Origin: Candidatus Woesearchaeota archaeon | GTDB taxonomy: Archaea > Nanobdellota > Nanobdellia > Pacearchaeales > GW2011-AR1 | Reading direction: 5' to 3' | Assembly (NCBI GenBank): GCA_964358765.1 | Contig: CAYHPN010000002.1 | Span: 62,863 to 126,862 of the forward strand | Length of the DNA stretch: 64,000 nt | In this document: one piece after another, positions 1 through 64,000 of the stretch | How the letters are laid out: each line of letters opens with the position of its first letter | Position numbering within the stretch: the first letter of the stretch is position 1 | The notes under the pieces: model-generated | Seen by the model: only the letters and a program-made list of their open reading frames with translations | What the model was told of the DNA's origin: nothing | Database searches by the model: none | Made by a program: the position numbers and the translations under genes

Positions 1-173
1 AAATCTATACAAGAGAAGAAGAGCAAAAATACGGTGTGCTTGGTATAAGAATTAAACTTGTTCATTAATTTCTTACTATCTGTCCACATTTTTCAAACCA
101 CTAAAATAAATTATCCCACAAAACTGGGCATAATTTATTTAAAGAATTTTAAGAGTGGACACAAATTGATAAA

Positions 174-1175
174 TTATAAACTTTTTCTTGCAACAGTCGT
201 GTATAATTCAGAAACTACTTTAACTTCATTGGGTTTTAGCTCTCTTGCTAAAGCTGAATCATATCTACTAAAGTCGTATCCAACTTCATTATGAAAAAGA
301 TTAGTTTGGGGAGAATGAGAATGCCTACCATTTCTTTTTACTACAACAACGCCTTGATTATTACCAGATTCAATTATTTCATATCCCCCACTAACTAAAT
401 TTCTCTCAATATTCTTTATAAAATATTCATTAAACCCAACTTTTTGAGTATCAATTCCAGATTCTTTTAACCAATCAGAAGCTATTCTTAAAACTTGTTG
501 ATACTCTGGATGATTGTATGCAGTACAGAACATAAATTCTGGATCCTTTACATATCCATCAAACCACCTGATTATTTCTGAATGCTTTGAAACGAAAAAT
601 CCTCTCAATTTATCAATGTCTCCTTTATCAACTAACTGCACACCCCTCCCATGTATTCTGTTGTCTTTTGCATCAATTTCATATAGCGGAAAAGGAATGA
701 CCTCTTGAGTTGAAAATTCATGAAACAGAGTATTTGCTGAACCTTGTAAATCAAGGAAGTGAATTAAATTCCCATCAGGTCTTAAAACTCTTCTAACTTC
801 TCTTAAAGCCTTTCCTAAATCTGCAAACGTGTCGAAAGAAGAGAAACCAGTAACAATATCAAAGGAGCCATCTTCAAAAGGCAATTCATAAACATTTGCA
901 ATTCTTACATTAGATTCCGGGTCTATAACTTTGTTTCCTTCTACTATTTTGGGACTTTGTTCAGTTTGTTGTATTTGTGTTTTGTATTCTGGAGCCAATC
1001 TAACTAGTTCTCCTAATCCGCTGCCTACTTCTAAAATTCTGCCTTTTGGGGGAACATATTTTGCAAAGGTTTGCCTAACTACTTCTGCTGAAGCTTCTCT
1101 AAACAATTCTCTAAAGGGATTGTATGAATTTAGAGTGTCTTGTTCTGTCCACCTTGTCTCAAGCTTATTTTCCAT
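174..1175 (-). CDS. class I SAM-dependent methyltransferase
   Basis: 333-aa ORF. It has the Rossmann motif I ILEVGSGLGEL and later DIVTGFSSFD / LRPDGNL motifs typical of Methyltransf_11-like enzymes. Confidence 0.6.
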   Translation of the reverse strand: MENKLETRWTEQDTLNSYNPFRELFREASAEVVRQTFAKYVPPKGRILEVGSGLGELVRLAPEYKTQIQQTEQSPKIVEGNKVIDPESNVRIANVYELPFEDGSFDIVTGFSSFDTFADLGKALREVRRVLRPDGNLIHFLDLQGSANTLFHEFSTQEVIPFPLYEIDAKDNRIHGRGVQLVDKGDIDKLRGFFVSKHSEIIRWFDGYVKDPEFMFCTAYNHPEYQQVLRIASDWLKESGIDTQKVGFNEYFIKNIERNLVSGGYEIIESGNNQGVVVVKRNGRHSHSPQTNLFHNEVGYDFSRYDSALARELKPNEVKVVSELYTTVARKSL

Positions 1176-1408
1176 ATTAATTTTAGAAATTTCTGACTTT
1201 TAAACCTTTCTATATTTACTATTATTAAGTTACAAATATAAATATTTATCCTATCCCCACTTAGTATAGCAAAGGAGGTGTAATAAGAAGTATAACAAAA
1301 CCTATTACAAATTGTATCATAAACCTTGTTAGAAAAAATGTCATAAAAAGTGTGATAAATAAATTTATAAATTAACAGCAGTTAATAACTTTATAAAAAA
1401 GAGGGAAA

Positions 1409-2485
1409 ATGAAAAAGGTACTAAGAAATTTTGAAGTAGATTATATTCAGATAATGGATGAAAATGGTGAAGTAGATAAGAAACTTATGCCTAAAATAAA
1501 AAACGAAGAAATAAAAAAAATGTATGAACTTATGCTCTTGACAAGAGTATTTGATGAAAAAGCAGTAAAATTACAGAGAATGGGAAGAATTGGAACATAC
1601 CCTGCAGTGAAGGGAGAGGAAGCATGCCAGATTGGTTCTGCAATTCAGCTTGAAAAAGATGATTATGTATTTCCGGCATTTAGAGAGCATGGTGCTTTTA
1701 TTACAATGGGGGTTCCACTATATCAAATATTTCAGTATTGGGGAGGAGACGAAAGAGGAAGTAATTTTCCTAAAGATATTAAGTTGATGCCAGTCTGTAT
1801 TCCAATAGGCAGTCATTTACCTCATGCTGTTGGTGCGGCAATGGCGTTTAATTATTTAAAGAAGAAAAATCTTAGTGTAGTTTATTTTGGAGATGGAGCT
1901 ACTAGTGAAGGAGATTTTCATTCTGCGATGAATTTTGCCGGAGAATATAAAGCACCTACAATATTTATGTGTCAGAATAATCAATGGGCAATTTCTACTC
2001 CTGTAAAAGAACAGACCGCATCTTTTACAATTGCGCAAAAGGCAATTGCATATGGATTTGAAGGAATTCAAATTGATGGAAATGATGTTTTTGCAGTTTA
2101 TAGTGTTTTTAATGATGCAATAAAAAAGGCAAGAAGCGGGGGAGGCCCTACTTTTATTGAATGCTTTACATATAGAATGGGAGATCATACAACTAGCGAT
2201 GATGCAACAAGATACCGAACAGAAAAAGAAGTTAAGGAATGGGAAAAGAAAGACCCGATATTAAGACTGCGAAAATATATGATGAAAAATAAATTATTAA
2301 ATGAAAAAGTAGACGCCGAACTTGTTAAAAAATTTGAAAAACAGGTTGACGATGCTGTAGAGAAATATGAAAAAATAGAGCCTCAGAAAATTGAAGAGAT
2401 CTTTGCTTATACTTATAAAGAAATGACTCAAGAATTGAAAGACGAGCTTGTTAAATTGAAAGAAGATCTTAAAGGGACTGCTTAA
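1409..2485 (+). CDS. pdhA: pyruvate/2-oxoacid dehydrogenase E1 component, alpha subunit (TPP-binding)
   Basis: 358 aa. It carries the TPP motif YFGDGATSEGDFHSAMNFA...CQNNQWAIS and an RBS-like GAGGG upstream. Confidence 0.85.
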   Translation: MKKVLRNFEVDYIQIMDENGEVDKKLMPKIKNEEIKKMYELMLLTRVFDEKAVKLQRMGRIGTYPAVKGEEACQIGSAIQLEKDDYVFPAFREHGAFITMGVPLYQIFQYWGGDERGSNFPKDIKLMPVCIPIGSHLPHAVGAAMAFNYLKKKNLSVVYFGDGATSEGDFHSAMNFAGEYKAPTIFMCQNNQWAISTPVKEQTASFTIAQKAIAYGFEGIQIDGNDVFAVYSVFNDAIKKARSGGGPTFIECFTYRMGDHTTSDDATRYRTEKEVKEWEKKDPILRLRKYMMKNKLLNEKVDAELVKKFEKQVDDAVEKYEKIEPQKIEEIFAYTYKEMTQELKDELVKLKEDLKGTA

Positions 2486-2565
2486 AAATATTCTAAACTA
2501 TCATTATCAACTATAACATTATTAGTTCTGGGCAGAGAAAATGCAGATTTATTTAAATTTTATAC

Positions 2566-3012
2566 TTACGCCTTCCTAAAGTTATTTGTTAGAAATTTCT
2601 CTTCATAAGCTATGTGCTCCTGGAATTTATCTAGAAACATTTTCCCATCTGTTTCTAAGGCAGTCTGTAATTCTAAATCTGATTTGTTCTTAATGTAACC
2701 TATAATAACTTTCCAATGCCCCCTTAGATTTTTATGATCTGTAATTATTGTTTTATGATATGGGAAGTCATTATCTAATGTTGAAATAGTTTTGAAAAAA
2801 TTCTCTTCTTTTTCTTCATGCTGTGACCAGAAAGACTCAAATTTTCTTAATAAAGCTAGTAAAGTTTGACGATTAATTTTATCTTTAATAGAAGATTCAA
2901 TCTCTTTAAGAAAGTTTTTTATGACAACATGCTCCTCTTTAATCACCTTAATCGGATGCATAACGTGGAATGATGAGTAAAGTATATAAAACTTATGAAT
3001 TTTTGTTTTCAA
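2566..3012 (-). CDS. hemerythrin-like (HHE cation-binding) protein; probable true start at 2961
   Basis: Repeated H/E-rich helices (EEHVVIK, WSQHEEKEE, DHKNLRGHW, QEHIAYEEKF). The first 17 codons overlap the RT stop, so the internal ATG at 2961 (MHPIKV...) is more plausible. Confidence 0.4.
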   Translation of the reverse strand: MKTKIHKFYILYSSFHVMHPIKVIKEEHVVIKNFLKEIESSIKDKINRQTLLALLRKFESFWSQHEEKEENFFKTISTLDNDFPYHKTIITDHKNLRGHWKVIIGYIKNKSDLELQTALETDGKMFLDKFQEHIAYEEKFLTNNFRKA

Positions 3013-4079
3013 ATCTGAGATTTCTTCATAATAATTTTTATTATTGAATGTTTAATTTGTTTTCTTAGTTTGTAAGTATTCGCCCATTTAGCATAAGCTT
3101 GCCAACCCTGTAAAGTTTCCGATAATCTCTTCAAAGTAATTTTATCATATTCGAATGATAAGATTTTATTTTGTATTTTTCTTATATTTCTTTTTCTTAA
3201 TAATTTGAAATGGTAAAAATTTCTAAAACCTACAAAATCAACTCCTTTTGATAAAGATATTGTCTTTGATTTATCTTGATGAAGCTGAATTTTTAGTTTT
3301 CCTTTAAGAAATTTGCCTATTTCTATTTTCCATTTTTCTAACTGCTCTATTGATTCATTTAGAATAACAAAATCATCTACATATCTAATATAATACTTAG
3401 ATCTTAAATTATGTTTAACAAAATAATCTAATTCGTTTAGATAGACGTTTGCGAAAAATTGAGAGGTTAAGTTTCCTAATGGCATTCCAATTTTTTTTTG
3501 CTTTTCATTTATTAATCCATTTTCTAAAATCTTTTTGATTAAAATAATTACTTTGTTGTCTTTTATTTTTTTGTTGATTATTTGAATGAGAATTTCTTGA
3601 TCTACTTCATTAAAATAATGCCTTATGTCTGCCTTTAAACAATAACCTTTAATTTGGTTATTAGTGAACTGCCCATTAATTTTTCCATTTTTAGATACTT
3701 TTCTTATAAATTTGTCAAATCTCTTTATTGGAAATAAAGTTCCCTTGCCTTTTCTGTTTGCACATGAATCATAAATAAAGGTTTTATCAAAAATTGGTTC
3801 TAGGATATTCACAATTGCGTGGTGAACAACTCTGTCTCTGAAATGTGATTTTGAAATAACTCTTGTTTTTGGATCTCTTAGGATAAATGTTTTAAGAGGC
3901 AAGGGTTTGTAAATCTCGCTTAACAATTCTTCTCTTAAAATTGTGAGATTTATTTCTAGATTTTTCTCAAATTCAAGAACATAATTTTTGAGAGTTTTTC
4001 CAATTCTGGCCTTTTTATATGCTAATTCTAAATTGCCTAGAGATATTATTTTTGAATATAGATTTTTGTAGGTTTTCAT
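3009..4079 (-). CDS. DGR-type reverse transcriptase
   Basis: Catalytic YVDD box (YIRYVDDFVIL). Motif 4 reads MPLGNLTSQFFANVYL, the LGxxxSQ signature of DGR RTs, rather than the group II QGxxxSP. The N-terminus MKTYKNLYSKIISLGNLELAYKKARIGK is typical. The track ORF extends to 4211 only because it reads through the TR. Confidence 0.85.
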   Translation of the reverse strand: MKTYKNLYSKIISLGNLELAYKKARIGKTLKNYVLEFEKNLEINLTILREELLSEIYKPLPLKTFILRDPKTRVISKSHFRDRVVHHAIVNILEPIFDKTFIYDSCANRKGKGTLFPIKRFDKFIRKVSKNGKINGQFTNNQIKGYCLKADIRHYFNEVDQEILIQIINKKIKDNKVIILIKKILENGLINEKQKKIGMPLGNLTSQFFANVYLNELDYFVKHNLRSKYYIRYVDDFVILNESIEQLEKWKIEIGKFLKGKLKIQLHQDKSKTISLSKGVDFVGFRNFYHFKLLRKRNIRKIQNKILSFEYDKITLKRLSETLQGWQAYAKWANTYKLRKQIKHSIIKIIMKKSQI

Positions 4080-4102
4080 TGAAGTAAAAGCCATAAGCTG
4101 AG

Positions 4103-4188
4103 CCATTCTACCATTGCCATTGGAGTTATCAAGATCGTCCCTATTGGAGTTAAGATTCAAGTTCCTGTTGAGGTAAACACCATGAAGG
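4103..4188 (-). repeat. DGR template repeat (TR)
   Basis: 86 bp, aligning without gaps to 4627-4712. The coding (minus) strand is rich in AAY codons (it would read YLNRNLNLNSNRDDLDNSNGNGRM). It lies 23 nt upstream of the RT start codon. Confidence 0.85.
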
Positions 4189-4280
4189 CAACTTCTTAGC
4201 CCATTAACCATTTATTTTTATCCTTAAGTTTATCTAATTATTTTGTTTTCTGTTTTAAGGACTCGACACCATCAAAACAT

Positions 4281-4317
4281 ATGTCAAGAACTATTCGAGT
4301 TCTTGAGCACACAAGAT
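4281..4317 (-). repeat. family A structured element copy (in the DGR VR-TR spacer)
   Basis: Minus strand reads GTGTGCTCAAGAACTcgaatAGTTCTTGACAT. The same TCAAGAAC / GTTCTTGACAT arms occur at 24151, 35221 and 63750. Confidence 0.6.
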
Positions 4318-4588
4318 TTGGTAAACCAAATGCTTGATGTTTCAATTTTACTTTACTTAATGCGGTGATTGAATTTTACTGGCTTTGCAATGTCAAAAAA
4401 AAACAAAGCACTATTAATGGACGTGTGGCCCAGCCATTTTATATGGCTAGGAGTATTAGAATGAAAATCAAGTTTTTATTCTTTTCCTTTAATTATTTCT
4501 GATCCTATTTCTAAAGCTCTTTGATATCTTTCTCTAACCTCATCTAATTCTGCTTCTTGTTTTCTTTGCATTTCTGCAATATAACTGC

Positions 4589-5350
4589 CTAAGAATTTTT
4601 TTGCGTGGCCTGGCCACTAACAACCACCACCCTACCATCGCCATCGGAGTCATCAAGATCGACCCTATGGGAGCCAAGAACCAAGTACCCGCTGAGGAAA
4701 ACACCATTAAGGTCTGAATTACCTTTGTAATGATGTCTATTGCCTTGGCCTAAATTTTTAGGCAATCCTGTTTGTTCATCAATATCAGTAGAATTGAAAT
4801 TGCCTTCTTTATCTAATATAGGTGCATAAATTAAACTTGCGTTTTCTCCCAATTTAAATGATAATCCATGAGGAGAAGCTTGATCTGTTTGCAATTCTAG
4901 CCCAGCTAATGGAATCATTATTGGAGTTTTTATTTTTGGTTGTCTTTGTTTAACTTGATCATAAAGGACCTTAGCAAGATAAGAATTTGGTTTATCTGTG
5001 TTTCTTAAAACTAAAGCTGAATCTTCATAAGTTACATTCAATGACAATGCCTTTGTCTTAAGAATATTCTCTAAATCTGCAGGGGTTGCAACTCTTAATC
5101 CTTGCTCAGCAACAATTTGATTCATTAAAACTACTGCGAAAAGATTTGATCCGGTTACTTTTTCCCCATCGTAATTTAGAACATTTAATGCTTTATTTCC
5201 ACTATAATCTAATTTTACCCTCGCTTTATATTCTTCTAAAGCTCTTTTGCCGAAATCTCCGACTAGAAAATTCGCCTGTGAAATAAATCTTGGAACCTCA
5301 ATAAGAGGTTTTCCGACAAAATTTGGAAATGTTTTTGTTTCGCTTGCCAT
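4589..5350 (-). CDS. DGR variable (target) protein with a C-terminal VR
   Basis: 253 aa. The VR encodes FLSGYLVLGSHRVDLDDSDGDGRV near the C-terminus. The internal GLRVATPADLENIL resembles the (W/Y)RLPTxxELE motif of DUF1566 / FGE-type C-type-lectin-fold DGR targets. Confidence 0.75.
   Translation of the reverse strand: MASETKTFPNFVGKPLIEVPRFISQANFLVGDFGKRALEEYKARVKLDYSGNKALNVLNYDGEKVTGSNLFAVVLMNQIVAEQGLRVATPADLENILKTKALSLNVTYEDSALVLRNTDKPNSYLAKVLYDQVKQRQPKIKTPIMIPLAGLELQTDQASPHGLSFKLGENASLIYAPILDKEGNFNSTDIDEQTGLPKNLGQGNRHHYKGNSDLNGVFLSGYLVLGSHRVDLDDSDGDGRVVVVSGQATQKNS
4605..4617 (-). promoter_or_regulatory. GC-rich hairpin 9 nt downstream of the VR (candidate DGR target-recognition hairpin)
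   Basis: GTGGCCAGGCCAC on the minus strand, a near-perfect palindrome and the most GC-rich spot locally. Its position just 3' of the VR matches the hairpin/cruciform known from the Bordetella phage DGR. Confidence 0.5.
4627..4712 (-). repeat. DGR variable repeat (VR)
   Basis: 86 bp inside the last ~40 codons of ORF 4589-5350. It has 16 mismatches to the TR, 15 of them where the TR coding strand has A. Confidence 0.85.
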
Positions 5351-5504
5351 GAATTCAGTAGAAAACTAGCATATTTAAATCTTTCTATTTTGTTACTACT
5401 ATTAAGTTTTATTAAGTTTTTCGAAAAGCTTAAATATCATTGTGTATCATTATAAGTAGGATTCTTTCAAGAATTCTTATTAAATTAAAAAAATTTTAAA
5501 TAAA

Positions 5505-5759
5505 ATGGAAATAGAAGCAATAACAAGGAAATGGGGGAATTCAATCGCTGTAATTATTCCTAATGATTTTGTTATTAAAGAAGGCATTAGAGAAAATCAA
5601 GCAATTAAGATAGAGGTTAAGAAAAAGAAACCTAAAGCAGGGGTTTTATTTGGATTTGCAAAAGATTGGAAAAGACCAACCCAAGAAATAAAAGATGAAA
5701 TGAGACAAGGATGGATGAGTAAATCAGATAGGGAAGAAGAGAAAACGTGGAGGAAATAG
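5505..5759 (+). CDS. vapB: AbrB/MazE-fold antitoxin (VapB-like)
   Basis: RKWGNSIAVIIPNDFVIKEGI is a SpoVT/AbrB swapped-hairpin motif. The ORF overlaps the downstream PIN gene by 13 nt. Confidence 0.65.
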   Translation: MEIEAITRKWGNSIAVIIPNDFVIKEGIRENQAIKIEVKKKKPKAGVLFGFAKDWKRPTQEIKDEMRQGWMSKSDREEEKTWRK

Positions 5760-6121
5760 TTTATTTTTTTGATAGTTATGCAATAATTGAAATTTTAAAA
5801 GAAAATAAAAATTTCGAAAAATATGTGAACGAGACTGCGACAATAACGATTTTTAACTTGGCAGAAATATATTGGGCCGCACTTAGAGATTTTGATGAAG
5901 AGAAAGCTAATGAGATTTATGAACAATATAAAGAGGCAGTTGAAGAGATTGATGATGAAACTCTAAAAGAAGCAGTAAAATTTAGAAAAGAACATAAAAA
6001 ACAAGATTTGTCATATACTGATTGCATCGGTTATATTTATGCAAAAAGAAATGGAATGACATTTTTAACAGGAGATAAGGAATTTGAGCAAATGAAAAAT
6101 GTTGAATTTGTAAAAAAGTAA
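5747..6121 (+). CDS. vapC: PIN-domain toxin (VapC-like)
   Basis: Acidic PIN residues sit in FFDSYA, TDCIGY and LTGDKEF. The protein is 124 aa. Confidence 0.65.
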   Translation: MEEIVYFFDSYAIIEILKENKNFEKYVNETATITIFNLAEIYWAALRDFDEEKANEIYEQYKEAVEEIDDETLKEAVKFRKEHKKQDLSYTDCIGYIYAKRNGMTFLTGDKEFEQMKNVEFVKK

Positions 6122-6124
6122 AAA

Positions 6125-7132
6125 TTAAATTTGACCAACCAGCCAATTTTCAAGTTCTTCCAGATGATCCTTTGAACTGGAATGGGAGATTTTTAGATTA
6201 TTTATTGCTTTCTTAATTGATTCTTTATCATAACTAATATCTTTAAATGAAGATTCTAATGAATGAATTAAATCTGTATCTAGAGCATCTGAAAACACTT
6301 TTGCTGTTTCTACCTTGTTACCTTTAACATTTAGATGTATGTCCAGACATGCCCAAGAAAGTCTTTCTTCTAAATGATGAGTAAACTCCAAGGTTTCTCC
6401 TAAACGCCAAGAGTCGCTTTTTAACAAATTGTAATAATCCGATAATTCTTTTATTTGTGCTAATTTATTATGATCTAGAAGTTCTATATCTTTTTCTGAA
6501 TTATGAAAAGTAAAAAACTCTTGAATTATTGCATTTGAAAGCGATTCATAGGATATACTATTATTAAATTCCTTTAAATTTTCAACTCTGGAACGAACGG
6601 ATGTAGTTCCTTTTGCCTGAAGCTTTTTAGGAGAAGGAGTTAAATAATTTTGAAGTTCTTCTAAATTTACATGCATCATCAAAGTTCCGTGATGAAACGC
6701 TCTATCTGGTTTTTCCTTGAATGCACTTCCTGAAACTTTTTTTCCGTCAACTAGAATATCATTTCTCCCAGATTTTTCTGTCGAGATATTAAACTTTTTT
6801 AATGCATTTATTATAATCTGAAAATTCTTGTTTTTATCATAGTTATCTTTAGAAGAAAGAAAGGTAAAATTCATGTTGCCTAGATCTTGGAAGACTGCTC
6901 CACCACCTGAATGTCTTCTAACAAGGTTTATCTTGCTCTCTTGCATTTTATTTAAATTGCATTCTGCATGGGGATTTTGATTTCTTCCTATAATAACTGA
7001 ACGATCGTTTTGCCAGAGAAATAAAATTTCTTGATTAGGTTCTAAATCATTGAAAATCCAGTCTTCTATTGCTAAATTCAGATAGGGATCGTGTGTTGTT
7101 GAAATAAAACATTTTGCTGATTTAGTTTCCAT
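6125..7132 (-). CDS. lplA: lipoate-protein ligase A
   Basis: RRHSGGGAVFQDLGNMNFTF and GRNDILVDGKKVSGSA motifs; 335 aa. Confidence 0.85.
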   Translation of the reverse strand: METKSAKCFISTTHDPYLNLAIEDWIFNDLEPNQEILFLWQNDRSVIIGRNQNPHAECNLNKMQESKINLVRRHSGGGAVFQDLGNMNFTFLSSKDNYDKNKNFQIIINALKKFNISTEKSGRNDILVDGKKVSGSAFKEKPDRAFHHGTLMMHVNLEELQNYLTPSPKKLQAKGTTSVRSRVENLKEFNNSISYESLSNAIIQEFFTFHNSEKDIELLDHNKLAQIKELSDYYNLLKSDSWRLGETLEFTHHLEERLSWACLDIHLNVKGNKVETAKVFSDALDTDLIHSLESSFKDISYDKESIKKAINNLKISHSSSKDHLEELENWLVGQI

Positions 7133-7201
7133 ATGGAAACAATTATTAGTTAATATTTAAATAATACTGAATATACCTTATAAAATAAAAAGAGAGGAAG
7201 A

Positions 7202-8182
7202 ATGGCAAAACTGAATATTATTGAAGCGATAAATCTTGCCCTAAAGCAGGAAATGAAAAGAGATAAAAATATAATTCTAATGGGGGAGGATGTTGGAGAG
7301 GATGGGGGAGTATTTAGGGTTACTGATGGATTGTATAAATTATATGGAAATGATAGGGTGCTTGATACGCCCTTAACCGAGCAGGGAATAATTGGAACTG
7401 CTATTGGTATGTCTATAGTTGGACTGAAACCAATTTGTGAAATACAATTTGAGGGTTTTATTTATACCGCGGTTGATCAAATAATAAATCACTTGGCTAG
7501 AATAAGAAATAGAACGAGAGGAAAATTTAATTGTCCAATTGTTATAAGATGCCCAATAGGCGGAGGAATTAAAGCACTTGAGCATCATTCTGATTCTCCT
7601 GAAAGTCTTTTTATTCATATGCCTGGAATAAAAGTTATATTGCCTTCAACACCTTATGATGCCAAAGGATTACTAATTGCTGCTATAAGAGACCCCGATC
7701 CAGTAATATTTTTTGAACCTAAGAAAATTTACAGAGCTATTAAAGAGGAAGTTCCAGAAGAAGATTATATTGTAGAGATTGGAAAGGCTAAAATAAGAAA
7801 AGAAGGAAAGGATGTAACTCTTATTACTTATGGTTCTTCTGTAAAAACAGCAATGGAAGCAGTTGAACATATGTCTGGAATTGATGTTGAGGTAATTGAT
7901 TTAAGAACACTGTCGCCTCTAGATGATAAGACGATAATTGAATCTGTGAAAAAAACAGGGAAAGTTGTTATTGTTCATGAAGCTGTTAAGACTTTAGGAC
8001 TAGCGGCTGAAATAATTGCAAGAATAAATGAAAAGGCATTTTATAGTTTAGAAGCACCAATTGAAAGAGTAACTGCTCCGGATATAATTGTTCCATTGCC
8101 AAAAAACGAGGATAAGTATATGATTAATCAGCAGAAGATTATTAATGCTGTGAATAGGGTTATAGAGAATTCAAAAAAGTAG
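7202..8182 (+). CDS. pdhB: pyruvate/2-oxoacid dehydrogenase E1 component, beta subunit
   Basis: Transketolase-like pyrimidine-binding and C-terminal domains (GEDVGEDGGVFRVT, DTPLTEQGIIG, FEPKKIYR, DLRTLSPLD). Confidence 0.85.
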   Translation: MAKLNIIEAINLALKQEMKRDKNIILMGEDVGEDGGVFRVTDGLYKLYGNDRVLDTPLTEQGIIGTAIGMSIVGLKPICEIQFEGFIYTAVDQIINHLARIRNRTRGKFNCPIVIRCPIGGGIKALEHHSDSPESLFIHMPGIKVILPSTPYDAKGLLIAAIRDPDPVIFFEPKKIYRAIKEEVPEEDYIVEIGKAKIRKEGKDVTLITYGSSVKTAMEAVEHMSGIDVEVIDLRTLSPLDDKTIIESVKKTGKVVIVHEAVKTLGLAAEIIARINEKAFYSLEAPIERVTAPDIIVPLPKNEDKYMINQQKIINAVNRVIENSKK

Positions 8183-8251
8183 AACTTGAATTCTCTAATT
8201 GGACAATTCAAAAAAACAAGATTGAATTGTCCATAGGAGTAATGCGAAGAA

Positions 8252-11200
8252 ATGATGAAAAATGTAAAAAAGACAAATAAACATAAAAGAAATGTTATAT
8301 ATCTGCTTATCTTATTATCGATAGTTGCAATATTAATTTTGATTGGTATTTGGAATACATTTAGAGGTGACGGAAAAGTCTCGCTTTCTGCTGAAAAAAT
8401 AACCCATACAAATTCTTTTTCATATCAAGATCAAGATAATGGAGAAATTAAAAAAATAAATGAAGGAGATTACCAGGTAAAAAAGACTTCCAAATATTAT
8501 ATTTTAATTAATAAAAATAAACTTTATGTTTTCTCTAATGAAGGTAAATATATGTGGTCTAGAGTAGAAATGGCTGAAAAAATATCAATTGAAACCATTA
8601 ATGATTTAAATAATGATGGATATGAAGAAATAGTTGTTGCACCTAAAAAGAGTTCAATTCCTATTACAAAAGTTGTAGATGGAAAAACTGGAAATTTGAT
8701 AAGTTCAATAACTACATACAAAGAAACATATAAAAATAATATCCCAACATCGAATGAAGTAATATTGAAGAATGGTGGTGAAGTTTTTATATTTAATTTA
8801 GATGGAGGTTATAAATTAAATGGAATTAATTTTGAAAAGATTCTTGAAACTGAATCATTGATAATTGATGCAAAAAAGATGGGAGAAAATTTAATTGTTG
8901 CAGATTTATTCAATATCTACTCTTTTAATTCTGATTATAGTAAGATAAACACTTATCCAATTGTAAATAGTGATTTTTATATTGGTAAAAATTATATATA
9001 TGTTAGACAGGATGAATATATTAATCGTCAAATGATTAATTATTTATCAATATTTGATAAAAATCTTAATTTAGTCAATAAATTTGAGTTTAATAATAAG
9101 ATAATAGATATATTCTCTGATGACCTAGTTTTTTTGGATAATAATAACTCAGTTTATTTGGTGAACTCTAATGGATTAAAAGAATCAAAAGTTTTTGATG
9201 TCAATCCTACTGATTTTGAATACCAGGTTATAAATGATAATTTTATTTTCAAACAGGACAACGTCATTAGAAAAATCAAGGATGGGGTGGCAGTTACTAT
9301 TTATAAAATTCCTTCTGAGTTTTTACTGAAGAAATTTATGGTTGTTGATGAGTCTAATATAGCAACTATAGATGAAGAATCAAAAAAATTAAATATATTA
9401 AACGGAGTCAGCAGTATTTTTGAATTTAATTTTGGAGGCAAAGAATTAACTTATGATCAAGGAAGTTCTGACTTCTCAATATGGAATGAATACCCGTTCT
9501 TCTATAAATATAAAGATTACAAAGGAGATTTAAAACAATTAATAAATAATAAAAAATTTGAGGTAATAGGTATTGAAAATATTGAAGATATTAATAATGA
9601 TGGAGAAGATGAATTTATTCTTAAATTAGGTGAAAAGAATAATTATGGAATAAATGCAATAATCTTATTTTATCCAAAATTAGGTACAGGCAAGAAAATT
9701 ACATTTATTCCTAGTGTTGGAGAGAAATTAGTGGTTATTAACGAAACTACAACAAAAATTAATGAAACAAATAAAAATCTTAAAATAAAAAAACAAGAAG
9801 TGGATTCTCTAAATAAAGACTTAAGTGATTATCAGGAAGAATTACAAATAGAGGATAATGTAACAAGACAAAACTTCATTATTCAAGAAATGAATAAGAT
9901 TAACAATAAAATTAGTTCTTTACAAACTGAGATTTATAAACTAGAAAATGAAAAAATTGATTTAGATAATCAAAAATCTAATATAGAATCTCCAGATTTA
10001 GTGAATCAAAAGAAAATAAGAAAATTTAGTTTTGACAAAGACGGTTTATTAATAATATTGTCTAATGGGGAAACATATAAGATAAAATACTCTCCCTATG
10101 AAGAAAGCAAATTAGAATTAAATTCTTACAATCAAGAATATGCGGGCGATATTAATAATGACGGAATCACTGATTTAATAGGGTTAAAACAAGACTCTAT
10201 AGATTTGCTAGATGGGAAAACACTTGAACCGATGTGGTCAAAAAATATTGCTGGTATTATAGATTTCTGGAGAATTGATAATGCATTAATATTACAGACT
10301 TCCCTTGGAATAATAAGTTTAAGACTTAGTGATGGGATGGAATTAGAAAGAAGAGACTTTGATTCGAACAATTTTCCTGGATTTATGACAAAAAATAAAA
10401 AAGCGGCGATATTTAGCAATCATTATGGTGTGCAGATATTTGGTGAAAAATATTATGATTTAAAAATAGAAAACTTAGGAATATCTTATGGAACAAACAT
10501 GGATAATTTTAATGCTTTATACGACTGCAATAAAGATGGTAACGATGAAGTTGTATTTGGAGTAAATAATAAGTATTCTGAAAATGCAAATAAAATAATT
10601 TTATATTGTATAGATCCAAGAATTGGGCAGAAGACAAAAGAAATTGTTGTAATTGATAGCGAACGTCAAATTGCTAATTATGGTAAATTTGGTAATATCT
10701 TTGGTAATTCAATGGGGGGATTAAATAATTATGATTATGTTTATTCTGAAAGCAATAGTTTAATACCTTTGAAAAAAACAACAAATTCATTAATTTTAGA
10801 ATTTGGATCTAATGATAATCCGGCTAGTTATTCTTTAGAATCTTATTCAATTATAGATTCTTTTGGATTATTAACAAGCTTAATATTAGATGCTGAGAAT
10901 AAGGTTAAATATGTTAACTTTGGAAATAGATTGAGAATAAGAAGTGGAAAAATCTTTAATTCATTTGGAAAAGAAATACCTATTAATGATAATAGAGATC
11001 TTAATATGAATAGAGAATCTGATGGTTTTACAATAAGTGGCGGAAATAATAAATTTATTTTTATAAATGATAAACTTGTTACCTACTCTGATAAAAATGA
11101 AGATTTTGTAGGAACACTAGATGAAAAGAACCCAATATATTTATTATCTTCGATGCCTGAATATGAGATATTTGAAATTTACTTTAGCCAAGAAAATCTA

Positions 11201-11302
11201 AGAAAGAGAATGTCCCCAATACCAATATTAATTATTTTACTTGAAATATCATTGCTAGTTATATGGATAATCTTAAAATTAAAATGGAAGAAGAAAGAAT
11301 AA
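8252..11302 (+). CDS. large membrane-anchored surface protein with FG-GAP/VCBS-like Ca-binding repeats and a central coiled coil
   Basis: 1016 aa with N-terminal and C-terminal TM helices. It has four DxNxDGxxE loops (NDLNNDGYEEIVV, DINNDGEDEFIL, GDINNDGITDLIG, DCNKDGNDEVVFG) and a heptad-rich segment around aa 500-600. Confidence 0.5.
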   Translation: MMKNVKKTNKHKRNVIYLLILLSIVAILILIGIWNTFRGDGKVSLSAEKITHTNSFSYQDQDNGEIKKINEGDYQVKKTSKYYILINKNKLYVFSNEGKYMWSRVEMAEKISIETINDLNNDGYEEIVVAPKKSSIPITKVVDGKTGNLISSITTYKETYKNNIPTSNEVILKNGGEVFIFNLDGGYKLNGINFEKILETESLIIDAKKMGENLIVADLFNIYSFNSDYSKINTYPIVNSDFYIGKNYIYVRQDEYINRQMINYLSIFDKNLNLVNKFEFNNKIIDIFSDDLVFLDNNNSVYLVNSNGLKESKVFDVNPTDFEYQVINDNFIFKQDNVIRKIKDGVAVTIYKIPSEFLLKKFMVVDESNIATIDEESKKLNILNGVSSIFEFNFGGKELTYDQGSSDFSIWNEYPFFYKYKDYKGDLKQLINNKKFEVIGIENIEDINNDGEDEFILKLGEKNNYGINAIILFYPKLGTGKKITFIPSVGEKLVVINETTTKINETNKNLKIKKQEVDSLNKDLSDYQEELQIEDNVTRQNFIIQEMNKINNKISSLQTEIYKLENEKIDLDNQKSNIESPDLVNQKKIRKFSFDKDGLLIILSNGETYKIKYSPYEESKLELNSYNQEYAGDINNDGITDLIGLKQDSIDLLDGKTLEPMWSKNIAGIIDFWRIDNALILQTSLGIISLRLSDGMELERRDFDSNNFPGFMTKNKKAAIFSNHYGVQIFGEKYYDLKIENLGISYGTNMDNFNALYDCNKDGNDEVVFGVNNKYSENANKIILYCIDPRIGQKTKEIVVIDSERQIANYGKFGNIFGNSMGGLNNYDYVYSESNSLIPLKKTTNSLILEFGSNDNPASYSLESYSIIDSFGLLTSLILDAENKVKYVNFGNRLRIRSGKIFNSFGKEIPINDNRDLNMNRESDGFTISGGNNKFIFINDKLVTYSDKNEDFVGTLDEKNPIYLLSSMPEYEIFEIYFSQENLRKRMSPIPILIILLEISLLVIWIILKLKWKKKE

Positions 11303-12213
11303 TAACTATTAGAAATTTGAGTAAGCAATTTAAAAATAAAGGAATTGTAGCTAAAGCAGTAGATGACATTAGTTTAGATATCTTAAAAGGAAAGATATAT
11401 GGTTTTGTGGGGCATAATGGCTCTGGAAAGACAACCACAATTAAGATGATTCTTGGTTTAATTAGACCAAGCTCTGGAGAAATTAAAGTTAATTGGGAAG
11501 GCAATGTTAAGAACTATGGTCTAGGATACGTACCTGAAAGAGCCGTTATTTACGATGATATGTATCCACTAGAATATTTAATTTATATTGGAGAATTAAG
11601 TGGTCTTGATAAAAGTACATCTAGAAAAAATGCCGAAGATTATATAAAAATATTTGGTTTAGAAACAGCTAAAAATAAGAAGATAAAAACATTTAGTTCT
11701 GGAATGAAACAAAAAATACTCATTTCTCAAGCATTGTTACATAGTCCATCTTTAATGATTCTTGATGAACCTACAACGGCTCTCGACCCAGTAGAGCAAA
11801 AGAAACTACTTGATATTTTAGGAAAATTATCAAAAGAAAATGGTTCAACGATAATTATGAGTAGTCATCATTTACAAGAATTAGAAATGATTGCAGATCA
11901 TGTATTCTTATTTGAAAATGGGAAGATTGTGCTTGACTCTGATATAAAAGACATGAAAAAATCAATTAAGGGACAAATTGAAATAAAGACCACAAACCCA
12001 GAAAAAGTATTAAATATCCTTAGAAAAGAATTGAATATAAGAGATATAATTCTTTCTGGAGATAAGATAATAATTAATGATGATCGTCTTAGTTCTTCTT
12101 CATTTAAAAATACGATAATTAAAAAAATTATGGACTTTGGGGAAGATGTACTTTCAATTTCATCTTCATCGAAATCGTTTTACGATTCAGTAATGGAGAA
12201 ATTAAAAAAATGA
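11263..12213 (+). CDS. ABC transporter ATP-binding protein
   Basis: Walker A GHNGSGKTT, signature FSSGMKQK and Walker B LMILDEPT. Confidence 0.85.
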   Translation: MDNLKIKMEEERIITIRNLSKQFKNKGIVAKAVDDISLDILKGKIYGFVGHNGSGKTTTIKMILGLIRPSSGEIKVNWEGNVKNYGLGYVPERAVIYDDMYPLEYLIYIGELSGLDKSTSRKNAEDYIKIFGLETAKNKKIKTFSSGMKQKILISQALLHSPSLMILDEPTTALDPVEQKKLLDILGKLSKENGSTIIMSSHHLQELEMIADHVFLFENGKIVLDSDIKDMKKSIKGQIEIKTTNPEKVLNILRKELNIRDIILSGDKIIINDDRLSSSSFKNTIIKKIMDFGEDVLSISSSSKSFYDSVMEKLKK

Positions 12214-13136
12214 GAAATATATTATTAATATCAAAAAAAGAACTTAGCAGACATCTAGGAATATTTAGGAATGTGATTTACATTTCTCTTATAGTCTTGG
12301 TAGCTACATCGATATTATTTTTTTCATTATCTGCGGTTAATGGATATCAGGATGTAAATGCTTATATGTCGGGTCTAATTATTACTTTAGGTTTTTATTG
12401 GATTGCAGGCGTACCATTTTTGATATATATGGGCTCACTCACTATTGGAACGGTTTCAAATGAGTTTAGAAAAGGAACAATTTTATTAATTTTAACAAGA
12501 CCTGTAAAGAGAATTGAATTTTTCTTAGGAAAATTTTTGGGCTTATTTATTTATGGAAGTATATTAAACATAACAATTATCTTATTTGTTACTTCACTTA
12601 CAAGTTTAATGCTTAGACTGCCGAGTTCTATTGTGATTTCTGCTTATTATGCCTCGTTTTCATTTATTATTTACAGCTGCGTGGTTTGTGCATTTATTAT
12701 TTGTTTTGGATTAATTCTTTCTGTTATTGTGAAAAGTTCAAGAATATCTATGGTAATACTCTTTGTTTTTATTTTATCTCTGCTTTTCTTACCTTTGTTT
12801 CTAAAACAAATCTCTCCAGAATATCAAAATAAATATCCGGATGTGGCATTCTTATTTGGGTCTACAAATATTGGAATATCTGAAATTTTAGGAATAAATA
12901 TACATCCTTCTGTAACAACTGGGTTATCTCATTTTTCAGGAATATATAAAGATAATCCATCGTATAAAAGCCGGCATTATAATTATCAAAATATAATTTA
13001 TCCTGAGTATATATTAAAAAAGCCACTTAAAATATTGAACATCCCTTTTTATTTATCTGTAATTCTAATGTTAATACTTATCTTAATTATATTCGTATTC
13101 TCATTTTTTATATTTAAGAGGAAAGAGTTTTATTGA
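12210..13136 (+). CDS. ABC-2-type transporter permease
   Basis: 308 aa with about 6 predicted TM helices. An ATGA overlap couples it to the ATPase gene. Confidence 0.6.
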   Translation: MRNILLISKKELSRHLGIFRNVIYISLIVLVATSILFFSLSAVNGYQDVNAYMSGLIITLGFYWIAGVPFLIYMGSLTIGTVSNEFRKGTILLILTRPVKRIEFFLGKFLGLFIYGSILNITIILFVTSLTSLMLRLPSSIVISAYYASFSFIIYSCVVCAFIICFGLILSVIVKSSRISMVILFVFILSLLFLPLFLKQISPEYQNKYPDVAFLFGSTNIGISEILGINIHPSVTTGLSHFSGIYKDNPSYKSRHYNYQNIIYPEYILKKPLKILNIPFYLSVILMLILILIIFVFSFFIFKRKEFY

Positions 13137-13192
13137 GAGTCAAAAAAGTAACATTTAAATAGTAATATCATTTGATATTATAATATTCGAAA

Positions 13193-13498
13193 ATGGAAAC
13201 TCTATTAAAGAAGAAGGAAAGTTATTTTGAAAGCAATGAGATAGCGAGGTCTCCAACTCTTCAAACTGTATTAATGGTAGAGAAGTATATCAAAGACAAT
13301 TCTGGAGAATATAAAAAAACAGAACTATTTAATAAATTACCAAAAAAAGTAATGTGGCAGACTTTTCAAGTAATAATGGAATATTTGGAGAGCAATTTAA
13401 AAATTGTATATGACGTTGAAGGATATGTAGTTTATATTTGGAATCCTCAATTCGCAGCCAAATATAATGACAGACATGATTTAACATGGAAGGGATAG
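13193..13498 (+). CDS. hypothetical protein, candidate antitoxin of the downstream RelE/ParE-like gene
   Basis: 101 aa, overlapping the next ORF by 13 nt. I recognised no motif. Confidence 0.3.
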   Translation: METLLKKKESYFESNEIARSPTLQTVLMVEKYIKDNSGEYKKTELFNKLPKKVMWQTFQVIMEYLESNLKIVYDVEGYVVYIWNPQFAAKYNDRHDLTWKG

Positions 13499-13809
13499 TA
13501 AAATTTGTGGATGAAAGTTTGAAGAAAGCATTTGAAAATTTAAAAGATATTGATTTGGATTTATATGAACAAATTGATAAGGCTACGGATGAAATTAAAA
13601 ATAATGTCTTCTGTGGTAGAAATGTCAAAAAAAAATTAATCCCAAAAGAATTAATTCAAAAATATGGCCTCGATAATTTATGGATTTATAATTTAAGAAG
13701 CGGATGGAGGTTGATTTATTCTGTATCTTCACCAGATAAAATTCAAATTTTTGCGATAGTCCTTGATTGGATGAACCATAAAGATTACGAGAGGCTATTT
13801 AAATTTTAG
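13486..13809 (+). CDS. RelE/ParE-superfamily toxin-like protein
   Basis: The C-terminal pattern GWRLIYSVSSPDKIQIFAIVLDWMNHKDYERLF resembles the RelE/ParE core strand-strand-helix end. Confidence 0.45.
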   Translation: MEGIVKFVDESLKKAFENLKDIDLDLYEQIDKATDEIKNNVFCGRNVKKKLIPKELIQKYGLDNLWIYNLRSGWRLIYSVSSPDKIQIFAIVLDWMNHKDYERLFKF

Positions 13810-13823
13810 ATTTATAGAAAGAT

Positions 13824-14519
13824 ATGAAAAAAGCAATTGTTTTATGTTCTGGCGGAATGGATAGCGTTATTACGGCACATTATGTTAGAAAGAGGCTAAA
13901 ATATGATAAAATAACACTTTTGTTTTTTAATTATGGGCAGAAAAGTCTGAATTCTGAGAGGAAGAGTGTTTTGAAAAGTGCTAGAGAATTGAAAGCTGAT
14001 TTTAAAAAAATAAAATTGCCTGAATTAAAAAAATTATCTACATCTTTAATAAATATAAATGGAGAAATTAAAAAATTAAACAAAGAAGATTTGAAAAATA
14101 CGAAAAAGGAAAGCGAGAAATGGTACGTGCCTTGCAGAAATTTAATATTTCTGAGCTACGCTCTTGCTCTTGGAGAAAAAGATTTTGTAAATGGAAGGAA
14201 GAGAAACGATATCTTTGTTGGATTTAAAAATGAAGGAAAGGAAAGTTTTTCGGATACTACGGGAAAATTTGTTGAACTAGTAAATAAAATAAGCCACAGA
14301 GGAAGCGAAGGAAAATGCAGAATTTATGCTCCTCTTATTAAGAAAGATAAGGAAGATATTGTAAAATTGGGAATGAAACTAGGAGTAAAACTGCAAGATA
14401 CATTTAGCTGTTATATTGGAAATAAGAAACATTGCGGAAAATGTTTAGCATGTATGTTACGCAAGGAAGGATTTTATTGGGCTAATGAGTTGGATGAAAC
14501 TGAATATAAGATCAATTAG
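13824..14519 (+). CDS. queC: 7-cyano-7-deazaguanine synthase
   Basis: PP-loop LCSGGMDS and a C-terminal Zn cluster CYIGNKKHCGKCLAC. Confidence 0.8.
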   Translation: MKKAIVLCSGGMDSVITAHYVRKRLKYDKITLLFFNYGQKSLNSERKSVLKSARELKADFKKIKLPELKKLSTSLININGEIKKLNKEDLKNTKKESEKWYVPCRNLIFLSYALALGEKDFVNGRKRNDIFVGFKNEGKESFSDTTGKFVELVNKISHRGSEGKCRIYAPLIKKDKEDIVKLGMKLGVKLQDTFSCYIGNKKHCGKCLACMLRKEGFYWANELDETEYKIN

Positions 14520-14553
14520 GAAATATTATAAAGACTGAAAGTATAATTTTATT

Positions 14554-14937
14554 ATGGATAAAGAAACAGAATTAAATCTCAATAAAATTGTTGACAAGAT
14601 ATCTAAAAATAAGAAAGTAAAAGCTATATTTCTATTTGGAAGTCAAGTAAATGGAAGAGCGAGAGAAGACTCTGATGTTGATATTGCAGTGCTAACTAAA
14701 GAAATAAATATTGATGAAGAATGGAAAATATCTGGAATTGGAAATGAAAAATTTGAAATTCATATCTTCAATAGATTGCCTTTAGTAATTCAATTTAGAG
14801 TTATAAAAGATGGCAAACTTCTTTTTGTTAAGGATGAGAGATATTTACATGATGTTTGGAGATATGTAGTTAGCAGATATTTAGATTTTCAACCATTTAT
14901 TGATAGATTCTATCAGAGGGTAATTGAAAATGTTTGA
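14554..14937 (+). CDS. mntA: minimal nucleotidyltransferase (MNT) antitoxin
   Basis: GSQVNGRAREDSDVDIAV is the NTase GS...DxD motif. The ORF overlaps the downstream HEPN gene. Confidence 0.7.
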   Translation: MDKETELNLNKIVDKISKNKKVKAIFLFGSQVNGRAREDSDVDIAVLTKEINIDEEWKISGIGNEKFEIHIFNRLPLVIQFRVIKDGKLLFVKDERYLHDVWRYVVSRYLDFQPFIDRFYQRVIENV

Positions 14938-15370
14938 TAAACAGAGAATTGGAATGATGATCGATAATATTGAGGAGTATAATAAAGATCTAGAAAAGTA
15001 TAAGATTAAAACAAAAAACGATCTTAATGATAAAAAAACTTTTTATGCATCTTCAATGATAGTGTTTTCAATTTTGAATAGGGTAATTGATTTAGGAAAT
15101 GAAATTATATTAAATGATCATTTGGGATCTCCAAGCACATATGAAGATGTTATGCCAAAATTAGTTAAGGGTGAAATAATGAATGATAAAGAAGCAAAAG
15201 AATTAAATAAATTAATTAAAAAAAGAAATATTTTTGCACATTTCTATGGGGAGATTAATAGAGAAGACTTATATAATATAATAAATAAATTAAATTTAGT
15301 TGATAATTTTATCAAAAAAATAAAAAAAAGAATGATGATTAAACAAGGAGAGGATGAAGATGCCATTTGA
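14924..15370 (+). CDS. hepT: HEPN-domain (DUF86) toxin
   Basis: RNIFAHFYGEI is the Rx4-6H HEPN motif; 148 aa. Confidence 0.7.
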   Translation: MKMFDKQRIGMMIDNIEEYNKDLEKYKIKTKNDLNDKKTFYASSMIVFSILNRVIDLGNEIILNDHLGSPSTYEDVMPKLVKGEIMNDKEAKELNKLIKKRNIFAHFYGEINREDLYNIINKLNLVDNFIKKIKKRMMIKQGEDEDAI

Positions 15371-16673
15371 GTTTAAATTTCCTGATGTGGGGGAAGGAAT
15401 ACAGGAAGGGGAAATTGTTAAGTGGTTAGTAAAAGAAGGAGATGAACTCAAAGCCGATCAGACTATGGTACAAATTGAAACTGACAAGGCAGTTGTTGAT
15501 ATACCTTCTCCAAGAAACGGAATTCTATTAAAAATTAATTACAAAGAAGGAGAAAAAGTTAAAGTTGGTGCAGTTTTAGTTGTTATTGGAGATAAAGGCG
15601 AAAAGGTAAAGAGTGAAGGAAAAACAGAAGAGAAAAAAGTTGAGAAGAAAAAGAATGATGAAAAAGCTCCTAAAAAGGGACAGAGTGTTGTTGGACAACT
15701 TGAAGAAGCACCTGATGAAGATGAAGAAGTTGAAGAAAAAAAACATTCAGATGTTATGACGGGGGAAAAACAAACTGCAAAAGTGCTTGCGTCTCCTGCT
15801 ATAAGAAAAATTGCTTCTGAGAATAAAATTGATTTGACTGAAATTAAAGGAAGCGGAGAAGGCGGAAAAATTCTTAAGAGTGATATTGACAAGTTTATTT
15901 CAAAAAATGTTGAGGAAAAACCTGAAATTCCTCAGCAAACTATAACTGTTAAAAAGAAATATGATGATTTTGGATATTTGGAGAGAGTGCCTTTAAAAGG
16001 AATAAGAAAAACTATAGCTGAACATATGTCTATCGCATGGGAAGAAGCGCCACAGGTAACTAGTATGGAAGATATTGATGTAAGCGAATTATGGAAAATG
16101 AGGGAAAAAGAAAAGAGAACGGCAGAAAAATTAGGAATTAAATTAACGTTTTTACCTTTAATCGTTAAAGCGACTATTGCAGCACTAAAAGAAAATCCCA
16201 TTTTGAATTCAATGATTGAGGGAGATGAGATCTTAATTAAAAAATATTTTAACATTGGAATTGCAACAGAGACAGAAGTTGGACTGATGGTCCCTGTAGT
16301 TAAAATTGCACAGAATAAAAGTATTTTAGAAATTGCAAAAGAGATTACAGAATTGTCTGAGAAAGCAAAAAATAGAACGATAGATATTATGGATTTGAAA
16401 GGTGGAACGTTTACCATAACAAATTATGGAAGTGTTGGAGGAATGTATGGAACTCCAATTATAAATTATCCTGAAGCAGCTATTTTAGGACTAGGGAGAA
16501 TTTTTGATAGAGTAGTTATGGATGAAAAAGGAAAACTGCGAAATGTAAAGATATTGCCTGTTTCACTTACCTTTGACCATAGAATCGCTGATGGCGGACA
16601 GGCAGCTCGTTTTCTTGAATCATTAAAAATGTTTTTAGAAGATCCTGAACATTTGATGTTAGAATTGAAATAA
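15354..16673 (+). CDS. pdhC: dihydrolipoamide acyltransferase E2 component
   Basis: Lipoyl domain IETDKAVVDIPSP, E3-binding segment ASPAIRKIA and catalytic LTFDHRIADGGQAARF. Confidence 0.85.
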   Translation: MKMPFEFKFPDVGEGIQEGEIVKWLVKEGDELKADQTMVQIETDKAVVDIPSPRNGILLKINYKEGEKVKVGAVLVVIGDKGEKVKSEGKTEEKKVEKKKNDEKAPKKGQSVVGQLEEAPDEDEEVEEKKHSDVMTGEKQTAKVLASPAIRKIASENKIDLTEIKGSGEGGKILKSDIDKFISKNVEEKPEIPQQTITVKKKYDDFGYLERVPLKGIRKTIAEHMSIAWEEAPQVTSMEDIDVSELWKMREKEKRTAEKLGIKLTFLPLIVKATIAALKENPILNSMIEGDEILIKKYFNIGIATETEVGLMVPVVKIAQNKSILEIAKEITELSEKAKNRTIDIMDLKGGTFTITNYGSVGGMYGTPIINYPEAAILGLGRIFDRVVMDEKGKLRNVKILPVSLTFDHRIADGGQAARFLESLKMFLEDPEHLMLELK

Positions 16674-16681
16674 GAAATAAT

Positions 16682-17842
16682 TTACTTCTTCTTAGTAAGA
16701 TAATTTTCTAGAGCTTTACTTGTTCTTTCTTTACCTTCATCTGTTATTCTTTCAATTTCTTTAGCATTGTTTGTAGCTTTTTCCCTATTTTCTCTTATTC
16801 TTTGATAAGATTGTTCTTGGAATGTTGCTATTGCATCAACAAGTTTCTTATGAGAATCTGCACTAATTGTTGCACCATATGCTGTATCAATTGCAGCTTC
16901 TTTCAATTTGGTTCCTGTTCTTGCGAATTGCTCTATCCCTTCATTTATTCCTTTTTTCATCGATTCTACTACCTGTGTTTGCTCATGTAAACCTGCTTGA
17001 GAAACATAATTAACGGCTAAAGCTGTTAAAAGATGTTCATTGGTACCGAAAAAAGTAATTCCTAAAAGATAAACTGCTTCTTTTGAATTATGGGTTTGCC
17101 TTAAGTTAGCCATTAACCCTTCGCCTACATTATAACCAATCTTTAAATTCTCAGCAACATTTTTTATTAATTGATATCTTCTATCTTCTTCATTTAATTT
17201 AATTTCTAATTGATCTCTTTGTAATTGTAATGTTGATTTTTCTGATTCCTTAGTTCCTTTATAGTCTGTTACCTTACTAGCTGCACCTATAAATAAATCC
17301 TTTGCCGTAGTTAGATTTGCTTCTTGAATTTCCAATACTTCATAAGCCATGACTTCTGCTCCCTTCATCGCTAATCTGAAGTGTGTATATGCCTTCATTA
17401 TTTCTTTTTCACTGTCTAACTGTTCTTTTGTTCTTCTGGAAACATCAAGATAAATATCTCGAATATTTGTAAATCGAGCAGGAATGGTGCCTCGTGTAAC
17501 ATTCATCCAGATATTCGCTGCTTTTTCTGCCCAATCTAATTTATTATCCTCTCGCTGTTTTTCAAGAGCCTCATAATCCACTTTAATAGAAGTAAAATCA
17601 TCTGTTACTGTTTGGTATCCATTTGAAACTTTCATTTCCTTAATCTTGTCTCTTGCTAATTCATTAAAACTACTTTCATATTGAACAACTCTTGCAATTG
17701 CAGTAACTCTTGACTGGTCTACTGAAACAAGTTGTTCTAAAACATTAGCTAACTCTGATCCTTCAGTTTTTTTCTGAAGAATTCCAAACTTATCAAGAAC
17801 TTCTACTGCACTATCAAGATATTTTTGTATTCCTGTTTCCAT
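16682..17842 (-). CDS. all-helical protein, possibly TelA (toxic anion resistance)-like
   Basis: 386 aa. Length and helix layout loosely match my memory of the TelA family; no diagnostic motif was verified. Confidence 0.3.
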   Translation of the reverse strand: METGIQKYLDSAVEVLDKFGILQKKTEGSELANVLEQLVSVDQSRVTAIARVVQYESSFNELARDKIKEMKVSNGYQTVTDDFTSIKVDYEALEKQREDNKLDWAEKAANIWMNVTRGTIPARFTNIRDIYLDVSRRTKEQLDSEKEIMKAYTHFRLAMKGAEVMAYEVLEIQEANLTTAKDLFIGAASKVTDYKGTKESEKSTLQLQRDQLEIKLNEEDRRYQLIKNVAENLKIGYNVGEGLMANLRQTHNSKEAVYLLGITFFGTNEHLLTALAVNYVSQAGLHEQTQVVESMKKGINEGIEQFARTGTKLKEAAIDTAYGATISADSHKKLVDAIATFQEQSYQRIRENREKATNNAKEIERITDEGKERTSKALENYLTKKK

Positions 17843-17948
17843 TTTACTTTTTCTTATTTTGCTGCGTTTATAAATCTTTCTGATTTGTAGTAATTATATA
17901 ATGGTCTCATATAACAAAGTTTATATATAGAGTTTAAGAAAAAATGTT

Positions 17949-19487
17949 ATGGCTGAACCTAAATCAGAAGTTGAGAAAAGAAAATCTGAACAGTTTAAAG
18001 AATTTATGAGTATGATGGATGTTGTCGATATCACTCGAAGAAAAGATAAAGCAGTAAAAGAACAACTTACTTTTGATGAACAAAAAAAAGAAATCAAAGA
18101 CCAATTAAGAAAGACATACAGTGGAATGGGTACTGAAGTTAGTGATTCTCAATTAGACAGAGCAGTTGAAGATCATTATTCAAAAAAATGGGAATTTAAA
18201 CCTGGAAAAGAAAATTTTGGAACTACACTATTAAGGGGATATGTTAATAGAGGATGGATTGCGACAAGAATTTTACTACCTGTTGCTTTTTTAACAGGAT
18301 TAAGTTTAGGAGGCTGGAAGACGTTAGGTGCAGTAGAAAGAGCGCGATTGAAAGAATTAGAAACAAATGCAGAGAGTGTTGTGGAAAGTGCATATGCAAC
18401 AAGAAAAGATTTAGAAACTCAAATTAAAGAAACTATGAATTCTCACTATGTTGCTCAACTTAATGATCATGAAAAAGGAGACTTTTCCAATAAAACCGGC
18501 TCTGCAACTTCATATCTTAATCAGACTGATGATTTCTTTATTGGATTTTCAATCAATGGTGAAGCTGATAATATGGTTACACCAGAAAATTTTGCGTTCG
18601 TTGGAGAGAAATACTCTAACGTAGATTCTTCGTTTAGGAACGCAAGGGGAAATCTGGAATCTGCTAGAACAATATTGCAAACCCAAGAAGAAATTGTTCT
18701 TTTAACAAAAAGTTTAGAAGATCTTACTGCACAAGTGAAAGCAACAAATCCTCCTCAACTTCTTAAAGATAAGGCAAGTGAATTTTACCAAAATGGAATG
18801 GATGGCATTAAAAATAGACAACTCTCAAGCGCAAAAAATGCAAAATCAAATTTATCTCAAATATTAACGGATGCAAGAGATTTTGGAAATCTCAAAAATG
18901 ATTATATGCGTCTGTATAGCTCTGCACAAGGAATTGCAATAGAACCTGCTGCGAAAGAACAACTAGATGGATTAAACAAAAATGCTGAAGGATATATTGG
19001 GCTTGCTGATGTTGGCAACTTAAGAAAATCAGTTGAACTACTCAAAGACTTAAATGAAACTCTTAATCAAGAATATAAAATAGAAGTAGTTAATGCTCCA
19101 GGAATAAGAAGTGGACTGTGGAGAAAGAGTAATGATAATCCTCCTAGAAATAGTAATGATGAAGACCCTCAAGGAAAAACATATTACCTTGTGGTTAGTG
19201 CGATAGATAAAAATGGAAGGGAAATTCCAATTGAATTAAGAAATATAGAAAATGGCAGATTAGATACAGTAACTATGTGGGGGGAGAGAGTGCCTTTTGA
19301 AGTTTATTTGAGAGTAAAAAAAGATAAATTAGATAATGGCTTAGTCGATGATAGAGAGAATAAGTATATTGCTGAAAAGAAAAAAGGATATTTAAGTACG
19401 GTTCCCCTAATACAGGATACGAGTGGAAGAATACTGCAGAGAACAGGACAGCTTACTCGAGAAGAAAATAACTGGAGGAGACAATAA
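17949..19487 (+). CDS. hypothetical membrane-anchored coiled-coil protein
   Basis: 512 aa with one TM helix (WIATRILLPVAFLTGLSLGGW). A BRE/TATA-like AAAGTTTATATA sits about 22 nt upstream of the ATG, which suggests a leaderless transcript. Confidence 0.5.
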   Translation: MAEPKSEVEKRKSEQFKEFMSMMDVVDITRRKDKAVKEQLTFDEQKKEIKDQLRKTYSGMGTEVSDSQLDRAVEDHYSKKWEFKPGKENFGTTLLRGYVNRGWIATRILLPVAFLTGLSLGGWKTLGAVERARLKELETNAESVVESAYATRKDLETQIKETMNSHYVAQLNDHEKGDFSNKTGSATSYLNQTDDFFIGFSINGEADNMVTPENFAFVGEKYSNVDSSFRNARGNLESARTILQTQEEIVLLTKSLEDLTAQVKATNPPQLLKDKASEFYQNGMDGIKNRQLSSAKNAKSNLSQILTDARDFGNLKNDYMRLYSSAQGIAIEPAAKEQLDGLNKNAEGYIGLADVGNLRKSVELLKDLNETLNQEYKIEVVNAPGIRSGLWRKSNDNPPRNSNDEDPQGKTYYLVVSAIDKNGREIPIELRNIENGRLDTVTMWGERVPFEVYLRVKKDKLDNGLVDDRENKYIAEKKKGYLSTVPLIQDTSGRILQRTGQLTREENNWRRQ

Positions 19488-20899
19488 TGACAAGCGGAAA
19501 ACAAGTTTATAAGAATCTAAAAGCAAAGGTTGAAGAAGTTGAGAACGAAAATACTACTCTAAGTGCAAAAATTCGAAATAAACAAGCAGCTATAAGAAAA
19601 TATTCTGAAGAACAAGAAAACTGCTACGCGGAATTATCTACTTTTTATCTGCCTGCAATTGATGCTGAAAATGTAAAAAACACATTGCATGAAGTAAGGG
19701 GGGAAGTACAAAGAATATTTGACAGAAAAAATCAAAGAAGAAAACAACTTGATGATCTTATGCTTGACTCTGACAATATGAGAAATAAAACTAGAAATAA
19801 GCTTGATGAAACTACTGCTGAACTTGAGGATGTTGTAAAAAAGAGAAACAAAATACAAAAACAAATAAGTGATGAACTCAGTCAAGATAATATTTATCAA
19901 ACAATAAAGAATGAAGCCGACCAAGCTCAAGAAAGACTAAATCAAAATAAAAAACGCTCTGAAATCTTTGATAAAGATGCACAGGAAAAACTTGCAGTTT
20001 ACGAATCAAATGGATTATTTATGTATTTAGTGAGGAGAAAATTTGGAACTAGTGAACAAGTCGGAAATAAATTAACAAGAATGCTTGACTCAAAGGTTGC
20101 AGAGAGGGTTAACTTTGGAGAAAACGTGAAAAGTTACAGTTTTCTAAAAGAAATGCCTAAAATGATTAAGGATGAAGTTGATAGACAACAATCTTCTGTA
20201 GATGAATTGGTAAATAAATTGGATTCGGTTGAAAAAAAAGCAGCCGATAAATATGGATTACCTTCTGTAATTGAAGAAGGAACCATTTTAGCTAAGACTA
20301 GATCAGATATATCACAAACTATTGAACAGATAGATACCGCCTATAAGAAACTTGAAAGCGAGAGAAATGAAGTAGATAATGCAAAAGGACAGTATCATGT
20401 TGAAGCCCTAGATAAATTAAAAAGATACTTAAAAGGAGAATCTATCGAAGAATTAAAGGCAAAAGCGAGAGCAACTCCTAATGCAAGGGATGATGGAATT
20501 GTTGATAGAATAGCTTATTTGTCTGCAGAGATGAAAAATGAAAAGAATGCAATTAAGGATTTAGAAACTCAACAAAAAGAAGTTGGAACTAAACTGAGCG
20601 GACTTAAAGATATTGAAAGAACATTCAGAAATAAAGATTACGAATCAGAGAGATCTGTGTTTAAGAGTAGTTTTGATATGGATGATTTGCTTACTGGATA
20701 TATGTTAGGAAGATATTCTACATCGGACGTTTCTTCTAGTATGCAACGAGACCATCATTTTAAACCTGTAGAGACGTATTCTTCTTACACGCCCAGTTAT
20801 ACTCCTTCAAGCCATGGCTCTAGCGGATGGGGAGGTAGCAGCCATAGTAGTGTCGGCGGCTTTGGTGGCGGAGGCCATTCTACTGGTGGCGGATTCTAA
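19487..20899 (+). CDS. hypothetical coiled-coil protein with a Gly/Ser-rich C-terminal tail
   Basis: 470 aa. The start overlaps the upstream stop by 1 nt (TAATG). The tail reads SSHGSSGWGGSSHSSVGGFGGGGHSTGGGF. Confidence 0.5.
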   Translation: MTSGKQVYKNLKAKVEEVENENTTLSAKIRNKQAAIRKYSEEQENCYAELSTFYLPAIDAENVKNTLHEVRGEVQRIFDRKNQRRKQLDDLMLDSDNMRNKTRNKLDETTAELEDVVKKRNKIQKQISDELSQDNIYQTIKNEADQAQERLNQNKKRSEIFDKDAQEKLAVYESNGLFMYLVRRKFGTSEQVGNKLTRMLDSKVAERVNFGENVKSYSFLKEMPKMIKDEVDRQQSSVDELVNKLDSVEKKAADKYGLPSVIEEGTILAKTRSDISQTIEQIDTAYKKLESERNEVDNAKGQYHVEALDKLKRYLKGESIEELKAKARATPNARDDGIVDRIAYLSAEMKNEKNAIKDLETQQKEVGTKLSGLKDIERTFRNKDYESERSVFKSSFDMDDLLTGYMLGRYSTSDVSSSMQRDHHFKPVETYSSYTPSYTPSSHGSSGWGGSSHSSVGGFGGGGHSTGGGF

Positions 20900-20964
20900 A
20901 TAAATTTTCTGTTTAAATTGTAGGAAAACAAAACGGTTAAAAAGGCACTAAATATGGATTTTTT

Positions 20965-21381
20965 ATGATTGATGATGAAGACTTTTTTGATGGAATGGAA
21001 ATAAAACCAGAAAAACCTCAGGATTCAATAGAAATAAACATAATTGATCCAAATGAGGTTACTTCTGAATTATTGGATAGAATGAATATTGATATTGGAA
21101 TGAGGTCATTAATAAGGGATTTGTTAATCCACGGATATAATACAGGATATAGTTGCGAAGGACATGGAGTATATGCTCCATATGTTGCATTTAAAAAAGG
21201 AACTGGAGATGGAACATTTGAAAAAAATGCAGGCGAATTTGGTTTAGAATTAAGAAGACCAGGCCCTTGTTGTTTATCTATTAATGATAATTTTTGTTCT
21301 TTATGTGATTCCAGCATAGATTATGTAGTTTATAGAGGAGAAAAGGATAAGCCAATTAGTTTAATACGTGGTCAATTATAA
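20965..21381 (+). CDS. hypothetical Cys-rich protein
   Basis: 138 aa with YSCEGHG and PCCLSINDNFCSLCDS clusters. Confidence 0.35.
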   Translation: MIDDEDFFDGMEIKPEKPQDSIEINIIDPNEVTSELLDRMNIDIGMRSLIRDLLIHGYNTGYSCEGHGVYAPYVAFKKGTGDGTFEKNAGEFGLELRRPGPCCLSINDNFCSLCDSSIDYVVYRGEKDKPISLIRGQL

Positions 21382-21522
21382 AAATCAGCATTGTTGTATG
21401 ATTGCAACAATACCGATGATGGTGAAAAATCTCTAATTTTGAGGTATAGACGGTAAAAAAATAATAATACAACACATCATAAAAATCAAAAACCTTATAA
21501 TAAATAGTTTGCTTGAAAAATC

Positions 21523-21939
21523 ATGAAAATATACATAGCTGGAAAGATAAGAAGTGAAAATGAAAGAGAATTTCTTGAAGAAATTGATAAACTCTGTAGA
21601 AAACTAGGATTTGACACTTTCTTGCCACATAGAGACGTTGGGCTTGCAAAGGGGATTAGAGATGTTAAGAAAATTTTTGAAGGAGATATTGCTCAAGGAT
21701 TTAAAGATGTTGAACTTGTAGTTGCAGTGCTTGATGGCCTACATGTTGGAGCGGGAACTGCATGGGAACTGGGTTACGCTTATGCTAAAGGGATTAAAGC
21801 AATTGGAATAAAAACTGATGAAAGCGTTGAAGATGGACTTGAATATTTAAGTGCAATATTAATTGGTAGCATGGAGATTGTTAGTTCGATGGATGAATTG
21901 GAAAAAGAATTAAAAAAATTAAAAATTCGTAAACTATAA
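21523..21939 (+). CDS. nucleoside 2-deoxyribosyltransferase-family protein
   Basis: MKIYIAGKIR...LPHRD...GTAWELGYAYAKG is typical of PF05014-like proteins. Confidence 0.65.
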   Translation: MKIYIAGKIRSENEREFLEEIDKLCRKLGFDTFLPHRDVGLAKGIRDVKKIFEGDIAQGFKDVELVVAVLDGLHVGAGTAWELGYAYAKGIKAIGIKTDESVEDGLEYLSAILIGSMEIVSSMDELEKELKKLKIRKL

Positions 21940-21981
21940 AAAGGTATTTTAATAATGTAAATAAGAAAAGATGGGTGAAAA

Positions 21982-23886
21982 ATGATTAGGTGGGAAGTAC
22001 TCGTTACGTCAATTGTTGCCGTTATTTATATTTTTCTTGCGCTGTGGTATTTGAAAACTAGAAATAAAGGCTCTAAAAAAATGCAGGAAGTTAGCAACAT
22101 AATAAAAAGAGGAAGCAAAATATTTTTAATAAGAGAACATAAATTTATGGGTGTGGTAATTCTGATAATTGCTACAATAATATTTATTTTTGACAGAACA
22201 CTAGGAACTTTTTTTATTGTTGGTGCGGTACTTTCTTCTTTTTCAAGCATCGTTGGGATGTCAATAGCAACTAGTGCAAATGTAAAAGTTACTGCTTCGA
22301 AAAATATTCAGAGCGGGATGAGAATTGCATTTATGTCTGGTTTGATTATAAGCACGATTACTACTATAATTGGTCTTGTTGGGATATATGCAATGTATTC
22401 TATGACAGATAATGTTCAGGTGCTTTATGGATTTGGATTTGGTGCAGCACTAGTTGCATTGTTTTTAAGAGTTGGAGGGGGAATATATACTAAGTCTGCT
22501 GATGTATCTGCAGATCTAGTTGGGAAGATAGAAACTAATTTGCCTGAAGATGATGCCAGAAACCCGGCAGTCATTGCAGATTTAGTTGGGGATAATGTGG
22601 GGGACGTTGCGGGAATGTCTACAGATTTATTTGAGAGTTATGTAGATTGCATTATAGCTGCGATGGTTATTGCAATTGCAATTTCAAGAGATGCCTTTGT
22701 ACCATTGCAATTAGCTTCAATGGGAATTGTTGCTTCAATTGCATCATTAATTGTTGTAAGAGGCAAGAAAGTTTATCTTGCATTACTTAATACTTTAATA
22801 GTGTCATCATTGTTTGTTGCTATAGGTACTTTTTTCTTACTTAGAGAGTATTTTACAATTGTAGTTTTGGGACTTTTGGCTGGAGTTATAATTGGAATTA
22901 GTATACTTTATTACACTTCTTCTGAAAGAGGACCGACTAGAAAGATATCTCAAGCTACAAATCAAGGACCTGCTTTAACTGTCTTAAGAGGACTATCCAA
23001 CGGAATGATTTCAACTGCAGTTCCTGTTGTTACAGTTGCCATTGCTATGATATTTAGTTTTAGATTAGATGGAATATTTGGAATTGCAATTGCATCTGTA
23101 AGTATGTTAAGTGTAATTGGAGTCACTCTTGCTTCAACTGCATTTGGTTCTATTTCAGATAATGCTGCAGGAATAAGCGAGATGTGCAAAATGAAAGATA
23201 CTAGGAAAGTTACTGAAAGTTTGGATGAGGCAGGAAATACTGCAAATGCTATAGGAAAAGGAGTAACAATTGGTTCCGCTGCATTTACGACACTTGTTTT
23301 ATTATATAGTTTTATACAAATTACAGGAGCTAAATCAATTGATTTGTTAATTACACAGAATTTAGCGATTCTTTTGATTGGGTGTACATTACCATTTATG
23401 TTTTCGTCTATCATTATAAATTCTGTTTCTTCTGCTGCGGAGAAAATTGTTGAGGAAGTTCGAAGGCAATTTAAGGGTGGAGATATACTTAAAGGTAAAA
23501 AGAAACCTAATTATGATAGAGTAATTGATATTGCTACAAAATATTCGGTAAGAAAAATGTTTTTACCATCATTTATTGCTGTAATTTCCACTGTAATAAT
23601 CGGACTTGTATTTGGAGTGCAATCTTTAGCTAGTTTTATTATTGGAGTAACTTCATCTTCATTGTTATTATCAATATTCATGGCTAATGCAGGTGCGAGT
23701 ATGGATAATGCTAAGAAATATATTGAAGAAGGAAATTATGGTGGAAAGGGGAGCGAGGCACATAAGGCGAGTGTAGTTGGAGATACGGTTGGAGATCCAC
23801 TAAAAGATGCTGCAGGACCATCGCTAGATATATTGATTAAGTTGGTTGCGATTGTCTCGCTTTTGATGGCAATTACTATTGGGTAA
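21982..23886 (+). CDS. hppA: membrane-bound proton/sodium-translocating pyrophosphatase
   Basis: GGGIYTKSADVSADLVGK, DNVGDVAGM and GDTVGDPLKD motifs; 634 aa and multi-TM. Confidence 0.9.
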   Translation: MIRWEVLVTSIVAVIYIFLALWYLKTRNKGSKKMQEVSNIIKRGSKIFLIREHKFMGVVILIIATIIFIFDRTLGTFFIVGAVLSSFSSIVGMSIATSANVKVTASKNIQSGMRIAFMSGLIISTITTIIGLVGIYAMYSMTDNVQVLYGFGFGAALVALFLRVGGGIYTKSADVSADLVGKIETNLPEDDARNPAVIADLVGDNVGDVAGMSTDLFESYVDCIIAAMVIAIAISRDAFVPLQLASMGIVASIASLIVVRGKKVYLALLNTLIVSSLFVAIGTFFLLREYFTIVVLGLLAGVIIGISILYYTSSERGPTRKISQATNQGPALTVLRGLSNGMISTAVPVVTVAIAMIFSFRLDGIFGIAIASVSMLSVIGVTLASTAFGSISDNAAGISEMCKMKDTRKVTESLDEAGNTANAIGKGVTIGSAAFTTLVLLYSFIQITGAKSIDLLITQNLAILLIGCTLPFMFSSIIINSVSSAAEKIVEEVRRQFKGGDILKGKKKPNYDRVIDIATKYSVRKMFLPSFIAVISTVIIGLVFGVQSLASFIIGVTSSSLLLSIFMANAGASMDNAKKYIEEGNYGGKGSEAHKASVVGDTVGDPLKDAAGPSLDILIKLVAIVSLLMAITIG

Positions 23887-23892
23887 AATTTT

Positions 23893-24585
23893 AATCAAAA
23901 GGCTTAATTTTTTTGATAAATTCTTCAGGATGGATTATTTTAATTCCTTCAAATTCTTTGATGTCTAAGAGATGTTTATCTTTTGTAATAATGTAATCGA
24001 CTTCACCTTCTACGGCACATTCAATAATTTTATTATCATCTATATCTGCTTTGACAATATCAATTTTTCTTTTTGGTTCTATTAATGTTGATATGTCAAG
24101 AATTGGTTTTTTCGTAAACTCCCTACTTTAGTTCGTGAGAAAGAAAAAACAATTCTTGAGCATGCTCAAGAACCACTAACACGCTCCGGAATTTATTCCG
24201 AGAGTTCTTGACATCTTTGTAATTTGTTCAACTGTTCTTTTCATTTCTAGATTTTTGTCCTTAATTTTATCTTGATATATAGTAAATTATAACAAAAATA
24301 ATTTCCTATGGAAATATAGTAATTTTAAACGAAGTAAATTCGTCTAAAATAAAATTTATGAGAAACTTGCTTTCGAATAAATTACTAAATGTGCATCTGC
24401 ACCCTGCCCGAAGGGCATTATTTTAAATATCGTTATAATTTAATACTTCACTAAATTCTTCAATTATTTCTTTGGAAAGTGTTAATTCTACTTCTCCTTT
24501 TTCAACCATTTCTATAATCTTTAAAGAATCACCAGCCCAAAAAGTGGAAGAGACAAGAATATTTGTGTCCGTGGTGATTTTCATT
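23893..24585 (-). pseudogene. PIN-domain toxin gene interrupted by a ~305-335 bp non-coding insertion
   Basis: The N-terminal part (24585 down to ~24427) reads MKITTDTNILVSSTFWAGDSLKIIEMVEKGEVELTLSKEIIEEFSEVLNYNDI then a stop. The C-terminal part (~24120 down to 23893) reads FTKKPILDISTLIEPKRKIDIVKADIDDNKIIECAVEGEVDYIITKDKHLLDIKEFEGIKIIHPEEFIKKIKPFD. Joined, they make a normal ~130-aa PIN protein. Confidence 0.75.
24121..24425 (+). mobile_element. composite structured non-coding insertion (family A module + family C module) inside the PIN gene
   Basis: It contains the perfect 20-bp palindrome TTCTTGAGCATGCTCAAGAA (24153-24172), the GTTCTTGACAT arm (24204-24214) and the family C module (24282-24420). 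The left boundary is uncertain (24090-24125). No ORF and no terminal inverted repeats were seen. Confidence 0.6.
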
Positions 24586-24586
24586 T

Positions 24587-24865
24587 TCACTCCTTTTTTT
24601 GTTTCCTGTATCTATGTATAATATCTACAACTTCGTCTTCTCTTAAATCTGATTTTTTCGCTGATTCTCGGAGTGATTTAGTAATCTCATTGAAAGATTT
24701 ATCATTGGATATTTTCTTAATAATCAATGTATTTCCTTCTAAAATAAATAATACCTTTTCTCCTTCAACTAACTCTAACTCCGACCTTATTTTGGAGGGT
24801 ATTGCTATCTGTCCTCTAGAGCTTATTGTTCCTAGTTCGATTGTTCTGTTTGCCATTTTATGCAC
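24587..24865 (-). CDS. AbrB/SpoVT-type antitoxin of the interrupted PIN gene
   Basis: GTISSRGQIAIPSKIRSELELVEGEKVLF motif. The stop lies 1 nt from the PIN start. Confidence 0.7.
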   Translation of the reverse strand: MHKMANRTIELGTISSRGQIAIPSKIRSELELVEGEKVLFILEGNTLIIKKISNDKSFNEITKSLRESAKKSDLREDEVVDIIHRYRKQKKE

Positions 24866-24996
24866 TTACAAGACATATCTTGTATTTAAACTTTTTGATT
24901 TGTTGTATCTGCTTACCTTTGCGAAGTTAAGCAGGGAATGTTAGCTATAAATTTGTTTATCTACGGACTTCAGAATACTAAGTTCTTACGATTTGT

Positions 24997-25407
24997 TTAT
25001 TTATTTATCTTTGCCATTATTTCCTTAATTATCTTGCGTCTAACCTGTCTTCTTAATTTGTAAGTATTCGCCCATTTTGCATAAGCCTGCCAACCTTGCA
25101 AGAATTCTTTAAGTTTTCCTAGAGATATTTCATCTCTTTCAAACAATAAAATCTTATTTCTCATTTTTCTTATGTTTCTTTTTCTTAATAGTTTGAAATG
25201 ATAAAAATTTCTGAAGCCAACAAAATCAACTCCGCTTGACAGTGAAATTATTCTCGATTTATCTTGATGAAGCTCCAAACTTAATTTTTCTTTTAGAAAC
25301 TCGTTAATTTGATATTTCCAGTTATCCATATGTAGCAGTTCCATTAATATTTCCTTTAATTTTAGTAATATTGGTGCGTAAAATATAGATATTTTACGTA
25401 ATAACAA
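24997..25407 (-). pseudogene. C-terminal fragment of a second DGR-type reverse transcriptase
   Basis: LHQDKSRIISLSSGVDFVGFRNFYHFKLLRKRNIRKMRNKILLF...LQGWQAYAKWANTYKLRRQ is closely similar to the C-terminal ~115 aa of the RT at 3009-4079. The finger/palm region, including YVDD, is absent. Confidence 0.75.
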
Positions 25408-25442
25408 TGCGTAAAATTTAAATAGTCAATAATGCTTGAATA

Positions 25443-26717
25443 ATGATGGATTTAACTAGGATATTAAGGGACCAAAGACAGGAACTAGATTATAGTTTAA
25501 AGAAAAAAAAGATAATTGAAAGAGAAGCTGAGGAAATATTTAAAAATTTTCTAAATTCTAAACTAATAAAAATTATTAGCGGCATTAGAAGATCTGGGAA
25601 ATCAGTATTTATTTATCTGTTATTAAAAGATAAAAAATTTGCATATATGAATTTCGATGATGAAAGAATAATAAATGTTAATACAGATGATATTTTGTCT
25701 TCTTTTTATGAAATATATGGGAAAGATATTGAAAACATTTTTTTGGATGAAATTCAAAATTTGGACAATTGGCAATTATTTGTTAATAGATTACATAGAT
25801 CAGGATTTAATATTTTTATAACGGGAAGCAATTCAAAACTTTTAAGCAAAGAACTAGCAACCCACCTCACAGGAAGGCATCTAACTATGGAGTTATTTCC
25901 ATTTAGTTTTAGAGAATATCTCAGAGCAATGGAATTTAGAGAAAACAAAGATACTACAAAAGGTGAAAGCTTATTAAAAAGTGAATTAAAGAAGTATCTA
26001 GAAATTGGAGGTTTTCCAGAAATAGTTGTTGAAAGAGAAAATCCTGGAAATTACTTAAGAGAATTATATTCCAAGATTGTTGAAAGAGATATAATAAGCA
26101 GATATAAAATATCTTTTAAAAAAACATTCAAAGAGATTTCTTCTACTTTAATTAATAACCCTTCTAAACTTATAAGCTATAATAAAATTAAGAACAATTT
26201 TGGACTTGGAAGCGAACATACTGCAAAGAATTATATTTCCTATTTGGAAGAATCCTATTTAATATTTATATTGAACAGATTTTCATTTAAACCAGTTGAA
26301 ATAGAAAAAAGTGAGAAAAAAATATATGTTATAGATACTGGACTAATTAATAATATGTCTTTCAAATTAAGCGATAATTATGGGAGCATATATGAAAATG
26401 CTGTGGCAATAGAATTAATGAGATTAAAATCGTTTAATAAAAACATGGAAATTTATTATTGGAAAAATATATTGCATGAAGAGGTTGATTTTGCAATAAA
26501 GGAAAAATCTAGAGTTAAAGAGCTAATTCAAGTTTGTTATGACTTAAACAATTTTGATACAAAAGAAAGAGAGTTGAGATCTTTAATAAAAGCAAGTGAT
26601 GAATTAAAATGTGATAATCTTTTTATTATTACTGGAAACTATAAAAAGGAAGAAAAGATAAAAAATAAAATTATTAATTATATACCATTATATGAGTGGT
26701 TGTTGAAATCTCGATAA
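25443..26717 (+). CDS. AAA+ ATPase with a C-terminal DUF4143-like domain
   Basis: Walker A GIRRSGKS, Walker B IFLDEIQ and the conserved block ITGSNSKLLSKELATHLTGRH. Paralog of 29063-30307. Confidence 0.75.
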   Translation: MMDLTRILRDQRQELDYSLKKKKIIEREAEEIFKNFLNSKLIKIISGIRRSGKSVFIYLLLKDKKFAYMNFDDERIINVNTDDILSSFYEIYGKDIENIFLDEIQNLDNWQLFVNRLHRSGFNIFITGSNSKLLSKELATHLTGRHLTMELFPFSFREYLRAMEFRENKDTTKGESLLKSELKKYLEIGGFPEIVVERENPGNYLRELYSKIVERDIISRYKISFKKTFKEISSTLINNPSKLISYNKIKNNFGLGSEHTAKNYISYLEESYLIFILNRFSFKPVEIEKSEKKIYVIDTGLINNMSFKLSDNYGSIYENAVAIELMRLKSFNKNMEIYYWKNILHEEVDFAIKEKSRVKELIQVCYDLNNFDTKERELRSLIKASDELKCDNLFIITGNYKKEEKIKNKIINYIPLYEWLLKSR

Positions 26718-26718
26718 A

Positions 26719-26814
26719 GAGATTTCCTAAACCAACGCTGTCCCTACGAAAATCTCTGATCGCCAAATCGGACGACGCAGCAAGCTTGAATGGGGTATTA
26801 AACCCGATTTGGCA
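26719..26814. other. locally GC-rich region with two perfect inverted repeats (candidate small structured RNA or terminator pair)
   Basis: AGAGATTT (26719-26726) pairs with AAATCTCT (26751-26758). GCCAAATCGG (26763-26772) pairs with CCGATTTGGC (26805-26814). Strand and function are unknown. Confidence 0.3.
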
Positions 26815-26970
26815 ATAAAGAGAGTTCATAAATCTTAAACTTTTCCCAATTTGGGTACAGTTGAAATTAAGATTAAAATTTACAAAATCAAATTTATCCA
26901 AAACGCTTAAAAAGATATATTTTTATATATACCTTAGAATATAATCATTGAAGATTAAAGAGTGTGAAAG

Positions 26971-28968
26971 ATGCAGTATGTAAAAAAAAAGTGGTTTAAG
27001 GAAGTTTATGTTCCAACTAAGGAAATGAAAGGGATGGCAGTTGCTAGTGAGGCGATGTATAAAAAAGCTGCAACTGAAGGAGTAAAATTCTGGGAAAGTA
27101 TTGGAGATGGAATTGAATGGTTCAAAAAATGGGACAGTTTATATGAAGAGAATTTGCCAAACTATAAATGGTACTTGAATGGAAAATTAAATTTAAGCTA
27201 TAATTGTATTGATAGACATTTGACGACTAAAAGCGATAAAGAAGCAATTATATTCGTACCTGAAGATTTTGAGGAACAGGAAGTAAGAATTACATATAAA
27301 GAATTATATGAAAAAGTGAATAAGTTAGCTAATTTTTTGAAAAGACAAGGGGTAAAGAAAGGAGATGTTGTTGGAATATACATGCCTTTAGTACCTGAGG
27401 CAATTTTTTCTATGCTTGCTTGTTGTAGGGTTGGAGCAATACATAGCGTTGTGTTCTCTGCATTTTCTTCTGATGCATTGAAGTCAAGATTAATAGATGG
27501 AGGAGCTAAGTTTCTGATTAGTGCTGATGGATATTATAGAAGAGGAAAGACTGAAATGCTACTAGATAAGGTTAAGGAAGCGATAAAAGGAACAAAAGTA
27601 AAAAAAGTATTGCTTAATCAAAGAATTATAAAGAAAAAATTATTTGGTAAATTTTTAGATTTTGAAAGAGTTGAAAGAGAAAGTACTGAATTTAAAGCTG
27701 TTGAAATGGACTCAGAAGATCCTTTGTTTATTTTGTATACTTCTGGAACAACTGGAAAACCTAAAGGAATCGTACATACAACTGGAGGATATACAGTGCA
27801 GGCAGCTTATACATCAAGAATTGTATTTAATTTACTTGAAGGAGATGTAATGTGGTGCACTGCGGACATTGGATGGATTACGGGGCACACTTATACGTGT
27901 TATGGGCCTTTACTAAATGGAATTACGATTGTAATATATGAAGGGGCTTTAGATTTTCCGGATTTAACAAGAGCGTGGCATATAATTGAAAATAATAATG
28001 TGAATGTGTTTTATACTGCACCTACTGCAATAAGAATGTTTAAAACAAAGGGTGAAGAAGATACAAAAGATTTTGAAATGGAAAGTTTAAGAGTGTTAGG
28101 GAGCGTGGGAGAGCCGATTGACGAAAGTACATGGAAATGGTATTTTGATAATGTTGGAAAAGGAAGGTGCCCTATTGTAGACACATGGTGGCAGACAGAG
28201 ACTGGAGGGATAATGATAAGTTCTTTAGCAGGAGTTGGGCCATTTGTACCTGCATTCTCTACAAGACCTTTGCCTGGAGTAAATATTGGAGTTGTAAATG
28301 AGAAAAATGAAAGTGTAAAAGAAGGGGAAAACGGTTTTGTTACAATTGTTCCACCTTTGCCTCCAGGATGTTTAAGAGGGATATGGAAAGATGAAGCAAA
28401 ATATAAAGAGAAATACTTTAGCAATGGAAATTATTATTTTGCTGGAGATGGAGCATATAAAGAAAATGGATTTATCAGAGTAACTGGAAGGGTGGACGAT
28501 GTAATAAAAGTTGCAGGACATAGACTTTCTACTGGAGAAATAGAAGATGCAATTCATGGAGTGGTTGAGACAAGTGAAAATGCGGTTGTTTCTAAACCGG
28601 ATGAACTAAGAGGAGAACTGCCTGTTGTTTTTGCAAAATTAAAAGTTGGAATGCAAGGGAGCGAGAAAATTAAAAATGAGATTATTAAAATGACTGTAAA
28701 GAAAATTGGACCTATAGCAAAACCTGCCGATATTTATTTCGTTAGTGATTTACCAAAGACGAGAAGCGGAAAAATAATGAGAAGAATACTAAAAGCTATT
28801 TTAAGAAATGAACCGATGGGAGATATAACAACGATAGTGAATCCAGAATGTGTTGAACAGATAAAGATTGTAATAAAGGGTGAAGAGAAGATGGATAAAG
28901 ATAAAGTAGTAAGTGTTAGTTCAAATACTTCTCAAGTCGGAATGACTGAGAGTATGAATAAGGTTTAA
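26971..28968 (+). CDS. acs: acetyl-CoA synthetase (AMP-forming)
   Basis: YTSGTTGKPKG AMP-binding motif, WWQTETGG, and the C-terminal PKTRSGKIMRRIL. Confidence 0.9.
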   Translation: MQYVKKKWFKEVYVPTKEMKGMAVASEAMYKKAATEGVKFWESIGDGIEWFKKWDSLYEENLPNYKWYLNGKLNLSYNCIDRHLTTKSDKEAIIFVPEDFEEQEVRITYKELYEKVNKLANFLKRQGVKKGDVVGIYMPLVPEAIFSMLACCRVGAIHSVVFSAFSSDALKSRLIDGGAKFLISADGYYRRGKTEMLLDKVKEAIKGTKVKKVLLNQRIIKKKLFGKFLDFERVERESTEFKAVEMDSEDPLFILYTSGTTGKPKGIVHTTGGYTVQAAYTSRIVFNLLEGDVMWCTADIGWITGHTYTCYGPLLNGITIVIYEGALDFPDLTRAWHIIENNNVNVFYTAPTAIRMFKTKGEEDTKDFEMESLRVLGSVGEPIDESTWKWYFDNVGKGRCPIVDTWWQTETGGIMISSLAGVGPFVPAFSTRPLPGVNIGVVNEKNESVKEGENGFVTIVPPLPPGCLRGIWKDEAKYKEKYFSNGNYYFAGDGAYKENGFIRVTGRVDDVIKVAGHRLSTGEIEDAIHGVVETSENAVVSKPDELRGELPVVFAKLKVGMQGSEKIKNEIIKMTVKKIGPIAKPADIYFVSDLPKTRSGKIMRRILKAILRNEPMGDITTIVNPECVEQIKIVIKGEEKMDKDKVVSVSSNTSQVGMTESMNKV

Positions 28969-29062
28969 AGGTTTTGTAGGAAAAAATTAATCTTGAATTT
29001 GTTTGGAATTTTAATTATTTTGTAATACATAAATTTAAATACTTTTGTGCATCATAAACTAT

Positions 29063-30307
29063 ATGATTAAGGAGATTCTTATAGCTCAAAAACAAGAATT
29101 AGAGAAGAGGCTTAAAGAGATTTATATAGAAAGAACTGCAAATTTAAAAAAATTAGAGGCTCCATTAATAAAAGTTGTTATTGGACCTAGAAGAGCGGGA
29201 AAATCTTTTTTTGCACTAAATTTTCTAAATAAAAAAGGAAATTTTGGATATGTAAATTTTGATGATGAAAAATTAATGGATATTGAAAATTATGATGCTA
29301 TTTTAGAGGCTATGAACACTGTTTACAACGCGCCTAAATTTATTTTATTTGATGAAATTCAAAACTTGCCAAAATGGGAATTATTTATGAACAGATTACA
29401 TAGGCAAAACTTAAATATAATCGTAACTGGTAGCAATTCTAAATTATTAAGTAATGAACTTGCAACACATTTAACAGGAAGACATTTTTTAATAACCATT
29501 TTTCCTTTTTCTTTTAAAGAGTATTTAGAACTAGAAAAAAAAGAGTTAACTTTGAATCAAATAAAAGAAAAGCTTTACAAATATCTAATTTATGGAGGTT
29601 ATCCAGAACCTTTAATAAGAAATATAGATTATAAAGATTATTTGACATCTCTTCTTAGCTCAATTATATATAAAGATATTATAAAGAGATACAAGATAAG
29701 GTTTGCAGGAGGCATAGAAGACTTAACATATTATCTTATGTCAAATATTGCAAATGAGTATTCGTACAATAATCTAGCAAAGATGACAAAAATAAAAAGT
29801 GTTCATACAATTATTAAATATCTTGATTATCTTGAAGAAGCTTTTATTTTCTTTAGTTTGGGAAAATATTCGCATAAAGTTAAAGAGCAAATTACTTCAA
29901 ATAAAAAAATTTATTGCATTGACAATGGGTTTATTCAGGCAAAAACATTTAAATTATCTCCCGACATGGGCAAATTGTATGAAAATGTAGTTGCATTGGA
30001 ATTGAAGAAAAAAGAATTTAATAATGAGATAAAATTATTTTATTGGAAAAATCAACAACATGAAGAGGTTGATTTTGTAATTAAAGAAGGAATAAAAATA
30101 AAACAATTAATTCAAGTATGTTTTGATATTAAAAATTTAGAAACCAAAAATAGAGAGATACGGGCATTGATTAAAGCAGGAAAAGACCTAAAGTGCAATA
30201 ATCTATGGATAATAACAGAAGATAAGGAAGGCAAAGAAAAAACAGAATGGTTTGGAGATAAAGCAACAATAAATTATATTCCGCTTTGGAAATGGCTTTT
30301 GGATTGA
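29063..30307 (+). CDS. AAA+ ATPase with a DUF4143-like domain (paralog)
   Basis: GPRRAGKS, ILFDEIQ and VTGSNSKLLSNELATHLTGRH motifs. The ATG at 29063 is preferred over the TTG at 29045, by analogy with the paralog's N-terminus. Confidence 0.75.
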   Translation: MIKEILIAQKQELEKRLKEIYIERTANLKKLEAPLIKVVIGPRRAGKSFFALNFLNKKGNFGYVNFDDEKLMDIENYDAILEAMNTVYNAPKFILFDEIQNLPKWELFMNRLHRQNLNIIVTGSNSKLLSNELATHLTGRHFLITIFPFSFKEYLELEKKELTLNQIKEKLYKYLIYGGYPEPLIRNIDYKDYLTSLLSSIIYKDIIKRYKIRFAGGIEDLTYYLMSNIANEYSYNNLAKMTKIKSVHTIIKYLDYLEEAFIFFSLGKYSHKVKEQITSNKKIYCIDNGFIQAKTFKLSPDMGKLYENVVALELKKKEFNNEIKLFYWKNQQHEEVDFVIKEGIKIKQLIQVCFDIKNLETKNREIRALIKAGKDLKCNNLWIITEDKEGKEKTEWFGDKATINYIPLWKWLLD

Positions 30308-30335
30308 TTTTGACTTTTGGAAATTATTAAAATTT

Positions 30336-30450
30336 AATGCCTTCGGATTACATGCTGGCGCATTGTTTGCAATTTATTCGAAAGTAATTTCTCATAAATT
30401 TTATTTTGTTTGGATTTACTTCAAGCAAAATAACTCTCTTTCCATAAACT
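30336..30450 (-). repeat. family C structured element, inverted copy
   Basis: Its reverse complement aligns to 24300-24420 and 62380-62502, sharing GAAGTAAAT, AAAATAAAATTTATGAGAAA..TTTCGAATAAATT and CCGAAGGCATT blocks. Confidence 0.6.
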
Positions 30451-30492
30451 TGCTTAAAGTTTATATACAAAAAATTAAACATAGAGAAAATA

Positions 30493-31026
30493 TTATTCTT
30501 TCCTTTTAATATATTTGCTTAAAATATTAATAATGCTAGGTCGATTATTATTCGAAATTATTGAAAAATCTAATAAACCACTGTTTAACAAATTAGTTTT
30601 TTTAATAATGCTTATTCTTTTTCCACCGACTTTAAAATATTTTATGGCATTATAAGGAACATATAATTGGTTTGAAACTCTCTCTCCAGTGAATTCGCTC
30701 CACCCTCTTGTATAATCTTGATAAAAACCTAAAAACTTTGATCCTGCCATTTTTTTGTATATTGCTTTATTAGTTAAAGTAAATTCGAATTCTTTTTTAG
30801 AAAATCCCATTAATATAATTAAAATGATAAATAAAAATAAAGCAATGACTGAAGCAATACCTGCTGAATCATAAGAAGAATCTTTTTGCTGACTAGGAGA
30901 ATGTGAATTAAATACAAAAAAGATTAGGTAAAATAGGAAAATGGTCAATAATATTAATAAGTTCCTCTTTGAGGTAAGTGGACCTCTATGCTTAACTGTC
31001 CAAGTCAAAAGAGGTTTTTCATCCAT
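30493..31026 (-). CDS. hypothetical membrane protein
   Basis: 177 aa with two TM helices followed by a soluble domain. Confidence 0.4.
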   Translation of the reverse strand: MDEKPLLTWTVKHRGPLTSKRNLLILLTIFLFYLIFFVFNSHSPSQQKDSSYDSAGIASVIALFLFIILIILMGFSKKEFEFTLTNKAIYKKMAGSKFLGFYQDYTRGWSEFTGERVSNQLYVPYNAIKYFKVGGKRISIIKKTNLLNSGLLDFSIISNNNRPSIINILSKYIKRKE

Positions 31027-31095
31027 GTAAAAACAACGGCGGAGTCATTATAAACTTTATTGCATTTATGAAAGATAGAAAGGTAGGATGAATTA

Positions 31096-31524
31096 TTAAT
31101 TCACTGAACCTAATGAATGACCCCAGGAATAACAGGCGTTATTTAGAGCTAAACCTAAAGGTATAGCGACTAAAGTTGACCAAACACCTGGATCAAAATT
31201 GTCAAATCTGAATGGAATTAGTTGCCCTATTGCTCCTACAGCAGGAATTAGAGCCGTATAGCTAATTGCTTTTCTTAGAGTCTGATTGTCAACTATGGGA
31301 ATTCCTTTGCTATCAAAATATCCTCTTAATGTAGCATAGGCCATTAGGGGAACTATACAAGCTGAGGCAATCCCTAACTTTTTTAAAAGACTAGAGGGTT
31401 TACTTCTATTTTCTTCGAGTTGCTGATGTAAATTTATATCTTCTTCCATTTTATTATATTGAGCCTTGTGAAATCCAAGATTCTTTCCTTTTATTCTTTT
31501 CCATTCTACAATATCTTTAGTCAT
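31096..31524 (-). CDS. hypothetical membrane protein
   Basis: 142 aa with hydrophobic C-terminal two-thirds. An ATGA overlap couples it to the upstream ORF. Confidence 0.4.
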   Translation of the reverse strand: MTKDIVEWKRIKGKNLGFHKAQYNKMEEDINLHQQLEENRSKPSSLLKKLGIASACIVPLMAYATLRGYFDSKGIPIVDNQTLRKAISYTALIPAVGAIGQLIPFRFDNFDPGVWSTLVAIPLGLALNNACYSWGHSLGSVN

Positions 31525-32117
31525 TTCTCTTTAATTTCAAAAAGAGAAAGATTAAAAACAATTCTAGGGACTAAAATATCTTTAGCAATTCTATTTAAGA
31601 AACTATCTCCAGAAATTAATGAACAACCATCTTCTAAATCTGGAATTATATAATCTTTTCCTAAGTTTCCAACATAAAATGCATTCACTTTTCCCATAGA
31701 TTCTTTTCTAGTATATTCGACTGCTCTTAGAGATTCTTTTTCAATTCTTTCTTTTAATTCTTTATAGGTTTCTTTTTCTGACAATGGCAAAATAAATCTT
31801 AATGGAGCATAGGCTTGAATAATTGTTGCATCAAGTCTTTCTTTTGTTATTAATTTCTGAGGCATCCAAACTCTGCTTATATAATAAAAATTTGGATTAG
31901 GTCCTTTGTGAGTTTTATCCCATTCGTTAATTTCTAATTCTATTTTCTTTGCCCAGTCTAGTTGAGTATATTTATCAATATCTGGAGTGATAAAATGATG
32001 TCCCGTTGAACAACCCTGAGAAATTAATTTTATAAGTCCTTCTAGTTTAACTTCATCCAAAACTTTTTGCATAGGTTTTCTTACCATATCATCATACATC
32101 ATTGCTAATGTTGGCAT
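31521..32117 (-). CDS. hypothetical protein
   Basis: 198 aa in an operon context. I recognised no motif. Confidence 0.4.
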   Translation of the reverse strand: MPTLAMMYDDMVRKPMQKVLDEVKLEGLIKLISQGCSTGHHFITPDIDKYTQLDWAKKIELEINEWDKTHKGPNPNFYYISRVWMPQKLITKERLDATIIQAYAPLRFILPLSEKETYKELKERIEKESLRAVEYTRKESMGKVNAFYVGNLGKDYIIPDLEDGCSLISGDSFLNRIAKDILVPRIVFNLSLFEIKEK

Positions 32118-32122
32118 TTTAC

Positions 32123-32425
32123 TTACAAAAGATATCCCTGCCTTTCAATTGCTACTCTTAAATCCTGATTTTCTGGTAACCATCTAAAGTTATACTCCTC
32201 TGTTTCTGAAAGCTGGAAATGATCTGTTTCAACTAAATCATTAAGATGCGTCCTATTTATTTTACAATCCTTATCAGTTGTTAAGTTGTGCGCTGAAAGA
32301 AAACCTTCTTTAATATTTAGTTCTCTTGCGTAATAAGCGTTATTGTCTGACTTTAATCTTAAAATCATGCCGTCAAAAATATGTCTTTGGTATTCTACTG
32401 CCGTGATTTTTCTTTTTTTTGTCAT
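32123..32425 (-). CDS. hypothetical protein
   Basis: 100 aa, with an ATGA overlap with the upstream ORF. Confidence 0.4.
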   Translation of the reverse strand: MTKKRKITAVEYQRHIFDGMILRLKSDNNAYYARELNIKEGFLSAHNLTTDKDCKINRTHLNDLVETDHFQLSETEEYNFRWLPENQDLRVAIERQGYLL

Positions 32426-33141
32426 TGCGTAAGTCCTTTATTTTCGGAGGGAAATTTTCCTATTAAGGGAAAGCAAAAATTATAGACTCCTTGAGTTCCT
32501 AATCCACTAACACAGTCCAAATCAAAAATTTCAAGAGCGAATACCCCATATTTATCTGAACTGTCCTTTTTAATAAGATGGACCCTCATGGCTGGGGTAT
32601 TTTTTACTAAACTAAATACTTTCTCGACATAATTTTTTAATAAATTTTCATCATTGACAACAAAACGCCAAACTGGATTATTTAATACACCAGATTCAGA
32701 AAAATCTCGCCCACATAAATCATCCCCGCGGACGTAAATTGTATTTGGACCTCTATCTCCCGGGAGTAGCCAGGAAATTTCTTGAGAAGGCATTCTTTTA
32801 AATTCATCTTTAGTAATGGGTATAGATCCTTGTGAGTAATCTGACCTACTGTAACCTAGCTTATGCCTTTGCAACTGCGTAAAATTCTTTTCAGGAATAT
32901 TTAATAAATAATCGGATCTAGGCAGTATTTTGAAAACAAAACTGTGGCCTACGTGGGCCAGTGCATCTCCCGTTGCATGCCTTCCCCACCAATTTACCCC
33001 TTCTTCTAAAACTCCTGGTTCAAATTCTAAGCGTTTCCGCATAATATCAGCTATACTAACCGGAACTCTTCCTTCTTCTAATAGGGACCTCATTGCCAAG
33101 TCATAATAATCATCAAATTCTTTGTACGTTGGTACTTTCAT
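32422..33141 (-). CDS. hypothetical protein, weakly related to the N-terminal domain of the DGR target
   Basis: 239 aa. GRVPVSIADIMRKRLE resembles GLRVATPADLENILK of ORF 4589-5350. Confidence 0.4.
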   Translation of the reverse strand: MKVPTYKEFDDYYDLAMRSLLEEGRVPVSIADIMRKRLEFEPGVLEEGVNWWGRHATGDALAHVGHSFVFKILPRSDYLLNIPEKNFTQLQRHKLGYSRSDYSQGSIPITKDEFKRMPSQEISWLLPGDRGPNTIYVRGDDLCGRDFSESGVLNNPVWRFVVNDENLLKNYVEKVFSLVKNTPAMRVHLIKKDSSDKYGVFALEIFDLDCVSGLGTQGVYNFCFPLIGKFPSENKGLTQ

Positions 33142-33213
33142 TTTGCCCCCTCATATTTTTCTTTAAGGACTTCTTCTCTAGAAGAATCTAAATAATTTGT
33201 CAGCTCAATTTTA

Positions 33214-34071
33214 TTATTCATTTTCAATTACTCCAAACATATACCCTTCACTTGTATCTATGTGTCCGCTCGGAGGAGTTATATCCTTACCATCTATGTT
33301 TAAATTTCCATTAACTTCAAATCCATCATGTACGTCAGCACCAAAACCATGATTAGTAAAGCCAAGTGGATCGTTTGGTCCGCCAAATCTACGAGATCTT
33401 ATCCCGACAATCTTAGTAACCGGTTCATTAATCGTTTCGAATTTTGCAACACAAATGCCTTGTTTATAGTCCCAGTCAGAAGACATGATTTTTAACATTT
33501 CTGCAGTTTCATTTTTTGCTCCCTCTAATAATCTTGCTAAACCTCCACTAGCGAACTCCTTTGCACTTCCAAAATTGCCTGTTCGAAAAGAATCATATGG
33601 CACAAAACCAAAGCCTTTCTCCCCTAAATATACTCCGTGGAACTTCTCGCATTTATCTAATAATTTCTTCAATTTTTCTTCTGTTAATTTATTATTCGGG
33701 TCATCTGGAACATTCGCATAAATCCCCTCAGAGGAAATAGTTATTAACCCTAAATGGAGCCAGCTTCCTCTGCCAAGTGAATGACCATTATATCCTCCTT
33801 TGTCGAGAATCTCAGGCTTTGTCTTATTTTTTAAATCATAAGAGGCCAGGTAAAGAGACTCTATTGTGGAGGGAGTTCTAAATTTAATTTGTTCTCCCCC
33901 GAGATTAGTGTGAATTTGACGCATTGATGCAACATTTTTAAAAAAAGAGCCAGGCCCAAATGCATTAATGCATCCACAATAATTATTAGCTCCTGAGATA
34001 AATCTAATAAATCCAGGCAATACTTCTTGCGTAGTTATTTTCATAGTCTCATTTTGACTTTCTTTTGTCAT
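33214..34071 (-). CDS. hypothetical protein sharing local motifs with the DGR target protein
   Basis: 285 aa. RFISGANNY matches RFISQANFL and FRTPSTIESLYL matches VATPADLENILK in the DGR target. Confidence 0.45.
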   Translation of the reverse strand: MTKESQNETMKITTQEVLPGFIRFISGANNYCGCINAFGPGSFFKNVASMRQIHTNLGGEQIKFRTPSTIESLYLASYDLKNKTKPEILDKGGYNGHSLGRGSWLHLGLITISSEGIYANVPDDPNNKLTEEKLKKLLDKCEKFHGVYLGEKGFGFVPYDSFRTGNFGSAKEFASGGLARLLEGAKNETAEMLKIMSSDWDYKQGICVAKFETINEPVTKIVGIRSRRFGGPNDPLGFTNHGFGADVHDGFEVNGNLNIDGKDITPPSGHIDTSEGYMFGVIENE

Positions 34072-34180
34072 TTTCTTCTTCCTCCATGAAAAAACCGCTC
34101 TAACTGACTATTTAAGTATTATCTCCCCCTAGGTACGTTATAATAGGAAGATTTATAATTAGATATTTTGATTAGATGAG

Positions 34181-34924
34181 ATGTTAGAGCAATCACTTGA
34201 GAGAATTGGATTGACCATAGGAGAAATAAAGGTGTACTTGTCGCTATTGGAGCTTGGATCTTCTTCTATAGGGGAGATCATAAAGACTTCTGGAGTTTCA
34301 GGATCAAAGACTTATGAAGTTTTAGATAGGCTGATTAAGAAAGGACTTGCCAGTCAGATTGTTAAAAACAATGTAAAATATTTTGAGGCAGCTAATCCTG
34401 AGAGAATACTTGATTACTTGAATGAAAAGAAAGAAATTATAGAAAAGGAAAAAGCAGATGTTGCGAAGATCATTCCGCAATTGATCCTAAAACAGAAAAG
34501 AACTAACAAAGGAGATGCGAGAATATTTTATGGTTGGGAAGGACTCAAGACTGCGAACGAAGATATTATCGGGACTTTGAAAAAAGGAGAAGAATGGTTA
34601 AGCATGGGACTTGCAGGACAACCTGAGTCCTGGGAAATTTATTTTAACAAAAGACAGAAAGTCAGGGCTGAAAAAGGAATTATTCATAAACATTTATTAA
34701 ATGAAAAATATAAATCGCTGTATAAGCAGAGAAAGAAACTAGCTCATACTGAGTTTAGGTTTCTTCCTAAAGAGCTTGAGATGCCAACTAGCATAGAAAT
34801 CTATAGAGATAAAGTGATAATTATGATAATCTTGGAAGAAAGCCCCATGGCAATACTCATGGAAAGCAAAGCGGTTGCTGAAAGTTTTAGGAAATATTTT
34901 TATGCTATGTGGAAAAATTCTTGA
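34181..34924 (+). CDS. TrmB-family transcriptional regulator
   Basis: N-terminal wHTH LGLTIGEIKVYLSLLELGSSSIGEIIKTSGVSGSKTYEVLDRLIKKGLAS. It is transcribed divergently from the 31-34 kb operon. Confidence 0.75.
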   Translation: MLEQSLERIGLTIGEIKVYLSLLELGSSSIGEIIKTSGVSGSKTYEVLDRLIKKGLASQIVKNNVKYFEAANPERILDYLNEKKEIIEKEKADVAKIIPQLILKQKRTNKGDARIFYGWEGLKTANEDIIGTLKKGEEWLSMGLAGQPESWEIYFNKRQKVRAEKGIIHKHLLNEKYKSLYKQRKKLAHTEFRFLPKELEMPTSIEIYRDKVIIMIILEESPMAILMESKAVAESFRKYFYAMWKNS

Positions 34925-34988
34925 AATTCCATAAACTTTTTATACTGAGCTAACTAATTAAAATTATTAAATAAAAAGAGGTTATTCA

Positions 34989-35090
34989 ATGGCTGCAAAA
35001 AAAACTAAGAAAAAAGGAAAACCGAAGAAAGGCAAGAAACACATGAGTGGTAAAGTCTGCACGGGTGCGAAAGATTGCCCATTCTGTTAA
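34989..35090 (+). CDS. candidate 33-aa Lys-rich small protein with a C-terminal Cys motif
   Basis: MAAKKTKKKGKPKKGKKHMSGKVCTGAKDCPFC. AGAGG lies 8 nt upstream and an oligo-T tract follows immediately. It falls below the length cutoff of the ORF track. Confidence 0.35.
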   Translation: MAAKKTKKKGKPKKGKKHMSGKVCTGAKDCPFC

Positions 35091-35220
35091 GTTTTTATTT
35101 TGTTTTTTTATTATTTCTCTTTGGATTTACGTATAGTATTCATAAACTCTGTTTAATTTTTATATGTCTAGAATTACATCGATATAGCTAGTTACTTTAG
35201 TGATAAAATAAAGAAAATGT

Positions 35221-35285
35221 AATTCTGGAGCATGATCAAGAACTACGAATACGCTAAGGGAATTTATTCCGAGAGTTCTTGACAT
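35221..35285 (+). repeat. family A structured element copy
   Basis: AATTCTGGAGCATGATCAAGAAC....GAGAGTTCTTGACAT aligns to 24151-24214, including the internal GGAATTTATTCCGAGAG hairpin. Confidence 0.6.
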
Positions 35286-35463
35286 TAAGGAAATAGTGAA
35301 ACTAATTTTATGATTTAGTATTAATTCCTATATTGTCGTAAAATCCTTTGGTTTTTAATCTGGTACGAAATTCTTTAATTAAAATTAAATAATTAAAAAA
35401 ATTTCTGAAAATAAGAGTATCTTAGTGTAATAAATACATATACTTGAAGATAATTATATTTAA

Positions 35464-35506
35464 ATAGTGTTTATCATACAATTAGTTAGTGTATTAAATA
35501 CACTAA
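35464..35506 (+). promoter_or_regulatory. tandem NrtR-type operators (sites A and B) over the TATA box and TSS of the pncB operon
   Basis: Site B (35486-35506), TTAGTGTATTAAATACACTAA, is a perfect 21-bp palindrome. Site A (35464-35484) is ATAGTGTTTATCATACAATTA, starting 22 bp upstream. An extra degenerate site is at 35422-35442. TATA-like TTTAAATA is at 35459-35466. Confidence 0.7.
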
Positions 35507-35519
35507 AGGAGACAAAAAA

Positions 35520-36878
35520 ATGCAAACAGAAAAAAAGGAAAGGGAACAAAGAACGATGCTTACTGATTTATATCAGTTAACAATGAATGCAGGGTATTTT
35601 GAAAATGAAAAGAATGATATGGCTACATTTGACTTGTTTATACGCGATCTTCCTAAAGATTGGGGTTTTTTCATAGCGAACGGGTTAGAAGATGCCGTAG
35701 ATTATGCAACAAACATTAAATTTGAGGAAGAAGACATTGAATTCTTAAGAGAACAGAATATTTTTAATGAAAATTACTTAGAATCTCTAATAGACTTTAG
35801 ATTTACGGGAGAGATATACGCTGTTAAAGAGGGAACACCAATTTCTGCAAACACTCCTATTCTAAGTGTTAGGGCACCAAGAATGGAAGCTCAATTGCTT
35901 GAAACTATTCTTCTTAATACCGTAAACTTTCAGACAATGATTGCTTCTAAAGCAAATAGAGTAGTACTAGCAGCAAAAGAAGCAAATGTTATAGATTTTG
36001 GTTTAAGGAGAGCACAAGGAAGAGACGCCGCACTAGAAGGAGCAAGAGCCGCATACATTGGAGGATGCATAGGAACAAGCGATGTTATGGCTGGGAAAAA
36101 ATATAGCATTCCAATATTTGGAACACAAGCACATAGTTTTGTAATGAGTTTTCAAAGTGAAATTGAATCTTTTAGAGCATATGTAAAAACTTTCCCTAAA
36201 AATACAACATTATTGATTGATACTTATGACACAATAAATGGTGCGAAAAATGCAGTAATAGTTGGAAAAGAACTTGAAAAAAGCGGGGGAAGACTTGGAG
36301 GCGTTAGACTTGATTCTGGAAATCTCGCAGAATTATCTATAGAAGCAAGAAAGATATTAGATGACGGCGGGCTGAATTATGTAAAAATATTTGCAAGCAA
36401 TGATCTGAATGAATATAAAATTTCTAAATTAAGAGAAAGAGATGCGAGAATTGATGGATATGGGGTTGGAACTGAATTAATAACTGCAAAACCAGTCGCT
36501 GCAATTCCAGGAGTTTACAAACTTGTAGAAGATGAGAACGGAGCTAAAATTAAATTAGCTGAAGGGAAGAAAAGTTATCCTGGAAGAAAACAAGTTTACA
36601 GAGTAGAACAAAATGGGCAGTATATTGAAGATATTCTTGCTTTAGAAGGAGAAAGAATTAATGGAATACCTCTATTAGAAAAAGTAGTTGAAAATGGAGA
36701 AAGAATAAGAGCAAGGAGAACTCTAAAGGAAATAAGAAAGTATTGCAAAGAAGAAGTTGCAAAGATGCCTCAATCAACTAAAGAAGTTTATTCTAAACAA
36801 TATGAAATAAAAGAATCTAGAGGCTTAACTAATCTCATTTCTGAATTGACTGTTAAATATGGAGGCGGAAAAAAATGA
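35520..36878 (+). CDS. pncB: nicotinate phosphoribosyltransferase
   Basis: LTDLYQLTMNAGYF, FGLRRAQG, GTQAHSF and VRLDSGN motifs; 452 aa. Confidence 0.9.
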   Translation: MQTEKKEREQRTMLTDLYQLTMNAGYFENEKNDMATFDLFIRDLPKDWGFFIANGLEDAVDYATNIKFEEEDIEFLREQNIFNENYLESLIDFRFTGEIYAVKEGTPISANTPILSVRAPRMEAQLLETILLNTVNFQTMIASKANRVVLAAKEANVIDFGLRRAQGRDAALEGARAAYIGGCIGTSDVMAGKKYSIPIFGTQAHSFVMSFQSEIESFRAYVKTFPKNTTLLIDTYDTINGAKNAVIVGKELEKSGGRLGGVRLDSGNLAELSIEARKILDDGGLNYVKIFASNDLNEYKISKLRERDARIDGYGVGTELITAKPVAAIPGVYKLVEDENGAKIKLAEGKKSYPGRKQVYRVEQNGQYIEDILALEGERINGIPLLEKVVENGERIRARRTLKEIRKYCKEEVAKMPQSTKEVYSKQYEIKESRGLTNLISELTVKYGGGKK

Positions 36879-37120
36879 AAGATGGAACAATATATGCCAT
36901 TAAAGGTAAAACAAGAGTATTGAAAGCTAAAGGATATGAGGCAAGAATGGATACTCTAGGTTTTGCAACTGGGGAAAAGGAAGACATCCTGGAATTTTAC
37001 CGAAATAATAGATATAACGAAATTGAACTAGAAGTTATAAAAGTTACAAACGTAAGAGGCAATTCAAGGATTGAAGATTTTCTAAAAAACCAAAAAGAAA
37101 AGGAGGCAAGGGTAGCATGA
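36875..37120 (+). CDS. hypothetical small protein in the NAD operon
   Basis: 81 aa with ATGA overlaps on both sides. Confidence 0.4.
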   Translation: MKDGTIYAIKGKTRVLKAKGYEARMDTLGFATGEKEDILEFYRNNRYNEIELEVIKVTNVRGNSRIEDFLKNQKEKEARVA

Positions 37121-37743
37121 GAACAATACTATGGAATGTTGATACCCAATATGACTTTATGAGAGATTATGGAAGACTCTATGTTAGAGGAGCAGAGGAA
37201 ATAGAAAACAAACTTGAAAGGTTTACTAAACTTGCTGAAAAATATAATATAATAGTTGTAAATACTGCAGATTGGCATAATGAGAAAACAGCAGAGATTT
37301 CAAAAAACCCTGACTTCGTAAATACTTTTCCAGAACACTGTATTGAAAATACTCAAGGAGCAGAATTTATTGAAGCAACTAATCCTAAAGATGCTTACAA
37401 AATATATTGGGATCAAGAAAGTTTTGATGAAAATGAAGTATTAAAAAATAGAAACATAATATTGTATAAAGACAAATTTGATGTTTTCAAAGGGACGAGA
37501 CATGCAGACGGAATTGTAAAACTATTAGCTCCAGAAAGAGCAATTGTTTATGGAGTTGCAACAAATGTATGTGTAAATGATGCAGTGCTAGGGCTTTTAG
37601 AAAGAAAGGTTAAGGTGTATGTTCCAGTTGATGCAATAAAGGAACTTCCAAACTTACCATTGCCTTATGATAAATGGATAAATAAAGGGGCAGTTCTTAT
37701 TACAACTAATGAAGCCTATGGAATGCTGGAGGAAATAAAATGA
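37117..37743 (+). CDS. pncA: nicotinamidase (isochorismatase family)
   Basis: WNVDTQYDFM and the catalytic-Cys context VYGVATNVCV. Confidence 0.8.
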   Translation: MRTILWNVDTQYDFMRDYGRLYVRGAEEIENKLERFTKLAEKYNIIVVNTADWHNEKTAEISKNPDFVNTFPEHCIENTQGAEFIEATNPKDAYKIYWDQESFDENEVLKNRNIILYKDKFDVFKGTRHADGIVKLLAPERAIVYGVATNVCVNDAVLGLLERKVKVYVPVDAIKELPNLPLPYDKWINKGAVLITTNEAYGMLEEIK

Positions 37744-38072
37744 AAGAAGAAGCAATAACCCTAACTCTGCTAGTAAATAAAACAAAAGAAGAACTTAATG
37801 ATTCACAAAGAAGAGTAAACTTAGCAATGGAAAATTTACGAAATTATCAATCAAAATGTCAACATAGGTTTAAAGAAAGCTATGATCCTATAATTCATCC
37901 GGCAGGGTATTCTCAAGGAGATGCTCCGGGAACTATGGGTGTAGACTGGCAAGGACCATGCAGTTGGCCTGAAACTAGAGAAGATAGATGGAAGAGAGAA
38001 TGTTTTGAATGCGGTTTAACTCAATATACGCAAAATGTAGAAAAGGAGGTCATGAAAAAACCGAAGTGGTAA
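37740..38072 (+). CDS. hypothetical protein with a Cys pair
   Basis: 110 aa with CQHRF ... CFECGL, translationally coupled to pncA. Confidence 0.35.
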   Translation: MKEEAITLTLLVNKTKEELNDSQRRVNLAMENLRNYQSKCQHRFKESYDPIIHPAGYSQGDAPGTMGVDWQGPCSWPETREDRWKRECFECGLTQYTQNVEKEVMKKPKW

Positions 38073-38105
38073 ACTTTATAAAAGAACTTTGTTGGAGAAT
38101 TTAAT

Positions 38106-39239
38106 ATGAAAATAACAGAAAATAAAGGAAGATTGAGTATGGAAGAAATAGAGACTTCTCTTATCTATGATCATGGATATATACCTGAGCATGTCCAAGA
38201 GATGATGCCAAAATTAGAAGAAATTGATAGATTGAGGAATGAAAAAAATGCTATTTTGCTTGCGCACTACTATCAAATTCCACCTATACAACTTATCGCG
38301 GATATCAAGGGAGATTCTTTAAAGCTTGCAGAATCAGCAAAAGAGATTAGAGATAAAAGGTTAGTAGTATGCTCAACGGTTGTCTTCATGGCTGAGATGG
38401 TAAAATTATTAAGTCCTGATAAAAAAGTAGTTGTTCCTGATTTAGAATCAGGCTGTTCTATTGCTTCTGGAATGAATGGTGAAAGTGTAAGAAAAATAAG
38501 AGAAAAGTTTCCCACCTCTGCAATTGTTTCTTATATTAATACCTATGCTGACACAAAAGCAGAAGTCGATGCTGTATGTACTTCTGCAAATGCCAAGAGT
38601 GTTTTAAGAAACATCATGGGAGATCCTGTTATTATGATTCCTGATTATTTCTTTTTTCAAAATATGGCTAAAGAATTGCTTAGAGAGGGAAATGATGGAA
38701 GAACTTATTTAGCATACCGAGGAAAGGAAGGAGGAGATTTAGTTTTAGAAAATGTTGTTAATGGAAAAGAAGAACACATCAGAGGAAACGGTTTCCAACT
38801 TCCTGTATTAGACAAAGGAACTTGTATTGTGCACGAACAATTTAACCCTACTGATATTGACTATTTGAGAAAGAAGGATGGAATTGAAATTGTTATGGCT
38901 CATCCTGAAGTCAGTCCAGGAGTGGCAGAAGTATCTGATTTTGTCGGCGGAACTGGAAAAATGATCGATTATGTTGAAAAAAGTTCAGCAAAGAAATTTC
39001 TTGTCATCACTGAATGCGATTTAACTGCTCCTTTACGAGAAGCATTTCCAAAAGATAAATATGGAAAAGAATTTTACACCCCTTGTATACTCTGCCCATA
39101 TATGAAAAAGAATAGTATTGATGTTCTCTTAAATTCCTTTAGATATGAAAGATATGAAATCCATTTAGATGAAAAAACAGCAGCGGGTGCTAAACGATCT
39201 TTAGACAGAATGTTTGAGCTGACCAGGGAGAGAAAATGA
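38106..39239 (+). CDS. nadA: quinolinate synthase
   Basis: LLAHYYQ, GDSLKLA, ESGCSIA, YINTYADTKAEVDAVCTSANA, GTCIVHEQF, AHPE and CILCPYMKKN motifs. Three Cys ligand contexts are present. Confidence 0.8.
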   Translation: MKITENKGRLSMEEIETSLIYDHGYIPEHVQEMMPKLEEIDRLRNEKNAILLAHYYQIPPIQLIADIKGDSLKLAESAKEIRDKRLVVCSTVVFMAEMVKLLSPDKKVVVPDLESGCSIASGMNGESVRKIREKFPTSAIVSYINTYADTKAEVDAVCTSANAKSVLRNIMGDPVIMIPDYFFFQNMAKELLREGNDGRTYLAYRGKEGGDLVLENVVNGKEEHIRGNGFQLPVLDKGTCIVHEQFNPTDIDYLRKKDGIEIVMAHPEVSPGVAEVSDFVGGTGKMIDYVEKSSAKKFLVITECDLTAPLREAFPKDKYGKEFYTPCILCPYMKKNSIDVLLNSFRYERYEIHLDEKTAAGAKRSLDRMFELTRERK

Positions 39240-40138
39240 CAATAAAAAATACAAAAATGTTCAGCTCCTCTGAAGGAAATGTTTGGAAATATGTTTTTGA
39301 AGTTCCAGAAGGTGTAACTGAATCAGTCTTATATAAGTATCGATCATTTGAAGATAGAACTGTTCTGTGCTGTTCTGTTCAATCTGGATGCCCAGTAAAA
39401 TGTACATTTTGCGGTGCTGGAAATTCATTTCTTAGAAATTTGGATGCAAACGAAATAAAAGAACAAGTTGACTTTGTATTTGCTGATAAGAAAATTGATA
39501 GTAGAAAAGTAAATAAATTACAGATAATGTTCATGTCCATGGGTGAACCTTTTTTAAATTATGATAATGTCGAACTTGCTATAAGAGATCTCAATTCGGC
39601 ATATAAAAATGCACAACTTTTAGTTTCAACTATCGCCCCGGATAGAAAAGGAGATCTAGAAAGGTTTATTGAATTATCAACAGAAATTAATAAAATTGGA
39701 TTACAATTTTCCATTCATAAACCAACTGATGAAGAAAGAAATAAGTTAATCCCATATAAAAATAAATTAACTTTATCTCAAATTTCAGAATATGGTGTAA
39801 AATGGTTTAATGCAACTGGAAGAAATCCATTTTGCAATTATTGTGTAGATGGTAAGAATGACACAAATGGGGATTTTGAAAAATTAAGAGATTTATTTCC
39901 ACAAGAAGTATTTAATTTTACTTTTTCAGTTGTTTGTTCAAAAGACGAAACAATGAAAGATGCGGGTTTTCGAAATCTTGACAAGATTAATTCGTTTAGA
40001 CAGAAATTTATTAATATTGGATATAATACTCGAACATTTGATCCTCATGGTCAAGATGATATCGGCGGAGGTTGCGGACAGTTATGGTATGTTCAAAATT
40101 ACTTGCTAGGAAAAAATACAATAGGGGAGAGAAAATGA
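39236..40138 (+). CDS. short RlmN/Cfr-like radical SAM enzyme
   Basis: CSVQSGCPVKCTFCGAG (CxxxCxxC), FMSMGEPFLNYDNV, VSTIAP, LQFSIHKP and the C-terminal GGGCGQLWY resemble the RlmN/Cfr core. At 300 aa it lacks the usual N-terminal domain. Confidence 0.6.
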   Translation: MTIKNTKMFSSSEGNVWKYVFEVPEGVTESVLYKYRSFEDRTVLCCSVQSGCPVKCTFCGAGNSFLRNLDANEIKEQVDFVFADKKIDSRKVNKLQIMFMSMGEPFLNYDNVELAIRDLNSAYKNAQLLVSTIAPDRKGDLERFIELSTEINKIGLQFSIHKPTDEERNKLIPYKNKLTLSQISEYGVKWFNATGRNPFCNYCVDGKNDTNGDFEKLRDLFPQEVFNFTFSVVCSKDETMKDAGFRNLDKINSFRQKFINIGYNTRTFDPHGQDDIGGGCGQLWYVQNYLLGKNTIGERK

Positions 40139-41157
40139 GTCTAGAAAAATATCAGGCGACTTTTGTTGGTTGTCTGCAAGGAGATAGATTAGGCATGTCT
40201 GTAGAAGGTTTCAAAAGAGAACAAATAAAAAAGTATGTAGGAAGAATTACTAAGCCTATTGATCCTGTTATTGTTAGAGATGGAAAAGGAGAAGAAATAA
40301 CTGAAGATGAATTTGGAAAGCTAAAATATTGGACTAGAAATCTAAAAAAAGAAGACCATACTGATGATACTATACTGACTTATGCAGTTGGTCGCTCCTT
40401 AACAGAAAAAGGATATGATCTGGAGAGAGTTGCATCTGAACATGTTAAAGTTATCAATGATGATTCTGCATTTGGAAAAACGACTAGAGATGCGATTGAT
40501 AATTTAAAAAAAGGGATTTCTCATTTAGAAAGCGGAGTAATTGGAGGCCCTGGAAATGCCCCTGCGATGAAAATGTCACCTGTGGGATTATATATGGATG
40601 CTACAGGAACTTATAAAGAGGGATTAAAATTTGCTGAGAGTGTTAGCAAAATTACTCATTTGGATCCACGATCTGTAGTGAGCGGAGTGTTACAAGCTCA
40701 TGCAATATATTCATCTTTAGTTTTATATAGCCTGGACAGAAAAACATTTACTGAATCTTTAGTTGATGTTTGTAAAGATTGGGAAAAATCACTAAGTGAG
40801 AAATTTACTTGGTATAAAATGGGAAATCTTTTAACAAGATTACAATGGATAGACAATAACAGAGACGTTTCTAGCGAAGAAGCATTTTCACATTTGGGTA
40901 GTTCGAGTGCAATATATCAATCTTATCCTTTTGCTCTATGGATGTTTCAAAAATACTGGAATGATCCTATTGAAGGATTAATTGAAACAGTTAATTATGG
41001 AGGAGATTGCGATACAACAGGAGCAATCTATGGAAGTTTATGTGGAGCACGAAACGGAATTATATTTCCAACAGAGTGGTCAGAAGGAGCAAAAGGGATG
41101 GATGAAGCAATGGAACTAGGCAAGAAATTATTTTCATTAAGGAGGAAATTTCCATGA
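40135..41157 (+). CDS. ADP-ribosylglycohydrolase family protein
   Basis: GDRLGMSVEG, HTDDT and NYGGDCDTTGAIYGSLCGARNG motifs. The start is taken at the ATGA overlap (40135); the track start at 40072 lies inside the upstream gene. Confidence 0.75.
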   Translation: MSLEKYQATFVGCLQGDRLGMSVEGFKREQIKKYVGRITKPIDPVIVRDGKGEEITEDEFGKLKYWTRNLKKEDHTDDTILTYAVGRSLTEKGYDLERVASEHVKVINDDSAFGKTTRDAIDNLKKGISHLESGVIGGPGNAPAMKMSPVGLYMDATGTYKEGLKFAESVSKITHLDPRSVVSGVLQAHAIYSSLVLYSLDRKTFTESLVDVCKDWEKSLSEKFTWYKMGNLLTRLQWIDNNRDVSSEEAFSHLGSSSAIYQSYPFALWMFQKYWNDPIEGLIETVNYGGDCDTTGAIYGSLCGARNGIIFPTEWSEGAKGMDEAMELGKKLFSLRRKFP

Positions 41158-41693
41158 ATCAAGCAATAGTAAAATTAAGGCCTTTAAGCATTGAAGATGT
41201 TGACAATGTAATGACCTGGGTAAATGATAATGAAGTAATAAAGAACATTGCTAATTTTGATCACGTTTTTAGCAGAGAAGAAGAAAGAAAATTTCTGGAA
41301 AAATTGACAAAAAGTGAAAATGATCGCGTGTATTCTGTTGAGAATGAAAAGGGAGAATATATTGGGCAAGTGGGTGTAAATCAAATTTACTGGCCTGCAA
41401 GAGTAGGAAGACTGGCTATGACTATCGGAAATAAAGAATACCAAGGGAAAGGATATGGTCAAGCGGCGCTGAGAGAACTCTTACGAATCTCTTTTGAAGA
41501 GTTAAAAATGCACAAACTTTGGGGAGTTGTGTTTAAAACCAATGAAAGAATGAGACATATTCTTCATAAAAATGGGTTTGAACTTGAAGGAACATTACGG
41601 GAAGAATATATTTTGAGAGGAGAATATCATGATGTAGTGAGAATGTCTATTTTAGAAAAAGAGTATTTTAAATTGAAGGAGAGAAAGAAATGA
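41154..41693 (+). CDS. GNAT-family N-acetyltransferase (RimJ/RimL-like)
   Basis: LRPLSIEDVDNVMTWVND ... QGKGYGQAALRELL is an acetyl-CoA binding motif. Confidence 0.7.
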   Translation: MNQAIVKLRPLSIEDVDNVMTWVNDNEVIKNIANFDHVFSREEERKFLEKLTKSENDRVYSVENEKGEYIGQVGVNQIYWPARVGRLAMTIGNKEYQGKGYGQAALRELLRISFEELKMHKLWGVVFKTNERMRHILHKNGFELEGTLREEYILRGEYHDVVRMSILEKEYFKLKERKK

Positions 41694-43699
41694 AAATAGC
41701 ATTAGCACAAATGGAAGTCGTTGCTGGTAGGCCTAAAAAAACCCTGGAAAGAATGCTTCATATCATTTCTGAAGCAAAAAATAAAGGAGTTGATTTGATC
41801 GCTTTCCCTGAAATGTGTGTAGGAGGGTATTTGCTTGGAGATTTATGGACGAATGAAGGATATTGCAGAGCTTTAATGAAATTCAATGAAAAAATTATGC
41901 AAGCAAGCAAAGGGATAGCTATTGCTTATGGCAATATTTATGTTGATGATACTATTAATGAGAGAGTAGGAGATGATGGATTCCATCCGAATAAAGATGG
42001 AAGAGTGAGAAAATACAATGCCATTTATGTTTATCAGAATGGAAAACCAGCAAAAAGAGTGCAAGAAACTAAGTTTTTACCTGAAGGAGTACAGCCAAAG
42101 ACGTTGCTTCCTACTTATCGGTTTTTTGATGATCAGAGATATTTCTTTTCTACTGAAGATGTAGCAAAAGATTTTTCAGTAAGCCTTGAGAGTTTATTAT
42201 CTCCATTTATTATCACAGTGAGAGGAAAAGAACATACAATAGGCTTTGAACTGTGTGAGGATCTTTGGTGTGAGGATTATAGGAAAGACAGGAGAGCATT
42301 AAATCCTACAAAGATGCTTATAAACAATGGCGCTGAAAAAATAATCAATATCTCTGCCTCTCCCTGGACCTATGGAAAGAATGCTGCAAGAGACCGAAGA
42401 GTACAATTCTTAAAGAAAGATATTGGAAAGACCTTTACTCCTTTTTATTATGTGAATTGTGTGGGTACTCAGAATAATGGAAAAAATATTATTACCTTTG
42501 ATGGTGGTTCAACGGTTTATAATGAAGAAGGATTGCCTTTAATTTTAGGAAAATCCAATTATGAAGAAGAATTAATAATAGTTGAGGAAAAAGATTTGCA
42601 GAAGAGACCTATTGAAAGAGTTGAACAAGAAAGAGTTGAACAAAAATATCATGCACTCTTGCGTGGAATTAGACATGTGAAAGATATGAGTAGTATGTTG
42701 GAGCAGCCACGCTATATTATTGGATTATCGGGAGGCGTGGATAGCGCCATAGTTGCTGCTTTACTTACAAAGGCAGTTGGAGCCGATAATGTGATGGCAA
42801 TTAATATGCCAACGCGATTTAATTCAGATAAAACCAAAGACACTGCAAGGAAAATTGCAGAGAATCTTGGCATCGGATATGAAGTTGTCTCTATAGAAGA
42901 ACTTGATAGATTCAACCAAGAATTGCTTGAGAGACATGATCTGGATGGGAGTGGGAGAAAACTTGATGCTCGACAAAAAGGAAATGTAGCTGCAAAAATA
43001 CGAGGAACACCTGTTCTTTCAAATTTGGCTGCAAAATATCATGCTTTGTTCACCAATAATGGAAACAAACTGGAAACTGCTCTTGGTTATGCTACTTTAT
43101 ATGGAGATGTTAATGGAGCGTTCGCACCTATTGCCGACTTAACAAAACCTGAAATTTTTGAACTTGTAGAATTCTTTAATACAAAAGTCTTTAGAAGAGA
43201 AGTAATTCCTGCAGTACTTATTCCTGATGAACTCTTCAGATATCAAAAAGACCAGATTGCTCCTACGGCTGAACTTGAAAAAGATCAGATTGATCCTATG
43301 AAATTTGGATATCATGATGCATTACTCATGGAATTTACTGACTTTAAGAAAAAATCCCCAGAAGATATTATGCAATTCTATCAAGAAGGAAAATTGCATG
43401 AAATTATCGGGAGAAATCTTGGAAAGAATGCAGACTATGGATACCGACTTATGGAGAGATGGGGAGTTAACGATCCTAAAGTGTTTGTTGAAGACTTAGC
43501 ATGGTTTTGGAATGGAATCCAAGGGGCTGTGTTTAAGAGAATACAGACCTGCCCTATTATTGTAACGAGCAAGTCGGCTTATGGATTTGATATACGGGAA
43601 AGCATTCTGCCGTTTGAGACATCGTTAGTATATGATGAAATTAAAGAAGATATCCTGAAGATGAAGAAATATACTGGAGGAAAAAATGAGCGAACATAA
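41690..43699 (+). CDS. nadE: glutamine-dependent NAD+ synthetase
   Basis: N-terminal CN-hydrolase domain (FPEM, FELCEDLW) and C-terminal PP-loop GLSGGVDSA; 669 aa. Confidence 0.85.
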   Translation: MKIALAQMEVVAGRPKKTLERMLHIISEAKNKGVDLIAFPEMCVGGYLLGDLWTNEGYCRALMKFNEKIMQASKGIAIAYGNIYVDDTINERVGDDGFHPNKDGRVRKYNAIYVYQNGKPAKRVQETKFLPEGVQPKTLLPTYRFFDDQRYFFSTEDVAKDFSVSLESLLSPFIITVRGKEHTIGFELCEDLWCEDYRKDRRALNPTKMLINNGAEKIINISASPWTYGKNAARDRRVQFLKKDIGKTFTPFYYVNCVGTQNNGKNIITFDGGSTVYNEEGLPLILGKSNYEEELIIVEEKDLQKRPIERVEQERVEQKYHALLRGIRHVKDMSSMLEQPRYIIGLSGGVDSAIVAALLTKAVGADNVMAINMPTRFNSDKTKDTARKIAENLGIGYEVVSIEELDRFNQELLERHDLDGSGRKLDARQKGNVAAKIRGTPVLSNLAAKYHALFTNNGNKLETALGYATLYGDVNGAFAPIADLTKPEIFELVEFFNTKVFRREVIPAVLIPDELFRYQKDQIAPTAELEKDQIDPMKFGYHDALLMEFTDFKKKSPEDIMQFYQEGKLHEIIGRNLGKNADYGYRLMERWGVNDPKVFVEDLAWFWNGIQGAVFKRIQTCPIIVTSKSAYGFDIRESILPFETSLVYDEIKEDILKMKKYTGGKNERT

Positions 43700-44132
43700 A
43701 AATCCCGGTTGTACAGCAGACTCTATCATTCTCTATGAAAAAAATCTTGATTTTCTAAAGACTAAGATCCCTCTCGTTAAAAGAAAGAATGAACCTTATA
43801 AAGGATTTTGGGCATTACCTGGAGGATTCTTGAATTATGGAGAAGAAACTATAGAACAATGTTGTGTTAGGGAAGATTGGGAAGAAATTGGACTAATTAT
43901 AAAATTAGAAGACCTCGAATTATTTGGAGTTTATTCTGATCCATTAAGAGATCCAAGAGGGCATGTTACTTCACATGTATATGAGATTACAACTTTTAGT
44001 GGAACTCTAAAAGCTGGAGATGATGCCGCAAAAGTTAGATTGTTTGAACTTGGAAAGCTGCCCCCATTAGCATTTGATCATGAGAAAATTACTGCAGATT
44101 ATATAAAAAAATATGGGGTCAATAATGAGTGA
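43686..44132 (+). CDS. Nudix hydrolase
   Basis: Nudix box LPGGFLNYGEETIEQCCVREDWEEIGL. The C-terminal LAFDHEKI resembles NadM-Nudix/NrtR-type Nudix domains. Confidence 0.75.
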   Translation: MSEHKNPGCTADSIILYEKNLDFLKTKIPLVKRKNEPYKGFWALPGGFLNYGEETIEQCCVREDWEEIGLIIKLEDLELFGVYSDPLRDPRGHVTSHVYEITTFSGTLKAGDDAAKVRLFELGKLPPLAFDHEKITADYIKKYGVNNE

Positions 44133-45081
44133 GAAAAAATTCTGCTTATTAGCAGATCCTAGCAGGTCATCTTTTGAGCAGGCGAAGAAAATCTTTGCAG
44201 AGATTAGTAAAGAAAGTGATGCCTTTGATCTCATTCCTATAGAGATAAAGAGATTTAGAGATGGTGAACTCAAACCTAAGATTGTTGAAAATATTCGAAG
44301 AAAAGAATGTTTCTTTATTCATGATTCTCATTTGCCTCCTGCAGAATGGTTCTTAGAACTTTGCCTTATTAATCAGGCTCTTAAGAATTCTTCTGCGCAA
44401 GAAATTAATGTTATTTTACCGTATTTGAAATTTAGCAGACAGGATAGAAAAGACGAACCTCGAGTTTCTCTAAGTGCAAGAGTTATTGCAGATGCTATCC
44501 AACTCTATGCAGACAGGGTTGTGACATTAGACGTGCATAATCCTGCGACAGAAGGATTTTATGGCATTCCTTTTGATAACTTACATTCGTTTCCTATTGT
44601 TATAAATTATCTTAATACTCATTATTCAACCATATTAAAAGATATTACGATAATGAGCACTGACGCAGGAGGAGCAACCAGAGCAAAGAACTTTGCAAAA
44701 AAAATAGGAAAAAGTGATCTTGTTATAGGATATAAAGCAAGAAACAAGGAAGGAGATGTGGAAGAATTGAAAATTTTAGGAGATGTACAAGGAAAAAATA
44801 TTCTAATTATTGATGACATGATTGATTCAGGAGATACTTTGCTTTCTGCCTGCACAACTGCCAGAAAAGAGGGAGCAAAAAAAGTTTATGCTTATTGCAC
44901 ACACGGTATTTTCTCTAAGGGAATAGAAAATTTCAAGAATAACTTTGATAAACTCTTTATTAGCGATAGTATAATGCAGAAACCTGCAGAAAATATAGAA
45001 GTAATTCCCTTAGAAAAGCTCTTTGCTTCTGCTATTTTAAAAATCTCTAAAGGCGAGAGCATAAGCATGCTTTTTAATTAA
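44113..45081 (+). CDS. prs: ribose-phosphate pyrophosphokinase
   Basis: LDVHNP..EGFYGIPFDNL and the PRPP-binding loop IIDDMIDSGDTL. Confidence 0.85.
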   Translation: MGSIMSEKKFCLLADPSRSSFEQAKKIFAEISKESDAFDLIPIEIKRFRDGELKPKIVENIRRKECFFIHDSHLPPAEWFLELCLINQALKNSSAQEINVILPYLKFSRQDRKDEPRVSLSARVIADAIQLYADRVVTLDVHNPATEGFYGIPFDNLHSFPIVINYLNTHYSTILKDITIMSTDAGGATRAKNFAKKIGKSDLVIGYKARNKEGDVEELKILGDVQGKNILIIDDMIDSGDTLLSACTTARKEGAKKVYAYCTHGIFSKGIENFKNNFDKLFISDSIMQKPAENIEVIPLEKLFASAILKISKGESISMLFN

Positions 45082-45100
45082 AATTAATCTACAAGTTAAA

Positions 45101-45265
45101 GTGAAAATTCCCACAGCATGTTAAATGACATTTATATTAATTGATTACAATTAATTATCCAAACATATTTATTTTAATAAAACCTACATTGCATTTTTTT
45201 ATTTATTTACCTTTTATTATTTAATCCCCAAGGGCTTGCCTTGAAAGATTACTGCCAATAATAAT
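45101..45265 (+). repeat. family B intergenic element (internally deleted copy)
   Basis: It shares GTGAAA.TTCCCACAGCA, TTGATTACAA, CTACATTGCAT and TTAATCCCCAAGGGCTTGCCTTG blocks with 63671-63925. Confidence 0.55.
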
Positions 45266-45321
45266 TTCTTTTTACTATCTTAGTCTACATAATACATATT
45301 ATAAATTATAATAATCTTTAT

Positions 45322-45364
45322 ATAGTGTAGTATATACAATAAGTTATGGTATTTAATACAATAA
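45322..45364 (+). promoter_or_regulatory. tandem NrtR-type operators over the TATA box and start codon of the NMNAT operon
   Basis: Site A (45322-45342) is ATAGTGTAGTATATACAATAA. Site B (45344-45364) is TTATGGTATTTAATACAATAA, 17 of 21 matches to the perfect palindrome. Spacing is 22 bp. TATA TTTATATA is at 45317-45324. The ATG at 45346 lies inside site B. Confidence 0.6.
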
Positions 45365-45993
45365 CTAAGGAAAAGGAAAAAACACTAGGAAGAGTTGGAA
45401 CAATAGGAAGATTCAAACCATTGCACAATGGCGCTTTTACGTTATTGAAATCTTTATGTGAGAGAGCAGATGAAGTAATCATAGGAATTGGAAGTTCAAA
45501 TAAATACAATTTAAGAAACCCTTTTACGCAAGAAGAAACCAAAGAGATGATTGATCTAGCACTCCAAGATAATTTTAACAATTATTCTTTTGTATTTATC
45601 CCTGATTTTGGACACATTCCTCAATATAAAGATGGGAAGTATTGGAGAACTGTTGTAGTTGAGAAATTTGGAAAACTAGATTATTTCGTATCTGCAAACG
45701 ATTATGTAAAAGATTTGCTCAAAGATCATTACAATATCTTAGAATCATATTTTGTTGTACCAAGAGAAGATAGATTCAGATTACGCGGGGCACAAGTACG
45801 CTACGCCATGGCCACCGGAGAGAACCTGAAAAATTTAGTGCCAAAAAGAGTTGCAGAATATTTGGAAAATAATGATCTAGTTAAAAGATTCAACAAAGAG
45901 TTTGGACTGGAAACTCTTGCCTGCGTTATTGATTCTGATTATACTGAAGATGAAAGTGCAGCAGAAGAAAAAATGCATGCACGGGAGAAATAA
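45346..45993 (+). CDS. NadM-like nicotinamide-nucleotide adenylyltransferase (variant active-site motif)
   Basis: GRFKPLHNGAFTLL corresponds to the cytidylyltransferase GRFxPxHxGH motif, but the last His is replaced by Ala. The C-terminal tail is acidic. Confidence 0.6.
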   Translation: MVFNTITKEKEKTLGRVGTIGRFKPLHNGAFTLLKSLCERADEVIIGIGSSNKYNLRNPFTQEETKEMIDLALQDNFNNYSFVFIPDFGHIPQYKDGKYWRTVVVEKFGKLDYFVSANDYVKDLLKDHYNILESYFVVPREDRFRLRGAQVRYAMATGENLKNLVPKRVAEYLENNDLVKRFNKEFGLETLACVIDSDYTEDESAAEEKMHAREK

Positions 45994-45994
45994 A

Positions 45995-46792
45995 ATGGCC
46001 AAGATTGGGAATTACAGGGTTAAAAAACAAATAGGCGAGGGAGGATTTGGAAGAGTCTTTCAAGGAGAGCATACCTTACTAGGGACTGAAGTTTGCCTTA
46101 AGCAAAATAGAAATGCTTCAGTAGAAGATGTTGAATTACTTAAGCACGAAGCAAAACTAATGTGGAAACTAGATGAATATCATTCGATACCTAGCATTAA
46201 GGATTTTTATGAATTGAATAAAGAAACAGGAGTACTAGTTATGAGTTATATTGAGGGAAGTACTCTAGAAGATTTAATAAAAGAAAAAGGGCCTCTGCAC
46301 GCAGAAGATGCTTCCTGGATTATGGAGAGATTACTAGGGGCGCTCTATTATGCACATTGCAAAGGAGTTATTCATACAGATGTAAAACCAGAAAATGTTT
46401 TTATTGAACCGCAGAATAGAGATATAAAATTGATTGATTGGGGGCTTGCCAGCTTTAAGCCTACAAGCAAGACAAAGCCTATTGGATATAGTCCAAAATA
46501 TGCAGCTCCTGAACTCATCAATGGAAGCCCTCCTCTGCCCGAGACTGATCTCTACGGAGCAGGAATTGTCTACTTAAGAGCCTTAGGTGGAGATATAGAA
46601 AAGAAAAGTTTCCGCAAAGACACTCCTACAGAGATTGTTTCTTTTTGTAACCGACTTTTACTATATGAAGCAAAAGAAAGACCTAATTGGGACAAAGAAA
46701 ATCTTATTGAAACCTTATCAAGCGTTCGTGAAAATGTCTTTGGAAGAAGACATAGCGGAACACTAGTAAAAGTGAAAGGAGGTGATGTATAA
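45995..46792 (+). CDS. Hanks-type Ser/Thr protein kinase
   Basis: IGEGGFGRVFQG, catalytic loop HTDVKPENVF, DWG (DFG-like) and APE. The start ATG at 45995 comes 2 nt after the NMNAT stop; the track start at 45902 overlaps the NMNAT gene. Confidence 0.75.
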   Translation: MAKIGNYRVKKQIGEGGFGRVFQGEHTLLGTEVCLKQNRNASVEDVELLKHEAKLMWKLDEYHSIPSIKDFYELNKETGVLVMSYIEGSTLEDLIKEKGPLHAEDASWIMERLLGALYYAHCKGVIHTDVKPENVFIEPQNRDIKLIDWGLASFKPTSKTKPIGYSPKYAAPELINGSPPLPETDLYGAGIVYLRALGGDIEKKSFRKDTPTEIVSFCNRLLLYEAKERPNWDKENLIETLSSVRENVFGRRHSGTLVKVKGGDV

Positions 46793-46793
46793 G

Positions 46794-47807
46794 ATGTACT
46801 CATGGGGAGGAGATACTGGAGGCTGGAGAGGAAGCAAGAAATATGACTATGGATCTGCAAGAGCCCACTATGACAAAATGGCAGTTGATATGCCTAGCGT
46901 AAGAACATATGACAGAAGAAAAACGCCTGACATGGATCTTACCAACGCAAAAGGAAAAAATATTCAGAGCGATAGTGAAGACCCCGTTATTGTAGCAGTT
47001 GATGTTACCGGTTCAATGTCTGCGTGGCCAGGAGAAATATTTGATCGATTGCCATTGTTCTACCAAACACTTGCAAAACACAGGCCTGGAATGGAAATAG
47101 CGTTTGCAGCCATTGGAGATGCAACAATAGATGGTTATCCATTACAGATTACGGACTTTGCAAAAGAACCTAAAGATCTTGAGAAAAAACTTAAAGCACT
47201 CGGATGTGAAGGCGGAGGCGGAGGTCATATCACTGAATCCTACGAATTGTTTGGATACTATATGATGCACCATTGCAAGACACCAAAAGCAAAATCACCC
47301 TTTTTGCTGATTTATGGAGATGAAGCATTTTATGATAATGTTGAACCAAAACAAGTTAAACATTATATTGGAGATGACTTAGAATCTAGCGTTAATTCGA
47401 CAGAATTGTGGAAAGGACTTATGCAAAAATATGAACTCTATCATCTGCACAAACTCTATGGATCAGGTGGAGAAAAATCTACTGACAGCCAAATTATAGA
47501 TATCTGGAGAAAAGCAATTGGAAGACAAAGAGTGATTGAACTTCCTTTCGAAATTACGATGGAAGATGGAAGCAAGATGCCCGGTTATCAAAGAGCGGTC
47601 GACATTGGAATGGGACTCATTGCAAAACGTTGGGGAGAGTATCGAGACTTTGGAAAAAGCCTTGATGCACGCCATGACGATCCAAGTGTAAAGGCGAGTG
47701 TGCATCACTCATTACGACATATTGATGCTGACCCAGCACCTGTATCCCGAATTACTGCAAAATCAAAAACTGCAAAATCCAAGGCGACAAAAAGTCTCCT
47801 AGATTAA
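46794..47807 (+). CDS. von Willebrand factor A (vWA) domain protein
   Basis: MIDAS-like VAVDVTGSMS and later IGDA / LIYGDEA strands. GGAGG lies about 10 nt upstream of the ATG at 46794. Alternative starts are at 46782 and 46785. Confidence 0.65.
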   Translation: MYSWGGDTGGWRGSKKYDYGSARAHYDKMAVDMPSVRTYDRRKTPDMDLTNAKGKNIQSDSEDPVIVAVDVTGSMSAWPGEIFDRLPLFYQTLAKHRPGMEIAFAAIGDATIDGYPLQITDFAKEPKDLEKKLKALGCEGGGGGHITESYELFGYYMMHHCKTPKAKSPFLLIYGDEAFYDNVEPKQVKHYIGDDLESSVNSTELWKGLMQKYELYHLHKLYGSGGEKSTDSQIIDIWRKAIGRQRVIELPFEITMEDGSKMPGYQRAVDIGMGLIAKRWGEYRDFGKSLDARHDDPSVKASVHHSLRHIDADPAPVSRITAKSKTAKSKATKSLLD

Positions 47808-47857
47808 AGGAAATTTATTTTTTACTTTTTTTTATTATTAACAAGACAAAAAGAAAA

Positions 47858-48769
47858 ATGGAAAGAAAAGCAATAGTAACACTGGGGCCGTATGCTCCTT
47901 TTATGGAAGATGTAGTAAAACACCCTATCGTATCCGGGATTAGACTCAATACAGTTATGCCACTAAAGGAAACAAAAGAGGATGCTCTTAAGAGACTTGA
48001 GAGTATTGTAAAAGAAGAAGGAAAAGAACTATGGATTGATCTTAAATGCAGACAGCTAAGAGTAAAAGAATTTTGCACTCCTCCTTACACAGAAATTACT
48101 TTGAGCCATGAAATAGAAGTTTATACTCCAACAAAAGCGTATTTCTCTGACAGGAGTGAGAGTGCAACCATTTTAGAAGTGAATGGAAATAAACTTATTA
48201 TGCAAGACGGACCTAGGAGAGTTGTTGGACCCGGAGAGTCTGTAACCATTCCTCATCCAACACTACAGATCAAAGGAGATTACCTTACAGATTCTGATAA
48301 AACATATATTGAAGCAGCAAACAAAGTAGGGATTCATAAGTATATGCTTTCTTTTATTGAGAAAAAACAAGATAGTAAGGGAGTGAGAAAGTATGATGCA
48401 AAAGCAGAGAGTATTGAAAAAATAGAATCTGAAAAAGGATTAAGATATCTTTCAAAGGAATGGGAAGGGAACACAAGACTTATGGCAGCATGCGGAGATC
48501 TCTATATGGAACTGAAATGGCCACATGAAATTGCTGAAAAGATCGAGTTTATTTTAAGCAAAGATAAAAATGCTATTGCGGCTTCAAGAATTTTAGATTC
48601 GCTTGCTAGTAGACCAGAACCAAGTTGCGAAGATATAGGACACTTAGATAATTTGCTGAGAATGGGATATAAGACTGTGATGTTTGGAGATGAAATTTGT
48701 CTTGAAAAAGAAAAAATTCTTTCTGCACTTAATATTTATACTCTTATGGCGAGGAGATATGAAAAATGA
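47858..48769 (+). CDS. truncated pyruvate-kinase-like TIM-barrel protein
   Basis: KAIVTLGPYA, GIRLNTVMP, WIDLKCRQLRV, ACGDLYMEL and ASRILDSLASRPEPSCEDIGHLDNLLRMGYKTVMFGDEIC parallel the PK motifs (TIGP, NFSHG, DTKGPEIR, RGDLGVE, ATQMLESM..P.PTRAE..DVANAV.DG.D.VMLSGETA). It is only 303 aa and has no C-terminal domain. Confidence 0.5.
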   Translation: MERKAIVTLGPYAPFMEDVVKHPIVSGIRLNTVMPLKETKEDALKRLESIVKEEGKELWIDLKCRQLRVKEFCTPPYTEITLSHEIEVYTPTKAYFSDRSESATILEVNGNKLIMQDGPRRVVGPGESVTIPHPTLQIKGDYLTDSDKTYIEAANKVGIHKYMLSFIEKKQDSKGVRKYDAKAESIEKIESEKGLRYLSKEWEGNTRLMAACGDLYMELKWPHEIAEKIEFILSKDKNAIAASRILDSLASRPEPSCEDIGHLDNLLRMGYKTVMFGDEICLEKEKILSALNIYTLMARRYEK

Positions 48770-48815
48770 GCCCTTTAATTTTGGCAAATAAGTATTATCT
48801 TAAAGGAGAAATTTT

Positions 48816-49361
48816 ATGATAGAGACAATTAATCAAATAGATAAAGAAGATAAAGTTGTGTATAGTGGACATTTAACACTAGTTAAAAGATCGCACGAAG
48901 GGAGAGATTATGATGTTGTTATATCTAAAAATGCAGCGGTTATGCTCTATATTGATGAGAATGATACCGTTTATTTAACAAAACAATATAGGCCTGCAAT
49001 GGGAGAAGAAATCTTAGCATTGCCTGCTGAGACTTTAGATAAAAATGGACTGAGCCCACTAGAAACAATGATTGAAGGTTTAGAAGAAGAATGTGGAATA
49101 AGAATAAACGAAGATCAGGTAAAATCAGTTGGAAGAGTTATTTCAACTGATGGGCATGATACTGAAAGAGTTTATCTATTTTTAGCGCATGGACCAGGAA
49201 AAAAAGTTGGACAAAAATTAGAAGAAAACGAAAAAATACAAGTAGTGACTATGCCATTTGATGAATTATATAAAAGAGTTATTAATAATGAGATAGAAGG
49301 ATCCAAGACTGCATATTTAGTGATGCGTGAGAAATTAAGAAGACTAGGTGAATTAAAATAA
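48816..49361 (+). CDS. Nudix hydrolase, ADP-ribose pyrophosphatase-like
   Basis: LPAETLDKNGLSPLETMIEGLEEECGI resembles the NudF-type Nudix box; 181 aa. Confidence 0.7.
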   Translation: MIETINQIDKEDKVVYSGHLTLVKRSHEGRDYDVVISKNAAVMLYIDENDTVYLTKQYRPAMGEEILALPAETLDKNGLSPLETMIEGLEEECGIRINEDQVKSVGRVISTDGHDTERVYLFLAHGPGKKVGQKLEENEKIQVVTMPFDELYKRVINNEIEGSKTAYLVMREKLRRLGELK

Positions 49362-49474
49362 AATAATTAATAATCTAATTTTACCGAAGATATTTATTAA
49401 AAAAGAGATAAAACAATTTATTTTATTTAAATTTTACTAAAATCACAAATAAAGCGCAGCACCACAAAGTTTAT

Positions 49475-49517
49475 ATAGTGTATTGTATACAATTAGTTAG
49501 TGTATTAAGTACACTAA
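49475..49517 (+). promoter_or_regulatory. tandem NrtR-type operators over the TATA box and TSS of the pnuC-nadR-nadK operon
   Basis: Site A (49475-49495) is ATAGTGTATTGTATACAATTA. Site B (49497-49517) is TTAGTGTATTAAGTACACTAA, one mismatch from the perfect palindrome. BRE/TATA AAAGTTTATATA ends at 49477. Confidence 0.7.
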
Positions 49518-49530
49518 AGGAAAAAACAAA

Positions 49531-49854
49531 ATGACAATAACACCAGAACAAGCAAAAGAAACAAACAAAAGGAACAATAAAGGAAAAATAGAAACTTTAG
49601 AGAAAAAGATAGACAAAATATTAGTTGATAATATAAATTCGTGCAATAGAAGAGAAGGAATTATTGTTGGAGTGAGCACTTTAGAATTAGGAGACTTATT
49701 TGAATTTATAAAAGAAAGATATGAAGATGCTGGATGGGCACTAAGATATGAAAGCGACCAGAGAGATGGAGATTATTATGTATTTACCCCTAAAAGAAGG
49801 GTAATGAATAATTATGCAGGAAGTGGAGAAAATTCGGGAGGTGGAGAAAAATGA
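49531..49854 (+). CDS. hypothetical protein (first gene of the pnuC operon)
   Basis: 107 aa with an ATGA overlap with pnuC. Confidence 0.4.
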   Translation: MTITPEQAKETNKRNNKGKIETLEKKIDKILVDNINSCNRREGIIVGVSTLELGDLFEFIKERYEDAGWALRYESDQRDGDYYVFTPKRRVMNNYAGSGENSGGGEK

Positions 49855-50534
49855 AAATCTTCAAGGATTGGAAATTATTTGAAAAGATTTGGCTTTTTGC
49901 ATTTACTATAGTAAATATTTATTTATTTTTTGCATGGGGAGACACTTTGATCGGATTAACTGCATCCATTACTGGAATGTTAACAGTAGTTTTAACAGCT
50001 AAAGGAAAAATTAGCAGCTTTTACTGGGGATTAATAAATATATTTGCTTATTCTTATGTAGCTTATCAAAGTGCATATTATGGAGATGTTATTCTTAATT
50101 TGTTTTACTTTCTTCCTATGACTTTCTTTGGAATTTATTATTGGAAAAATAACCTTAATAAAGATAAAGAAAATAAAACTGTAAAGGTTAGATCCTTAAG
50201 CTGGATAAATAAATTTTTATTATTTGTCGCATCTTTAATACTAGTATATTTTCTTGGTTTATTTTTAAGAGCTATAAGTGGAACCCTGCCTTTTGTCGAT
50301 TCAACCACAACCATATTCTCAATAATAGCAACAATATTACTTACAAAGAGATATTCTGATCAATGGTTTTATTGGATACTTGTTGACATATGGTCCATTG
50401 TAATGTGGGTTTACATTTTTACACGCGATGGGAACCAAGTAAGCATGCTTGTAATGTGGACTGCATTTTTAGTGAATGCAATCTATGGATATTATAATTG
50501 GATAAAAATGGAGAGAGAACAAAATGGTAAATAA
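49851..50534 (+). CDS. pnuC: nicotinamide riboside transporter
   Basis: 227 aa with about 7 TM helices and the characteristic Trp/Tyr-rich helices (WGLINIFAYSYVAYQSAYYGD, WFYWILVDIWSIVMWVY). Confidence 0.8.
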   Translation: MKIFKDWKLFEKIWLFAFTIVNIYLFFAWGDTLIGLTASITGMLTVVLTAKGKISSFYWGLINIFAYSYVAYQSAYYGDVILNLFYFLPMTFFGIYYWKNNLNKDKENKTVKVRSLSWINKFLLFVASLILVYFLGLFLRAISGTLPFVDSTTTIFSIIATILLTKRYSDQWFYWILVDIWSIVMWVYIFTRDGNQVSMLVMWTAFLVNAIYGYYNWIKMEREQNGK

Positions 50535-51564
50535 AAAAACGACTGGATTTATAGGAGGAAAGTTCTTGCCTTTTCACCAAGGGCACATATATCTAATAGT
50601 AGCAGCTTCAAATATGGTTGATGAACTTTATATTGTTTTGACATCCTCAAAGAATAGGGATAAGCAACTTTGCGAGAGGGATGGCATAAAATATATTCCG
50701 GATGATGTGCGTTTTTCTTGGATAGGTGAATCAGTAAACAATTTAGAAAATGTTAAATTAATTCAAATTGAAGATGATCAGTTTGATGAAAATTATGACT
50801 GGGATAGCGGTGCAGAGGCAATAAAGAAAGCAATAGGGAAGAAGATAGATTTTGTTTTTAGTTCGGAAAAAGAGTATACTGAGCATTTTAAGAAGAATTA
50901 TCCTAATGCTAAACATATTGTTATTGACTCTGAAAGAAAAACAATAAATATTTCTGGAACTCAATTAAGAAGAAATATTTATGGTAATTGGGATAAATTA
51001 CCTGATTATGTAAGAAAAGATTTTGTTAAAAGAGTTGTAGTTGTGGGTACAGAAAGTTGCGGAAAAAGTACACTTGCAAAAAAACTTGCTAAATTTTACA
51101 ATACGCAATATGTTGAAGAAACAGGCAGAAAATATTGTGAAAAATATTCAAATAGACTTACTAAAGAGATGTTTGATTTTATTGCAATGGAACATTTCTT
51201 AGAACAAGAGAAAAAAATTGTTAACAGCAATAAATTATTATTTGTTGATAGTGAAGCGGTTGTGACTCAATTCTATTTAAATAAATATTTTTATGGAGAA
51301 AAATCTAATTTAATTGAGGAAATCATAAAAATACAAAATTATGATTTAGTAATATTTCTTGAGCCAGATGTAAAATGGGTTAGTGATGGACTACGAAATG
51401 AGGGGGAAGAAGAAATAAGGAAAAAAAATAACGAGTTAATGAAAAATATGTTTAAGGACAGAGGAATTAAATTTGTAAGTGTTAGAGGGAACTATGCTCA
51501 AAGATTCAACAAATCTCGTGAGCTAATAAATAGCTTATTCTTAAATAATGGAGGAAGAAAATGA
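50524..51564 (+). CDS. nadR: NadR-like bifunctional NMN adenylyltransferase / ribosylnicotinamide kinase (no HTH domain)
   Basis: GGKFLPFHQGHIYLI (HxGH) and P-loop VVGTESCGKST; 346 aa. Confidence 0.8.
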   Translation: MVNKKTTGFIGGKFLPFHQGHIYLIVAASNMVDELYIVLTSSKNRDKQLCERDGIKYIPDDVRFSWIGESVNNLENVKLIQIEDDQFDENYDWDSGAEAIKKAIGKKIDFVFSSEKEYTEHFKKNYPNAKHIVIDSERKTINISGTQLRRNIYGNWDKLPDYVRKDFVKRVVVVGTESCGKSTLAKKLAKFYNTQYVEETGRKYCEKYSNRLTKEMFDFIAMEHFLEQEKKIVNSNKLLFVDSEAVVTQFYLNKYFYGEKSNLIEEIIKIQNYDLVIFLEPDVKWVSDGLRNEGEEEIRKKNNELMKNMFKDRGIKFVSVRGNYAQRFNKSRELINSLFLNNGGRK

Positions 51565-52334
51565 TTGAAAAAATACTAGTGCTGCTAAAAAAAGGATTAA
51601 AATTTGAGGAAGATTTAATCGAAAATATAAAAAAACTTTCTTCCAATAGATCAATTAAAGTTGTAGATTTTGACGATTTTAAAAAAGAAGATTTAGCGGA
51701 GATTGATCTGGTTTTAACAATTGGGGGAGATGGAACATTTGTAAAAGCGGCGAACAATGTAGAAAATTGTTTAATTTTAGGAATTAATGCTAATCCAGAT
51801 AAAAGTGAAGGAGCATTAACTAGTATTAATATTGAAGATATAGAAAAACTGGAGGAATTATTTAAAGGAAATTTTGAAGTTATTAAAAGATATAGGGCTA
51901 AAGTAACTTTAAACGGAATAGTTCTAGATTCTAAAGCTATAAATGAAGTATACCTCGGAGCCGCATCTCAGTTTCATAGTTCAAGATATATAATTAAACA
52001 TAATGGAAATGAAGAAGAGCATAGGAGTTCAGGAGTAATAGTATCTACTGGAACTGGTTCGCCAGCATGGTTTTATTCCGCTGGAGGAAAAATTTTTGCT
52101 TACGATGAAGAAAAACTTTCTTTTATAGTTAGAGAACCTTACTATGGAAAAAGAATATTTACTCCAAAAATTCTAAAAGGTGAATTAAAAAAAGGAGAGA
52201 AAATAACCATAGAATCAAAAAGAGATTTTGGAGGAATACTTGCCATAAATGACGAGACTCATAGTTTTAATGAAGGAGATGTTGCTGAAATAGAACTTTA
52301 TGATAATCCTCTAAAAGTTGTGGTGTTAAAATGA
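51561..52334 (+). CDS. nadK: NAD kinase
   Basis: LTIGGDGTFV (GGDGT) and the NE..LG / STGTGSPAW motifs. Confidence 0.8.
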   Translation: MIEKILVLLKKGLKFEEDLIENIKKLSSNRSIKVVDFDDFKKEDLAEIDLVLTIGGDGTFVKAANNVENCLILGINANPDKSEGALTSINIEDIEKLEELFKGNFEVIKRYRAKVTLNGIVLDSKAINEVYLGAASQFHSSRYIIKHNGNEEEHRSSGVIVSTGTGSPAWFYSAGGKIFAYDEEKLSFIVREPYYGKRIFTPKILKGELKKGEKITIESKRDFGGILAINDETHSFNEGDVAEIELYDNPLKVVVLK

Positions 52335-52449
52335 GAAAAATTGTTCAGCATAATAATGCTTCACAAAATAAAATAGCTTTATATTTTGAAGTAAATTCAA
52401 AATTTAAAAGAATTATAGTAACTAAACTAATAAGCTTAAAGAGATAAAA

Positions 52450-52920
52450 ATGAAAGAGATAAAATGCCCTCAAGTTTACTATGAAGAAAGAGAAAAATCT
52501 ATATTTTTAGCTGGAGGAATAAGTAATTGTCCTGATTGGCAGGAAGAAATGGTCAAATTGTTAAAAATAAGTGATTTAACTTTGATAAATCCAAGAAGAG
52601 AGGATTTTATAATGAATGACTTAAAAATTGAAGAAGAACAAATAACTTGGGAATTTGAGCATTTAAAAAAATCAGGGGCAGTTTTATTTTGGTTTCCTAA
52701 AGAAACCTTGTGTCCAATAACTCTATATGAACTAGGTAAACAAAGCATGCCAGATAAACCAATTTTTATTGGCATAGAACCAGAATATAAAAGACAAAGA
52801 GATGTAGAGATACAGACTAGACTTGCGAGACCTGAAATTAAAATTGTTTATTCTTTAAAAGACTTAAGTGAGCAAGTACTTTTATGGGAACAGAAAAGTT
52901 TAAAATTATTAGAGATATAA
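52450..52920 (+). CDS. nucleoside 2-deoxyribosyltransferase-like protein
   Basis: IFLAGGISNCPDWQ ... LFWFPKETLCPITLYELG pattern; 156 aa. Confidence 0.45.
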   Translation: MKEIKCPQVYYEEREKSIFLAGGISNCPDWQEEMVKLLKISDLTLINPRREDFIMNDLKIEEEQITWEFEHLKKSGAVLFWFPKETLCPITLYELGKQSMPDKPIFIGIEPEYKRQRDVEIQTRLARPEIKIVYSLKDLSEQVLLWEQKSLKLLEI

Positions 52921-52988
52921 CTATATAATGTATCTTAGAAGTAGTAACAAATACAAACCTTTATATATCCTTTTTACCTATAAATTTT

Positions 52989-53741
52989 ATGGAAATCAAA
53001 CATTTAAACCTTGAACTTAAAGATAATTGGAATGAATATATAGCAACTATTTGGAAAAATATATTTATTAAAATTGGATTGCCTAGGTATGGAACTATTG
53101 TAGAAATTGCACCTGGGGAAGTAAACAAAATAGGTAAGGCGCTAGAAATGTATGGATTTAAAGGCACTCTGATTATTATTGAGCCTAATGAAAAATCATT
53201 AAATAACTTAACAAAGGAATATAATTCCAAGTTTAAAGACATTAATTTAATAGGAATAAATAGAGAATTAAAGGATTCTATTAAATTATTACCTAATAAA
53301 GTTGATGCTATTTTATCAAATCATCCTCTGGATGATATGATTATTGGAAAATTTTTGAAAGATAAGGAATTTAACAATTTTTTTGATAATTGTTATGAAA
53401 ATTATGATTTGGCCCATATAAAGAAAATCTGGGATAAAGTTGAGTCATCTAATAATGCAGAAGAGATAAAAAACGAAGTTGGTAAAGAATTTATAGAATT
53501 ATTTAATAAAACGAACCCTGAAATTGTAATTATCTCACAATACGAGTCATATTTCTTTAAAACTAATAAAATTGATTATCCGGATAAGATTGGCTTTGAA
53601 CTCTTAAACAAGTTAAAAATAGAGAATATTGGAACTGATTATTCTAAAGTTTTAGATAATATAAAAGAAATAAATGATAAGGAAAGATGGGCTTTATTTA
53701 GACCTTGCAAAGATTTAAAAATGAGGGATAATGCGAAATAG
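52989..53741 (+). CDS. hypothetical protein, possible Rossmann-fold methyltransferase
   Basis: IVEIAPGEVNKIG and ILSNHPLDD resemble SAM-MTase motifs I and IV. The match is weak. Confidence 0.3.
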   Translation: MEIKHLNLELKDNWNEYIATIWKNIFIKIGLPRYGTIVEIAPGEVNKIGKALEMYGFKGTLIIIEPNEKSLNNLTKEYNSKFKDINLIGINRELKDSIKLLPNKVDAILSNHPLDDMIIGKFLKDKEFNNFFDNCYENYDLAHIKKIWDKVESSNNAEEIKNEVGKEFIELFNKTNPEIVIISQYESYFFKTNKIDYPDKIGFELLNKLKIENIGTDYSKVLDNIKEINDKERWALFRPCKDLKMRDNAK

Positions 53742-54879
53742 CATGGTAAAGAATGTATTAGTAAATGGAGCAAGCGGAAGAATAGGGAGAGCAGTTACTT
53801 TTAATTTAATTCAACTTATTGATCAAGGGAATTCTGAACTTGAATTTGCTGCAATGAACGACCCTATAGGAATTGATAATATAGTAGATAATTTAATGGC
53901 GCATGATAATACCCATGGTAAATATGACTGGAGAGTAGAGAGAACAACCTCTGAGATGATAGAAATTAAAACTAATAAAGGTCATTTTTTTATTAAGGCA
54001 TATGCTGAGAAATCATTAGATAGAATACCTTTCAAAGAAGATGGAATACAAATAGTTGAAGAATGCTCGGGCTTCTTTGGGGATGATAAAAAAGAGAAAG
54101 GAAAAATCGGAGCTAGAGATTTTTTGAAATATGGAGTAGAAACTGTTATTTTGTCATATCCTGCTAAATATGCTGATAAAAGCTTAGTAATGGGAGTAAA
54201 TAATAATGAATATGATGCTGGAAAACATAGAATAATTTCAAATGCCTCTTGTACTACAAAAGCAATAGCAACTCCATTAAAACTAATGATTGATTGTGGA
54301 TTTGATATAACCGCCTTATTAATGGATACTGTACATGCTGCAACTAATTCACAGAATATTTTAGAATCCTTAGATAATGTTTCTACACATAAAACAGGAG
54401 CTGCAATCGCAACAGCTGAATTAATTCCATCTTTAGATGGAAAAATGGACGGTTTATCCTTTAGAGTTCCTACTACTGATGGAAGCTTTGCAAATGCCTA
54501 TCTTGTGGCTTCTCATCATCAAGAGATGAATGCTGAAAAATTAAATGAATTTTTTAGAAAGTATAATAAGAGCAAGCTTTATAGTGAAAGAATTGCCCTT
54601 TTTGAAGGTAAAGAAGCTTCAACTAAGAGAGATATTGTTGGAAAGACAGAAAACTCAGTAATGATTTTAGATAAAACTAGAGTTATTCGTTTACCTTATA
54701 CAAACGCTAGAGGAAAAAATACTTATTTAATTGGATTTGTATCTGGATATGATAATGAAATGGGACCTCCAATGGACCAAGTTTTATTGACAAGATATAT
54801 TGCAAACAGGAATAGTAAAATTGTATTTCATGTTCCTCCCATAGATCCAGAAGATCTTAAATTACCTGACCATATATAA
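53731..54879 (+). CDS. gap: type I glyceraldehyde-3-phosphate dehydrogenase-like protein (divergent)
   Basis: NGASGRIGRAV NAD-binding loop and catalytic SNASCTTKAIATPLK; 382 aa with insertions. Confidence 0.7.
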   Translation: MRNSMVKNVLVNGASGRIGRAVTFNLIQLIDQGNSELEFAAMNDPIGIDNIVDNLMAHDNTHGKYDWRVERTTSEMIEIKTNKGHFFIKAYAEKSLDRIPFKEDGIQIVEECSGFFGDDKKEKGKIGARDFLKYGVETVILSYPAKYADKSLVMGVNNNEYDAGKHRIISNASCTTKAIATPLKLMIDCGFDITALLMDTVHAATNSQNILESLDNVSTHKTGAAIATAELIPSLDGKMDGLSFRVPTTDGSFANAYLVASHHQEMNAEKLNEFFRKYNKSKLYSERIALFEGKEASTKRDIVGKTENSVMILDKTRVIRLPYTNARGKNTYLIGFVSGYDNEMGPPMDQVLLTRYIANRNSKIVFHVPPIDPEDLKLPDHI

Positions 54880-54914
54880 AATTTGAATTTATATTAATCT
54901 TTTTATTTTAAAAT

Positions 54915-55015
54915 AAAGCTCACTAGAGCGGACTTGATGACGTTTAAGAACATTAATTGATTACAATTTATTATTTTAGCAGATATTTATCTCAATCTTT
55001 TTATTTATATTCATT
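54915..55015 (+). repeat. family B intergenic element (degenerate copy)
   Basis: AAAGCTCACTAGAGC ... AACATTAATTGATTACAATTTATTATTTT ... CTTTTTATTTAT aligns to parts of 45101-45265 and 63671-63925. Confidence 0.4.
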
Positions 55016-55091
55016 GATAAAATTACTTAAGACAAATCTTAATAGCTTTTACTAAGAATAAATATATAAAACATAATTGCTATTTTATTTA

Positions 55092-56003
55092 ATGTTGATT
55101 AAAATATCCGCGGATTTAAAGAAAGAAGAAATATATGCGAATGGTGCTGAACTTGCAAATATTATGGGGATGGATAGGAAAAATGGAAAAAGAGTGATAA
55201 GTTATCCTTTGGAGAAAAGCGTATTTGTCCATTCTTTTAAGAATCCTGTACTTTTAACTGATAATTATAAAATATCCAAACTAAACCCTACAAAGAGAGA
55301 TACACTATTTTCATTATTTTCTGGAAGACCAAGAATTGTTGAATATGATGGAGTTAGCGTCATTGATAAGAGTTATCATCCTTCTGTATGGTGTCCTTCC
55401 ATTGATACTGTACTTTTTGCCCGAGGACTAAAAAAATTGTTTGCAAAGAGAAAGAAATTTAATAAAGTAATTGAAATTGGAACTGGATCTGGATTTTTAA
55501 GTAAGTTTATTTTAGAAAAGAATAAAGAAGTTAAGACAATTGTTGTAAATGATTTGAATAATTTTGCGGTAGATTGTGCAAAGGACAACATTAAAGATAA
55601 AAGAGCAATATTACATACTGGAGATGGAATTAAAAAATTAAATGTTGATAAATATGACTTAATTATATGCAACCCTCCTTATATCCCTAGACCTAAGAGC
55701 ATAGATGAGACTCCTTATGAAGGTGTTTCCTTGTTATATGATTTAATTCATAATTATAAAAAATACTTGAATAAAAATGGAATATTAATTACCAATATAT
55801 CGAGTTTATGTGAGAGTATTGTAATTGATAAGAGCTTAAAATTTAATGTAATTGATAAAATGGAAGTACCTCTGAAAGTAAATAATGTTCTGAATAATAA
55901 AAACTGGATAAAATACTTGGAAAGTAAGGGGTTAAAAAAGCAGTTTAAAGAAGGTTATGAATATTGGCAGACATTAAAGATTGTTGTACTAGAGAATAAT
56001 TAA
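55092..56003 (+). CDS. HemK/PrmC-like N5-glutamine (NPPY) methyltransferase
   Basis: Motif I VIEIGTGSGFL and motif IV ICNPPYIP. The ATG at 55092 is preferred over the TTG at 55077. Confidence 0.65.
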   Translation: MLIKISADLKKEEIYANGAELANIMGMDRKNGKRVISYPLEKSVFVHSFKNPVLLTDNYKISKLNPTKRDTLFSLFSGRPRIVEYDGVSVIDKSYHPSVWCPSIDTVLFARGLKKLFAKRKKFNKVIEIGTGSGFLSKFILEKNKEVKTIVVNDLNNFAVDCAKDNIKDKRAILHTGDGIKKLNVDKYDLIICNPPYIPRPKSIDETPYEGVSLLYDLIHNYKKYLNKNGILITNISSLCESIVIDKSLKFNVIDKMEVPLKVNNVLNNKNWIKYLESKGLKKQFKEGYEYWQTLKIVVLENN

Positions 56004-56058
56004 TAATTAGTAGTAACAATTTAGAAACATTTATAAACGATTTTTATAGTTTTTAAAA

Positions 56059-56982
56059 ATGGAAGATTTATCTTACTTGACCAAAATGCGAAGATTACGT
56101 GGAAGTGATGAAGGTATCAAGATAATTGGAGATAGAGAAAATCTAGATAATATATTAAAAAATTTATCAAATCACTCAAGAGATGAACTTCTTGGAGAAA
56201 TGATGTCTTGTTATTGCGGCGAGAGGTATGGAGACAATAACTGGAAAAGTTTTGATGGAGGATGGACAACACCTAAAGTTCCTACAATTTACGGAGAATT
56301 TTGTGATAAATATAAACATTTAAATCAATTAGGTCTGGATGCTGGTTTTATTACTCACCTTGAAGATTTTTTTAAATTTGTTAATGAAAATAATAGAGGT
56401 ATTGAGGATTATAATATAACAAGAAATAAATTTAAAGAACATATGGGAGAAAGAGTTGTTTGGAGAGGAATGATATTAACTGAGGAAGAATTGGAAGAAG
56501 TAAAAAATAATGGAATTGCATCTGATTATTTTAGAAAATCTAAAGAAATTAATGAAAGAATCGAACATTTAGAAGCAGAGGTATTATCTGTATTTTTTTG
56601 GCAATTAATTGAAAAACACTTTCATGGAGAAAATTACCTTACGCCTTTAATATCTGTCTCGTCACATGAAGATGTTGCGATAGCAGTTGGAAAACATTTT
56701 GGAAGAAGAACAACGCAGAAAAAACAAAGTGATTTTTATATTTTTAAGATTAATATACCTGAAATGGATTTAATTTATTATACAGATCATGGAGTTACAA
56801 TTCCTTCAATTCAACAAAGATCAATTGATAGAGGAACCAAACTATCTATAGAAGTTAATGGAGTTGAAAAAGAGTATTCTTGGGATAGAAATACTGAGAG
56901 TTTTATTATGTATAAAATTAATCCTTGCGAAATTGCTGAGATAATAAAGCCAGAAATTAAAAGTTCTTCATGGAAAGGATAA
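56059..56982 (+). CDS. hypothetical protein, candidate R-S-E ADP-ribosyltransferase
   Basis: The ordered motifs VVWRGM (Arg), LISVSSHEDVA (S-x-S) and VEKEY / NTESFIMY (Glu) have spacings compatible with the R-S-E ART fold. This rests on pattern only. Confidence 0.3.
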   Translation: MEDLSYLTKMRRLRGSDEGIKIIGDRENLDNILKNLSNHSRDELLGEMMSCYCGERYGDNNWKSFDGGWTTPKVPTIYGEFCDKYKHLNQLGLDAGFITHLEDFFKFVNENNRGIEDYNITRNKFKEHMGERVVWRGMILTEEELEEVKNNGIASDYFRKSKEINERIEHLEAEVLSVFFWQLIEKHFHGENYLTPLISVSSHEDVAIAVGKHFGRRTTQKKQSDFYIFKINIPEMDLIYYTDHGVTIPSIQQRSIDRGTKLSIEVNGVEKEYSWDRNTESFIMYKINPCEIAEIIKPEIKSSSWKG

Positions 56983-57022
56983 ATTTCTAAAACTTTAAAT
57001 ATCTTGCTGTTTAATTAAAGCC

Positions 57023-57691
57023 ATGAAAGATAATCACCAAAGACCTTCAGTTACTGTTGATATAGTTATATTTAGTATTAGAGAGGATGAATTGCAAGTA
57101 CTTTTAGTTAGGAGAGACATTGATCCTTTCAAGGAAAAATGGGCGTTACCAGGAGGATTTGTAAAAATAGAAGAGAACTTGGAAGAAGCTGCAACAAGAG
57201 AATTAAGAGAAGAGACTGGAGTGAAAGATGTTTATCTTGAACAATTGTATACTTTTGGAGATGTAAAAAGAGATCCAAGAGAAAGAGTAATTACTATTGC
57301 TTATATGGCTTTAATTAATTCTGAAAATATTAAGGTGGAAGGAAAGACAGATGTTTCTGACGCTAGATGGTTTGCAATAAAAAAACTGCCATTACTGGCA
57401 TTTGATCATAAAAAAATAATAGAATATTCTCTTAAACGACTGATGTGGAAATTCGAGTATACTTCTGTTGCATTTTCACTATTACCAAAAGAGTTTACCA
57501 TCAGCAAAGTTCAAAAGATTTATGAAATAGTTTTTGATAAAATATTTGATAAGAGAAATTTTGCTAAAAAATTATTGTCTTTAAATGTATTGGAAGAAAA
57601 AGGAATTAAAAAAGACGTTTCACATAGACCTCCCATGCTCTATTCGATAAAAAAGAACATACCCAAGATAATTGAAATTTTGAAAGTTTAA
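57023..57691 (+). CDS. nrtR: NrtR-family regulator (Nudix domain + C-terminal winged helix)
   Basis: Nudix box LPGGFVKIEENLEEAATRELREETGV followed by LAFDHKKIIEYSLKRLMWKFEYTSVAFSLLPKEFTISKVQKIYEIVFDKIFDKRNFAKKLL, the architecture described for NrtR. Confidence 0.8.
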   Translation: MKDNHQRPSVTVDIVIFSIREDELQVLLVRRDIDPFKEKWALPGGFVKIEENLEEAATRELREETGVKDVYLEQLYTFGDVKRDPRERVITIAYMALINSENIKVEGKTDVSDARWFAIKKLPLLAFDHKKIIEYSLKRLMWKFEYTSVAFSLLPKEFTISKVQKIYEIVFDKIFDKRNFAKKLLSLNVLEEKGIKKDVSHRPPMLYSIKKNIPKIIEILKV

Positions 57692-57756
57692 GTTTGCTTT
57701 TGATACATTTAAATATTAATTTGAATTTTTAATTATTAATAAAAAGGAGGGGAAAT

Positions 57757-60552
57757 GTGGCAGAATTTTATAATTATAAAGAAAGTGAACTAATTGAACA
57801 TTTTAAGAGTAATAAAGATCAGGGTTTAGATGAAAACCAAGTAAAAAGTAGACAATCTACATATGGATACAATGAACTTAAGGAAAAAGATAAATTAAGT
57901 AGACTTGCGATCTTCATCTCACAATTTAAAAGTTTTATTATTTACATATTAATTTTTGCACTTATAATATCTATTTTTATTTCTGAGTATATTGATTCTA
58001 TTGTTATTTTTATTATATTAATATTGAATGCGATACTGGGTTTTATACAAGAATATAGAGCTGAGAAAGCAATTGCTGCATTAAAAAAACTCAGTGCATT
58101 AAAAGCAAGAGTTATAAGAAGCGGGCATATAATCTTAATTGAAACTAAAGAAATTGTTCCAGGAGATATTTTGCTTATTGAAGAGGGGACAAAAATATCT
58201 GCAGATGGAAGGATAATTGAAAGCTCTATGCTAGAAACTCTTGAATCTTCATTGACCGGAGAGTCTAATCCGATTGTTAAAATATCTAATGAACTTAAAG
58301 GAGATATTGCTCTAGCAGAAAGAAAAAATATGGTTTATTCTGGAACGATAGTTAGTAAGGGAAGAGCTAGAATCATTGTAACAGCAACAGGCATGAATAC
58401 GGAAATAGGAAAAATTGCCGGTTTGATAAGCGAAGTAAAAAAAGAGTCAACACCATTACAGAAGAAACTAGAAAAATTAGGAAAAGCATTTGGTTTTGGA
58501 ACCATAATTATTGCAATTGTTATCTTGATTATTGGAATTGTAAAAGAAAATCTATTTGATTTTATTATAAGAGGAGATATCTTGGGATTTTTGACTGGAT
58601 CTGAAAAGTGGCTTGTAACTGCTGTCGCATTGGCAGTTGCCGCAGTTCCTGAAGGATTGCCTGCAATTGTTACGATTACTTTGGCTATTGGAACAAAGAA
58701 AATGTTAAAGAAAAATGCACTAATAAGGAAGCTTCCAAGTGTTGAAACACTTGGAGATGTAACTGTAATATGCTCTGATAAGACCGGAACTCTAACTGAA
58801 AATAAGATGACTGTAAGAAAAGCTTATGTAAGTGGAAAAGAAATAGACATAAGTGGGAATGGATATAGTTTAGAAGGTGAACTAAAATGCGAGAAAAAAA
58901 TTAATAAAGATGACTTAATGTTGTTTAAAATTGGAATCTTATGCAATAATTCTGGATTTATAGATAATTCTAGCAGGGATAAGACAATTTTACCAGAATT
59001 CTCTAATAAAACAATTTCGAACGAGAATCATATAACTCACGAAATTGTTTATGAGAAGAAAGAAGATAAAATAGAAGTTATTGGAGATCCTACTGAAGCA
59101 GCATTATTAATAAGCGCTACAAAAGCTGGATTAAATTATGATGAACTAACAAATTACTGGAAGAGAACAAAAGAAATCCCATTTGACTCTATCAAAAAAT
59201 TAATGAGCACAATAAATGTTGAGGAAAAAACTCATAAAAACTATTTGTTTTCAAAGGGAGCTCCTGAAAGAATATTAGAAAGATGCAATAAAATTTATGT
59301 GAATGGCAAGGTTAGAAATATTACTAAAAAAGATATTGAGGAACTCATTCATAAGAATGAAGAATTTTCAAAACAATCTCTAAGGGTGCTTGGTTTTGCT
59401 TATAAGGAAGTAAAGACTTATAAAAATCTAGATAATATAGATGAAAATTTGATTTTTGTCGGTTTACAAGGAATGATAGATCCTCCTAGAACAGAAGTTA
59501 AAATATCAATTGAAAAATGCAAAGAGGCAGGAATCAGAATTATAATGATAACTGGAGACAATGTTCATACAGCTGAGAGTATTGCAAAGGAAATTGGGAT
59601 TAATGGAACGTCTATTAATGGAAGTGATTTTGCAAATTTAAGCGAAGATAGGCAAATTCTGGTTTTGGAGAATACAAACATATTTGCAAGAGTAGAACCA
59701 GCACATAAGATGACTATAGTTAATCTTCTGCAGAAAAGAGGAGAGATAGTTGCTATGACTGGAGATGGAGTTAATGATGCTCCTGCAATAAAAAAAGCAG
59801 ATATAGGAATTGCTATGGGTTTAACTGGAACTGATGTAACAAAAGAAACAAGCGATATGATACTGGAAGACGACAACTTTTCTACAATTGTAAATGCTAT
59901 AGAAGAAGGTAGAGGAATAAAAGAAAACATAAGAAAATTTGTAAATTATCTTTTATCGAGTAATTTAGCTGAAGTTATGATAATCTTCTTTGCTTTATTG
60001 TTCTCTTGGCCATTGCCAATGACTGCAGTCATGTTGTTATGGATGAATCTTGTTACTGATGGATTACCTGCTTTGGCACTGGGAGTAGATGGAAATCCTC
60101 CAAATTTGATGAAAAAACCTGCTAAAAGAAGAAGTGGGATAATAGATAGGACAACTGGAATAAAAATAGCTTTTATGTCAATTCTAATGACTCTGGGGGT
60201 TTTAGCATTGTTTTATTTATCCATGAATAATTATTCAGAATTAGAAGGAGTTTTATTTCATGAAAAGATACAAACTATTGCATTTACAACTATTGTATTA
60301 ATGGAAATTGTAAGAATACAATCAATAAGAAATGAGTATAAACTTGGAATGTTTAGCAATAAGTACTTGATTATGGCGGTTTTATCTTCTATAATATTAC
60401 AGCTACTAGTTATTTATACTCCACTAAATATATTTTTTGGCACTACTATATTGAACTTAATTGATTGGGTGTATATCATGGGGGCAGTAATTGCTGTATT
60501 CATAATGAATGGAATTGGTTTATTAGTAATAAAGAAATTTGATAGGGGTTAA
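57757..60552 (+). CDS. P-type cation-transporting ATPase (Ca2+-ATPase-like, P2 type)
   Basis: CSDKTGTLTENKM, MITGDN and MTGDGVNDAPAIKKADIGIAMG motifs. It has a GTG start with an AGGAGGGG RBS. Confidence 0.85.
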   Translation: MAEFYNYKESELIEHFKSNKDQGLDENQVKSRQSTYGYNELKEKDKLSRLAIFISQFKSFIIYILIFALIISIFISEYIDSIVIFIILILNAILGFIQEYRAEKAIAALKKLSALKARVIRSGHIILIETKEIVPGDILLIEEGTKISADGRIIESSMLETLESSLTGESNPIVKISNELKGDIALAERKNMVYSGTIVSKGRARIIVTATGMNTEIGKIAGLISEVKKESTPLQKKLEKLGKAFGFGTIIIAIVILIIGIVKENLFDFIIRGDILGFLTGSEKWLVTAVALAVAAVPEGLPAIVTITLAIGTKKMLKKNALIRKLPSVETLGDVTVICSDKTGTLTENKMTVRKAYVSGKEIDISGNGYSLEGELKCEKKINKDDLMLFKIGILCNNSGFIDNSSRDKTILPEFSNKTISNENHITHEIVYEKKEDKIEVIGDPTEAALLISATKAGLNYDELTNYWKRTKEIPFDSIKKLMSTINVEEKTHKNYLFSKGAPERILERCNKIYVNGKVRNITKKDIEELIHKNEEFSKQSLRVLGFAYKEVKTYKNLDNIDENLIFVGLQGMIDPPRTEVKISIEKCKEAGIRIIMITGDNVHTAESIAKEIGINGTSINGSDFANLSEDRQILVLENTNIFARVEPAHKMTIVNLLQKRGEIVAMTGDGVNDAPAIKKADIGIAMGLTGTDVTKETSDMILEDDNFSTIVNAIEEGRGIKENIRKFVNYLLSSNLAEVMIIFFALLFSWPLPMTAVMLLWMNLVTDGLPALALGVDGNPPNLMKKPAKRRSGIIDRTTGIKIAFMSILMTLGVLALFYLSMNNYSELEGVLFHEKIQTIAFTTIVLMEIVRIQSIRNEYKLGMFSNKYLIMAVLSSIILQLLVIYTPLNIFFGTTILNLIDWVYIMGAVIAVFIMNGIGLLVIKKFDRG

Positions 60553-61082
60553 ATCGTTTTAAACAAATCATTATATTTCTTTGAAAGTTGCCTGATTGCA
60601 TCTGGTTCATTCCAATACTTTATCTCGCCCCTAAAACAGGGGTCTGCTTTTATTATTCTTTCTGTATTAATGCTAAACGGGTTAATATCTGCAGAATAAA
60701 ACAATATAAAAGGTCTAGAGTTTAAATATGTGGAATCAAACATCTTCTGTATTTCTGGTGTAACGGAAGAAAGATGAACTAGCACTCCTTTTGTTCTTGG
60801 AATTGCCTCTCTTACTGTAAAAATAACTGTATCTTCCATCGTATGCCTATTAGCCTCAACATCCTTATGAGGAGAATAAATTCTTAAATTTTTTTCATTT
60901 TCAAACGTATCAAAAATATCATTATAAAGAGGATAATTATCTCCTGCATTTGGTTGGCAGGCAAGTACTAAGTCGAATCTATTTCCAGTTATTGTCTGCA
61001 TAGGAGAAAGTTTTGTTCTTTGTGGGACATTTAATTGCAATTGAGAGAGAGTTGGAAGATCTCTTTGTTTTATAGCAGGCAT
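60549..61082 (-). CDS. hypothetical protein
   Basis: 177 aa, convergent with the ATPase gene with a 4-nt overlap. I recognised no motif. Confidence 0.4.
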   Translation of the reverse strand: MPAIKQRDLPTLSQLQLNVPQRTKLSPMQTITGNRFDLVLACQPNAGDNYPLYNDIFDTFENEKNLRIYSPHKDVEANRHTMEDTVIFTVREAIPRTKGVLVHLSSVTPEIQKMFDSTYLNSRPFILFYSADINPFSINTERIIKADPCFRGEIKYWNEPDAIRQLSKKYNDLFKTI

Positions 61083-61253
61083 ATAAATTTGATATTTTTA
61101 CAGTATAAAAAGATTATCAATTTTTGTATCAACTCAGCTTTGTGAAGCTTTGTTGGGAAATTAGCTGCAAATTCCAAAGTTAATTCGGAATTCATAGAAG
61201 ATTAATTTAAAATTTACTTCATAAAGTAAGCAAATACCAATTTTTATTATAAG

Positions 61254-61472
61254 TTAATGAATATCTGAATAAATGACTTCAGCTTCGACTGGTGGAATAT
61301 CTTTCTTTTCCTCTAGGTTAGTGGAGGGGTTTTCGGGGTTTTTTTGAACAATAACATGACCTGTTGTTGAACTGTTTAGTACTAAATTAAAATAAAATAT
61401 TCCTGAGAGTAGTATTAAAACTATTAAAGTTAAAATTATTACAGTCAACCATACTATTTCACTTCTTTTCAT
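61254..61472 (-). CDS. small single-pass membrane protein
   Basis: 72 aa with the N-terminal TM helix IVWLTVIILTLIVLILLSGIFYF. Confidence 0.35.
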   Translation of the reverse strand: MKRSEIVWLTVIILTLIVLILLSGIFYFNLVLNSSTTGHVIVQKNPENPSTNLEEKKDIPPVEAEVIYSDIH

Positions 61473-61553
61473 AAGATATCTAAGTTTTAGAGATATTTAA
61501 AGATTATTGAATTTTTGAAGTAATTTTAAATACCTCCTTCATTTTAATGATAT

Positions 61554-62360
61554 ATGATAAGGATTGCAGATGTATTATTAAATCCAAAAAGAGCAAAAAG
61601 GCACTCAATTGAACTTATATTAATTGCATTCGTTTATACCTCTTTATCTATGTTTTTAGGATATTGGATTTTTCCTGAATATTCATCTTTATTTAGCATA
61701 TTTTTCAGTGTTATCTCGTGTGTTTATGTTGTGCAAGGCATTTTAATTGTTGAAGAAAAAAGAGAAAGGGACTTTGATGATGAATTCATTATCTTAAAAA
61801 AACATATGAGGACATTGAAATTTTTGATAGTATTATTTTTCGGTTTTTTATTAGCTTATGTTTTTTGGACAATAGTTTTGCCAGAACGAATTGGAGTAGA
61901 GATATTTAGCATACAAAAAACTGAGATTGAAAACATCAGATCTATTACGGGAAGCGCAATAAATCCTGATAATTTTACAATTATTTTGTATAATAATTTT
62001 AGAGTGCTTGTTTTTTCTTTAATATTGGCTTTGTTTTATGGGGCTGGATCGATATTTATTTTAGTTTGGAATGCTAGTATAATGGGTTTTGTAATAGGCA
62101 CTCTAGCAAGAAATGTTGTTGGTCTTGCCTCTTTACCTCAAGTATTTCTAAAATATTTTATTCATGGCCTCCCTGAAATGATCGCTTATTTTATTGTTGC
62201 TTTGGTCGGGGGAATATTATTTATAGAAATTATTAAAGGAGATTTTGTTAAAGGTAAAGTTAAAAGAACTTTTATAGATATCTTCTTCCTTTTAATCATT
62301 GCAATATTCTTATTAGTTCTTGCTGCACTGCTAGAAACCTATGTTTCTCCTTTGATATAA
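61554..62360 (+). CDS. SpoIIM-like (DUF95) membrane protein
   Basis: IFILVWNASIMGFVIG and FIHGLPEMIAYFIVALVGG are typical of stage II sporulation protein M-family proteins. Confidence 0.55.
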   Translation: MIRIADVLLNPKRAKRHSIELILIAFVYTSLSMFLGYWIFPEYSSLFSIFFSVISCVYVVQGILIVEEKRERDFDDEFIILKKHMRTLKFLIVLFFGFLLAYVFWTIVLPERIGVEIFSIQKTEIENIRSITGSAINPDNFTIILYNNFRVLVFSLILALFYGAGSIFILVWNASIMGFVIGTLARNVVGLASLPQVFLKYFIHGLPEMIAYFIVALVGGILFIEIIKGDFVKGKVKRTFIDIFFLLIIAIFLLVLAALLETYVSPLI

Positions 62361-62361
62361 T

Positions 62362-62502
62362 GTAAATTATAACGAAAATAATTTCTATTGGAAATATAGT
62401 TATTTTGTTCAAAGTAAATTTGTTCAAAATAAGAATTTAGGCAACACTTGCTTTTGACTAAATTACTAAATGTACCTCTGCACCCTGCCCGAAGGGCATT
62501 AT
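62362..62502 (+). repeat. family C structured element
   Basis: It aligns over about 140 nt to 24282-24420, including the identical 3' block CTGCACCCTGCCCGAAGGGCATTAT. Confidence 0.65.
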
Positions 62503-62525
62503 CTTGATTTGAATACTAATAATGA

Positions 62526-63599
62526 TTACATATCTTGTTCGGCCTTAGTTTTTTCTTCCATTCTTGAAAGAGCTAGGAAATATATTCCATAAAATAAGAA
62601 AAATATTCCTAGTAGAGAAATTGCAAAGACTATATTTATGGACAATCCAACCTCTTGCAAGTCCTTAAATGAAGCTAGAAAATTAAAACCTATTATTGTA
62701 AAAGACAAAGCTTTTATAAATTTCCCCCCCATTAATAATAAAATTAAGGAAAAAATTACTGGAACTACCGGGCCAGCGAGTGAGATAAATAGTTTTCCAG
62801 ATAAATCGTCGCATAATATCTCAGAATAAGGATATGATCTTTTCTCATAGAATATTGAGCGAGCATCACAATCATAGAACCTTGAAACAGAAACATGACT
62901 GAATTCGTGCATGCCTAAAGTGGAAATTAAAACCAGATTAGATATAGCAATTATATAAATTAGATACTTTATGAACAAGATAATTCTTGGCTCATCTTTA
63001 TGTATAAAATTTAGGGATTTTATCTTTTTATCTTTATTGTTCTGCAAAAAATAATATATAAAAAATATAAATGCTAAATTTGATATCAATATATAGTATA
63101 GAAAGTCTCCAATGTTAAACAAATATAAAAACTGAAAAATTAAAGATAATGAAGAGTATAATATTCCAGCATACGCAACTTTTCTCTCCTCCGGATGATT
63201 AATATAATTTATTGATAAAATCAACGTTAAGATTAAAGATATAGAACTTAGAAAAACTGTAAAATTACCTATATAAAAAGAGAAAAATATTAAAAAATAA
63301 GAACATAAATATAACAAATTTAATTTTTTATGGTATGAGTTATTTATTTTGTAAAGAGCAAATGTCTGCACTAGTAATATTATTGAATACATTAAAATAA
63401 AATCAAGATTAGAATATGGAAAAATTTTGAAAACCCATAAAAGTGAGAAGATTAAAAAGAATAGATAACAGCCTAAAATTAAATAAAATCCTTTTGTATA
63501 AATTGTCAATTTTTTATTTAAACTTTTTAATATAAAATGAGATAAAATTACAGTAATAATTAAAGCAGGGATAATATTTAAGATATATGTTGTTTCCAT
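62526..63599 (-). CDS. polytopic membrane protein with an HExxH motif (possible membrane metalloprotease)
   Basis: 357 aa with at least 8 TM helices and MHEFSHV between helices. Confidence 0.4.
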   Translation of the reverse strand: METTYILNIIPALIITVILSHFILKSLNKKLTIYTKGFYLILGCYLFFLIFSLLWVFKIFPYSNLDFILMYSIILLVQTFALYKINNSYHKKLNLLYLCSYFLIFFSFYIGNFTVFLSSISLILTLILSINYINHPEERKVAYAGILYSSLSLIFQFLYLFNIGDFLYYILISNLAFIFFIYYFLQNNKDKKIKSLNFIHKDEPRIILFIKYLIYIIAISNLVLISTLGMHEFSHVSVSRFYDCDARSIFYEKRSYPYSEILCDDLSGKLFISLAGPVVPVIFSLILLLMGGKFIKALSFTIIGFNFLASFKDLQEVGLSINIVFAISLLGIFFLFYGIYFLALSRMEEKTKAEQDM

Positions 63600-63670
63600 G
63601 TTGTTATAATACTAGTTAATACTATAAATACGTTTTTATAATTAAAATTTAATGATTTTTTTATAATTAG

Positions 63671-63925
63671 GTGAAAGCTCCCCACAGCAAGCTATGGGGC
63701 ATCTAAATGTCAAGGATTTTTTGAATAAATTCAAGAGAATTTTAGATATCCTTGAACATGCTCGAGAATTGAAACTAAAAAAGATTAAACAATTCTCTAC
63801 ATGTTAACTGATTACAACTTATTGCCTTGGCGTTTATTTAATTTAAACATTCTACATTGCATCTTTTATTTTATTCACATTCGTGGTTTAATCCCCAAGG
63901 CTAGCCTTGGGGTATTACTGATAAT
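63671..63925 (+). repeat. full-length composite element (5' hairpin + family A module + family B module)
   Basis: GTGAAAGCTCCCCAcagcaagctaTGGGGC hairpin, then CCTTGAACATGCTCGAGAATTG...CAATTCTCTACAT (A module), then TGATTACAA, CTACATTGCAT and the CCCCAAGGctagCCTTGGGG hairpin (B module). Confidence 0.55.
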
Positions 63926-64000
63926 AAAAAAGATTGAGAATTCAATAAATTTTTAAAATAAAAAAATAAAATAAAAATTACTGAATCTCTACAAAGAAGA

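Follow-up and report, generated by a model that had tools for sequence, protein, structure and literature searches.

An 86-nt repeat lying beside a reverse transcriptase (RT) gene in a 64-kb stretch of archaeal DNA (the window) raises the question of whether the two belong to a diversity-generating retroelement (DGR), and how such an element could work where the usual helper protein, Avd, is missing. We found that the DGR is real and of a type already known from groundwater DPANN archaea, the element itself being ordinary. The region is very probably a complete chromosomal DGR with the Avd-less target-TR-RT architecture typical of DPANN archaea (Table 1).

Table 1. Features of the locus, with positions counted from the first letter of the window.
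Feature	Positions	Strand	Basis or remark
DGR reverse transcriptase, 356 aa	3009..4079	(-)	RVT_1, 8ub7_A and PHROG 1423 matches
Strands b′ (4096-4105, TGGCTCAGCT) and a′ (4089-4095, TATGGCT)	4089..4105	(-)	Predicted pairing with leader
Template repeat (TR)	4103..4188	(-)	Ungapped alignment to VR; functionally non-coding
Helix c′, downstream strand GTTAATGGGC	4199..4208	(-)	Ends 10 nt 5′ of TR
Internal leader domain closed by helix c:c′	4209..4412	(-)	Alignments, fold
Leader helix c, upstream strand GTCCATTAAT	4413..4422	(-)	Predicted pairing with c′ 4199-4208
Junction linker C-A-C between helices b and c	4423..4425	(-)	Within conserved GYYACAHGY motif
Leader helix b, upstream strand GGCTGGGCCA	4426..4435	(-)	Predicted pairing with b′ 4096-4105
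Leader helix a, upstream strand AGCCATA	4442..4448	(-)	Predicted pairing with a′ 4089-4095
31-aa ORF, relic of the target's C-terminal helical tail	4476..4571	(-)	Two 1-nt frameshifts
Target (variable-protein) gene, 253 aa	4589..5350	(-)	ORF; VR at 3′ end
GC-rich inverted repeat GTGGC-CAG-GCCAC, candidate target-site hairpin/cruciform	4605..4617	(-)	10 nt after IMH
IMH-like 3′ end of VR, GGTAGGGTGG, encoding invariant G-R-V	4627..4636	(-)	GGGT versus TR GAAT
Variable repeat (VR)	4627..4712	(-)	Versus TR: 15 TR-A changes and one edge position

A sequence-only reading of this DNA had claimed a gapless 86-bp TR/VR alignment with 16 mismatches, and realignment reproduced it base for base: the two copies form a direct repeat of 81% identity with a spacing of 524 nt, the longest repeat within positions 2500-6000. 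Fifteen of the 16 mismatches, at exactly the positions listed earlier, fall where the TR copy has a plus-strand T and hence a minus-strand A. Mismatches at non-adenine TR positions, named earlier as evidence that would speak against a DGR, are confined to the one already placed at the 5′ edge of the repeat (4184; C in the TR, A in the VR). The TR holds 26 adenines, a total on which our recount agrees, and the hypergeometric probability of at least 15 of 16 mismatches falling on A is 4.9e-9. Swapping the TR and VR assignments fails, as at the mismatches the 4627-4712 copy has G ten times, T four times, and C and A once each. What did not stand is the attribution of all fifteen changes to mutagenesis: those at 4106 and 4107 are a fixed difference between IMH* and IMH, and setting them aside leaves 13 true mutagenic changes. 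Across 4103-4183, the 81 nt of effective homology, there are no non-A differences at all.

Of the 26 TR adenines, 25 fall at codon positions 1 and 2. The in-frame TR and VR translations quoted earlier match our recomputation, and every AAY codon of the TR is altered in the VR as claimed, although the TR has eight such codons rather than seven (8/8 altered). The VR encodes residues ~213-241 of the 253-aa target and differs from the TR at TR adenines, in line with the proposal that the DGR diversifies, or has diversified, the C-terminus of this protein. Because these differences lie at adenines, the VR has been overwritten by adenine-mutagenised copies of the TR. A search of the 64-kb window for further VRs, meaning segments that agree with the TR outside its adenines, found none.

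The neighboring RT is of the DGR type. Gene callers give it 400 aa from an ATG at 4211, but the homologous RT begins at the ATG at 4079, and the 44 codons upstream of that ATG are an in-frame read-through of the TR; the ORF drawn earlier at 3009-4211 was thus a DGR RT, over-extended. The motifs reported for it are present, as YVDD and PLGNLTSQ. The protein matches Pfam RVT_1 (1.2e-19) and PHROG 1423 (3.6e-113), is 59-69% identical to the RTs of related loci, and retains every family-invariant motif. Its best solved relative by far is PDB 8ub7_A (E = 4.8e-40, 141 bits, full length), whose RT chain we take to be bRT, the Bordetella phage DGR RT, and the two have the block IG.P.G.LTSQ.FANVY in common; group-II-type RTs of known structure score 1e-21 or weaker (≤79 bits).

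Two other readings of the repeat and the RT can be set against these data. One holds that the RT is a group II intron, retron, or defence RT whose adjacency to the repeat is incidental, and its support comes from NCBIfam, where the top model is the group II RT/maturase TIGR04416 (141 bits against a cut-off of 300), with weaker matches to Drt3a, retron (46 bits against 235), and Drt2 models. None of these matches reaches its curated cut-off, however, and the comparison of solved structures favors 8ub7_A over the group-II-type RTs. A group II- or retron-like RT lacking LGxxxSQ had been named earlier as contrary evidence; by similarity search 8ub7_A is the closest solved relative, and the RT carries LGxxxSQ. 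An Rfam scan of the window gave no matches and so no intron or msr/msd-like RNA (a tRNA scan of the 64 kb likewise found none), and the TR-RT arrangement is kept across relatives. We regard this reading as extremely improbable and, for practical purposes, refuted. The other holds that the repeat is an ordinary duplication diverged by point mutation, its adenine pattern being coincidence or compositional bias. The AT-rich composition of the genome is all that speaks for it, while the adenine restriction is far beyond chance and directional, with A in just one of the copies, the 21 TR/VR pairs of relatives show it too, and a DGR RT adjoins the repeat. This reading, with a vanishingly small probability in our estimate, is already refuted.

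The DGR assignment is carried further by relatives, as this cassette is found again in 13 related loci of DPANN archaea, where TR and VR differ at A positions alone in every case. Summed over the family, 251 of 502 TR A positions are changed, compared with 9 of 1195 non-A positions. At its non-A positions a TR agrees to 99.2% with the VR of its own locus and to 65% with the VRs of other loci; for the window's TR the figures are 100% to its own VR and 52-76% to other TRs. By these sequence comparisons, TR and VR within each locus evolve in concert. Nanoarchaeota SCGC AAA011-D5, which we take to be a DUSEL4 genome from the archaeal DGR study of 2015, has four paralogous target homologues. A single TR there corresponds to three VRs that carry different mutations, with zero non-A mismatches, from which it follows that the family is mutagenically competent. 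Genes for MazE/PIN, hemerythrin, and LplA neighbor the cassette. The RT start follows the TR at a distance of 23 nt here and in all 13 relatives, and among ORFs of ≥30 aa in the VR-TR gap of these loci none had an Avd-like size. Avd accompanies about 74% of DGRs and is not universal, but its absence between VR and TR means that the BPP-1 mechanism is not transferable unchanged.

At its 3′ end the VR carries GGTAGGGTGG (IMH) where the TR carries GGTAGAATGG (IMH*), a fixed GG/AA difference, and each of the 21 family TR/VR pairs examined reads GGGT on the VR side and GAAT on the TR side. The first difference is synonymous (AGA versus AGG), so its constancy points to a DNA-level signal distinguishing IMH from IMH* rather than to mutagenesis. 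The same TGGGGT/TGGAAT distinction was described in archaeal DGRs (Paul 2015; PMC4372165), and we infer that GGGT marks the recipient VR and GAAT the donor TR. The hairpin that follows the IMH matches those of relatives in its GTGGC/GCCAC stem and in its position. Its loop does not: among the target-family genes scanned, the best-scoring hairpins had a GAA triloop in 25 cases and GCA in 4, with a few GGA found by eye, and CAG occurred in the window alone.

The target protein itself had no match in Pfam, NCBIfam, PHROGs, or PDB sequences. Homologues are nonetheless abundant in DPANN archaea, with at least 155 at 48-58% identity and 1007 cluster representatives in a profile search (E≤1e-3), and the family, nearly confined to these archaea, numbers 1000 or more clusters at 50% identity and has neither a Pfam model nor a solved structure. 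Homologues vary at exactly the codons changed in the VR, within the fixed scaffold GLSxLxLxxxLxLxSxxDxLxxSxxxGRVVVVS, and the family looks like a dedicated DGR scaffold. An AF2 model of the target (pLDDT 92.8) has an N-terminal strand (26-28) followed by two helices, places the VR on predicted strands 214-219 and 225-229, and ends in a strand at 242-245. Foldseek searches of the PDB with this model returned almost exclusively C-type lectin domains as top matches, all sub-threshold (E ≥ 0.066, TM ≤ 0.48), and a BFVD search returned weak matches to crAss-like and tail-collar-fibre proteins (E ≥ 0.013), which weakly suggests a C-type-lectin-like fold for the model. The C-terminal tail of the target is cut by two frameshifts, one in a T7/A7 run at 4596-4602 and one near 4572-4590, and the conceptually repaired tail is colinear with that of homologue P0034 (43% identity over 44 aa, E = 2e-9). 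We considered a programmed frameshift into the 31-aa ORF and rejected it; since two separate shifts would be required and many homologues have their natural end there as well, we read this ORF as a relic.

We then considered how the TR might be presented to the RT. In 54 distinct loci a GYYACAHGY-type pattern precedes the RT by 170-380 nt, and the junction ACA occurs in all 14 loci of a set picked without regard to the motif. In the 54-locus set, patterns served to locate the leader anchor and GAAT, which are therefore invariant by construction, so that independent covariation comes from the other helix positions only. For helices a and b we used anchored extraction with permuted-partner controls. 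The longest complementary run of helix a averages 8.0 for matched partners against 6.54 ± 0.17 for permuted ones (54 loci), and this helix also appears in the single-sequence MFE structure. Helix b has 81.5% of its cells paired against 66.2 ± 1.1 in shuffles (0 of 500 shuffles as high), a covariation score of 0.509 against 0.249 shuffled, and double changes in 9 of 12 pairs. For helix c, an unbiased MAFFT alignment of 24 loci gave 10 predicted pairs in RNAalifold, of which 7 show compensatory changes, and matched partners average 10.39 against 7.79 ± 0.19 permuted. The same plain alignment gave helix c:c′ only, because the short spacers were misaligned. An nhmmer model of the junction, too short for sensitivity, had 22 matches.

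Covariation thus supports, at the level of sequence, three helices that would hold the TR in a three-way junction with a leader of ~250 nt upstream. Strands b′ and a′ take in the final 3 nt of the TR together with most of the 23 nt that separate it from the RT, and A4426 is predicted to pair with the U of IMH* GAAU. As c′ ends 85-98 nt before GAAT in most loci, it lies immediately 5′ of the TR. Within the internal leader domain the motifs ATAAAATTCAA, ACATTAAGTA, and GAAATATGAAG..GTGGTGA are conserved and local hairpins are predicted; the window has extra insertions here relative to its relatives. It also differs in a′, which reads ATGGCTTTTA in place of the relatives' ATGGCTAGGA and leaves 7 bp where relatives have about 10. 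We considered that relatives might have a TATA box immediately before helix a and rejected the idea as unproven, as the AT-rich bases there also extend a:a′, and a scan for bacterial promoters and terminators did no better than on shuffled sequence, these models being uninformative for an archaeon.

By analogy with Bordetella phage BPP-1, the TR-containing RNA would be reverse-transcribed with random incorporation opposite A, and the cDNA would replace the VR. Fifteen reprogrammable codons, eight of them AAY, would allow about 2e13 protein variants at what is probably a ligand-binding surface. Our comparison of 54 loci suggests that the TR RNA forms the single-stranded arm of the three-way junction, with helices a:a′ and b:b′ linking the leader, which lies upstream, to the final bases of the TR and to the short spacer, and c:c′ closing a leader domain of roughly 200 nt immediately 5′ of the TR. 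This geometry may set where the cDNA starts (the AA of GAAU) and where it stops (c′). We further propose, tentatively and as a possibility we think more doubtful than probable, that the structured leader replaces both Avd and the downstream spacer, clamping the TR and supplying the primer strand from upstream. A conserved adenosine of the GYY-ACA-H junction would then prime the cDNA through its 2′-OH, the candidates being A4426 and A4424, and helix c:c′ would act as a stop ~10 nt past the 5′ end of TR/VR homology. If true, this would be a permuted, protein-independent version of the priming and stop architecture of BPP-1.

The likeness to BPP-1 (mtd-avd-TR-brt) extends to a full-length homologous RT, adenine-specific TR-to-VR transfer, the IMH/IMH* asymmetry, a GC hairpin after the VR, and an AAY-rich TR. 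RNA segments flanking the BPP-1 TR pair with each other and with the TR 3′ end (Handa 2024), which the predicted TR-flanking pairing in the window resembles. The window differs, however, in lacking Avd, in its TR-RT spacer (23 nt versus about 140 nt), in drawing the strand that would pair near the initiation site from a leader ~240 nt upstream of the TR rather than from the downstream spacer, in a hairpin triloop instead of a GRNA tetraloop, and in a target that is not an FGE-type C-lectin tail fibre. The nanoarchaeal DGRs of DUSEL4 (Paul et al., 2015; PMC4372165) are nearer, with the order target-TR-RT, no convincing Avd, an orphan single-domain target of about 250-300 aa, an IMH after the VR (VR GGGT, TR GAAT), and a trinucleotide-loop GC hairpin within the target ORF. 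By comparison, the window has a single target with a tail truncated by frameshifts, a CAG rather than GRA loop, and a host from a Hainich aquifer population. The locus also corresponds to architecture A1 (TR-RT, without avd, HRDC, or other accessory gene), which makes up 29% of catalogued DGRs and for which Avd-independent homing was proposed (Wu et al., 2018; PMC5758913); that survey covered gene order only, and the conserved upstream leader and helices fall outside its description. The variable protein AvpA (256 aa) is a single globular domain with a VR of ~27 residues near its C-terminus, an IMH encoding an invariant beta-strand, and a hairpin carried in the DNA of its helical tail (Handa et al., 2016; PMC5006420). 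The window's target appears alike in all of these features, and its family is of comparable size (253-295 aa). Phmmer and profile searches against all PDB chains nevertheless gave no AvpA match at E ≤ 10, and the AvpA motifs GxxVVVYAH, HPxxxPFxG, and RFxGV are absent from the target-family alignment. With neither detectable sequence homology nor the motifs, we do not assign the target to the AvpA family. A close known grouping is reportedly the archaeal DGR 'clade 5' of Roux et al. 2021.

Whether the element still works is a separate matter. Every independent Hainich groundwater assembly found to carry the locus has the same VR, the target protein's 90% cluster contains no VR variants, exact-protein look-ups for population variants returned identical VRs only, and an exact-pattern scan of metagenome contigs, in which N stood for each TR adenine, matched none of them, the source contig included. 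The cassette could be a recently disabled relic in which the VR was formerly rewritten but is now frozen, homing having been lost through mutation of the hairpin loop (GAA to CAG) and of strand a′. Besides the uniform VR, the CAG loop unique to the window, the shortened helix a:a′, and the frameshifted target tail fit this reading, as does a DNA fold that does not favor the window's hairpin, unlike relatives, which fold into theirs. Loop sequence is critical in BPP-1 (Guo 2011), and a second, truncated DGR RT in the same window indicates that such elements do decay in this genome. Against it, the RT ORF is intact with its invariant motifs, helices b:b′ and c:c′ are intact, and the lack of non-A differences over 81 nt means that any inactivation must be very recent. 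The loop requirement, moreover, is carried over to archaeal DGRs from a phage system, and the assemblies are consensus sequences from a single aquifer that do not reveal minority variants. We judge decay unlikely, at perhaps one chance among several.

As one more archaeal DGR, the locus joins tens of thousands already catalogued. Its target family is a good candidate for structural work on how binding surfaces vary in symbiotic archaea. What is new is a concrete, covariation-supported RNA model for the Avd-less class of DGRs; the helices and the candidate priming adenosine that it specifies make cDNA priming and termination without Avd open to test. A conserved RNA scaffold around the TR may explain how these elements function without the usual helper protein.

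The ungapped 86-nt direct repeat formed by the template repeat (TR) and the variable repeat (VR) was reproduced by re-alignment, with the 16 mismatches that the sequence-only reading had counted, and it is the longest repeat within positions 2500-6000. Fifteen of these mismatches lie at minus-strand adenines of the TR, at coordinates identical to those listed in that reading, and our recount returned the same total of 26 adenines; given 26 A in the 86-nt template copy, the probability of at least 15 of 16 differences falling on A is 4.9e-9. The lone mismatch elsewhere (4184, near the 5′ edge) is a C versus A difference between the copies, 5 nt from the edge. The direction of change is one-sided, the mismatched bases of the VR being G (10), T (4), C (1), and A (1). 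In the frame of the target gene, codon positions 1 and 2 hold 25 of the 26 TR adenines, and, with the last two codons left out, 15 can mutate without introducing a stop, for ~2.4e13 possible proteins. Every AAY codon of the TR is altered in the VR, as had been claimed, but these codons number eight rather than seven. Elsewhere in the 64-kb window, no further TR copies matching at non-A positions were found. With small corrections, the A-restricted TR/VR pair and a bRT-like reverse transcriptase (RT) support the earlier interpretation of the locus as a diversity-generating retroelement (DGR).

Features of the DGR locus, its flanks, and the second RT fragment (window positions)
Feature	Position	Strand	Remarks
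TR	4103-4188	-	
VR	4627-4712	-	
Target gene	4589-5350	-	253 aa
RT ORF	3009-4211	-	matched by Pfam RVT_1
Helix a:a′	4442-4448 with 4089-4095		
Helix b:b′	4426-4435 with 4096-4105		
Helix c:c′	4413-4422 with 4199-4208		
Candidate target-site hairpin	4605-4617	-	stem GTGGC/GCCAC and position kept; loop CAG (4610-4612)
A7 run	4596-4602	-	
31-aa ORF in VR-TR gap	4476-4571	-	
Hemerythrin-domain ORF	2566-3012	-	TTG start as listed
MazE-type antitoxin and PIN toxin	5505-5759, 5747-6121	+	directly beside intact DGR
2-oxoacid/pyruvate dehydrogenase cluster	1409-16673		E1-alpha-like 1409-2485, LplA 6125-7132, E1-beta 7202-8182, E2 15354-16673
Second DGR-type RT fragment	24997-25332	-	C-terminal ~110 aa; 70% identity to RT residues ~245-352
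Second MazE-like ORF and truncated PIN_3 ORF	24423-24865	-	directly downstream of RT fragment
AAA_14/DUF4143 ATPase paralogues, two	25443-26717, 29045-30307	+	within 4 kb; one abuts RT fragment

Not all of the adenine mismatches are mutagenic. In every TR/VR pair of the family, the TR ends 3′ in GG[TC][AC]GAAT[AG], whereas the VR ends in GGGT[AG]. The first of the two bases that differ between IMH, the VR 3′ end, and IMH*, its TR counterpart, is synonymous (AGA versus AGG, Arg), so the constancy of this difference does not reflect protein selection on random outcomes. The distinction between TGGGGT and TGGAAT is the IMH/IMH* mark (Paul et al., 2015; PMC4372165), and since 4106 and 4107 belong to this fixed mark they do not stem from mutagenesis, which leaves 13 mutagenic changes, within 4115-4174.

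When all PDB chains were searched, the top match of the RT was 8ub7_A (E = 4.8e-40, full length), with which it has the block IG.P.G.LTSQ.FANVY in common. The deposited title of this entry is just ‘Reverse transcriptase’; from its sequence, we take it to be bRT, the Bordetella phage DGR enzyme. Group-II-type RTs scored 1e-21 or weaker in the same search, and PHROG 1423 (reverse transcriptase) matched at 3.6e-113. The NCBIfam models of group II, retron, and defence RTs all fell far under their cut-offs. Alignment with related RTs and the best solved relative places the real start at ATG 4079 (MKTYKNLY...). Public gene calls give 400 aa from ATG 4211, of which the first 44 residues (4080-4211, -) are the in-frame translation of helix strand c′, the TR, and the spacer, and the start is likely over-extended in the annotation of related loci too.

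Target relatives occur at 42 loci in species-representative genomes, all but two of them labelled DPANN or unclassified archaea; two MAGs among the 42 bear bacterial labels. Thirteen of these loci have the cassette order of the window (one or two targets, gap, TR, spacer, RT), and across the 14 cassettes the gap spans ~300-440 nt (~1.0-1.2 kb at three loci), the TR 84-90 nt, and the spacer 23-65 nt. TR and VR differ almost only at A in each of the 14. In total, 21 TR/VR pairs have changes at 251 of 502 A positions versus 9 of 1195 non-A positions, and in the spectrum A>G accounts for 70%, A>T for 26%, and A>C for 4%. At its non-A positions, a TR shares 99.2% identity with the VR of its own locus versus 65% with VRs of other loci, a pattern of concerted evolution, as would be expected from repeated homing.

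Four of the 42 loci lie in Nanoarchaeota SCGC AAA011-D5, presumably a member of the DUSEL4 set of single-cell genomes that gave the first description of archaeal DGRs. Its accession is absent from the text of Paul et al., 2015 (PMC4372165). On contig ASMP01000001.1 of this genome, the TR of one related locus (L012:7074-7159) matches three VRs in paralogous targets, tens of kilobases apart and spanning ~55 kb (loci L012, L006, and L019), with non-A mismatches at 0 of 57 positions and A mismatches at 19-22 of 29, different for each VR. One TR with three differently mutated, remote VRs shows that the family has mutagenic competence and is able to act in trans; in AAA011-D5, several distant targets are clearly served by a single archaeal DGR. 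Metagenome contigs hold more than 583 related RTs, many from groundwater, the Hainich aquifer included, and the window locus recurs at 99.97-100% identity in several independent assemblies from Hainich well H43. One assembly from this well (L043; 0.2 µm, low coverage of 4) has two candidate base differences, at window positions 5260 and 5272, towards the 5′ end of the target gene; its gene call of the target is shortened to 178 aa, and its VR is the same as that of the window.

The target had no sequence match in Pfam, NCBIfam, PHROG, or PDB. It has 155 or more homologues at 48-58% identity, the named sources of which are Pacearchaeota, Woesearchaeota, Aenigmatarchaeota, Nanoarchaeota, or plain ‘archaeon’, and when 1.8 billion cluster representatives were searched with a profile, 1007 members scored E ≤ 1e-3, 315 of them E ≤ 1e-30. 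The target alignment contains a constant scaffold, GLSxLxLxxxLxLxSxxDxLxxSxxxGRVVVVS, whose x positions vary among homologues and are the TR-adenine codons. An AlphaFold2 model gave a confident single domain (pLDDT 92.8), for which the top Foldseek matches in PDB were nearly all C-type lectin domains, at non-significant values (E ≥ 0.066), and crAss-like and tail-collar-fibre proteins were matched weakly in BFVD. On this model, the target may plausibly have a divergent C-lectin fold. That fold was found in the archaeal variable protein AvpA (Handa et al., 2016; PMC5006420), an unrelated target of which the window protein is not a homologue.

An alignment of 14 loci revealed strong non-coding conservation upstream of the TR. 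Seeking the leader motif G[CT][CT]ACA[ACT]G[CT] at a distance of 170-380 nt ahead of the RT start yielded 54 distinct loci of this RT clade with diverse TRs; in this set the anchor motif and GAAT are invariant by construction, both having been located by pattern, and ACA is present in 14 of 14 loci picked independently of the motif. In helix b:b′, the 8-12 nt ahead of the leader motif pair with the U of the IMH* GAAU and the first bases after the TR. Across the anchored 54-sequence alignment, 81.5% of its cells are paired versus 66.2 ± 1.1 when shuffled (0 of 500 as high), its covariation score is 0.509 versus 0.249, and slid registers pair at 22-49%. Double changes occur at 9 of 12 pairs, and one position is U:A in 31 loci, C:G in 22, and unpaired in 0. 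Helix a:a′ joins a strand further upstream to one just ahead of the RT ATG, with a mean longest complementary run of 8.0 for matched partners versus 6.54 ± 0.17 for partners permuted between loci. Helix c:c′, which starts 3 nt past helix b and ends ~10 nt 5′ of the TR, was called by RNAalifold from an unbiased MAFFT alignment of 24 loci (10 pairs, 7 compensatory) and gave 10.39 versus 7.79 ± 0.19 in the permuted-partner control. All three helices appear in the fold of the 401-nt window RNA (-96 kcal/mol, z = -3.0). Part of a can also form local pairs with the 5′ portion of b, as can b′ with a′, so an alternative fold is possible; the part unique to the long-range fold is the TR-proximal half of b:b′ only. 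The covariation supports a three-way junction with the TR as its predicted single-stranded arm.

No Avd-size ORF lies in the VR-TR gap of the window or of any relative. The sole ORF that gene callers report in the window's gap encodes 31 aa and is a frameshifted relic of the helical C-terminal tail of the target, which long-form homologues keep. Undoing two 1-nt shifts, one in the A7 run and another near 4572-4590, gives 43% identity over 44 aa to the tail of the long-form homologue P0034. Several homologues also end at the A7 homopolymer, and the tail-remnant sequence is the same in independent assemblies, so sequencing error is not the cause. In the catalogue of Wu et al., 2018 (PMC5758913), 29% of DGRs lack an accessory gene, and Avd-independent homing was proposed there. 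In the Avd-containing BPP-1 system, a spacer strand pairs with TR 118-129, the 2′-OH of spacer A56 primes at TR G117, and an upstream/downstream duplex halts synthesis (Handa et al., 2024). In the predicted fold, b:b′ would abut the AA of GAAU, as a template:primer duplex would, and c:c′ would lie at the place expected of the stop element. In contrast to BPP-1, the strand opposite the initiation site originates ~240 nt upstream of the TR, and the downstream spacer is just 23 nt. Given this difference and the placement of b:b′ and c:c′, we tentatively propose, as a possibility open to considerable doubt, that the leader takes the place of both Avd and the spacer and provides the adenosine that primes synthesis. 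The predicted priming base would be A4426 or A4424, on a transcript beginning upstream of 4448, and the cDNA would stop at or before 4198. An earlier survey of RNA elements covered only 40 nt upstream of the TR.

Most target-family genes that retain a recognisable GC hairpin carry it 10 nt past the IMH, with a GC stem of 5-8 bp and a triloop that is GAA in 25 genes, GCA in 4, and, judged by eye, GGA in a few. GCGAAGC is a classic, very stable DNA mini-hairpin. The window is the sole case of a CAG loop among these hairpins, and DNA folding no longer favours the hairpin there, whereas relatives do fold into it. Both the size and the sequence of the hairpin loop are critical for BPP-1 homing (Guo, 2011), and the CAG loop is one of several features that would fit a window DGR recently frozen into a relic, along with the shortened a′ (ATGGCTTTTA in the window versus ATGGCTAGGA in relatives), the frameshifted target tail, and VR variants that are missing from every assembly found and from the protein's 90% cluster. 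Yet the RT is intact and keeps all family-invariant motifs, non-A TR/VR differences are zero over 81 nt, and helices b:b′ and c:c′ are preserved in the window; we consider a frozen relic unlikely.

The element is chromosomal, not viral, and is flanked by the MazE/PIN pair, the hemerythrin-domain ORF, and LplA. The hemerythrin-domain ORF has the orientation of the RT gene, whose end its start overlaps by 4 nt. Together with the DGR and the toxin-antitoxin pair, it forms a block that sits inside the 2-oxoacid/pyruvate dehydrogenase cluster. Centred ~25 nt upstream of the target ATG is a TTTAAATA box, with no Shine-Dalgarno sequence (5351-5390, -); this arrangement would suit an archaeal promoter from which a leaderless mRNA is made. 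The second RT fragment is without its 5′ part, the sequence upstream being that of the abutting ATPase gene, and it has no accompanying TR or VR; it is apparently what remains of a second DGR after decay. Toxin-antitoxin genes adjoin both the intact DGR and the fragment, so both copies lie beside such modules.

The features that define a DGR are found together at this locus: an RT of the DGR clade, an A-restricted TR/VR pair with the VR in the target and the TR beside the RT, and IMH/IMH*. A VR overwritten at adenines, the donor/recipient mark, and a candidate target hairpin are all present; Avd, which is not universal in DGRs, is missing, and the hairpin loop is atypical. The locus agrees with the DGRs that Paul et al., 2015 (PMC4372165) described from nanoarchaea, with architecture A1 of Wu et al., 2018 (PMC5758913), and with archaeal clade 5, the targets of which are without recognisable domains (Roux et al., 2021). 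Beyond this single locus, the analysis brings out a family-wide RNA scaffold and a large uncharacterised target family.

Follow-up and report, generated by a model that had tools for sequence, protein, structure and literature searches.

The DNA analyzed here is a stretch of 64,000 nt (further referred to as the window) from Candidatus Woesearchaeota archaeon, covering positions 62,863-126,862 of contig CAYHPN010000002.1 in assembly GCA_964358765.1, a genome assembly of 1.75 Mb that is 87% complete. It contains, on the minus strand, the parts of a diversity-generating retroelement (DGR): the gene of a target (variable) protein of 253 amino acids (aa) with a predicted C-type-lectin fold (4589..5350), belonging to a family that is designated A1; a repeat of 86 nt, the variable region (VR; 4627..4712), which takes up codons 215-241 of the 253; the 86-nt repeat of this VR, the template repeat (TR; 4103..4188); and the gene of a DGR reverse transcriptase (RT; 3009..4079). 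TR and VR form a direct repeat with 81% identity. Of the 16 positions at which they differ, 15 have an adenine in TR, and almost all are first or second codon positions. The two mismatches nearest to the 3' end (AGAATGG in TR, AGGGTGG in VR) are unchanged in relatives and, therefore, represent a fixed IMH*/IMH difference and not mutagenesis. Adenines occur in 15 codons of TR, of which eight are AAY, and these alternate with adenine-free codons for Leu, Ser, Gly, and Val; approximately 2.4e13 variants can be formed in this way and a stop codon cannot be reached.

The final part of the VR region is an IMH-like invariant stretch (about 4617-4636, minus strand), which encodes the predicted strand β5 (GRVVVV). 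Directly after VR follows a GC-rich hairpin with 5-bp stems and a 3-nt loop (4605..4617, minus strand), a DGR target-recognition element. At the same post-VR site, 24 of 55 gene copies of the family have a GC-rich stem of 5 bp or more without mismatches, mostly with GAA as the loop, and hairpins with trinucleotide loops have also been described for nanoarchaeal DGRs in the accessible part of Paul et al. (2015; PMC4372165). At an A7 homopolymer (4596..4602, minus strand) the target frame departs from a conserved C-terminal tail, and the helical remnant of this tail was located with a tail profile, out of frame, at 4476..4601 on the same strand.

The RT matches RVT_1 of Pfam at 1.2e-19 and contains YVDD. 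It lies in an open frame of 400 aa (3009-4211) but its start is probably Met45 of this frame, because the RTs of relatives align from Met45, 20-50 nt past the end of TR; the open frame upstream of Met45 is TR read through. RTs that are 55-76% identical to the window RT adjoin TR/VR pairs in relatives. The initial annotation had described the 253-aa protein as the target of a DGR, and the RVT_1 RT and the concentration of TR/VR mismatches at TR adenines bear this out: the gene at 4589-5350 and its DGR are real, and the target is an ordinary, well-formed DGR target of known kind.

Proposed mode of action and state of the element

By analogy with the DGR literature, the RT (3009-4079) would copy the transcript of TR (4103-4188) with errors at adenines, after which the mutated cDNA would take the place of VR (4627-4712), at a replacement site that would be marked by the IMH-like stretch and the GC hairpin with its 3-nt loop just past VR. 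According to the structural model discussed below, VR would encode the final β-hairpin and loop of the protein, and the invariant IMH the closing strand GRVVVV. The alternation of adenine-free codons with adenine codons (AAY and others) would make every second residue variable. These alternating variable residues are likely to lie on one face, and the combination of the alternation pattern with the secondary structure suggests that they form an exposed binding face. DGR targets are usually considered to function in binding, either in contacts between symbiont and host or in conflict systems. By analogy, the 253-aa protein may have a ligand-binding role as well, perhaps in such contacts or conflicts.

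Adenine mutagenesis has taken place at this locus in the past. With the tail profile, a match (E 6.6e-6) was obtained in the +2 frame downstream of the target, and the C-terminal tail is in frame in 22 of the 42 aligned family members. With the same profile no frameshifted tail was found in any other short family member, so that the window is the sole case among 55 copies. Because a conserved tail was lost by frameshift, the locus could be decaying. The element might then be a fossil, i.e., a VR that was once diversified by a system that no longer works, an explanation that we regard as unlikely, albeit not negligible. Besides the frameshift at the A7 run, it would account for the broken RT copies elsewhere in the genome, namely a split RT on another contig (C19, see below) and, in the window itself, what is left of a second DGR-type RT, its C-terminal part (24997..25407, minus strand), with 69% identity to residues 288-397 in the window RT. 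It would also fit with the lack of any Avd-like accessory ORF of at least 60 aa between target and RT, where the lone small frame is the target's own shifted tail. Avd is absent from some DGRs. Finally, the sequence is identical in all contigs from two samples: those of three runs, obtained from these two samples in one study, have the same A7 state and an identical VR. However, minor variants are invisible in contigs, on which this comparison of VR was based, and the contigs of one run end at the VR edge, which carries no weight either way. Moreover, the RT frame is intact with its YVDD present, TR, the IMH-like stretch, and the hairpin are all intact, and the tail is naturally missing in 20 of the 42 aligned members of the family.

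The target family and two further putative target-family genes in the window

The 253-aa protein ends in ...GDGRVVVVSGQATQKNS and carries GLRVATPADLENIL at residues 84-97, both of which had been pointed out in the initial annotation. Its statement that no TM helix can be seen also stands, since the highest Kyte-Doolittle window of 19 residues reaches only 1.26 and no TM-like segment is present. None of the 42 members in the A1 alignment reaches a value of 1.6. Among 263 family proteins four do so, three of them within the conserved core and the fourth, a protein of 544 aa, with its peak inside a long C-terminal extension. Judged from its sequence, the target is a protein with no signal peptide, membrane segment, or export signal.

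The family had been thought to be small, a view that has to be abandoned: with clustering at 90%, 155 relatives of the target were obtained, and at 50% identity there are 549 clusters (E ≤ 0.001), 119 of which have an E of 1e-30 or better. The named members are all "hypothetical proteins" of Pace-, Woese-, Aenigm-, or Nanoarchaeota, i.e., all DPANN. Pfam revealed no family for the target or for any of the 42 A1 members, with no match to FGE-sulfatase or DUF1566 at E ≤ 1, and the A1 profile gave no matches at E ≤ 10 among the PDB sequences. By these searches the A1 family is large, DPANN-wide, and unannotated. In the accessible part of Wu et al. (2018) VR groups in the DGRs of CPR and DPANN were left unclassified; six A1 motifs were not found in the supplement of that study in the form available, a file in which line breaks or incompleteness may hide them.

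In contigs of one genome per species, 50 loci with a relative of the target were encountered. At 17 of these a homologous RT occurs inside the 4-kb flank, in the order target-TR-RT as in the window, and at 12 of the 50 there is more than one copy of the family. The TR/VR mismatches of relatives are located at TR adenines in 21/25, 23/25, 23/29, 21/24, and 19/20 cases; at other loci with relatives a simple TR/VR scan is confounded by tandem copies. In SCGC AAA011-D5, one TR pairs with its own VR (23/25 at adenines) and with two distant VRs (20/22 and 23/27), and a fourth copy is decayed (16/30). Some copies of the A1 family have neither an RT nor a hairpin and, consequently, the family has both diversified and non-diversified members. 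A non-diversified A1 member was not found in the genome studied here when the 1.75-Mb, 87%-complete assembly was searched with the A1 profile, whose only matches were the target (1.1e-113) and the translated TR (6.3e-4).

Two ORFs elsewhere in the window had been proposed as non-diversified paralogs of the target. The first of these (33214..34071, minus strand) encodes a protein of 285 aa with four relatives in the large protein set and a family member in 23 of the 401 genomes of the class. It matches, at E 7.8e-71, the profile of a family of 23 sequences (A4), which have an end rich in Gly, Asp, Asn, Ser, and Tyr, followed by a conserved A-F-G-V strand and a hairpin with a GAA loop. A homologous RT is found inside the 1.5-kb flank at 8 of 30 A4 loci (seven distinct places), and the TR/VR mismatches of this family fall at TR adenines in 18/18, 13/13, and 16/17 cases, and in 19/30 and 17/27 cases at two further loci. 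Contig C19 of the same genome also carries a gene that matches A4 (E 8.5e-42), with a TR and the split RT behind it; in this DGR, 15/15 mismatches are at adenines and a GAA-loop hairpin is present. The C19 target and the protein encoded at 33214-34071 are linked through the A4 profile only, with a pairwise BLASTP E of 4.2. By profile similarity, the ORF at 33214-34071 is a member of a second DPANN family of DGR targets.

For the second ORF (32422..33141, minus strand; 239 aa), the large protein set contains no relative. Among the 401 genomes, 19 others have weak matches to it (18-25% identity, per-genome E 1.4e-5 to 0.01); about four matches would be expected by chance at the threshold used. 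The family to which these belong (A3) ends in a variable stretch and G-R-F-V-G-V, and this β5 motif is lacking in the protein encoded at 32422-33141. An RT is adjacent at 5 of 19 A3 loci, with mismatches at adenines in 14/14, 11/12, and 14/16 cases. On the basis of this weak similarity, the ORF is tentatively assigned to a third DPANN family of DGR targets as a divergent member. For both A3 and A4, Pfam gave nothing relevant. In searches of the PDB sequences, the A3 and A4 profiles had no matches, and the matches of a further profile (A2) were limited to RRM and SAM-lyase rows at chance level; no CLec protein or AvpA was among them.

The GC hairpin is absent at both ORFs, and neither has a match to the TR or, for the ORF at 33214-34071, to VR. 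Remote targeting of the two ORFs was also considered and rejected: the TR of the window agrees with their 3' ends at 34/86 and 32/86, compared to a mean of 33 and a maximum of 40 for shuffled sequences, and the TR of C19 reaches 41/105, compared to a mean of 39 and a maximum of 46. Both ORFs, therefore, appear to be DGR-free members of families that are diversified elsewhere by closely related RTs.

The proposal of paralogy had been based on short motifs of the target that seemed to recur in the two ORFs. The strings are indeed present, i.e., RFISGANNY and FRTPSTIESLYL in the ORF at 33214-34071 and RVPVSIADIMRK in that at 32422-33141, but their recurrence does not exceed what is expected by chance (BLASTP E ≥ 1.8) and they were rejected as a sign of kinship. 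BLASTP among the three proteins gave E values of 1.8-2.5 at best for all three pairs. With hhalign, the probability was 0.3% for the target family against each of the ORFs, 0.4-0.5% against the family alignments of 33214-34071, at most 0.36% for A1 against the 23 A4-type sequences under global and permissive local settings, and 0.7% against the A3 family of 32422-33141. With none of the pairwise and profile alignments significant, the idea of a local family of three paralogs is not upheld, being refuted by the criterion that the initial annotation had set, and, as far as sequence can show, the two ORFs are not demonstrable paralogs of the target. The underlying notion that the window holds non-diversified relatives of DGR targets was right in kind; they are, however, relatives of other targets and not of the 253-aa protein.

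Common descent of all three from a lectin-like ancestor, with only one member of a local paralog family being diversified, nevertheless has some points in its favor, and we consider it doubtful rather than absurd. All three proteins are about 240-285 aa in length, look cytoplasmic, and are without a Pfam family, and an R-x-[PA]-[TS]-x-x-[DE]-type motif occurs in the consensus of each family. The families also have a common 3' module (VR, a strand starting with G-R or F-G-V, a GAA-loop hairpin, and then an A-run) and are served by a single RT lineage. Confined to this module, there is a weak hhalign match between A4 and A3 (E 0.0052, probability 6.9%). The nearest named clusters in the Atlas are the same for both proteins, one of them with Lcl_C in 27% of its members, which we treat as a lead only. 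However, outside the VR module no significant pairwise or profile alignment was obtained, and the common module may stem from the cis requirements of the RT rather than from inheritance. The RFIS match is situated where the protein encoded at 33214-34071 deviates from the consensus of its own family. The AlphaFold (AF2) model of the 33214-34071 protein, made with an alignment of five sequences, has a pLDDT of 34.9 and is unusable; the three families may still share a very distant ancestor. Our preferred reading, in which we have considerable confidence, is that the 253-aa protein is a DPANN-type DGR variable protein with a CLec fold and that the two ORFs represent other target families and are not demonstrable paralogs of it.

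Predicted fold and comparison with known DGR variable proteins

The AF2 model of the target, based on an alignment of 42 sequences, has a pLDDT of 90.2 (82-87 across VR) and a pTM of 0.86. It has strands at residues 214-219 and 225-229, and residues 84-97 form a short strand and a helix. A Foldseek search of the PDB with this model gave no match at E ≤ 0.001; the best E value was 0.063 and the probability at most 0.28. The best rows are carbohydrate-recognition domains of lectins, and AvpA appears at rank 9 (E 0.13). In a VIA-align search of 48,161 representative chains, with 50 rows listed, a score of 6.9 was obtained for the DGR variable protein TaqVP (164 residues aligned, rmsd 4.1), approximately 5-6 for numerous C-type lectin domains, 5.8 for AvpA (140 residues aligned), 5.2 for TvpA, and 5.0-5.5 for PvdO, EgtB, and pFGE. 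From their titles, we take 46 of these 50 rows to be CTLD, FGE-type, or DGR variable proteins; those that we did not place are CarF, the Bd2740 C-terminal domain, PorKN, and CalU17. Three solved DGR variable proteins (TaqVP, AvpA, and TvpA) are, hence, among the structural neighbors. An independent model of the target in the Atlas has a pTM of 0.85, and its named neighbors are FGE-sulfatase, Lectin_C, and a phage tail-fibre family.

The target is predicted from these models to be a single globular domain with the fold of C-type lectins (CLec), in agreement with the earlier suggestion that the fold, notwithstanding the unusual ending of the protein, is of a lectin type (CLec/FGE-like). That it would instead represent a new fold, with lectin matches reflecting a mere common α/β arrangement, is highly improbable since, even though Foldseek gave no significant match and a sequence link to any CLec family is absent, the neighbor list described above is uniform and includes the three DGR variable proteins, the second, independent model also has FGE-sulfatase and Lectin_C as neighbors, and the solved CLec DGR proteins are, in the accessible part of Handa et al. 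(2016; PMC5006420), no more alike among themselves than the target is like them.

AvpA, a DGR variable protein of Nanoarchaeota (PDB 5IOO; Handa et al., 2016; PMC5006420), is in several respects comparable to the target. As far as the accessible text of that study describes it, both are archaeal (DPANN) DGR targets that consist of about 250 aa and have a single domain with a CLec fold, and in both the VR is short (about 27 codons), lies near the C-terminus, and allows about 1e13 variants. Also in both, the closing strand derives from the invariant IMH, a hairpin lies just past VR, and a helical tail of 35-50 aa follows VR in most relatives. However, AvpA is not matched by the A1 profile in the PDB sequences (E ≤ 10), and the three conserved motifs of its family, as given in the accessible text of PMC5006420, are absent from the A1 consensus. 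The VR of the target is, furthermore, positioned about 35 residues further along than that of AvpA, and the structural match of the target to AvpA is no better than that to ordinary lectin domains. By its sequences, the A1 family is not recognizably the AvpA family.

TaqVP (PDB 5VF4), TvpA (2Y3C), and Mtd are variable proteins of the FGE subclass of CLec DGR proteins, from bacteria and phage. Compared to these, the target is without a Pfam signal for FGE-sulfatase or DUF1566, its VR is roughly half as long, it closes with G-R-V-V-V-V and not with an ending of the G-F-R type mentioned in the initial annotation, and its DGR is without an Avd gene. The DUSEL4 nanoarchaeal DGRs, in the part of Paul et al. 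(2015; PMC4372165) that is accessible, resemble the situation in the present genome in that several DGRs occur in one small genome, the targets are "orphans" without database relatives, the hairpins have trinucleotide loops, and VR-bearing target genes occur without a nearby RT. They belong to another organism and, as far as can be told, to other target families. In the present genome, unlike in DUSEL4, two target-family genes are without the VR cis elements, either through loss or because they never possessed them.

A possible single RT lineage and several target families

A tree of the RTs was constructed from the first 135 residues of RTs from 30 loci, leaving out matches that do not span residues 8-125 or that contain stops, as well as one duplicate locus. 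In this tree the RT of the window groups with that of C19 as its sister (support 99/97, 76% identity), yet the two are associated with different target families. When target labels are placed on the tree, 8 changes are required, compared to a minimum of 3 and a mean of 11.8 for shuffled labels. The tree is otherwise poorly resolved: of its 27 inner branches, 2 are starred and 14 open.

The 3' module common to the target families consists of VR, the IMH-encoded closing strand, the GAA-loop hairpin, and the A-run; copies without this module include those at 33214-34071 and 32422-33141.

As a tentative scenario, which we find somewhat less probable than an even chance, one DPANN RT lineage would serve three or more target families, each with proteins of ~250 aa. 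These families would be unrelated in sequence and have only the 3' module in common, either because this module was grafted onto different scaffolds or because they form one ancient lectin-fold superfamily whose members can no longer be recognized as kin from their sequences. The copies without the module would then be kept as former or potential targets.

The results provide an unannotated DPANN family that is diversified by DGRs with a predicted fold and about 550 sequence clusters. They also suggest that the C-type-lectin scaffold is once more the basis of a DGR target in archaea, one that sequence methods fail to classify, and they correct a tempting call of paralogy that was based on short motifs. 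Finally, the association of several target families with one RT lineage, together with the presence, in one and the same small genome, of target-family copies that lack a DGR, may represent a pattern that can be tested.

The target gene and its neighbours

The stop codon of the 253-aa variable protein of the window's diversity-generating retroelement (DGR; gene 4589-5350, minus strand) lies 8 codons past beta5, the closing strand encoded by the invariant IMH, and a helical tail of 35-50 aa continues in frame in 22 of 42 relatives of this target. In the target gene itself the tail is encoded in the +2 frame after a run of seven adenines (A7; run and tail together 4476-4602, minus strand), where a tail profile recovers it (E 6.6e-6), and addition of a single A to this run would bring it back into frame. 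The A7 state occurs in contigs of three runs made from two samples; the out-of-frame tail could stem from a frameshift of recent origin, from misassembly of the homopolymer or from expression that depends on slippage.

An ORF with a hemerythrin domain (2566-3012, minus strand; Pfam 4.9e-8) overlaps the stop codon of the window's reverse transcriptase (RT) by 4 nt and is, therefore, probably co-transcribed with it. Directly upstream of the target gene, and divergently transcribed relative to it, lies a pair encoding a MazE-like antitoxin and a PIN-domain toxin (5505-6121, plus strand).

Additional DGR components in the same genome

The C-terminal remnant of a second DGR-type RT (24997-25407, minus strand; ~110 residues, 69% identity to the window's RT) adjoins an AAA_14/DUF4143 ATPase gene (25443-26717, plus strand), a second gene of this type being located at 29045-30307. 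Both target-family ORFs of the 32-34 kb region are encoded on the same strand, ~7 kb upstream of the remnant, which could therefore be the leftover of a DGR that once served them.

A second, complete-looking DGR is present on contig C19 (L114, 5648-7850) and comprises a target of family A4, a TR whose mismatches all lie at adenines (15/15), a hairpin with a GAA loop and an RT split between two frames that overlap (66% and 77% identity to the window's RT). Two further pieces of DGR-type RTs run off the ends of contigs C12 (L112, 9263-9904; 56% identity) and C35 (L113, 8715-9458; 59% identity). No target was found in the flank of the C12 piece; the Asn-rich open stretch upstream of it resembles a TR, one that would represent a further type.

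Target-family members in other assemblies

Members of the target family also occur on three contigs with bacterial record titles ("bacterium", Bacillota, Paceibacterota; L025, L030 and L034), the last of which additionally carries a DGR RT. These are probably mis-binned DPANN contigs.

Four loci of Nanoarchaeota archaeon SCGC AAA011-D5 were compared (L009, L015, L019 and L023). A family copy on a different contig looks decayed, with 16/30 mismatches at adenines. One TR (L015) matches the VRs of two family copies located on its own contig at distances of 37 kb and 17 kb, with 20/22 and 23/27 mismatches, respectively, falling at adenines. These distant copies are remote targets of one DGR.

What the first reader, a model, noticed from the sequence alone, without database searches (positions are those of the whole stretch)
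35422..35506. Candidate NrtR operator: tandem 21-bp palindromes at fixed 22-bp phasing and identical register over three promoters
TTAGTGTATTAAATACACTAA (35486-35506) is a perfect 21-bp palindrome. Near-identical sites occur at 49497-49517 (1 mismatch) and 45344-45364 (4 mismatches). In all three places a second related site (ATAGTGTnnnnnATACAAT(T/A)A) starts exactly 22 bp upstream, and it begins 5 nt into a TATA-like box (TTTAAATA or TTTATATA). The three promoters head the operons 35520-45081 (pncB ... prs), 45346-49361 (NMNAT ... Nudix) and 49531-52334 (pnuC, nadR, nadK). An NrtR-type Nudix-wHTH regulator is encoded at 57023-57691. NrtR is known in bacteria as an ADP-ribose-responsive repressor of NAD genes. 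Here it appears wired to archaeal-style TATA promoters, with one site occluding the TATA box and one the TSS or start codon.
Basis: partly seen in the sequence, partly recalled or inferred. Interest (0 to 1): 0.75.

Follow-up and report, generated by a model that had tools for sequence, protein, structure and literature searches.

The report
NrtR operators on archaeal NAD promoters
A DPANN archaeon carries the bacterial-type NAD regulator NrtR, and its 21-bp binding sites sit in a fixed position over the TATA box and transcription start of three NAD-metabolism operons; the layout recurs in related archaea and has not been described in Archaea in the papers I could search.

Summary
The perfect palindrome TTAGTGTATTAAATACACTAA (35486-35506) and six related sites are the seven best hits in 64 kb, including with matrices built only from other genomes. 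All seven lie in three promoters that head NAD operons. Site 2 always starts 5 nt into a TTTAWATA box, and site 3 starts 22 bp later.

The window's own promoter rule fixes the geometry. Eight of 48 gene starts have TTTAWATA exactly 29 nt before the ATG. Site 2 therefore covers -24 to -4 and site 3 covers -2 to +19.

ORF 57023-57691 is a full-length NrtR, with Nudix and NrtR winged-helix domains. Its fold matches BtAraR and SoNrtR, and its DNA-contact arginine is conserved. The same WTAGTGT-N7-ACACTAW arms precede nrtR homologues on GC-rich, bacterial-like contigs.

Five other DPANN genomes carry the same gap-free array: a distal site at -66, the TATA box, site 2, then site 3 (or the leaderless ATG where site 3 would lie), with 42 and 22 bp spacing.

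The most likely mechanism is repression by occlusion of RNA polymerase recruitment. Relief would come from an NAD-derived ligand, probably ADP-ribose; this step is untested. I rate it a new variant of a known kind, of moderate interest.

The parts
35422..35442 (.). Distal NrtR-type site (site 1) of the pncB promoter, TTAGTGTAATAAATACATATA. Predicted position -66 to -46. The left arm is canonical and the right arm is degenerate.
   Evidence: The same element lies at the same offset (42 bp before site 2) in L009, L011, L094, L097 and L099.
35459..35466 (+). TATA box TTTAAATA of the pncB operon promoter, 61 nt before the ATG. Predicted TSS about 35488.
35464..35484 (.). Site 2, ATAGTGTTTATCATACAATTA. 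It overlaps the last 3 bp of the TATA box. Predicted position -24 to -4.
35486..35506 (.). Site 3, the perfect 21-bp palindrome TTAGTGTATTAAATACACTAA. Predicted position -2 to +19, over the TSS.
35520..45081 (+). Operon 1: pncB, 81-aa ORF, pncA-like isochorismatase, 110-aa ORF, nadA, RlmN/Cfr-like radical SAM, ADP-ribosylglycohydrolase, GNAT, glutamine-dependent nadE, Nudix, prs.
45280..45300 (.). Weak distal site TTAGTCTACATAATACATATT, 42 bp before site 2 of the NMNAT promoter.
45317..45324 (+). TATA box TTTATATA, exactly 29 nt before ATG 45346. This is the leaderless geometry typical of this genome.
45322..45342 (.). Site 2, ATAGTGTAGTATATACAATAA.
45344..45364 (.). Site 3, TTATGGTATTTAATACAATAA. 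It is degenerate because it contains the start codon and the first codons of the NMNAT gene.
   Evidence: The same TTATGG arrangement occurs in L011 and L097.
45346..49361 (+). Operon 2: archaeal-type NMNAT, Ser/Thr protein kinase, 341-aa unknown, pyruvate-kinase-barrel-like protein, weak AdpP/YffH-like Nudix.
49470..49477 (+). TATA box TTTATATA of the pnuC operon promoter, 61 nt before the ATG. Predicted TSS about 49499.
49475..49495 (.). Site 2, ATAGTGTATTGTATACAATTA.
49497..49517 (.). Site 3, TTAGTGTATTAAGTACACTAA, one mismatch from a perfect palindrome.
49531..52334 (+). Operon 3: 107-aa unknown, pnuC, nadR-type NMNAT/ribosylnicotinamide kinase (no HTH), NAD kinase.
57023..57691 (+). nrtR: Nudix domain with an intact Nudix box, plus an NrtR-type winged helix. 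It has its own leaderless promoter (TTTAAATA at -29) with no NrtR site.

Best explanation
The 21-bp palindromes are operators of the NrtR-family repressor encoded at 57023-57691. They control three NAD-metabolism operons of a DPANN archaeon.

Each NrtR dimer would bind one WTAGTGT-N7-ACA(C/A)TWA site through its winged-helix domains. At each promoter two abutting sites, 22 bp apart centre to centre (about two helical turns), cover -24 to +19 relative to the predicted start. They overlap the 3' edge of the TATA box, the melted region and the initiation site.

Bound NrtR would therefore block the recruitment of RNA polymerase by TBP and TFB, or block open-complex formation. At the pncB promoter, and weakly at the NMNAT promoter, a third site lies 42 bp upstream (about four turns, on the same face of the helix). 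It probably adds cooperative binding.

An NAD-derived ligand bound to the Nudix domain would release the protein and de-repress NAD salvage, synthesis and ADP-ribose recycling. ADP-ribose is the most likely ligand, by analogy with bacterial NrtR.

Shown here: the sites, their statistics, their register, their conservation, the family of the regulator, and the association of regulator with motif. Inferred: binding, repression, the start sites and the ligand.
For: 1. Regulator family.
- Pfam gives NUDIX at 4.6e-23 and NrtR_WHD (PF21906) at 2.7e-19.
- NCBIfam gives 'ADPR responsive transcriptional repressor' at 3.2e-53.
- Full-length PDB matches are BtAraR at 1.3e-42 and SoNrtR at 3.4e-34.
- The predicted fold matches 5bs6, 3gz6 and 3gz5 with TM 0.72-0.76.
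- The DKRNF arginine aligns with the DNA-intercalating Arg180 of BtAraR, and H201-R202 aligns with its wing residues K204-R205. R178 and R202 are invariant in 25 homologues.

2. Motif fit.
- The published family signature is a 21-bp palindrome with a GT-N7-AC core (PMC2330246).
- The BtAraR crystal DNA is AAAGTGT-N7-ACAC.

3. Independent link between regulator and motif.
- On 64 GC-rich contigs that carry nrtR homologues, the commonest 7-N7-7 inverted-repeat arms in the 200 bp upstream are ATAGTGT (15 contigs), TTAGTGT (11) and TTCGTGT (7).
- On those contigs the sites also precede pncB and nadA, and prs on one low-GC contig.

4. Specificity. The seven sites rank 1-7 in 64 kb with matrices built only from other genomes, and they occur only at the three NAD promoters.

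5. Archaeal geometry.
- TTTAWATA lies exactly at -29 from the ATG at 8 of 48 starts, P about 2e-12.
- The NMNAT promoter follows this rule.
- The pncB and pnuC promoters have the box at -61 plus a Shine-Dalgarno sequence.

6. Conservation.
- Eight promoters from six genomes align without gaps.
- The shared order is distal site, ATAATC, TTTAWATA, site 2, then site 3.
- Single sites between the TATA box and a leaderless ATG precede nrtR or MTS-nrtR in L013-L015, L093, L095, L096, L098 and L099.
Against: - No binding, footprint, TSS or expression data exist. All start sites are predicted from the TATA offset.
- The score against the NCBIfam NrtR equivalog model (180.7 bits) is far below its cut-off of 400.
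- The closest solved homologue, BtAraR, senses arabinose rather than ADP-ribose, and C. glutamicum NdnR responds to NAD, so the ligand and the sign of the response are open.
- The Nudix box is intact, unlike the characterised pure regulators, so the protein could also or mainly be an enzyme.
- In this window nrtR's own promoter has no site.
- Only 64 kb of the genome (plus about 3 kb more) could be scanned, so regulon-wide specificity is untested.
- The distal element is asymmetric, and its spacer is conserved more than a plain NrtR site would need. Simple NrtR binding does not explain that.
Confidence: 0.82

Rival explanations
1. The operators and regulator are the same, but the logic is different. 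NrtR would bind DNA only with NAD (or NaAD or NADP) as co-repressor, as reported for C. glutamicum NdnR, rather than being released by ADP-ribose. Alternatively its active Nudix domain hydrolyses ADP-ribose, so that the signal is transient.
For: - PMC4666351 states that NdnR responds to NAD.
- PMC2330246 reports that NaAD, NADH, NADP and related compounds also weaken SoNrtR binding.
- The Nudix box GX5EX7REUXEEXGU is intact here and its catalytic glutamates are invariant in 25 homologues.
- In cyanobacterial NrtR homologues an intact box correlates with ADP-ribose pyrophosphatase activity.
Against: - ADP-ribose is the effector shown for the two NAD-regulating NrtRs tested in vitro, and for M. 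smegmatis NrtR.
- The regulon itself contains ADP-ribose-producing and ADP-ribose-consuming enzymes (ADP-ribosylglycohydrolase, two Nudix proteins, prs). That fits ADP-ribose as the signal.
Confidence: 0.25
2. The distal element (35422-35442 and its orthologues) is not a simple third NrtR operator. It would be the target of another factor, for example the TrmB-family regulator encoded next door at 34181-34924, or an upstream activating or nucleating element. NrtR would act only at sites 2 and 3.
For: - The element CTTAGTGTAAATAATACATATACT is nearly invariant across six genomes, including its spacer and its non-palindromic right arm. That is more constraint than sites 2 and 3 show.
- A TrmB-family gene lies directly upstream of the pncB promoter.
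- TrmB genes are also near nrtR in L096 and L099.
Against: - Its left arm is a perfect NrtR half-site.
- The 42-bp offset is a whole number of helical turns from site 2.
- Bacteroides AraR operons also use paired sites separated by 3 bp or by 42 nt.
- The pnuC promoter works without the element.
Confidence: 0.15
3. The palindromes act at the RNA level. Site 3 would be transcribed and would form a 5'-terminal hairpin that controls stability or translation.
For: RNA folds of 35486-35525 and 49497-49536 give hairpins of -7.6 and -7.9 kcal/mol, with z-scores of -4.5 and -3.7.
Against: - The hairpin is lost where site 3 overlaps a leaderless start: 45344 gives -0.8 and L099 gives 0 kcal/mol.
- Site 2 and the distal site lie upstream of the predicted start.
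- The hairpin does not include the Shine-Dalgarno sequence.
- Any DNA palindrome gives such a fold.
Confidence: 0.03
4. The sites are repeated promoter cassettes or chance AT-rich similarity with no operator function, or they are bound by an unrelated regulator.
For: The genome is 30% G+C, so AT-rich near-repeats are common. Individual weak sites scoring 17-19 are close to the extreme of the null distribution at 18.5.
Against: - 0 of 100 shuffles reach the observed count.
- The strong sites far exceed the null maximum.
- The arms are G/C-containing and palindromic.
- The same arms flank nrtR homologues on GC-rich contigs, found without using any matrix.
- Flanking sequence is not conserved between genomes, whereas the sites are.
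Confidence: 0.03

Closest known systems
Bacterial NrtR (Shewanella oneidensis SO1979, Synechocystis Slr1690; Rodionov et al. 2008, PMC2330246)
   Same: - Nudix plus NrtR-type winged-helix architecture. Identity to SoNrtR is 36% over about 200 residues, with TM 0.73.
- 21-bp palindromic operator with a GT-N7-AC core.
- Targets include pncB, pncA, nadA, nadE, nadM, prs, pnuC-nadR and an ADP-ribosylglycohydrolase.
- Tandem sites are known at prs-nadV.
- The position of the sites implies repression.
   Different: - The host is an archaeon with TBP/TFB promoters.
- The sites are locked to the TATA box (+5) and the TSS at a fixed 22 bp. Bacterial-like contigs in my sample show variable offsets (38-106 bp before nrtR) and tandem spacings of 23-26 bp.
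- A conserved third site lies at -66.
- The Nudix box is intact.
- nrtR is not always autoregulated.
Bacteroides thetaiotaomicron AraR (PDB 5bs6, 5dd4, 5ddg, 5deq; PMC4666351)
   Same: - It is the best solved homologue: 39% identity, E 1.3e-42, TM 0.75.
- Its operator AAAGTGT-N7-ACAC shares the AGTGT-N7-ACAC core.
- The intercalating arginine and the wing basic residue are conserved.
- Paired sites separated by 3 bp or 42 nt occur there too.
   Different: AraR senses L-arabinose, controls arabinose utilisation, and has a degenerate Nudix box. Here the targets are NAD genes and the Nudix box is intact.
Corynebacterium glutamicum NdnR and Mycobacterium smegmatis NrtR
   Same: NrtR-family repressors of NAD genes.
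   Different: Their operators differ (Mycobacterium: GTTTTCGA-N7-TCGAAAAC). NdnR responds to NAD. MsNrtR is catalytically dead and is modulated by acetylation.
Archaeal repressors that act by promoter occlusion (for example MDR1, LrpA, Phr, TrmB/TrmBL1; from my own knowledge of the field, not checked here)
   Same: A bacterial-type HTH dimer binds a palindrome that overlaps or lies just downstream of the TATA box. It blocks TBP/TFB binding or RNA polymerase recruitment.
   Different: The protein family is different. None of these is Nudix-linked or dedicated to NAD metabolism.
NadQ (COG4111; Agrobacterium, PDB 7q91-7q94)
   Same: An NAD-metabolism repressor with a Nudix-like domain and a related winged helix. 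It gives weaker hits (E 3.8e-11 over residues 125-212; TM about 0.63).
   Different: Only the C-terminal winged helix aligns at sequence level. The N-terminal domain of NadQ is divergent and binds ATP or NAD.

Membership tests
[quoted passage not shown] | N-terminal Nudix (PF00293) domain | tested here: met
   Pfam NUDIX at 4.6e-23 over residues 13-134.
[quoted passage not shown] | C-terminal NrtR-type winged-helix DNA-binding domain | tested here: met
   PF21906 NrtR_WHD at 2.7e-19 over residues 150-208, and PF19368 AraR_C at 9.9e-9.
[quoted passage not shown] | Full-length sequence and fold similarity to solved NrtR proteins | tested here: met
   5bs6 at 1.3e-42, 3gz5 at 3.4e-34 and 2fml at 4e-31. 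Foldseek TM 0.72-0.76 to 5bs6, 5dd4, 3gz6 and 3gz5; the model has pLDDT 74.
[quoted passage not shown] | 21-bp palindromic operator with a conserved GT-N7-AC core | tested here: met
   TTAGTGT-N7-ACACTAA at 35486 and 49497, with GT-N7-AC present in the six sites at 35422, 35464, 35486, 45322, 49475 and 49497. The degenerate site at 45344 has GGT-N7-ACA. Definition taken from PMC2330246.
[quoted passage not shown] | Operators upstream of NAD-metabolism genes, and genomic linkage of nrtR with those genes | tested here: met
   The sites head the pncB-to-prs, NMNAT and pnuC-nadR-nadK operons. nrtR lies 7.5 kb downstream in the window. In L009, L011, L098 and L099 it is the last gene of the NAD operon.
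[quoted passage not shown] | The motif co-occurs with the regulator across genomes | tested here: met
   De novo inverted-repeat count upstream of nrtR homologues on 64 GC-rich contigs. Conserved arrays in five other DPANN genomes.
[quoted passage not shown] | DNA binding relieved by ADP-ribose (or a related NAD metabolite) | not testable with these tools
   This needs EMSA or footprinting with purified protein.
NCBIfam NF050029 (ADPR-responsive repressor, equivalog model) | Score at or above the curated equivalog cut-off of 400 bits | tested here: not met
   180.7 bits, E 3.2e-53. The protein is a family member but is not an equivalog of the curated set.
Archaeal TBP/TFB-type promoter | TATA box at a fixed distance of about 25-30 nt upstream of the start, with leaderless mRNAs common | tested here: met
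   Of 16 perfect TTTAWATA boxes in the 100 nt upstream of 48 gene starts, 8 start exactly at -29. These include 45346 and nrtR itself. P about 2e-12. The TSS itself is not mapped.
NadQ (COG4111) regulators | NadQ-type N-terminal domain together with the winged helix | tested here: not met
   Only residues 125-212 align to 7q91, at E 3.8e-11. The N-terminus is a canonical Nudix domain.

The most novel reading that the evidence does not exclude
Across DPANN archaea (Pacearchaeota, Woesearchaeota, Nanoarchaeota) a bacterial-type NrtR has become a catalytically competent enzyme-repressor. Up to three dimers would assemble on one face of the DNA, at -66, -24 and -2, to shut TBP/TFB promoters. The near-invariant, asymmetric distal element would act as a dedicated nucleation or co-factor site. 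This would be the first metabolite-sensing regulon defined for these uncultured symbionts. It would show how a bacterial operator grammar was re-cut to fit the archaeal distance between TATA box and start site.
Probability: 0.3. Interest if true: 0.65.

Novelty: new variant of a known kind. Interest (0 to 1): 0.5.

Why it matters
NrtR is treated in the literature as a bacterial family. Searches of the held library for NrtR with archaea or with DPANN taxa found no archaeal regulon, and a 2023 archaeal Nudix paper still describes NrtR as bacterial.

In this case the regulator, its operator and a full NAD salvage and ADP-ribose recycling regulon are conserved in many DPANN genomes. The top 120 homologue clusters share 58-98% identity with the window protein.

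DPANN archaea are uncultured, have reduced genomes and are presumed to depend on hosts. Almost nothing is known about their gene regulation. This locus gives a concrete system that can be tested in vitro, because the protein, three promoters and a candidate ligand are all defined.

The base-pair-exact register also gives a clean example of how a bacterial-type repressor is fitted to the archaeal basal machinery. That register is site 2 at TATA+5, site 3 22 bp later, and the distal site 42 bp upstream of site 2.

The mechanism class, repression by promoter occlusion by an HTH dimer, is not new.

Tried and rejected
The organism could therefore not be named from a GTDB record.
- Rfam and tRNA scans of the window found nothing.
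- Supplementary site tables of Rodionov 2008 are not held, and Huang 2009 (the SoNrtR structure paper) is not held. I could not compare with the Shewanella operator base by base, nor place the motif in a named RegPrecise group.
- Extending the contig through its end genes gave only about 3 kb beyond the window, and that stretch holds no sites.
- The RNA-hairpin reading of site 3 was tested and rejected, because the fold is not conserved.
- The spacer of site 3 (ATTAAATA at -27 of pncB) was considered as an alternative TATA box. I rejected it because it is not conserved (AAAAAAA in L009, ATTAAGT at pnuC), whereas the -61 box is perfect in all eight aligned promoters.
- An NrtR-like match inside the AdpP-like ORF (48862-48882) scores 5-11. 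It lies within coding sequence after a good Shine-Dalgarno and ATG, so I treat it as probable chance.
- Matches at 30900 and 8935 are intragenic and within the null range.

Full report
**1. Observation**

- 35486-35506 is the perfect 21-bp palindrome TTAGTGTATTAAATACACTAA.
- 49497-49517 differs from it at one base.
- 45344-45364 differs at four bases on the + strand and three on the - strand.
- Partner sites of the form ATAGTGT-N7-ACAATWA start at 35464, 45322 and 49475. Each is exactly 22 bp upstream of the main site and exactly 5 nt into a perfect TTTAWATA box (35459, 45317, 49470).
- A seventh site, 35422-35442, lies 42 bp upstream of 35464. A weak counterpart at 45280 has the same 42-bp offset.

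The pattern is far beyond chance.
- There are 5 matches at up to 3 mismatches, against 0.02 expected, and 0 of 100 shuffles reach that number.
- To avoid circularity I built matrices from other genomes only.
  - With 16 sites from other DPANN loci, the seven window sites rank 1-7 (17.8-25.1; next hit 11.7).
  - With 21 sites next to nrtR homologues on GC-rich contigs, the two strong palindromes score 27.5 and 26.3, against a null maximum of 15.8.
- No other promoter in the window has such a site.

**2. Genes**

The three promoters head tight + strand operons.
- 35520-45081: pncB (NCBIfam 545 bits), pncA-like isochorismatase, nadA, an RlmN/Cfr-like radical SAM protein, ADP-ribosylglycohydrolase, GNAT, glutamine-dependent nadE, Nudix and prs.
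- 45346-49361: archaeal-type NMNAT, a Ser/Thr kinase, an unknown protein, a pyruvate-kinase-barrel-like protein and a weak AdpP-like Nudix.
- 49531-52334: an unknown 107-aa ORF, pnuC, nadR-type NMNAT/RNK and NAD kinase.

**3. The regulator**

ORF 57023-57691 has a Nudix domain and an NrtR winged helix.
- It matches BtAraR (39% identity, E 1.3e-42) and SoNrtR (36% identity, E 3.4e-34) over its full length.
- Its predicted fold matches these structures with TM 0.72-0.76, including the SoNrtR-DNA complex.
- The arginine of its DKRNF motif aligns with BtAraR Arg180, which intercalates into the operator. H201-R202 aligns with the wing residues Lys204-Arg205. R178 and R202 are invariant in 25 homologues.
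- Unlike BtAraR and SoNrtR, its Nudix box GFVKIEENLEEAATRELREETGV fits GX5EX7REUXEEXGU exactly. The catalytic glutamates are invariant.

**4. Host**

The organism is a DPANN archaeon.
- The top 120 NrtR homologue clusters share 58-98% identity with the window protein (all but one 68% or more). Where named, they are Pacearchaeota, Nanoarchaeota or Nanoarchaeia.
- Named relatives of the window's pyrophosphatase are mostly Woesearchaeota, Pacearchaeota, Nanoarchaeota and other archaea.
- Contigs carrying close nrtR homologues hold archaeal markers:
  - the archaeal ThrRS editing domain;
  - ribosomal protein L35Ae;
  - a proteasome subunit;
  - an aCPSF1-type KH/beta-CASP protein;
  - the archaeal CCA-adding enzyme.
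- The window comes from 0.2-um-filtered groundwater assemblies (Hain_H43).
- Most directly, the window shows archaeal promoter grammar. Of 16 perfect TTTAWATA boxes in the 100 nt upstream of 48 gene starts, eight begin exactly 29 nt before the ATG, P about 2e-12. That is the signature of leaderless transcripts.

**5. Geometry**

I take TATA start + 29 as the start site.
- The NMNAT operon is leaderless, with its ATG at 45346.
- The pncB and pnuC operons have the box at -61, a 32-nt leader and a Shine-Dalgarno sequence.
- In all three promoters site 2 covers -24 to -4 and shares ATA with the TATA box. Site 3 covers -2 to +19.
- The distal site covers -66 to -46.
- Centre-to-centre distances of 22 and 42 bp are about two and four helical turns, so all sites face the same side of the helix.

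**6. Link between motif and regulator, and conservation**

A metagenome scan with an NrtR alignment returned 80 loci.
- On 64 GC-rich, bacterial-like contigs, a matrix-free count of 7-N7-7 inverted repeats in the 200 bp upstream of nrtR gave ATAGTGT (15), TTAGTGT (11) and TTCGTGT (7) as the commonest arms.
- Sites lie 38-106 bp before nrtR on those contigs. They also precede pncB and nadA there, and prs on one low-GC contig.
- Tandem spacings in the sample are 23-26 bp, not 22 (most of these pairs are on GC-rich contigs).
- In DPANN loci the window's architecture recurs exactly.
  - Sites at 767/809/831 in L009, 5591/5633/5655 in L094 and 4433/4475/4497 in L099 show the 42 + 22 spacing.
  - In L011 (3743/3785) and L097 (9081/9123) a leaderless ATG follows in place of site 3.
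- Eight promoters from six genomes align without a single gap.
- Single sites that fill the interval between the TATA box and a leaderless ATG precede nrtR or MTS-nrtR in eight further loci. The window's own nrtR and MTS promoters lack a site.

**7. Mechanism**

The best explanation is repression by occlusion. NrtR dimers on sites 2 and 3 cover the region that RNA polymerase and TFB must occupy. The distal site would add cooperativity.

An NAD-derived ligand would relieve repression. ADP-ribose is favoured for two reasons. It is the effector of the NAD-controlling bacterial NrtRs. The regulon also encodes enzymes that make and recycle ADP-ribose.

NAD as co-repressor (as in NdnR), or a bifunctional enzyme-repressor, cannot be excluded.

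An RNA-hairpin role for site 3 is rejected, because the fold is not conserved.

The systematic ACAAT right arm of site 2 may reflect a need for A/T around -10. That is inference only.

**8. Comparison and novelty**

The protein passes every testable defining feature of the NrtR family. It falls below the narrow NCBIfam equivalog cut-off. Paired sites are known for SoNrtR and BtAraR, the latter with 3-bp or 42-nt separation.

These features differ from what is described:
- the archaeal host;
- the base-pair-exact locking of the sites to the TATA box and start site;
- the conserved three-site array, with a nearly invariant and asymmetric distal element;
- the intact Nudix box.

Full-text searches found no description of NrtR in Archaea or in DPANN.

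I rate this a new variant of a known kind, with interest 0.5. It is a well-supported and testable regulon in organisms whose regulation is essentially unknown, but the mechanism class is familiar.

Noticed in passing
window 39236-40138; L009 2858-3733; L011 5604-6470; L099 6446-7318: An RlmN/Cfr-like radical SAM protein (about 290-300 aa) is conserved inside the NAD operons of several DPANN genomes. In three of them it follows pncA directly; in the window it follows nadA. It has no known role in NAD metabolism.
   Followed up: partly
window 45902-48769; L098 15265-18211; L093 238-1146: A gene triple recurs in L098: a Ser/Thr protein kinase, an unknown protein of about 330 aa, and a pyruvate-kinase-barrel-like protein of about 300 aa. 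In the window it sits in the NrtR-controlled NMNAT operon. In L093 the PK-like gene lies at the upstream end of a run of genes that includes pnuC and nadR.
   Followed up: no
window 35422-35442, 45280-45300; L009 767; L011 3743; L094 5591; L097 9081; L099 4433: The distal element CTTAGTGTAAATAATACATATACT is nearly identical across six genomes, including its spacer and its non-palindromic right arm. That is more conservation than an ordinary operator needs and is unexplained.
   Followed up: partly
window-wide, e.g. 4589(-), 6125(-), 17949, 45346, 52989, 57023, 61254(-), 61554: A perfect TTTAWATA box starts exactly 29 nt before the ATG at 8 of 48 gene starts. This implies widespread leaderless transcription in this DPANN genome. 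Other genes, such as pncB, pnuC and the gene at 57757, carry clear Shine-Dalgarno sequences.
   Followed up: yes
window 34181-34924: A TrmB-family regulator gene lies directly upstream of the pncB promoter. TrmB genes also lie within 10 kb of nrtR in L096 and L099. This may be coincidence or a second regulator of the locus.
   Followed up: no
window 41154-41693; L098 952-1470: A GNAT acetyltransferase sits inside the NAD operon. M. smegmatis NrtR is reported to be controlled by lysine acetylation (PMC6800001).
   Followed up: no
window 38106-39239: nadA is present, but no nadB or nadC was recognised in the window. Related loci L093 and L095 carry a nadB-like flavoprotein. The de novo pathway may be incomplete or may use unrecognised enzymes.
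   Followed up: no
window 48862-48882: A weak NrtR-like match, ATAGTGGACATTTAACACTAG, lies 47 nt inside the AdpP-like Nudix ORF. It scores 10.8 with the matrix built from GC-rich contigs, which is within the null range.
   Followed up: partly
window 3009-4211 (-): An ORF with a reverse-transcriptase (RVT_1) domain sits between 2-oxoacid dehydrogenase genes; no group II intron RNA model matched in the Rfam scan. A PIN/MazE pair is called nearby on the matching contig L100.
   Followed up: no
L009 13516-15114: A bacterial-type DnaG primase (DnaG_N, Toprim and DnaB-binding domains) lies on a contig that otherwise carries archaeal markers.
   Followed up: no

Follow-up and report, generated by a model that had tools for sequence, protein, structure and literature searches.

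REP/BIME repeats are high-copy bacterial sequences found after gene ends or between convergent genes, with compensating changes in their stems; an individual REP is one hairpin of 20–40 nt that bears a conserved 5′ motif of the GTAG type, and REP/BIME are believed to be mobilised by RAYT (Y1/HUH) proteins encoded elsewhere. The defining features of classical MITEs are terminal inverted repeats and target duplications. PATEs, which are non-autonomous IS200/IS605 derivatives in Haloquadratum, Natronomonas and Geobacillus stearothermophilus, have no inverted repeats or target duplications, carry palindromes near both ends and often encode guide RNAs (PMC3119063, PMC10055086). ISDra2, an IS200/IS605 element of Deinococcus radiodurans, inserts 3′ of TTGAT with no target duplication, and its ~150-nt RNA runs through the right end into the flank and guides TnpB (PMC8612924).

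The window analysed here (the whole stretch of 64 kb, 31% G+C) contained a repeat, designated family C. It is best regarded as a new PATE-type family of mobile elements that are small, non-autonomous and rich in hairpins, and its host is an uncultured archaeon. Like PATEs, it was too short to encode a protein, had no terminal inverted repeats but palindromes near both ends, and seemed to follow a short conserved oligonucleotide directly 5′, with no evident target duplication; it also formed heterogeneous, recombining, many-copy subfamilies, and it may carry a trans-acting guide-type RNA. In contrast to PATEs, neither the window nor the fetched contigs yielded an IS200/IS605 transposase or a TnpB with matching ends, the most conserved part was an internal two-hairpin core, and the left-flank similarity extended over 10–12 nt, longer than a 4–5-nt target motif. 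The end hairpins, unlike those of textbook PATEs, were dissimilar, and the left one lay only 4–9 nt from the end; the IS608 left end has a longer hairpin spacing than this. REP/BIME and family C are both high-copy gene-end hairpins, but family C is a five-hairpin unit of ~150 nt and archaeal. It resembled MITEs in being small, non-coding, intergenic, multi-copy and polymorphic between strains; assignment to the classical MITEs was rejected, as there were no inverted ends and any duplication was at most an ambiguous 5 nt. It matched no described family, so that the condition set in the initial annotation for refutation, assignment to a known transposable element, did not apply.

A covariance model built from 12 copies detected exactly three family C sites in the window: c1 (24279–24426, + strand, 123 bits), c2 (62359–62507, +, 117 bits) and c3 (30329–30467, −, 135 bits), and the next-best matches were only the reverse strands of these same sites. 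A core pattern matched three times (0.00 expected by chance), and a 25-nt block from the 3′ part had two exact matches (0.00 expected), confirming both the three copies reported in the initial annotation and its 3′ block identical in two of them. Taking the depth edges and flanks into account (below), c2, with a type I head, was placed at 62357–62508 (+) from the covariance model, the depth edges and an element-free allele in run X8; its edges were ambiguous by 2 nt, 62355–62506 being an equally good fit. c1 (24277–24428, +), also with a type I head, was the right-hand part of an insertion splitting a PIN gene, and c3 (30329–30470, −), with a type II head and 5′ hairpin ATAAACTT/AAGTTTAT, was placed from the covariance model and depth. 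The copies thus stood as first annotated, but the proposed ~140-nt extent was slightly too short by the depth edges and missed an additional hairpin near the 5′ end. Family C units measured 139–156 nt and were non-coding, with no reading frame kept across subfamilies; a peptide translated from the element and searched against a protein database for further copies gave no match. c2 (62.4 kb) and c3 (30.4 kb) sat between convergent genes, and c1 (24.3 kb) adjoined a truncated PIN gene. The stop codon (62358–62360) of the SpoIIM-like gene upstream of c2 fell within the repeat. The window copies occurred in both orientations (+, −, +, in order along the window), a poor fit to a strict lagging-strand bias.

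The unit of ~150 nt comprised five hairpins: a head hairpin, H1, H2, H3 and H4. The head was variable and of two types, with a hairpin within each. Type I heads read ATATAWWGTAAATTATAAC...ATTTCCTATGGAAAT, their left end ATATA following TTGAT; type II heads, the most abundant, read TATATAAAC-TTTAAAC-AAGTTTAT, their left end AGGTATATAAAC following YTTG. In c2 (all features on the + strand), the left target motif TTTGAT was located at 62351–62356 from the empty and filled alleles and direct sequence reading. An unpaired purine box, GGAAAKAKAG (62390–62399), conserved in an alignment of the copies (A2) and in the divergent copy of locus L160, lay directly 5′ of H1 (62400–62432), which had a stem of 13–14 bp with one mismatch at a conserved position, a GTRAA loop (GTAAA or GTGAA) and five two-sided pair changes. 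H2 (62434–62464) consisted of an outer stem AATTTAG/CTAAATT, a 2×2 internal loop and an inner stem, with two two-sided pair changes; across family C the outer stem was AATTTAK/MTAAATT, with 99% of cells paired. H3 (62472–62483) had a 4-bp stem whose closing pair alternated between A-U and G-C. H4 (TGCCC GAA GGGCA, 62486–62498) lay near the 3′ end and was followed by the 10-nt end TTATCTTGAT. Its sequence varied among three tail types, with a hairpin in every copy, and the last ~10 nt of family C were ATTAAYTTG or TTATCTTGAT. Folding with DNA parameters gave head and tail hairpins in every copy despite their differing sequences. The two head types, the H1 variants and the three tail types occurred in different combinations across copies sharing cores, indicating that family C is a mosaic. 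Conservation was strongest in the centre (purine box, H1 and H2) and weaker at the ends.

Structure statistics were based on 12 distinct copies, namely the three window copies and nine from the same groundwater metagenome. H1–H3 were 97.9% paired, compared with 35–51% when the 3′ partners were slid by 1–3 columns. Two-sided changes were found at eight H1–H3 pairs, and the observed values were reached by none of 500 column shuffles. All the stem changes listed in the initial annotation were present in alignment A2: ACGAA/TTCGT of H1 in one copy against CAAA/TTTG in another with the loop GTAAA kept, an outer H2 pair changed from T:A to G:C, and GTGC/GCAC against ATGC/GCAT in H3. Its description of conserved loops with covarying stems thus held when further copies were added. 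A C-G to G-C swap was seen in the type II head hairpin at loci L057 and L058. In the divergent copy (L160, 2915–3043, −), six of the eight outer H1 pairs were flipped (CUAUAAAAG/CUUUUAUAG) with pairing intact, and the purine box, the loop GUGAA and the overall architecture were retained. Because pairing was kept through two-sided changes, including the flipped L160 stem, the hairpins appear to be under selection, the statistics being supportive rather than final with so few related sequences. G-U pairs and A-C mismatches were about equally frequent (~3 cells for each strand), so that no strand was preferred; forward-strand G-U pairs occurred at alignment columns 86:104 and 91:99. A folded DNA strand and an RNA from either strand fit the covariation equally well.

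Depth was measured from Logan contigs of four runs from the groundwater well. The flanks had a depth of 5–7×, c2 of 60–140× (at least 80% identity), c3-type sequence of 100–220× (at least 90% identity, against 5× flanks) and the conserved core of 560–756×; overall, the element was 10 to 100 times as deep as its flanks. Over c2, depth rose at 62351/62355 and fell at 62502/62509, marking sharp repeat edges, and the loose ends beyond 62351/55 and 62502 agreed poorly among contigs, indicating many different flanks. Family C was present in tens to more than 100 copies. A scan of metagenome contigs with a specific pattern recovered nine loci, from the same well only, that contained about eleven additional copies. 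Two more, together with a divergent inverted copy, sat at public contig ends directly beyond the window; public contigs broke at family C copies. Near-identical copies were also found in other environments, without the flanking genes. Tandem pairs with a 147-nt period were found in loci L061 and L063, and a tandem junction, ...CATTATCTTGAT followed by ATATAGTAAATT, in run X5 (drinking water). A variant breakpoint inside the element was considered for locus L059 and rejected, this locus being best explained as an assembly chimera or a recombinant of L058 and c1.

An empty allele of the c2 site was found on a 151-nt contig of run X8 (estuary), which matched 62271–62353 and 62532–62583 at 97–99% identity with only AATTTGAAATCTTGAA (16 letters) between the two matches. 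The window minus 62357–62508, CCTTTGAT joined to TTGAATAC, aligned with CCTTTAAT followed by TTGAAATC of the X8 relative, which places the element 3′ of TTGAT, the counterpart of which in the relative is TTAAT. At the site of the left motif (62351–62356) the relative had TTTAAT, and the element's own end at 62503–62508 was CTTGAT. Since the element ends in its own target motif, a 5-nt TTGAT duplication is indistinguishable from none with this one empty allele. The empty site was imperfectly clean, as the alleles had a second difference, 8 nt against 18 nt, rightward of the element. By direct reading of the filled site, the SpoIIM-like gene still ended in Pro-Leu-Ile-stop, its stop codon now borne by the element, and the convergent membrane-protein gene was short of its last five codons.

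At c1, a PIN_3 toxin gene on the − strand was split into an N-terminal half (24427–24590, Pfam PIN_3 positions 4–50) and a C-terminal half (23890–24127, positions 69–115). When fused, the halves matched positions 4–115 in one stretch at 61 bits, against 25 and 34 bits separately, in agreement with the initial annotation, which had assigned one copy to a PIN insertion and two to the spaces between convergent genes. The insertion of ~300 nt consisted of a piece of another abundant repeat followed by c1. This other repeat ends in TTATCTTGAT, so that c1 lies exactly at a site expected for family C insertion. Being dispersed, high-copy, present or absent between relatives, gene-splitting and tandem-forming, family C is mobile DNA rather than a fixed 3′ UTR or terminator module, the first role that had been proposed for it.

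The ends of the 12 copies, read directly, had no terminal inverted repeats, and the 5′ end (TATATAAAC or ATATAWWG) was not the reverse complement of the 3′ end GGCATTAAYTTG. TTGAT or TTAAT preceded type I copies and YTTK type II copies. In every copy, the 10–12 nt left of the unit resembled the unit's own 3′ end (left flank and own 3′ end, respectively: ATTAACTTGAGG and CATTAACTTG; TTATCTTGAT and TTATCTTGAT; TTTTTAAT and ATTTTAAT). The right-hand motif partly forms the H4 stem and therefore belongs to the element, so the resemblance on the left is best read as a target preference. One strand of the target motif contained TAA and TGA, the other TTA and TCA, which would explain the clustering of usable sites, and of copies, at gene ends. 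In at least six loci the right end was 0–25 nt from the stop codon of a convergent gene. Other copies lay upstream of genes, 61 nt (L056) and 20 nt (L058) before the start codon, and some were antisense to both neighbouring genes; both arrangements argue against a terminator role. Family C thus inserts at gene ends, in intergenic spacers, and next to repeat ends, whether its own or those of other small repeats. Landing beside these ends gives tandem pairs, and recombination gives mosaics.

Identical genes were also carried by contigs of two filter fractions (0.1 and 0.2 µm) from well H43 in the Hainich groundwater. The element-bearing contigs encoded a universal archaeal KH-domain protein (arCOG04150) and an archaeal-type YchF-related GTPase; judging from these archaeal genes, their host is most likely a very small archaeon of the DPANN type. 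A 21-base core pattern, run against GTDB with each species represented by one genome, hit 50 loci, every one a chance match within coding DNA. Among viral contigs the specific pattern had no match, and a looser pattern found chance loci only, none of which scored with the covariance model; plasmid and phage collections contained no family C match. Rfam (including the IS605-associated motifs of Rfam 15), applied to the whole window at gathering thresholds and to the three copies at E ≤ 10, gave nothing credible, the best matches being RT-2 (E = 6) and a Leptospira sRNA (E = 0.23); the Rfam search suggested in the initial annotation thus found no family. A tRNA/tmRNA scan was negative, and among the RNA-seq runs searched there was no run with family C DNA. 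The window and ~100 kb of related contigs yielded neither TnpA, TnpB, IscB or another transposase nor a longer element sharing the ends of family C. Relatives of a 177-aa neighbour gene were sought for more empty sites, and the protein was an orphan; exact-protein look-ups of neighbour genes either had no result or led back to the same strain, where the element was present. Other classes (H/ACA or C/D guide RNA, 5S rRNA, an integron attC array and an IS110 bridge RNA) were rejected on architecture, as characteristic boxes or a pocket, a cassette array and an adjacent recombinase were all absent, the 357-aa neighbour being a membrane protein.

The lack of inverted ends, the end hairpins, the repeated 5′ motif, the lack of a clear duplication and the self-adjacent insertion make up a “peel and paste” signature. 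We consider the chances about even that family C is a non-autonomous PATE-like mobile element of ~145–155 bp, possibly also encoding a structured RNA. It would move in single-stranded, folded form: an enzyme that recognises hairpins and is encoded at another genomic site would cut 3′ of TTGAT on both sides, and the excised strand would be pasted 3′ of another TTGAT without target duplication. The known enzyme model that would fit best is a Y1/HUH transposase of the IS200/IS605 type. Like ISDra2, the type I copies c1 and c2 lay 3′ of the pentanucleotide TTGAT, a ~150-nt structured region adjoined the right end and there was no clear target duplication; unlike ISDra2, there was no sequence or Rfam similarity and no tnpB gene overlapping family C, and type II copies used YTTG or TTTT and then AGG, not TTGAT. 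Conservation of the whole multi-hairpin core, with its purine box and GTRAA loop, and not of the ends alone, suggests a structured RNA acting in trans. By analogy with the TnpB omega RNA (right-end RNA), the element may possibly encode a guide-type RNA, which would read out of the right end into the flank.

The same central conservation would also suit a multigene family of structured RNA genes of ~115–120 nt, spread by recombination or duplication and not by dedicated transposition, each gene having an archaeal TATA-type promoter of its own within the head and ending at a T-rich stop within the tail; the hairpins would then be RNA structure, and the purine box and GTRAA loop contact sites for protein or RNA. 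A TATA-like box ~26 nt upstream of the H1 base in both head types, a tail with a short G+C hairpin and then a T-rich run, a GNRA-like pentaloop (GTAAA/GTGAA) on the forward strand, the forward-strand G-U pairs noted above and the whole architecture kept in the divergent L160 copy are consistent with such genes. Yet this leaves the sharp edges, the empty allele, the split PIN gene, the tandems and the similarity of left flank and 3′ end unexplained; the best match to the genome's TATA consensus TTTATATA (before NAD genes) is on the opposite strand and points outward, A-C mismatches for the reverse strand are about as many as the forward G-U pairs, and no Rfam family matches, so that we regard RNA genes as unlikely, though the most plausible of these alternatives. 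Far less probable is a SINE-like retrotransposed RNA copied by the group-II-like reverse transcriptase at 3009–4211 (−), a version of the retroelement 3′ domain suggested in the initial annotation. The window does contain this reverse transcriptase gene, with a remnant of another near c1, the genome is rich in small repeats, and the left-flank repeats could in principle be target duplications. But the reverse transcriptase, the only one in the window, has its own upstream RT-16-like RNA (41 bits, E = 3e-4), no family C was found near it with the covariance model, and most copies have no reverse transcriptase nearby; family C is without intron domains, an A-rich tail, 5′ truncations or an Rfam intron or retron match, and the right-end repeat forms part of H4 in some tails, making it element and not target sequence. 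The retroelement suggestion is accordingly not supported. We give equally little credence to a passive module that terminates transcription in both directions or stabilises 3′ UTRs, and whose conservation would reflect the genes' need for it. Many copies do lie 0–25 nt from the stop codon of a convergent gene and are hairpin-rich with T-rich borders, but others are upstream of genes and one is inside the PIN gene, a close relative lacks the 62.4-kb copy, and the only terminator-like feature is a weak 5-bp hairpin before a run of four T (T runs being 4 nt at most); the stop codons that crowd the target motif (TAA/TGA in ATTAACTTGA) account for the gene-end location.

A further candidate for the mobilising enzyme is suggested by the left junction of c2, spanned by a dif-like 28-mer of 11-6-11 structure, CTTTGATATAA-TGTAAA-TTATAACGAAA (62350–62377, +). 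The dif site of Pyrococcus abyssi is ATTGGATATAA-TCGGCC-TTATATCTAAA (PMC2958812), and XerA cuts at the borders of the dif spacer (PMC8371274). Over the 18 specified positions of the P. abyssi arms the c2 site had a single mismatch (chance expectation 0.00 matches), and c1 matched with three mismatches. When the two ends are joined, right to left, in a circle or tandem, the type I head and the element's own 3′ end together rebuild a complete dif-like site, and the X5 tandem junction restores such a site in full. The host tyrosine recombinase XerA, or an enzyme related to it, could on this basis move or rearrange family C, in the manner of bacterial Xer-exploiting elements or dif modules. Site-specific recombination would naturally yield direct end repeats and tandem multimers, which family C shares with such systems, and the 11-6-11 palindrome of type I head and flank closely matches an archaeal dif site. 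Against this, the empty and filled alleles place the junction inside the left arm, after TTGAT, and not at the spacer borders; at their right junctions single copies resemble dif only poorly, no dif-like site occurs in type II heads or in the L160 copy, and the empty site matches the left arm only (8 of 11), the right arm being poor. Family C is moreover dispersed in dozens of copies, unlike the single chromosomal dif site. We therefore consider movement by Xer quite improbable. Rather speculative, and only slightly less so than Xer on its own, is a broader view in which family C is either an orphan guide RNA family, its nuclease or recombinase lying elsewhere, or a mini-element hijacking XerA through the rebuilt dif-like site; in either version it may be a self-contained carrier, its cargo a guide-type or adaptor RNA or single-stranded DNA in folded form, and its partner an enzyme as yet unrecognised in DPANN-type archaea. 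If the mini-element does hijack XerA, archaea would have their first described mobile element that exploits Xer.

On present evidence the PATE-like mobile element is a fresh case of a known kind of small selfish DNA, with no new principle. If this reading is correct, family C would be an undescribed high-copy mobile family in a poorly sampled, very small archaeon, where, at about one copy per 15–20 kb, it would disrupt genes, alter gene ends and break metagenome assemblies. Its fully conserved multi-hairpin core would be a good place to seek a new pairing of RNA or single-stranded DNA with a protein; that partner could be a transposase, a guided nuclease or XerA.

The gene of a PIN_3 toxin (window 23890-24127 and 24427-24590, minus strand) was split in two by ~300 nt of inserted DNA, in which a piece of a second repeat family is followed by a copy of family C, the hairpin-rich repeat. 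The AbrB/MazE-type antitoxin gene of the split toxin was intact (24587-24865, minus strand). The second repeat family occurred in the window at 24100-24215 (plus strand), 35210-35285 (plus) and 63707-63771 (minus), and outside it in the groundwater locus L059 (1921-2045, minus). Its read depth was 150-370x, against ~5x on the flanks, and its abundance exceeded that of family C. One part of its sequence, TTCTTGAGCATGCTCAAGAA, is a palindrome; it also carried a hairpin (CCGGAATTTATTCCGAGAG) and the stretch TTCTTGACAT, and a search of Rfam gave no match. Within the PIN insertion it terminated with TTATCTTGAT, which is also the end motif of family C.

Contigs of the public assembly of this genome started or stopped within family C copies, and the repeat therefore fragments assemblies. 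Such copies were located at L158 6-150, at L160 3110-3154 and 2915-3043 (minus strand) and at the contig end of L004; in L160, a divergent copy lay head-to-head with a standard one. Directly to the right of a family C copy in L062, the sequence at 2746-2790 (...ACATCGCCACTAGGCGAGTCAG...) was itself repeated (140-366x). The right flank in L060 corresponded to this repeat, and the flank shared by L062 and L060 is a further instance of small repeats placed end to end.

In L061, a tandem pair of family C units was followed at short distance by four GTGTTACA/GTTACAC motifs lying close together (7560-7640); these may be iterons or protein binding sites. About 600 nt from the tandem pair in L063 was a fragment of an IS481-family transposase (4213-4839, minus strand). 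It is unlikely to be the partner of family C, because transposases of its class produce inverted ends and target duplications.

A reverse transcriptase of 400 aa was encoded at 3009-4211 of the window (minus strand; the region also takes in 4191-4451, minus strand) and was followed by a hemerythrin gene. It resembled group II intron enzymes (141 bits, under the NCBIfam cutoff), but a search for an intron RNA found no match. It was preceded by an RT-16-like RNA (41 bits, E=3e-4, under the gathering score); a short motif of the second repeat family was similar to this RNA. Near the family C copy of the PIN insertion lay the C-terminal remnant of a paralogue of the enzyme (24997-25407, minus strand).

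Two paralogous AAA_14/DUF4143 ATPase genes (25443-26717 and 29045-30307, plus strand) both matched PDC-S01, a candidate defence family. In some population contigs the paralogues were fused, with ~3617 nt skipped, indicating deletion or hybrid alleles at this locus in the population.

A conserved 64-nt promoter/operator block (TTTAWATAGTGT...TAGTGTATTAAATACACTA; 35459-35522, 45317-45380 and 49470-49533) was present upstream of three NAD-biosynthesis gene clusters, and a gene for an NrtR-type Nudix regulator was located at 57023-57691. The clusters sharing this block probably constitute an NrtR regulon.
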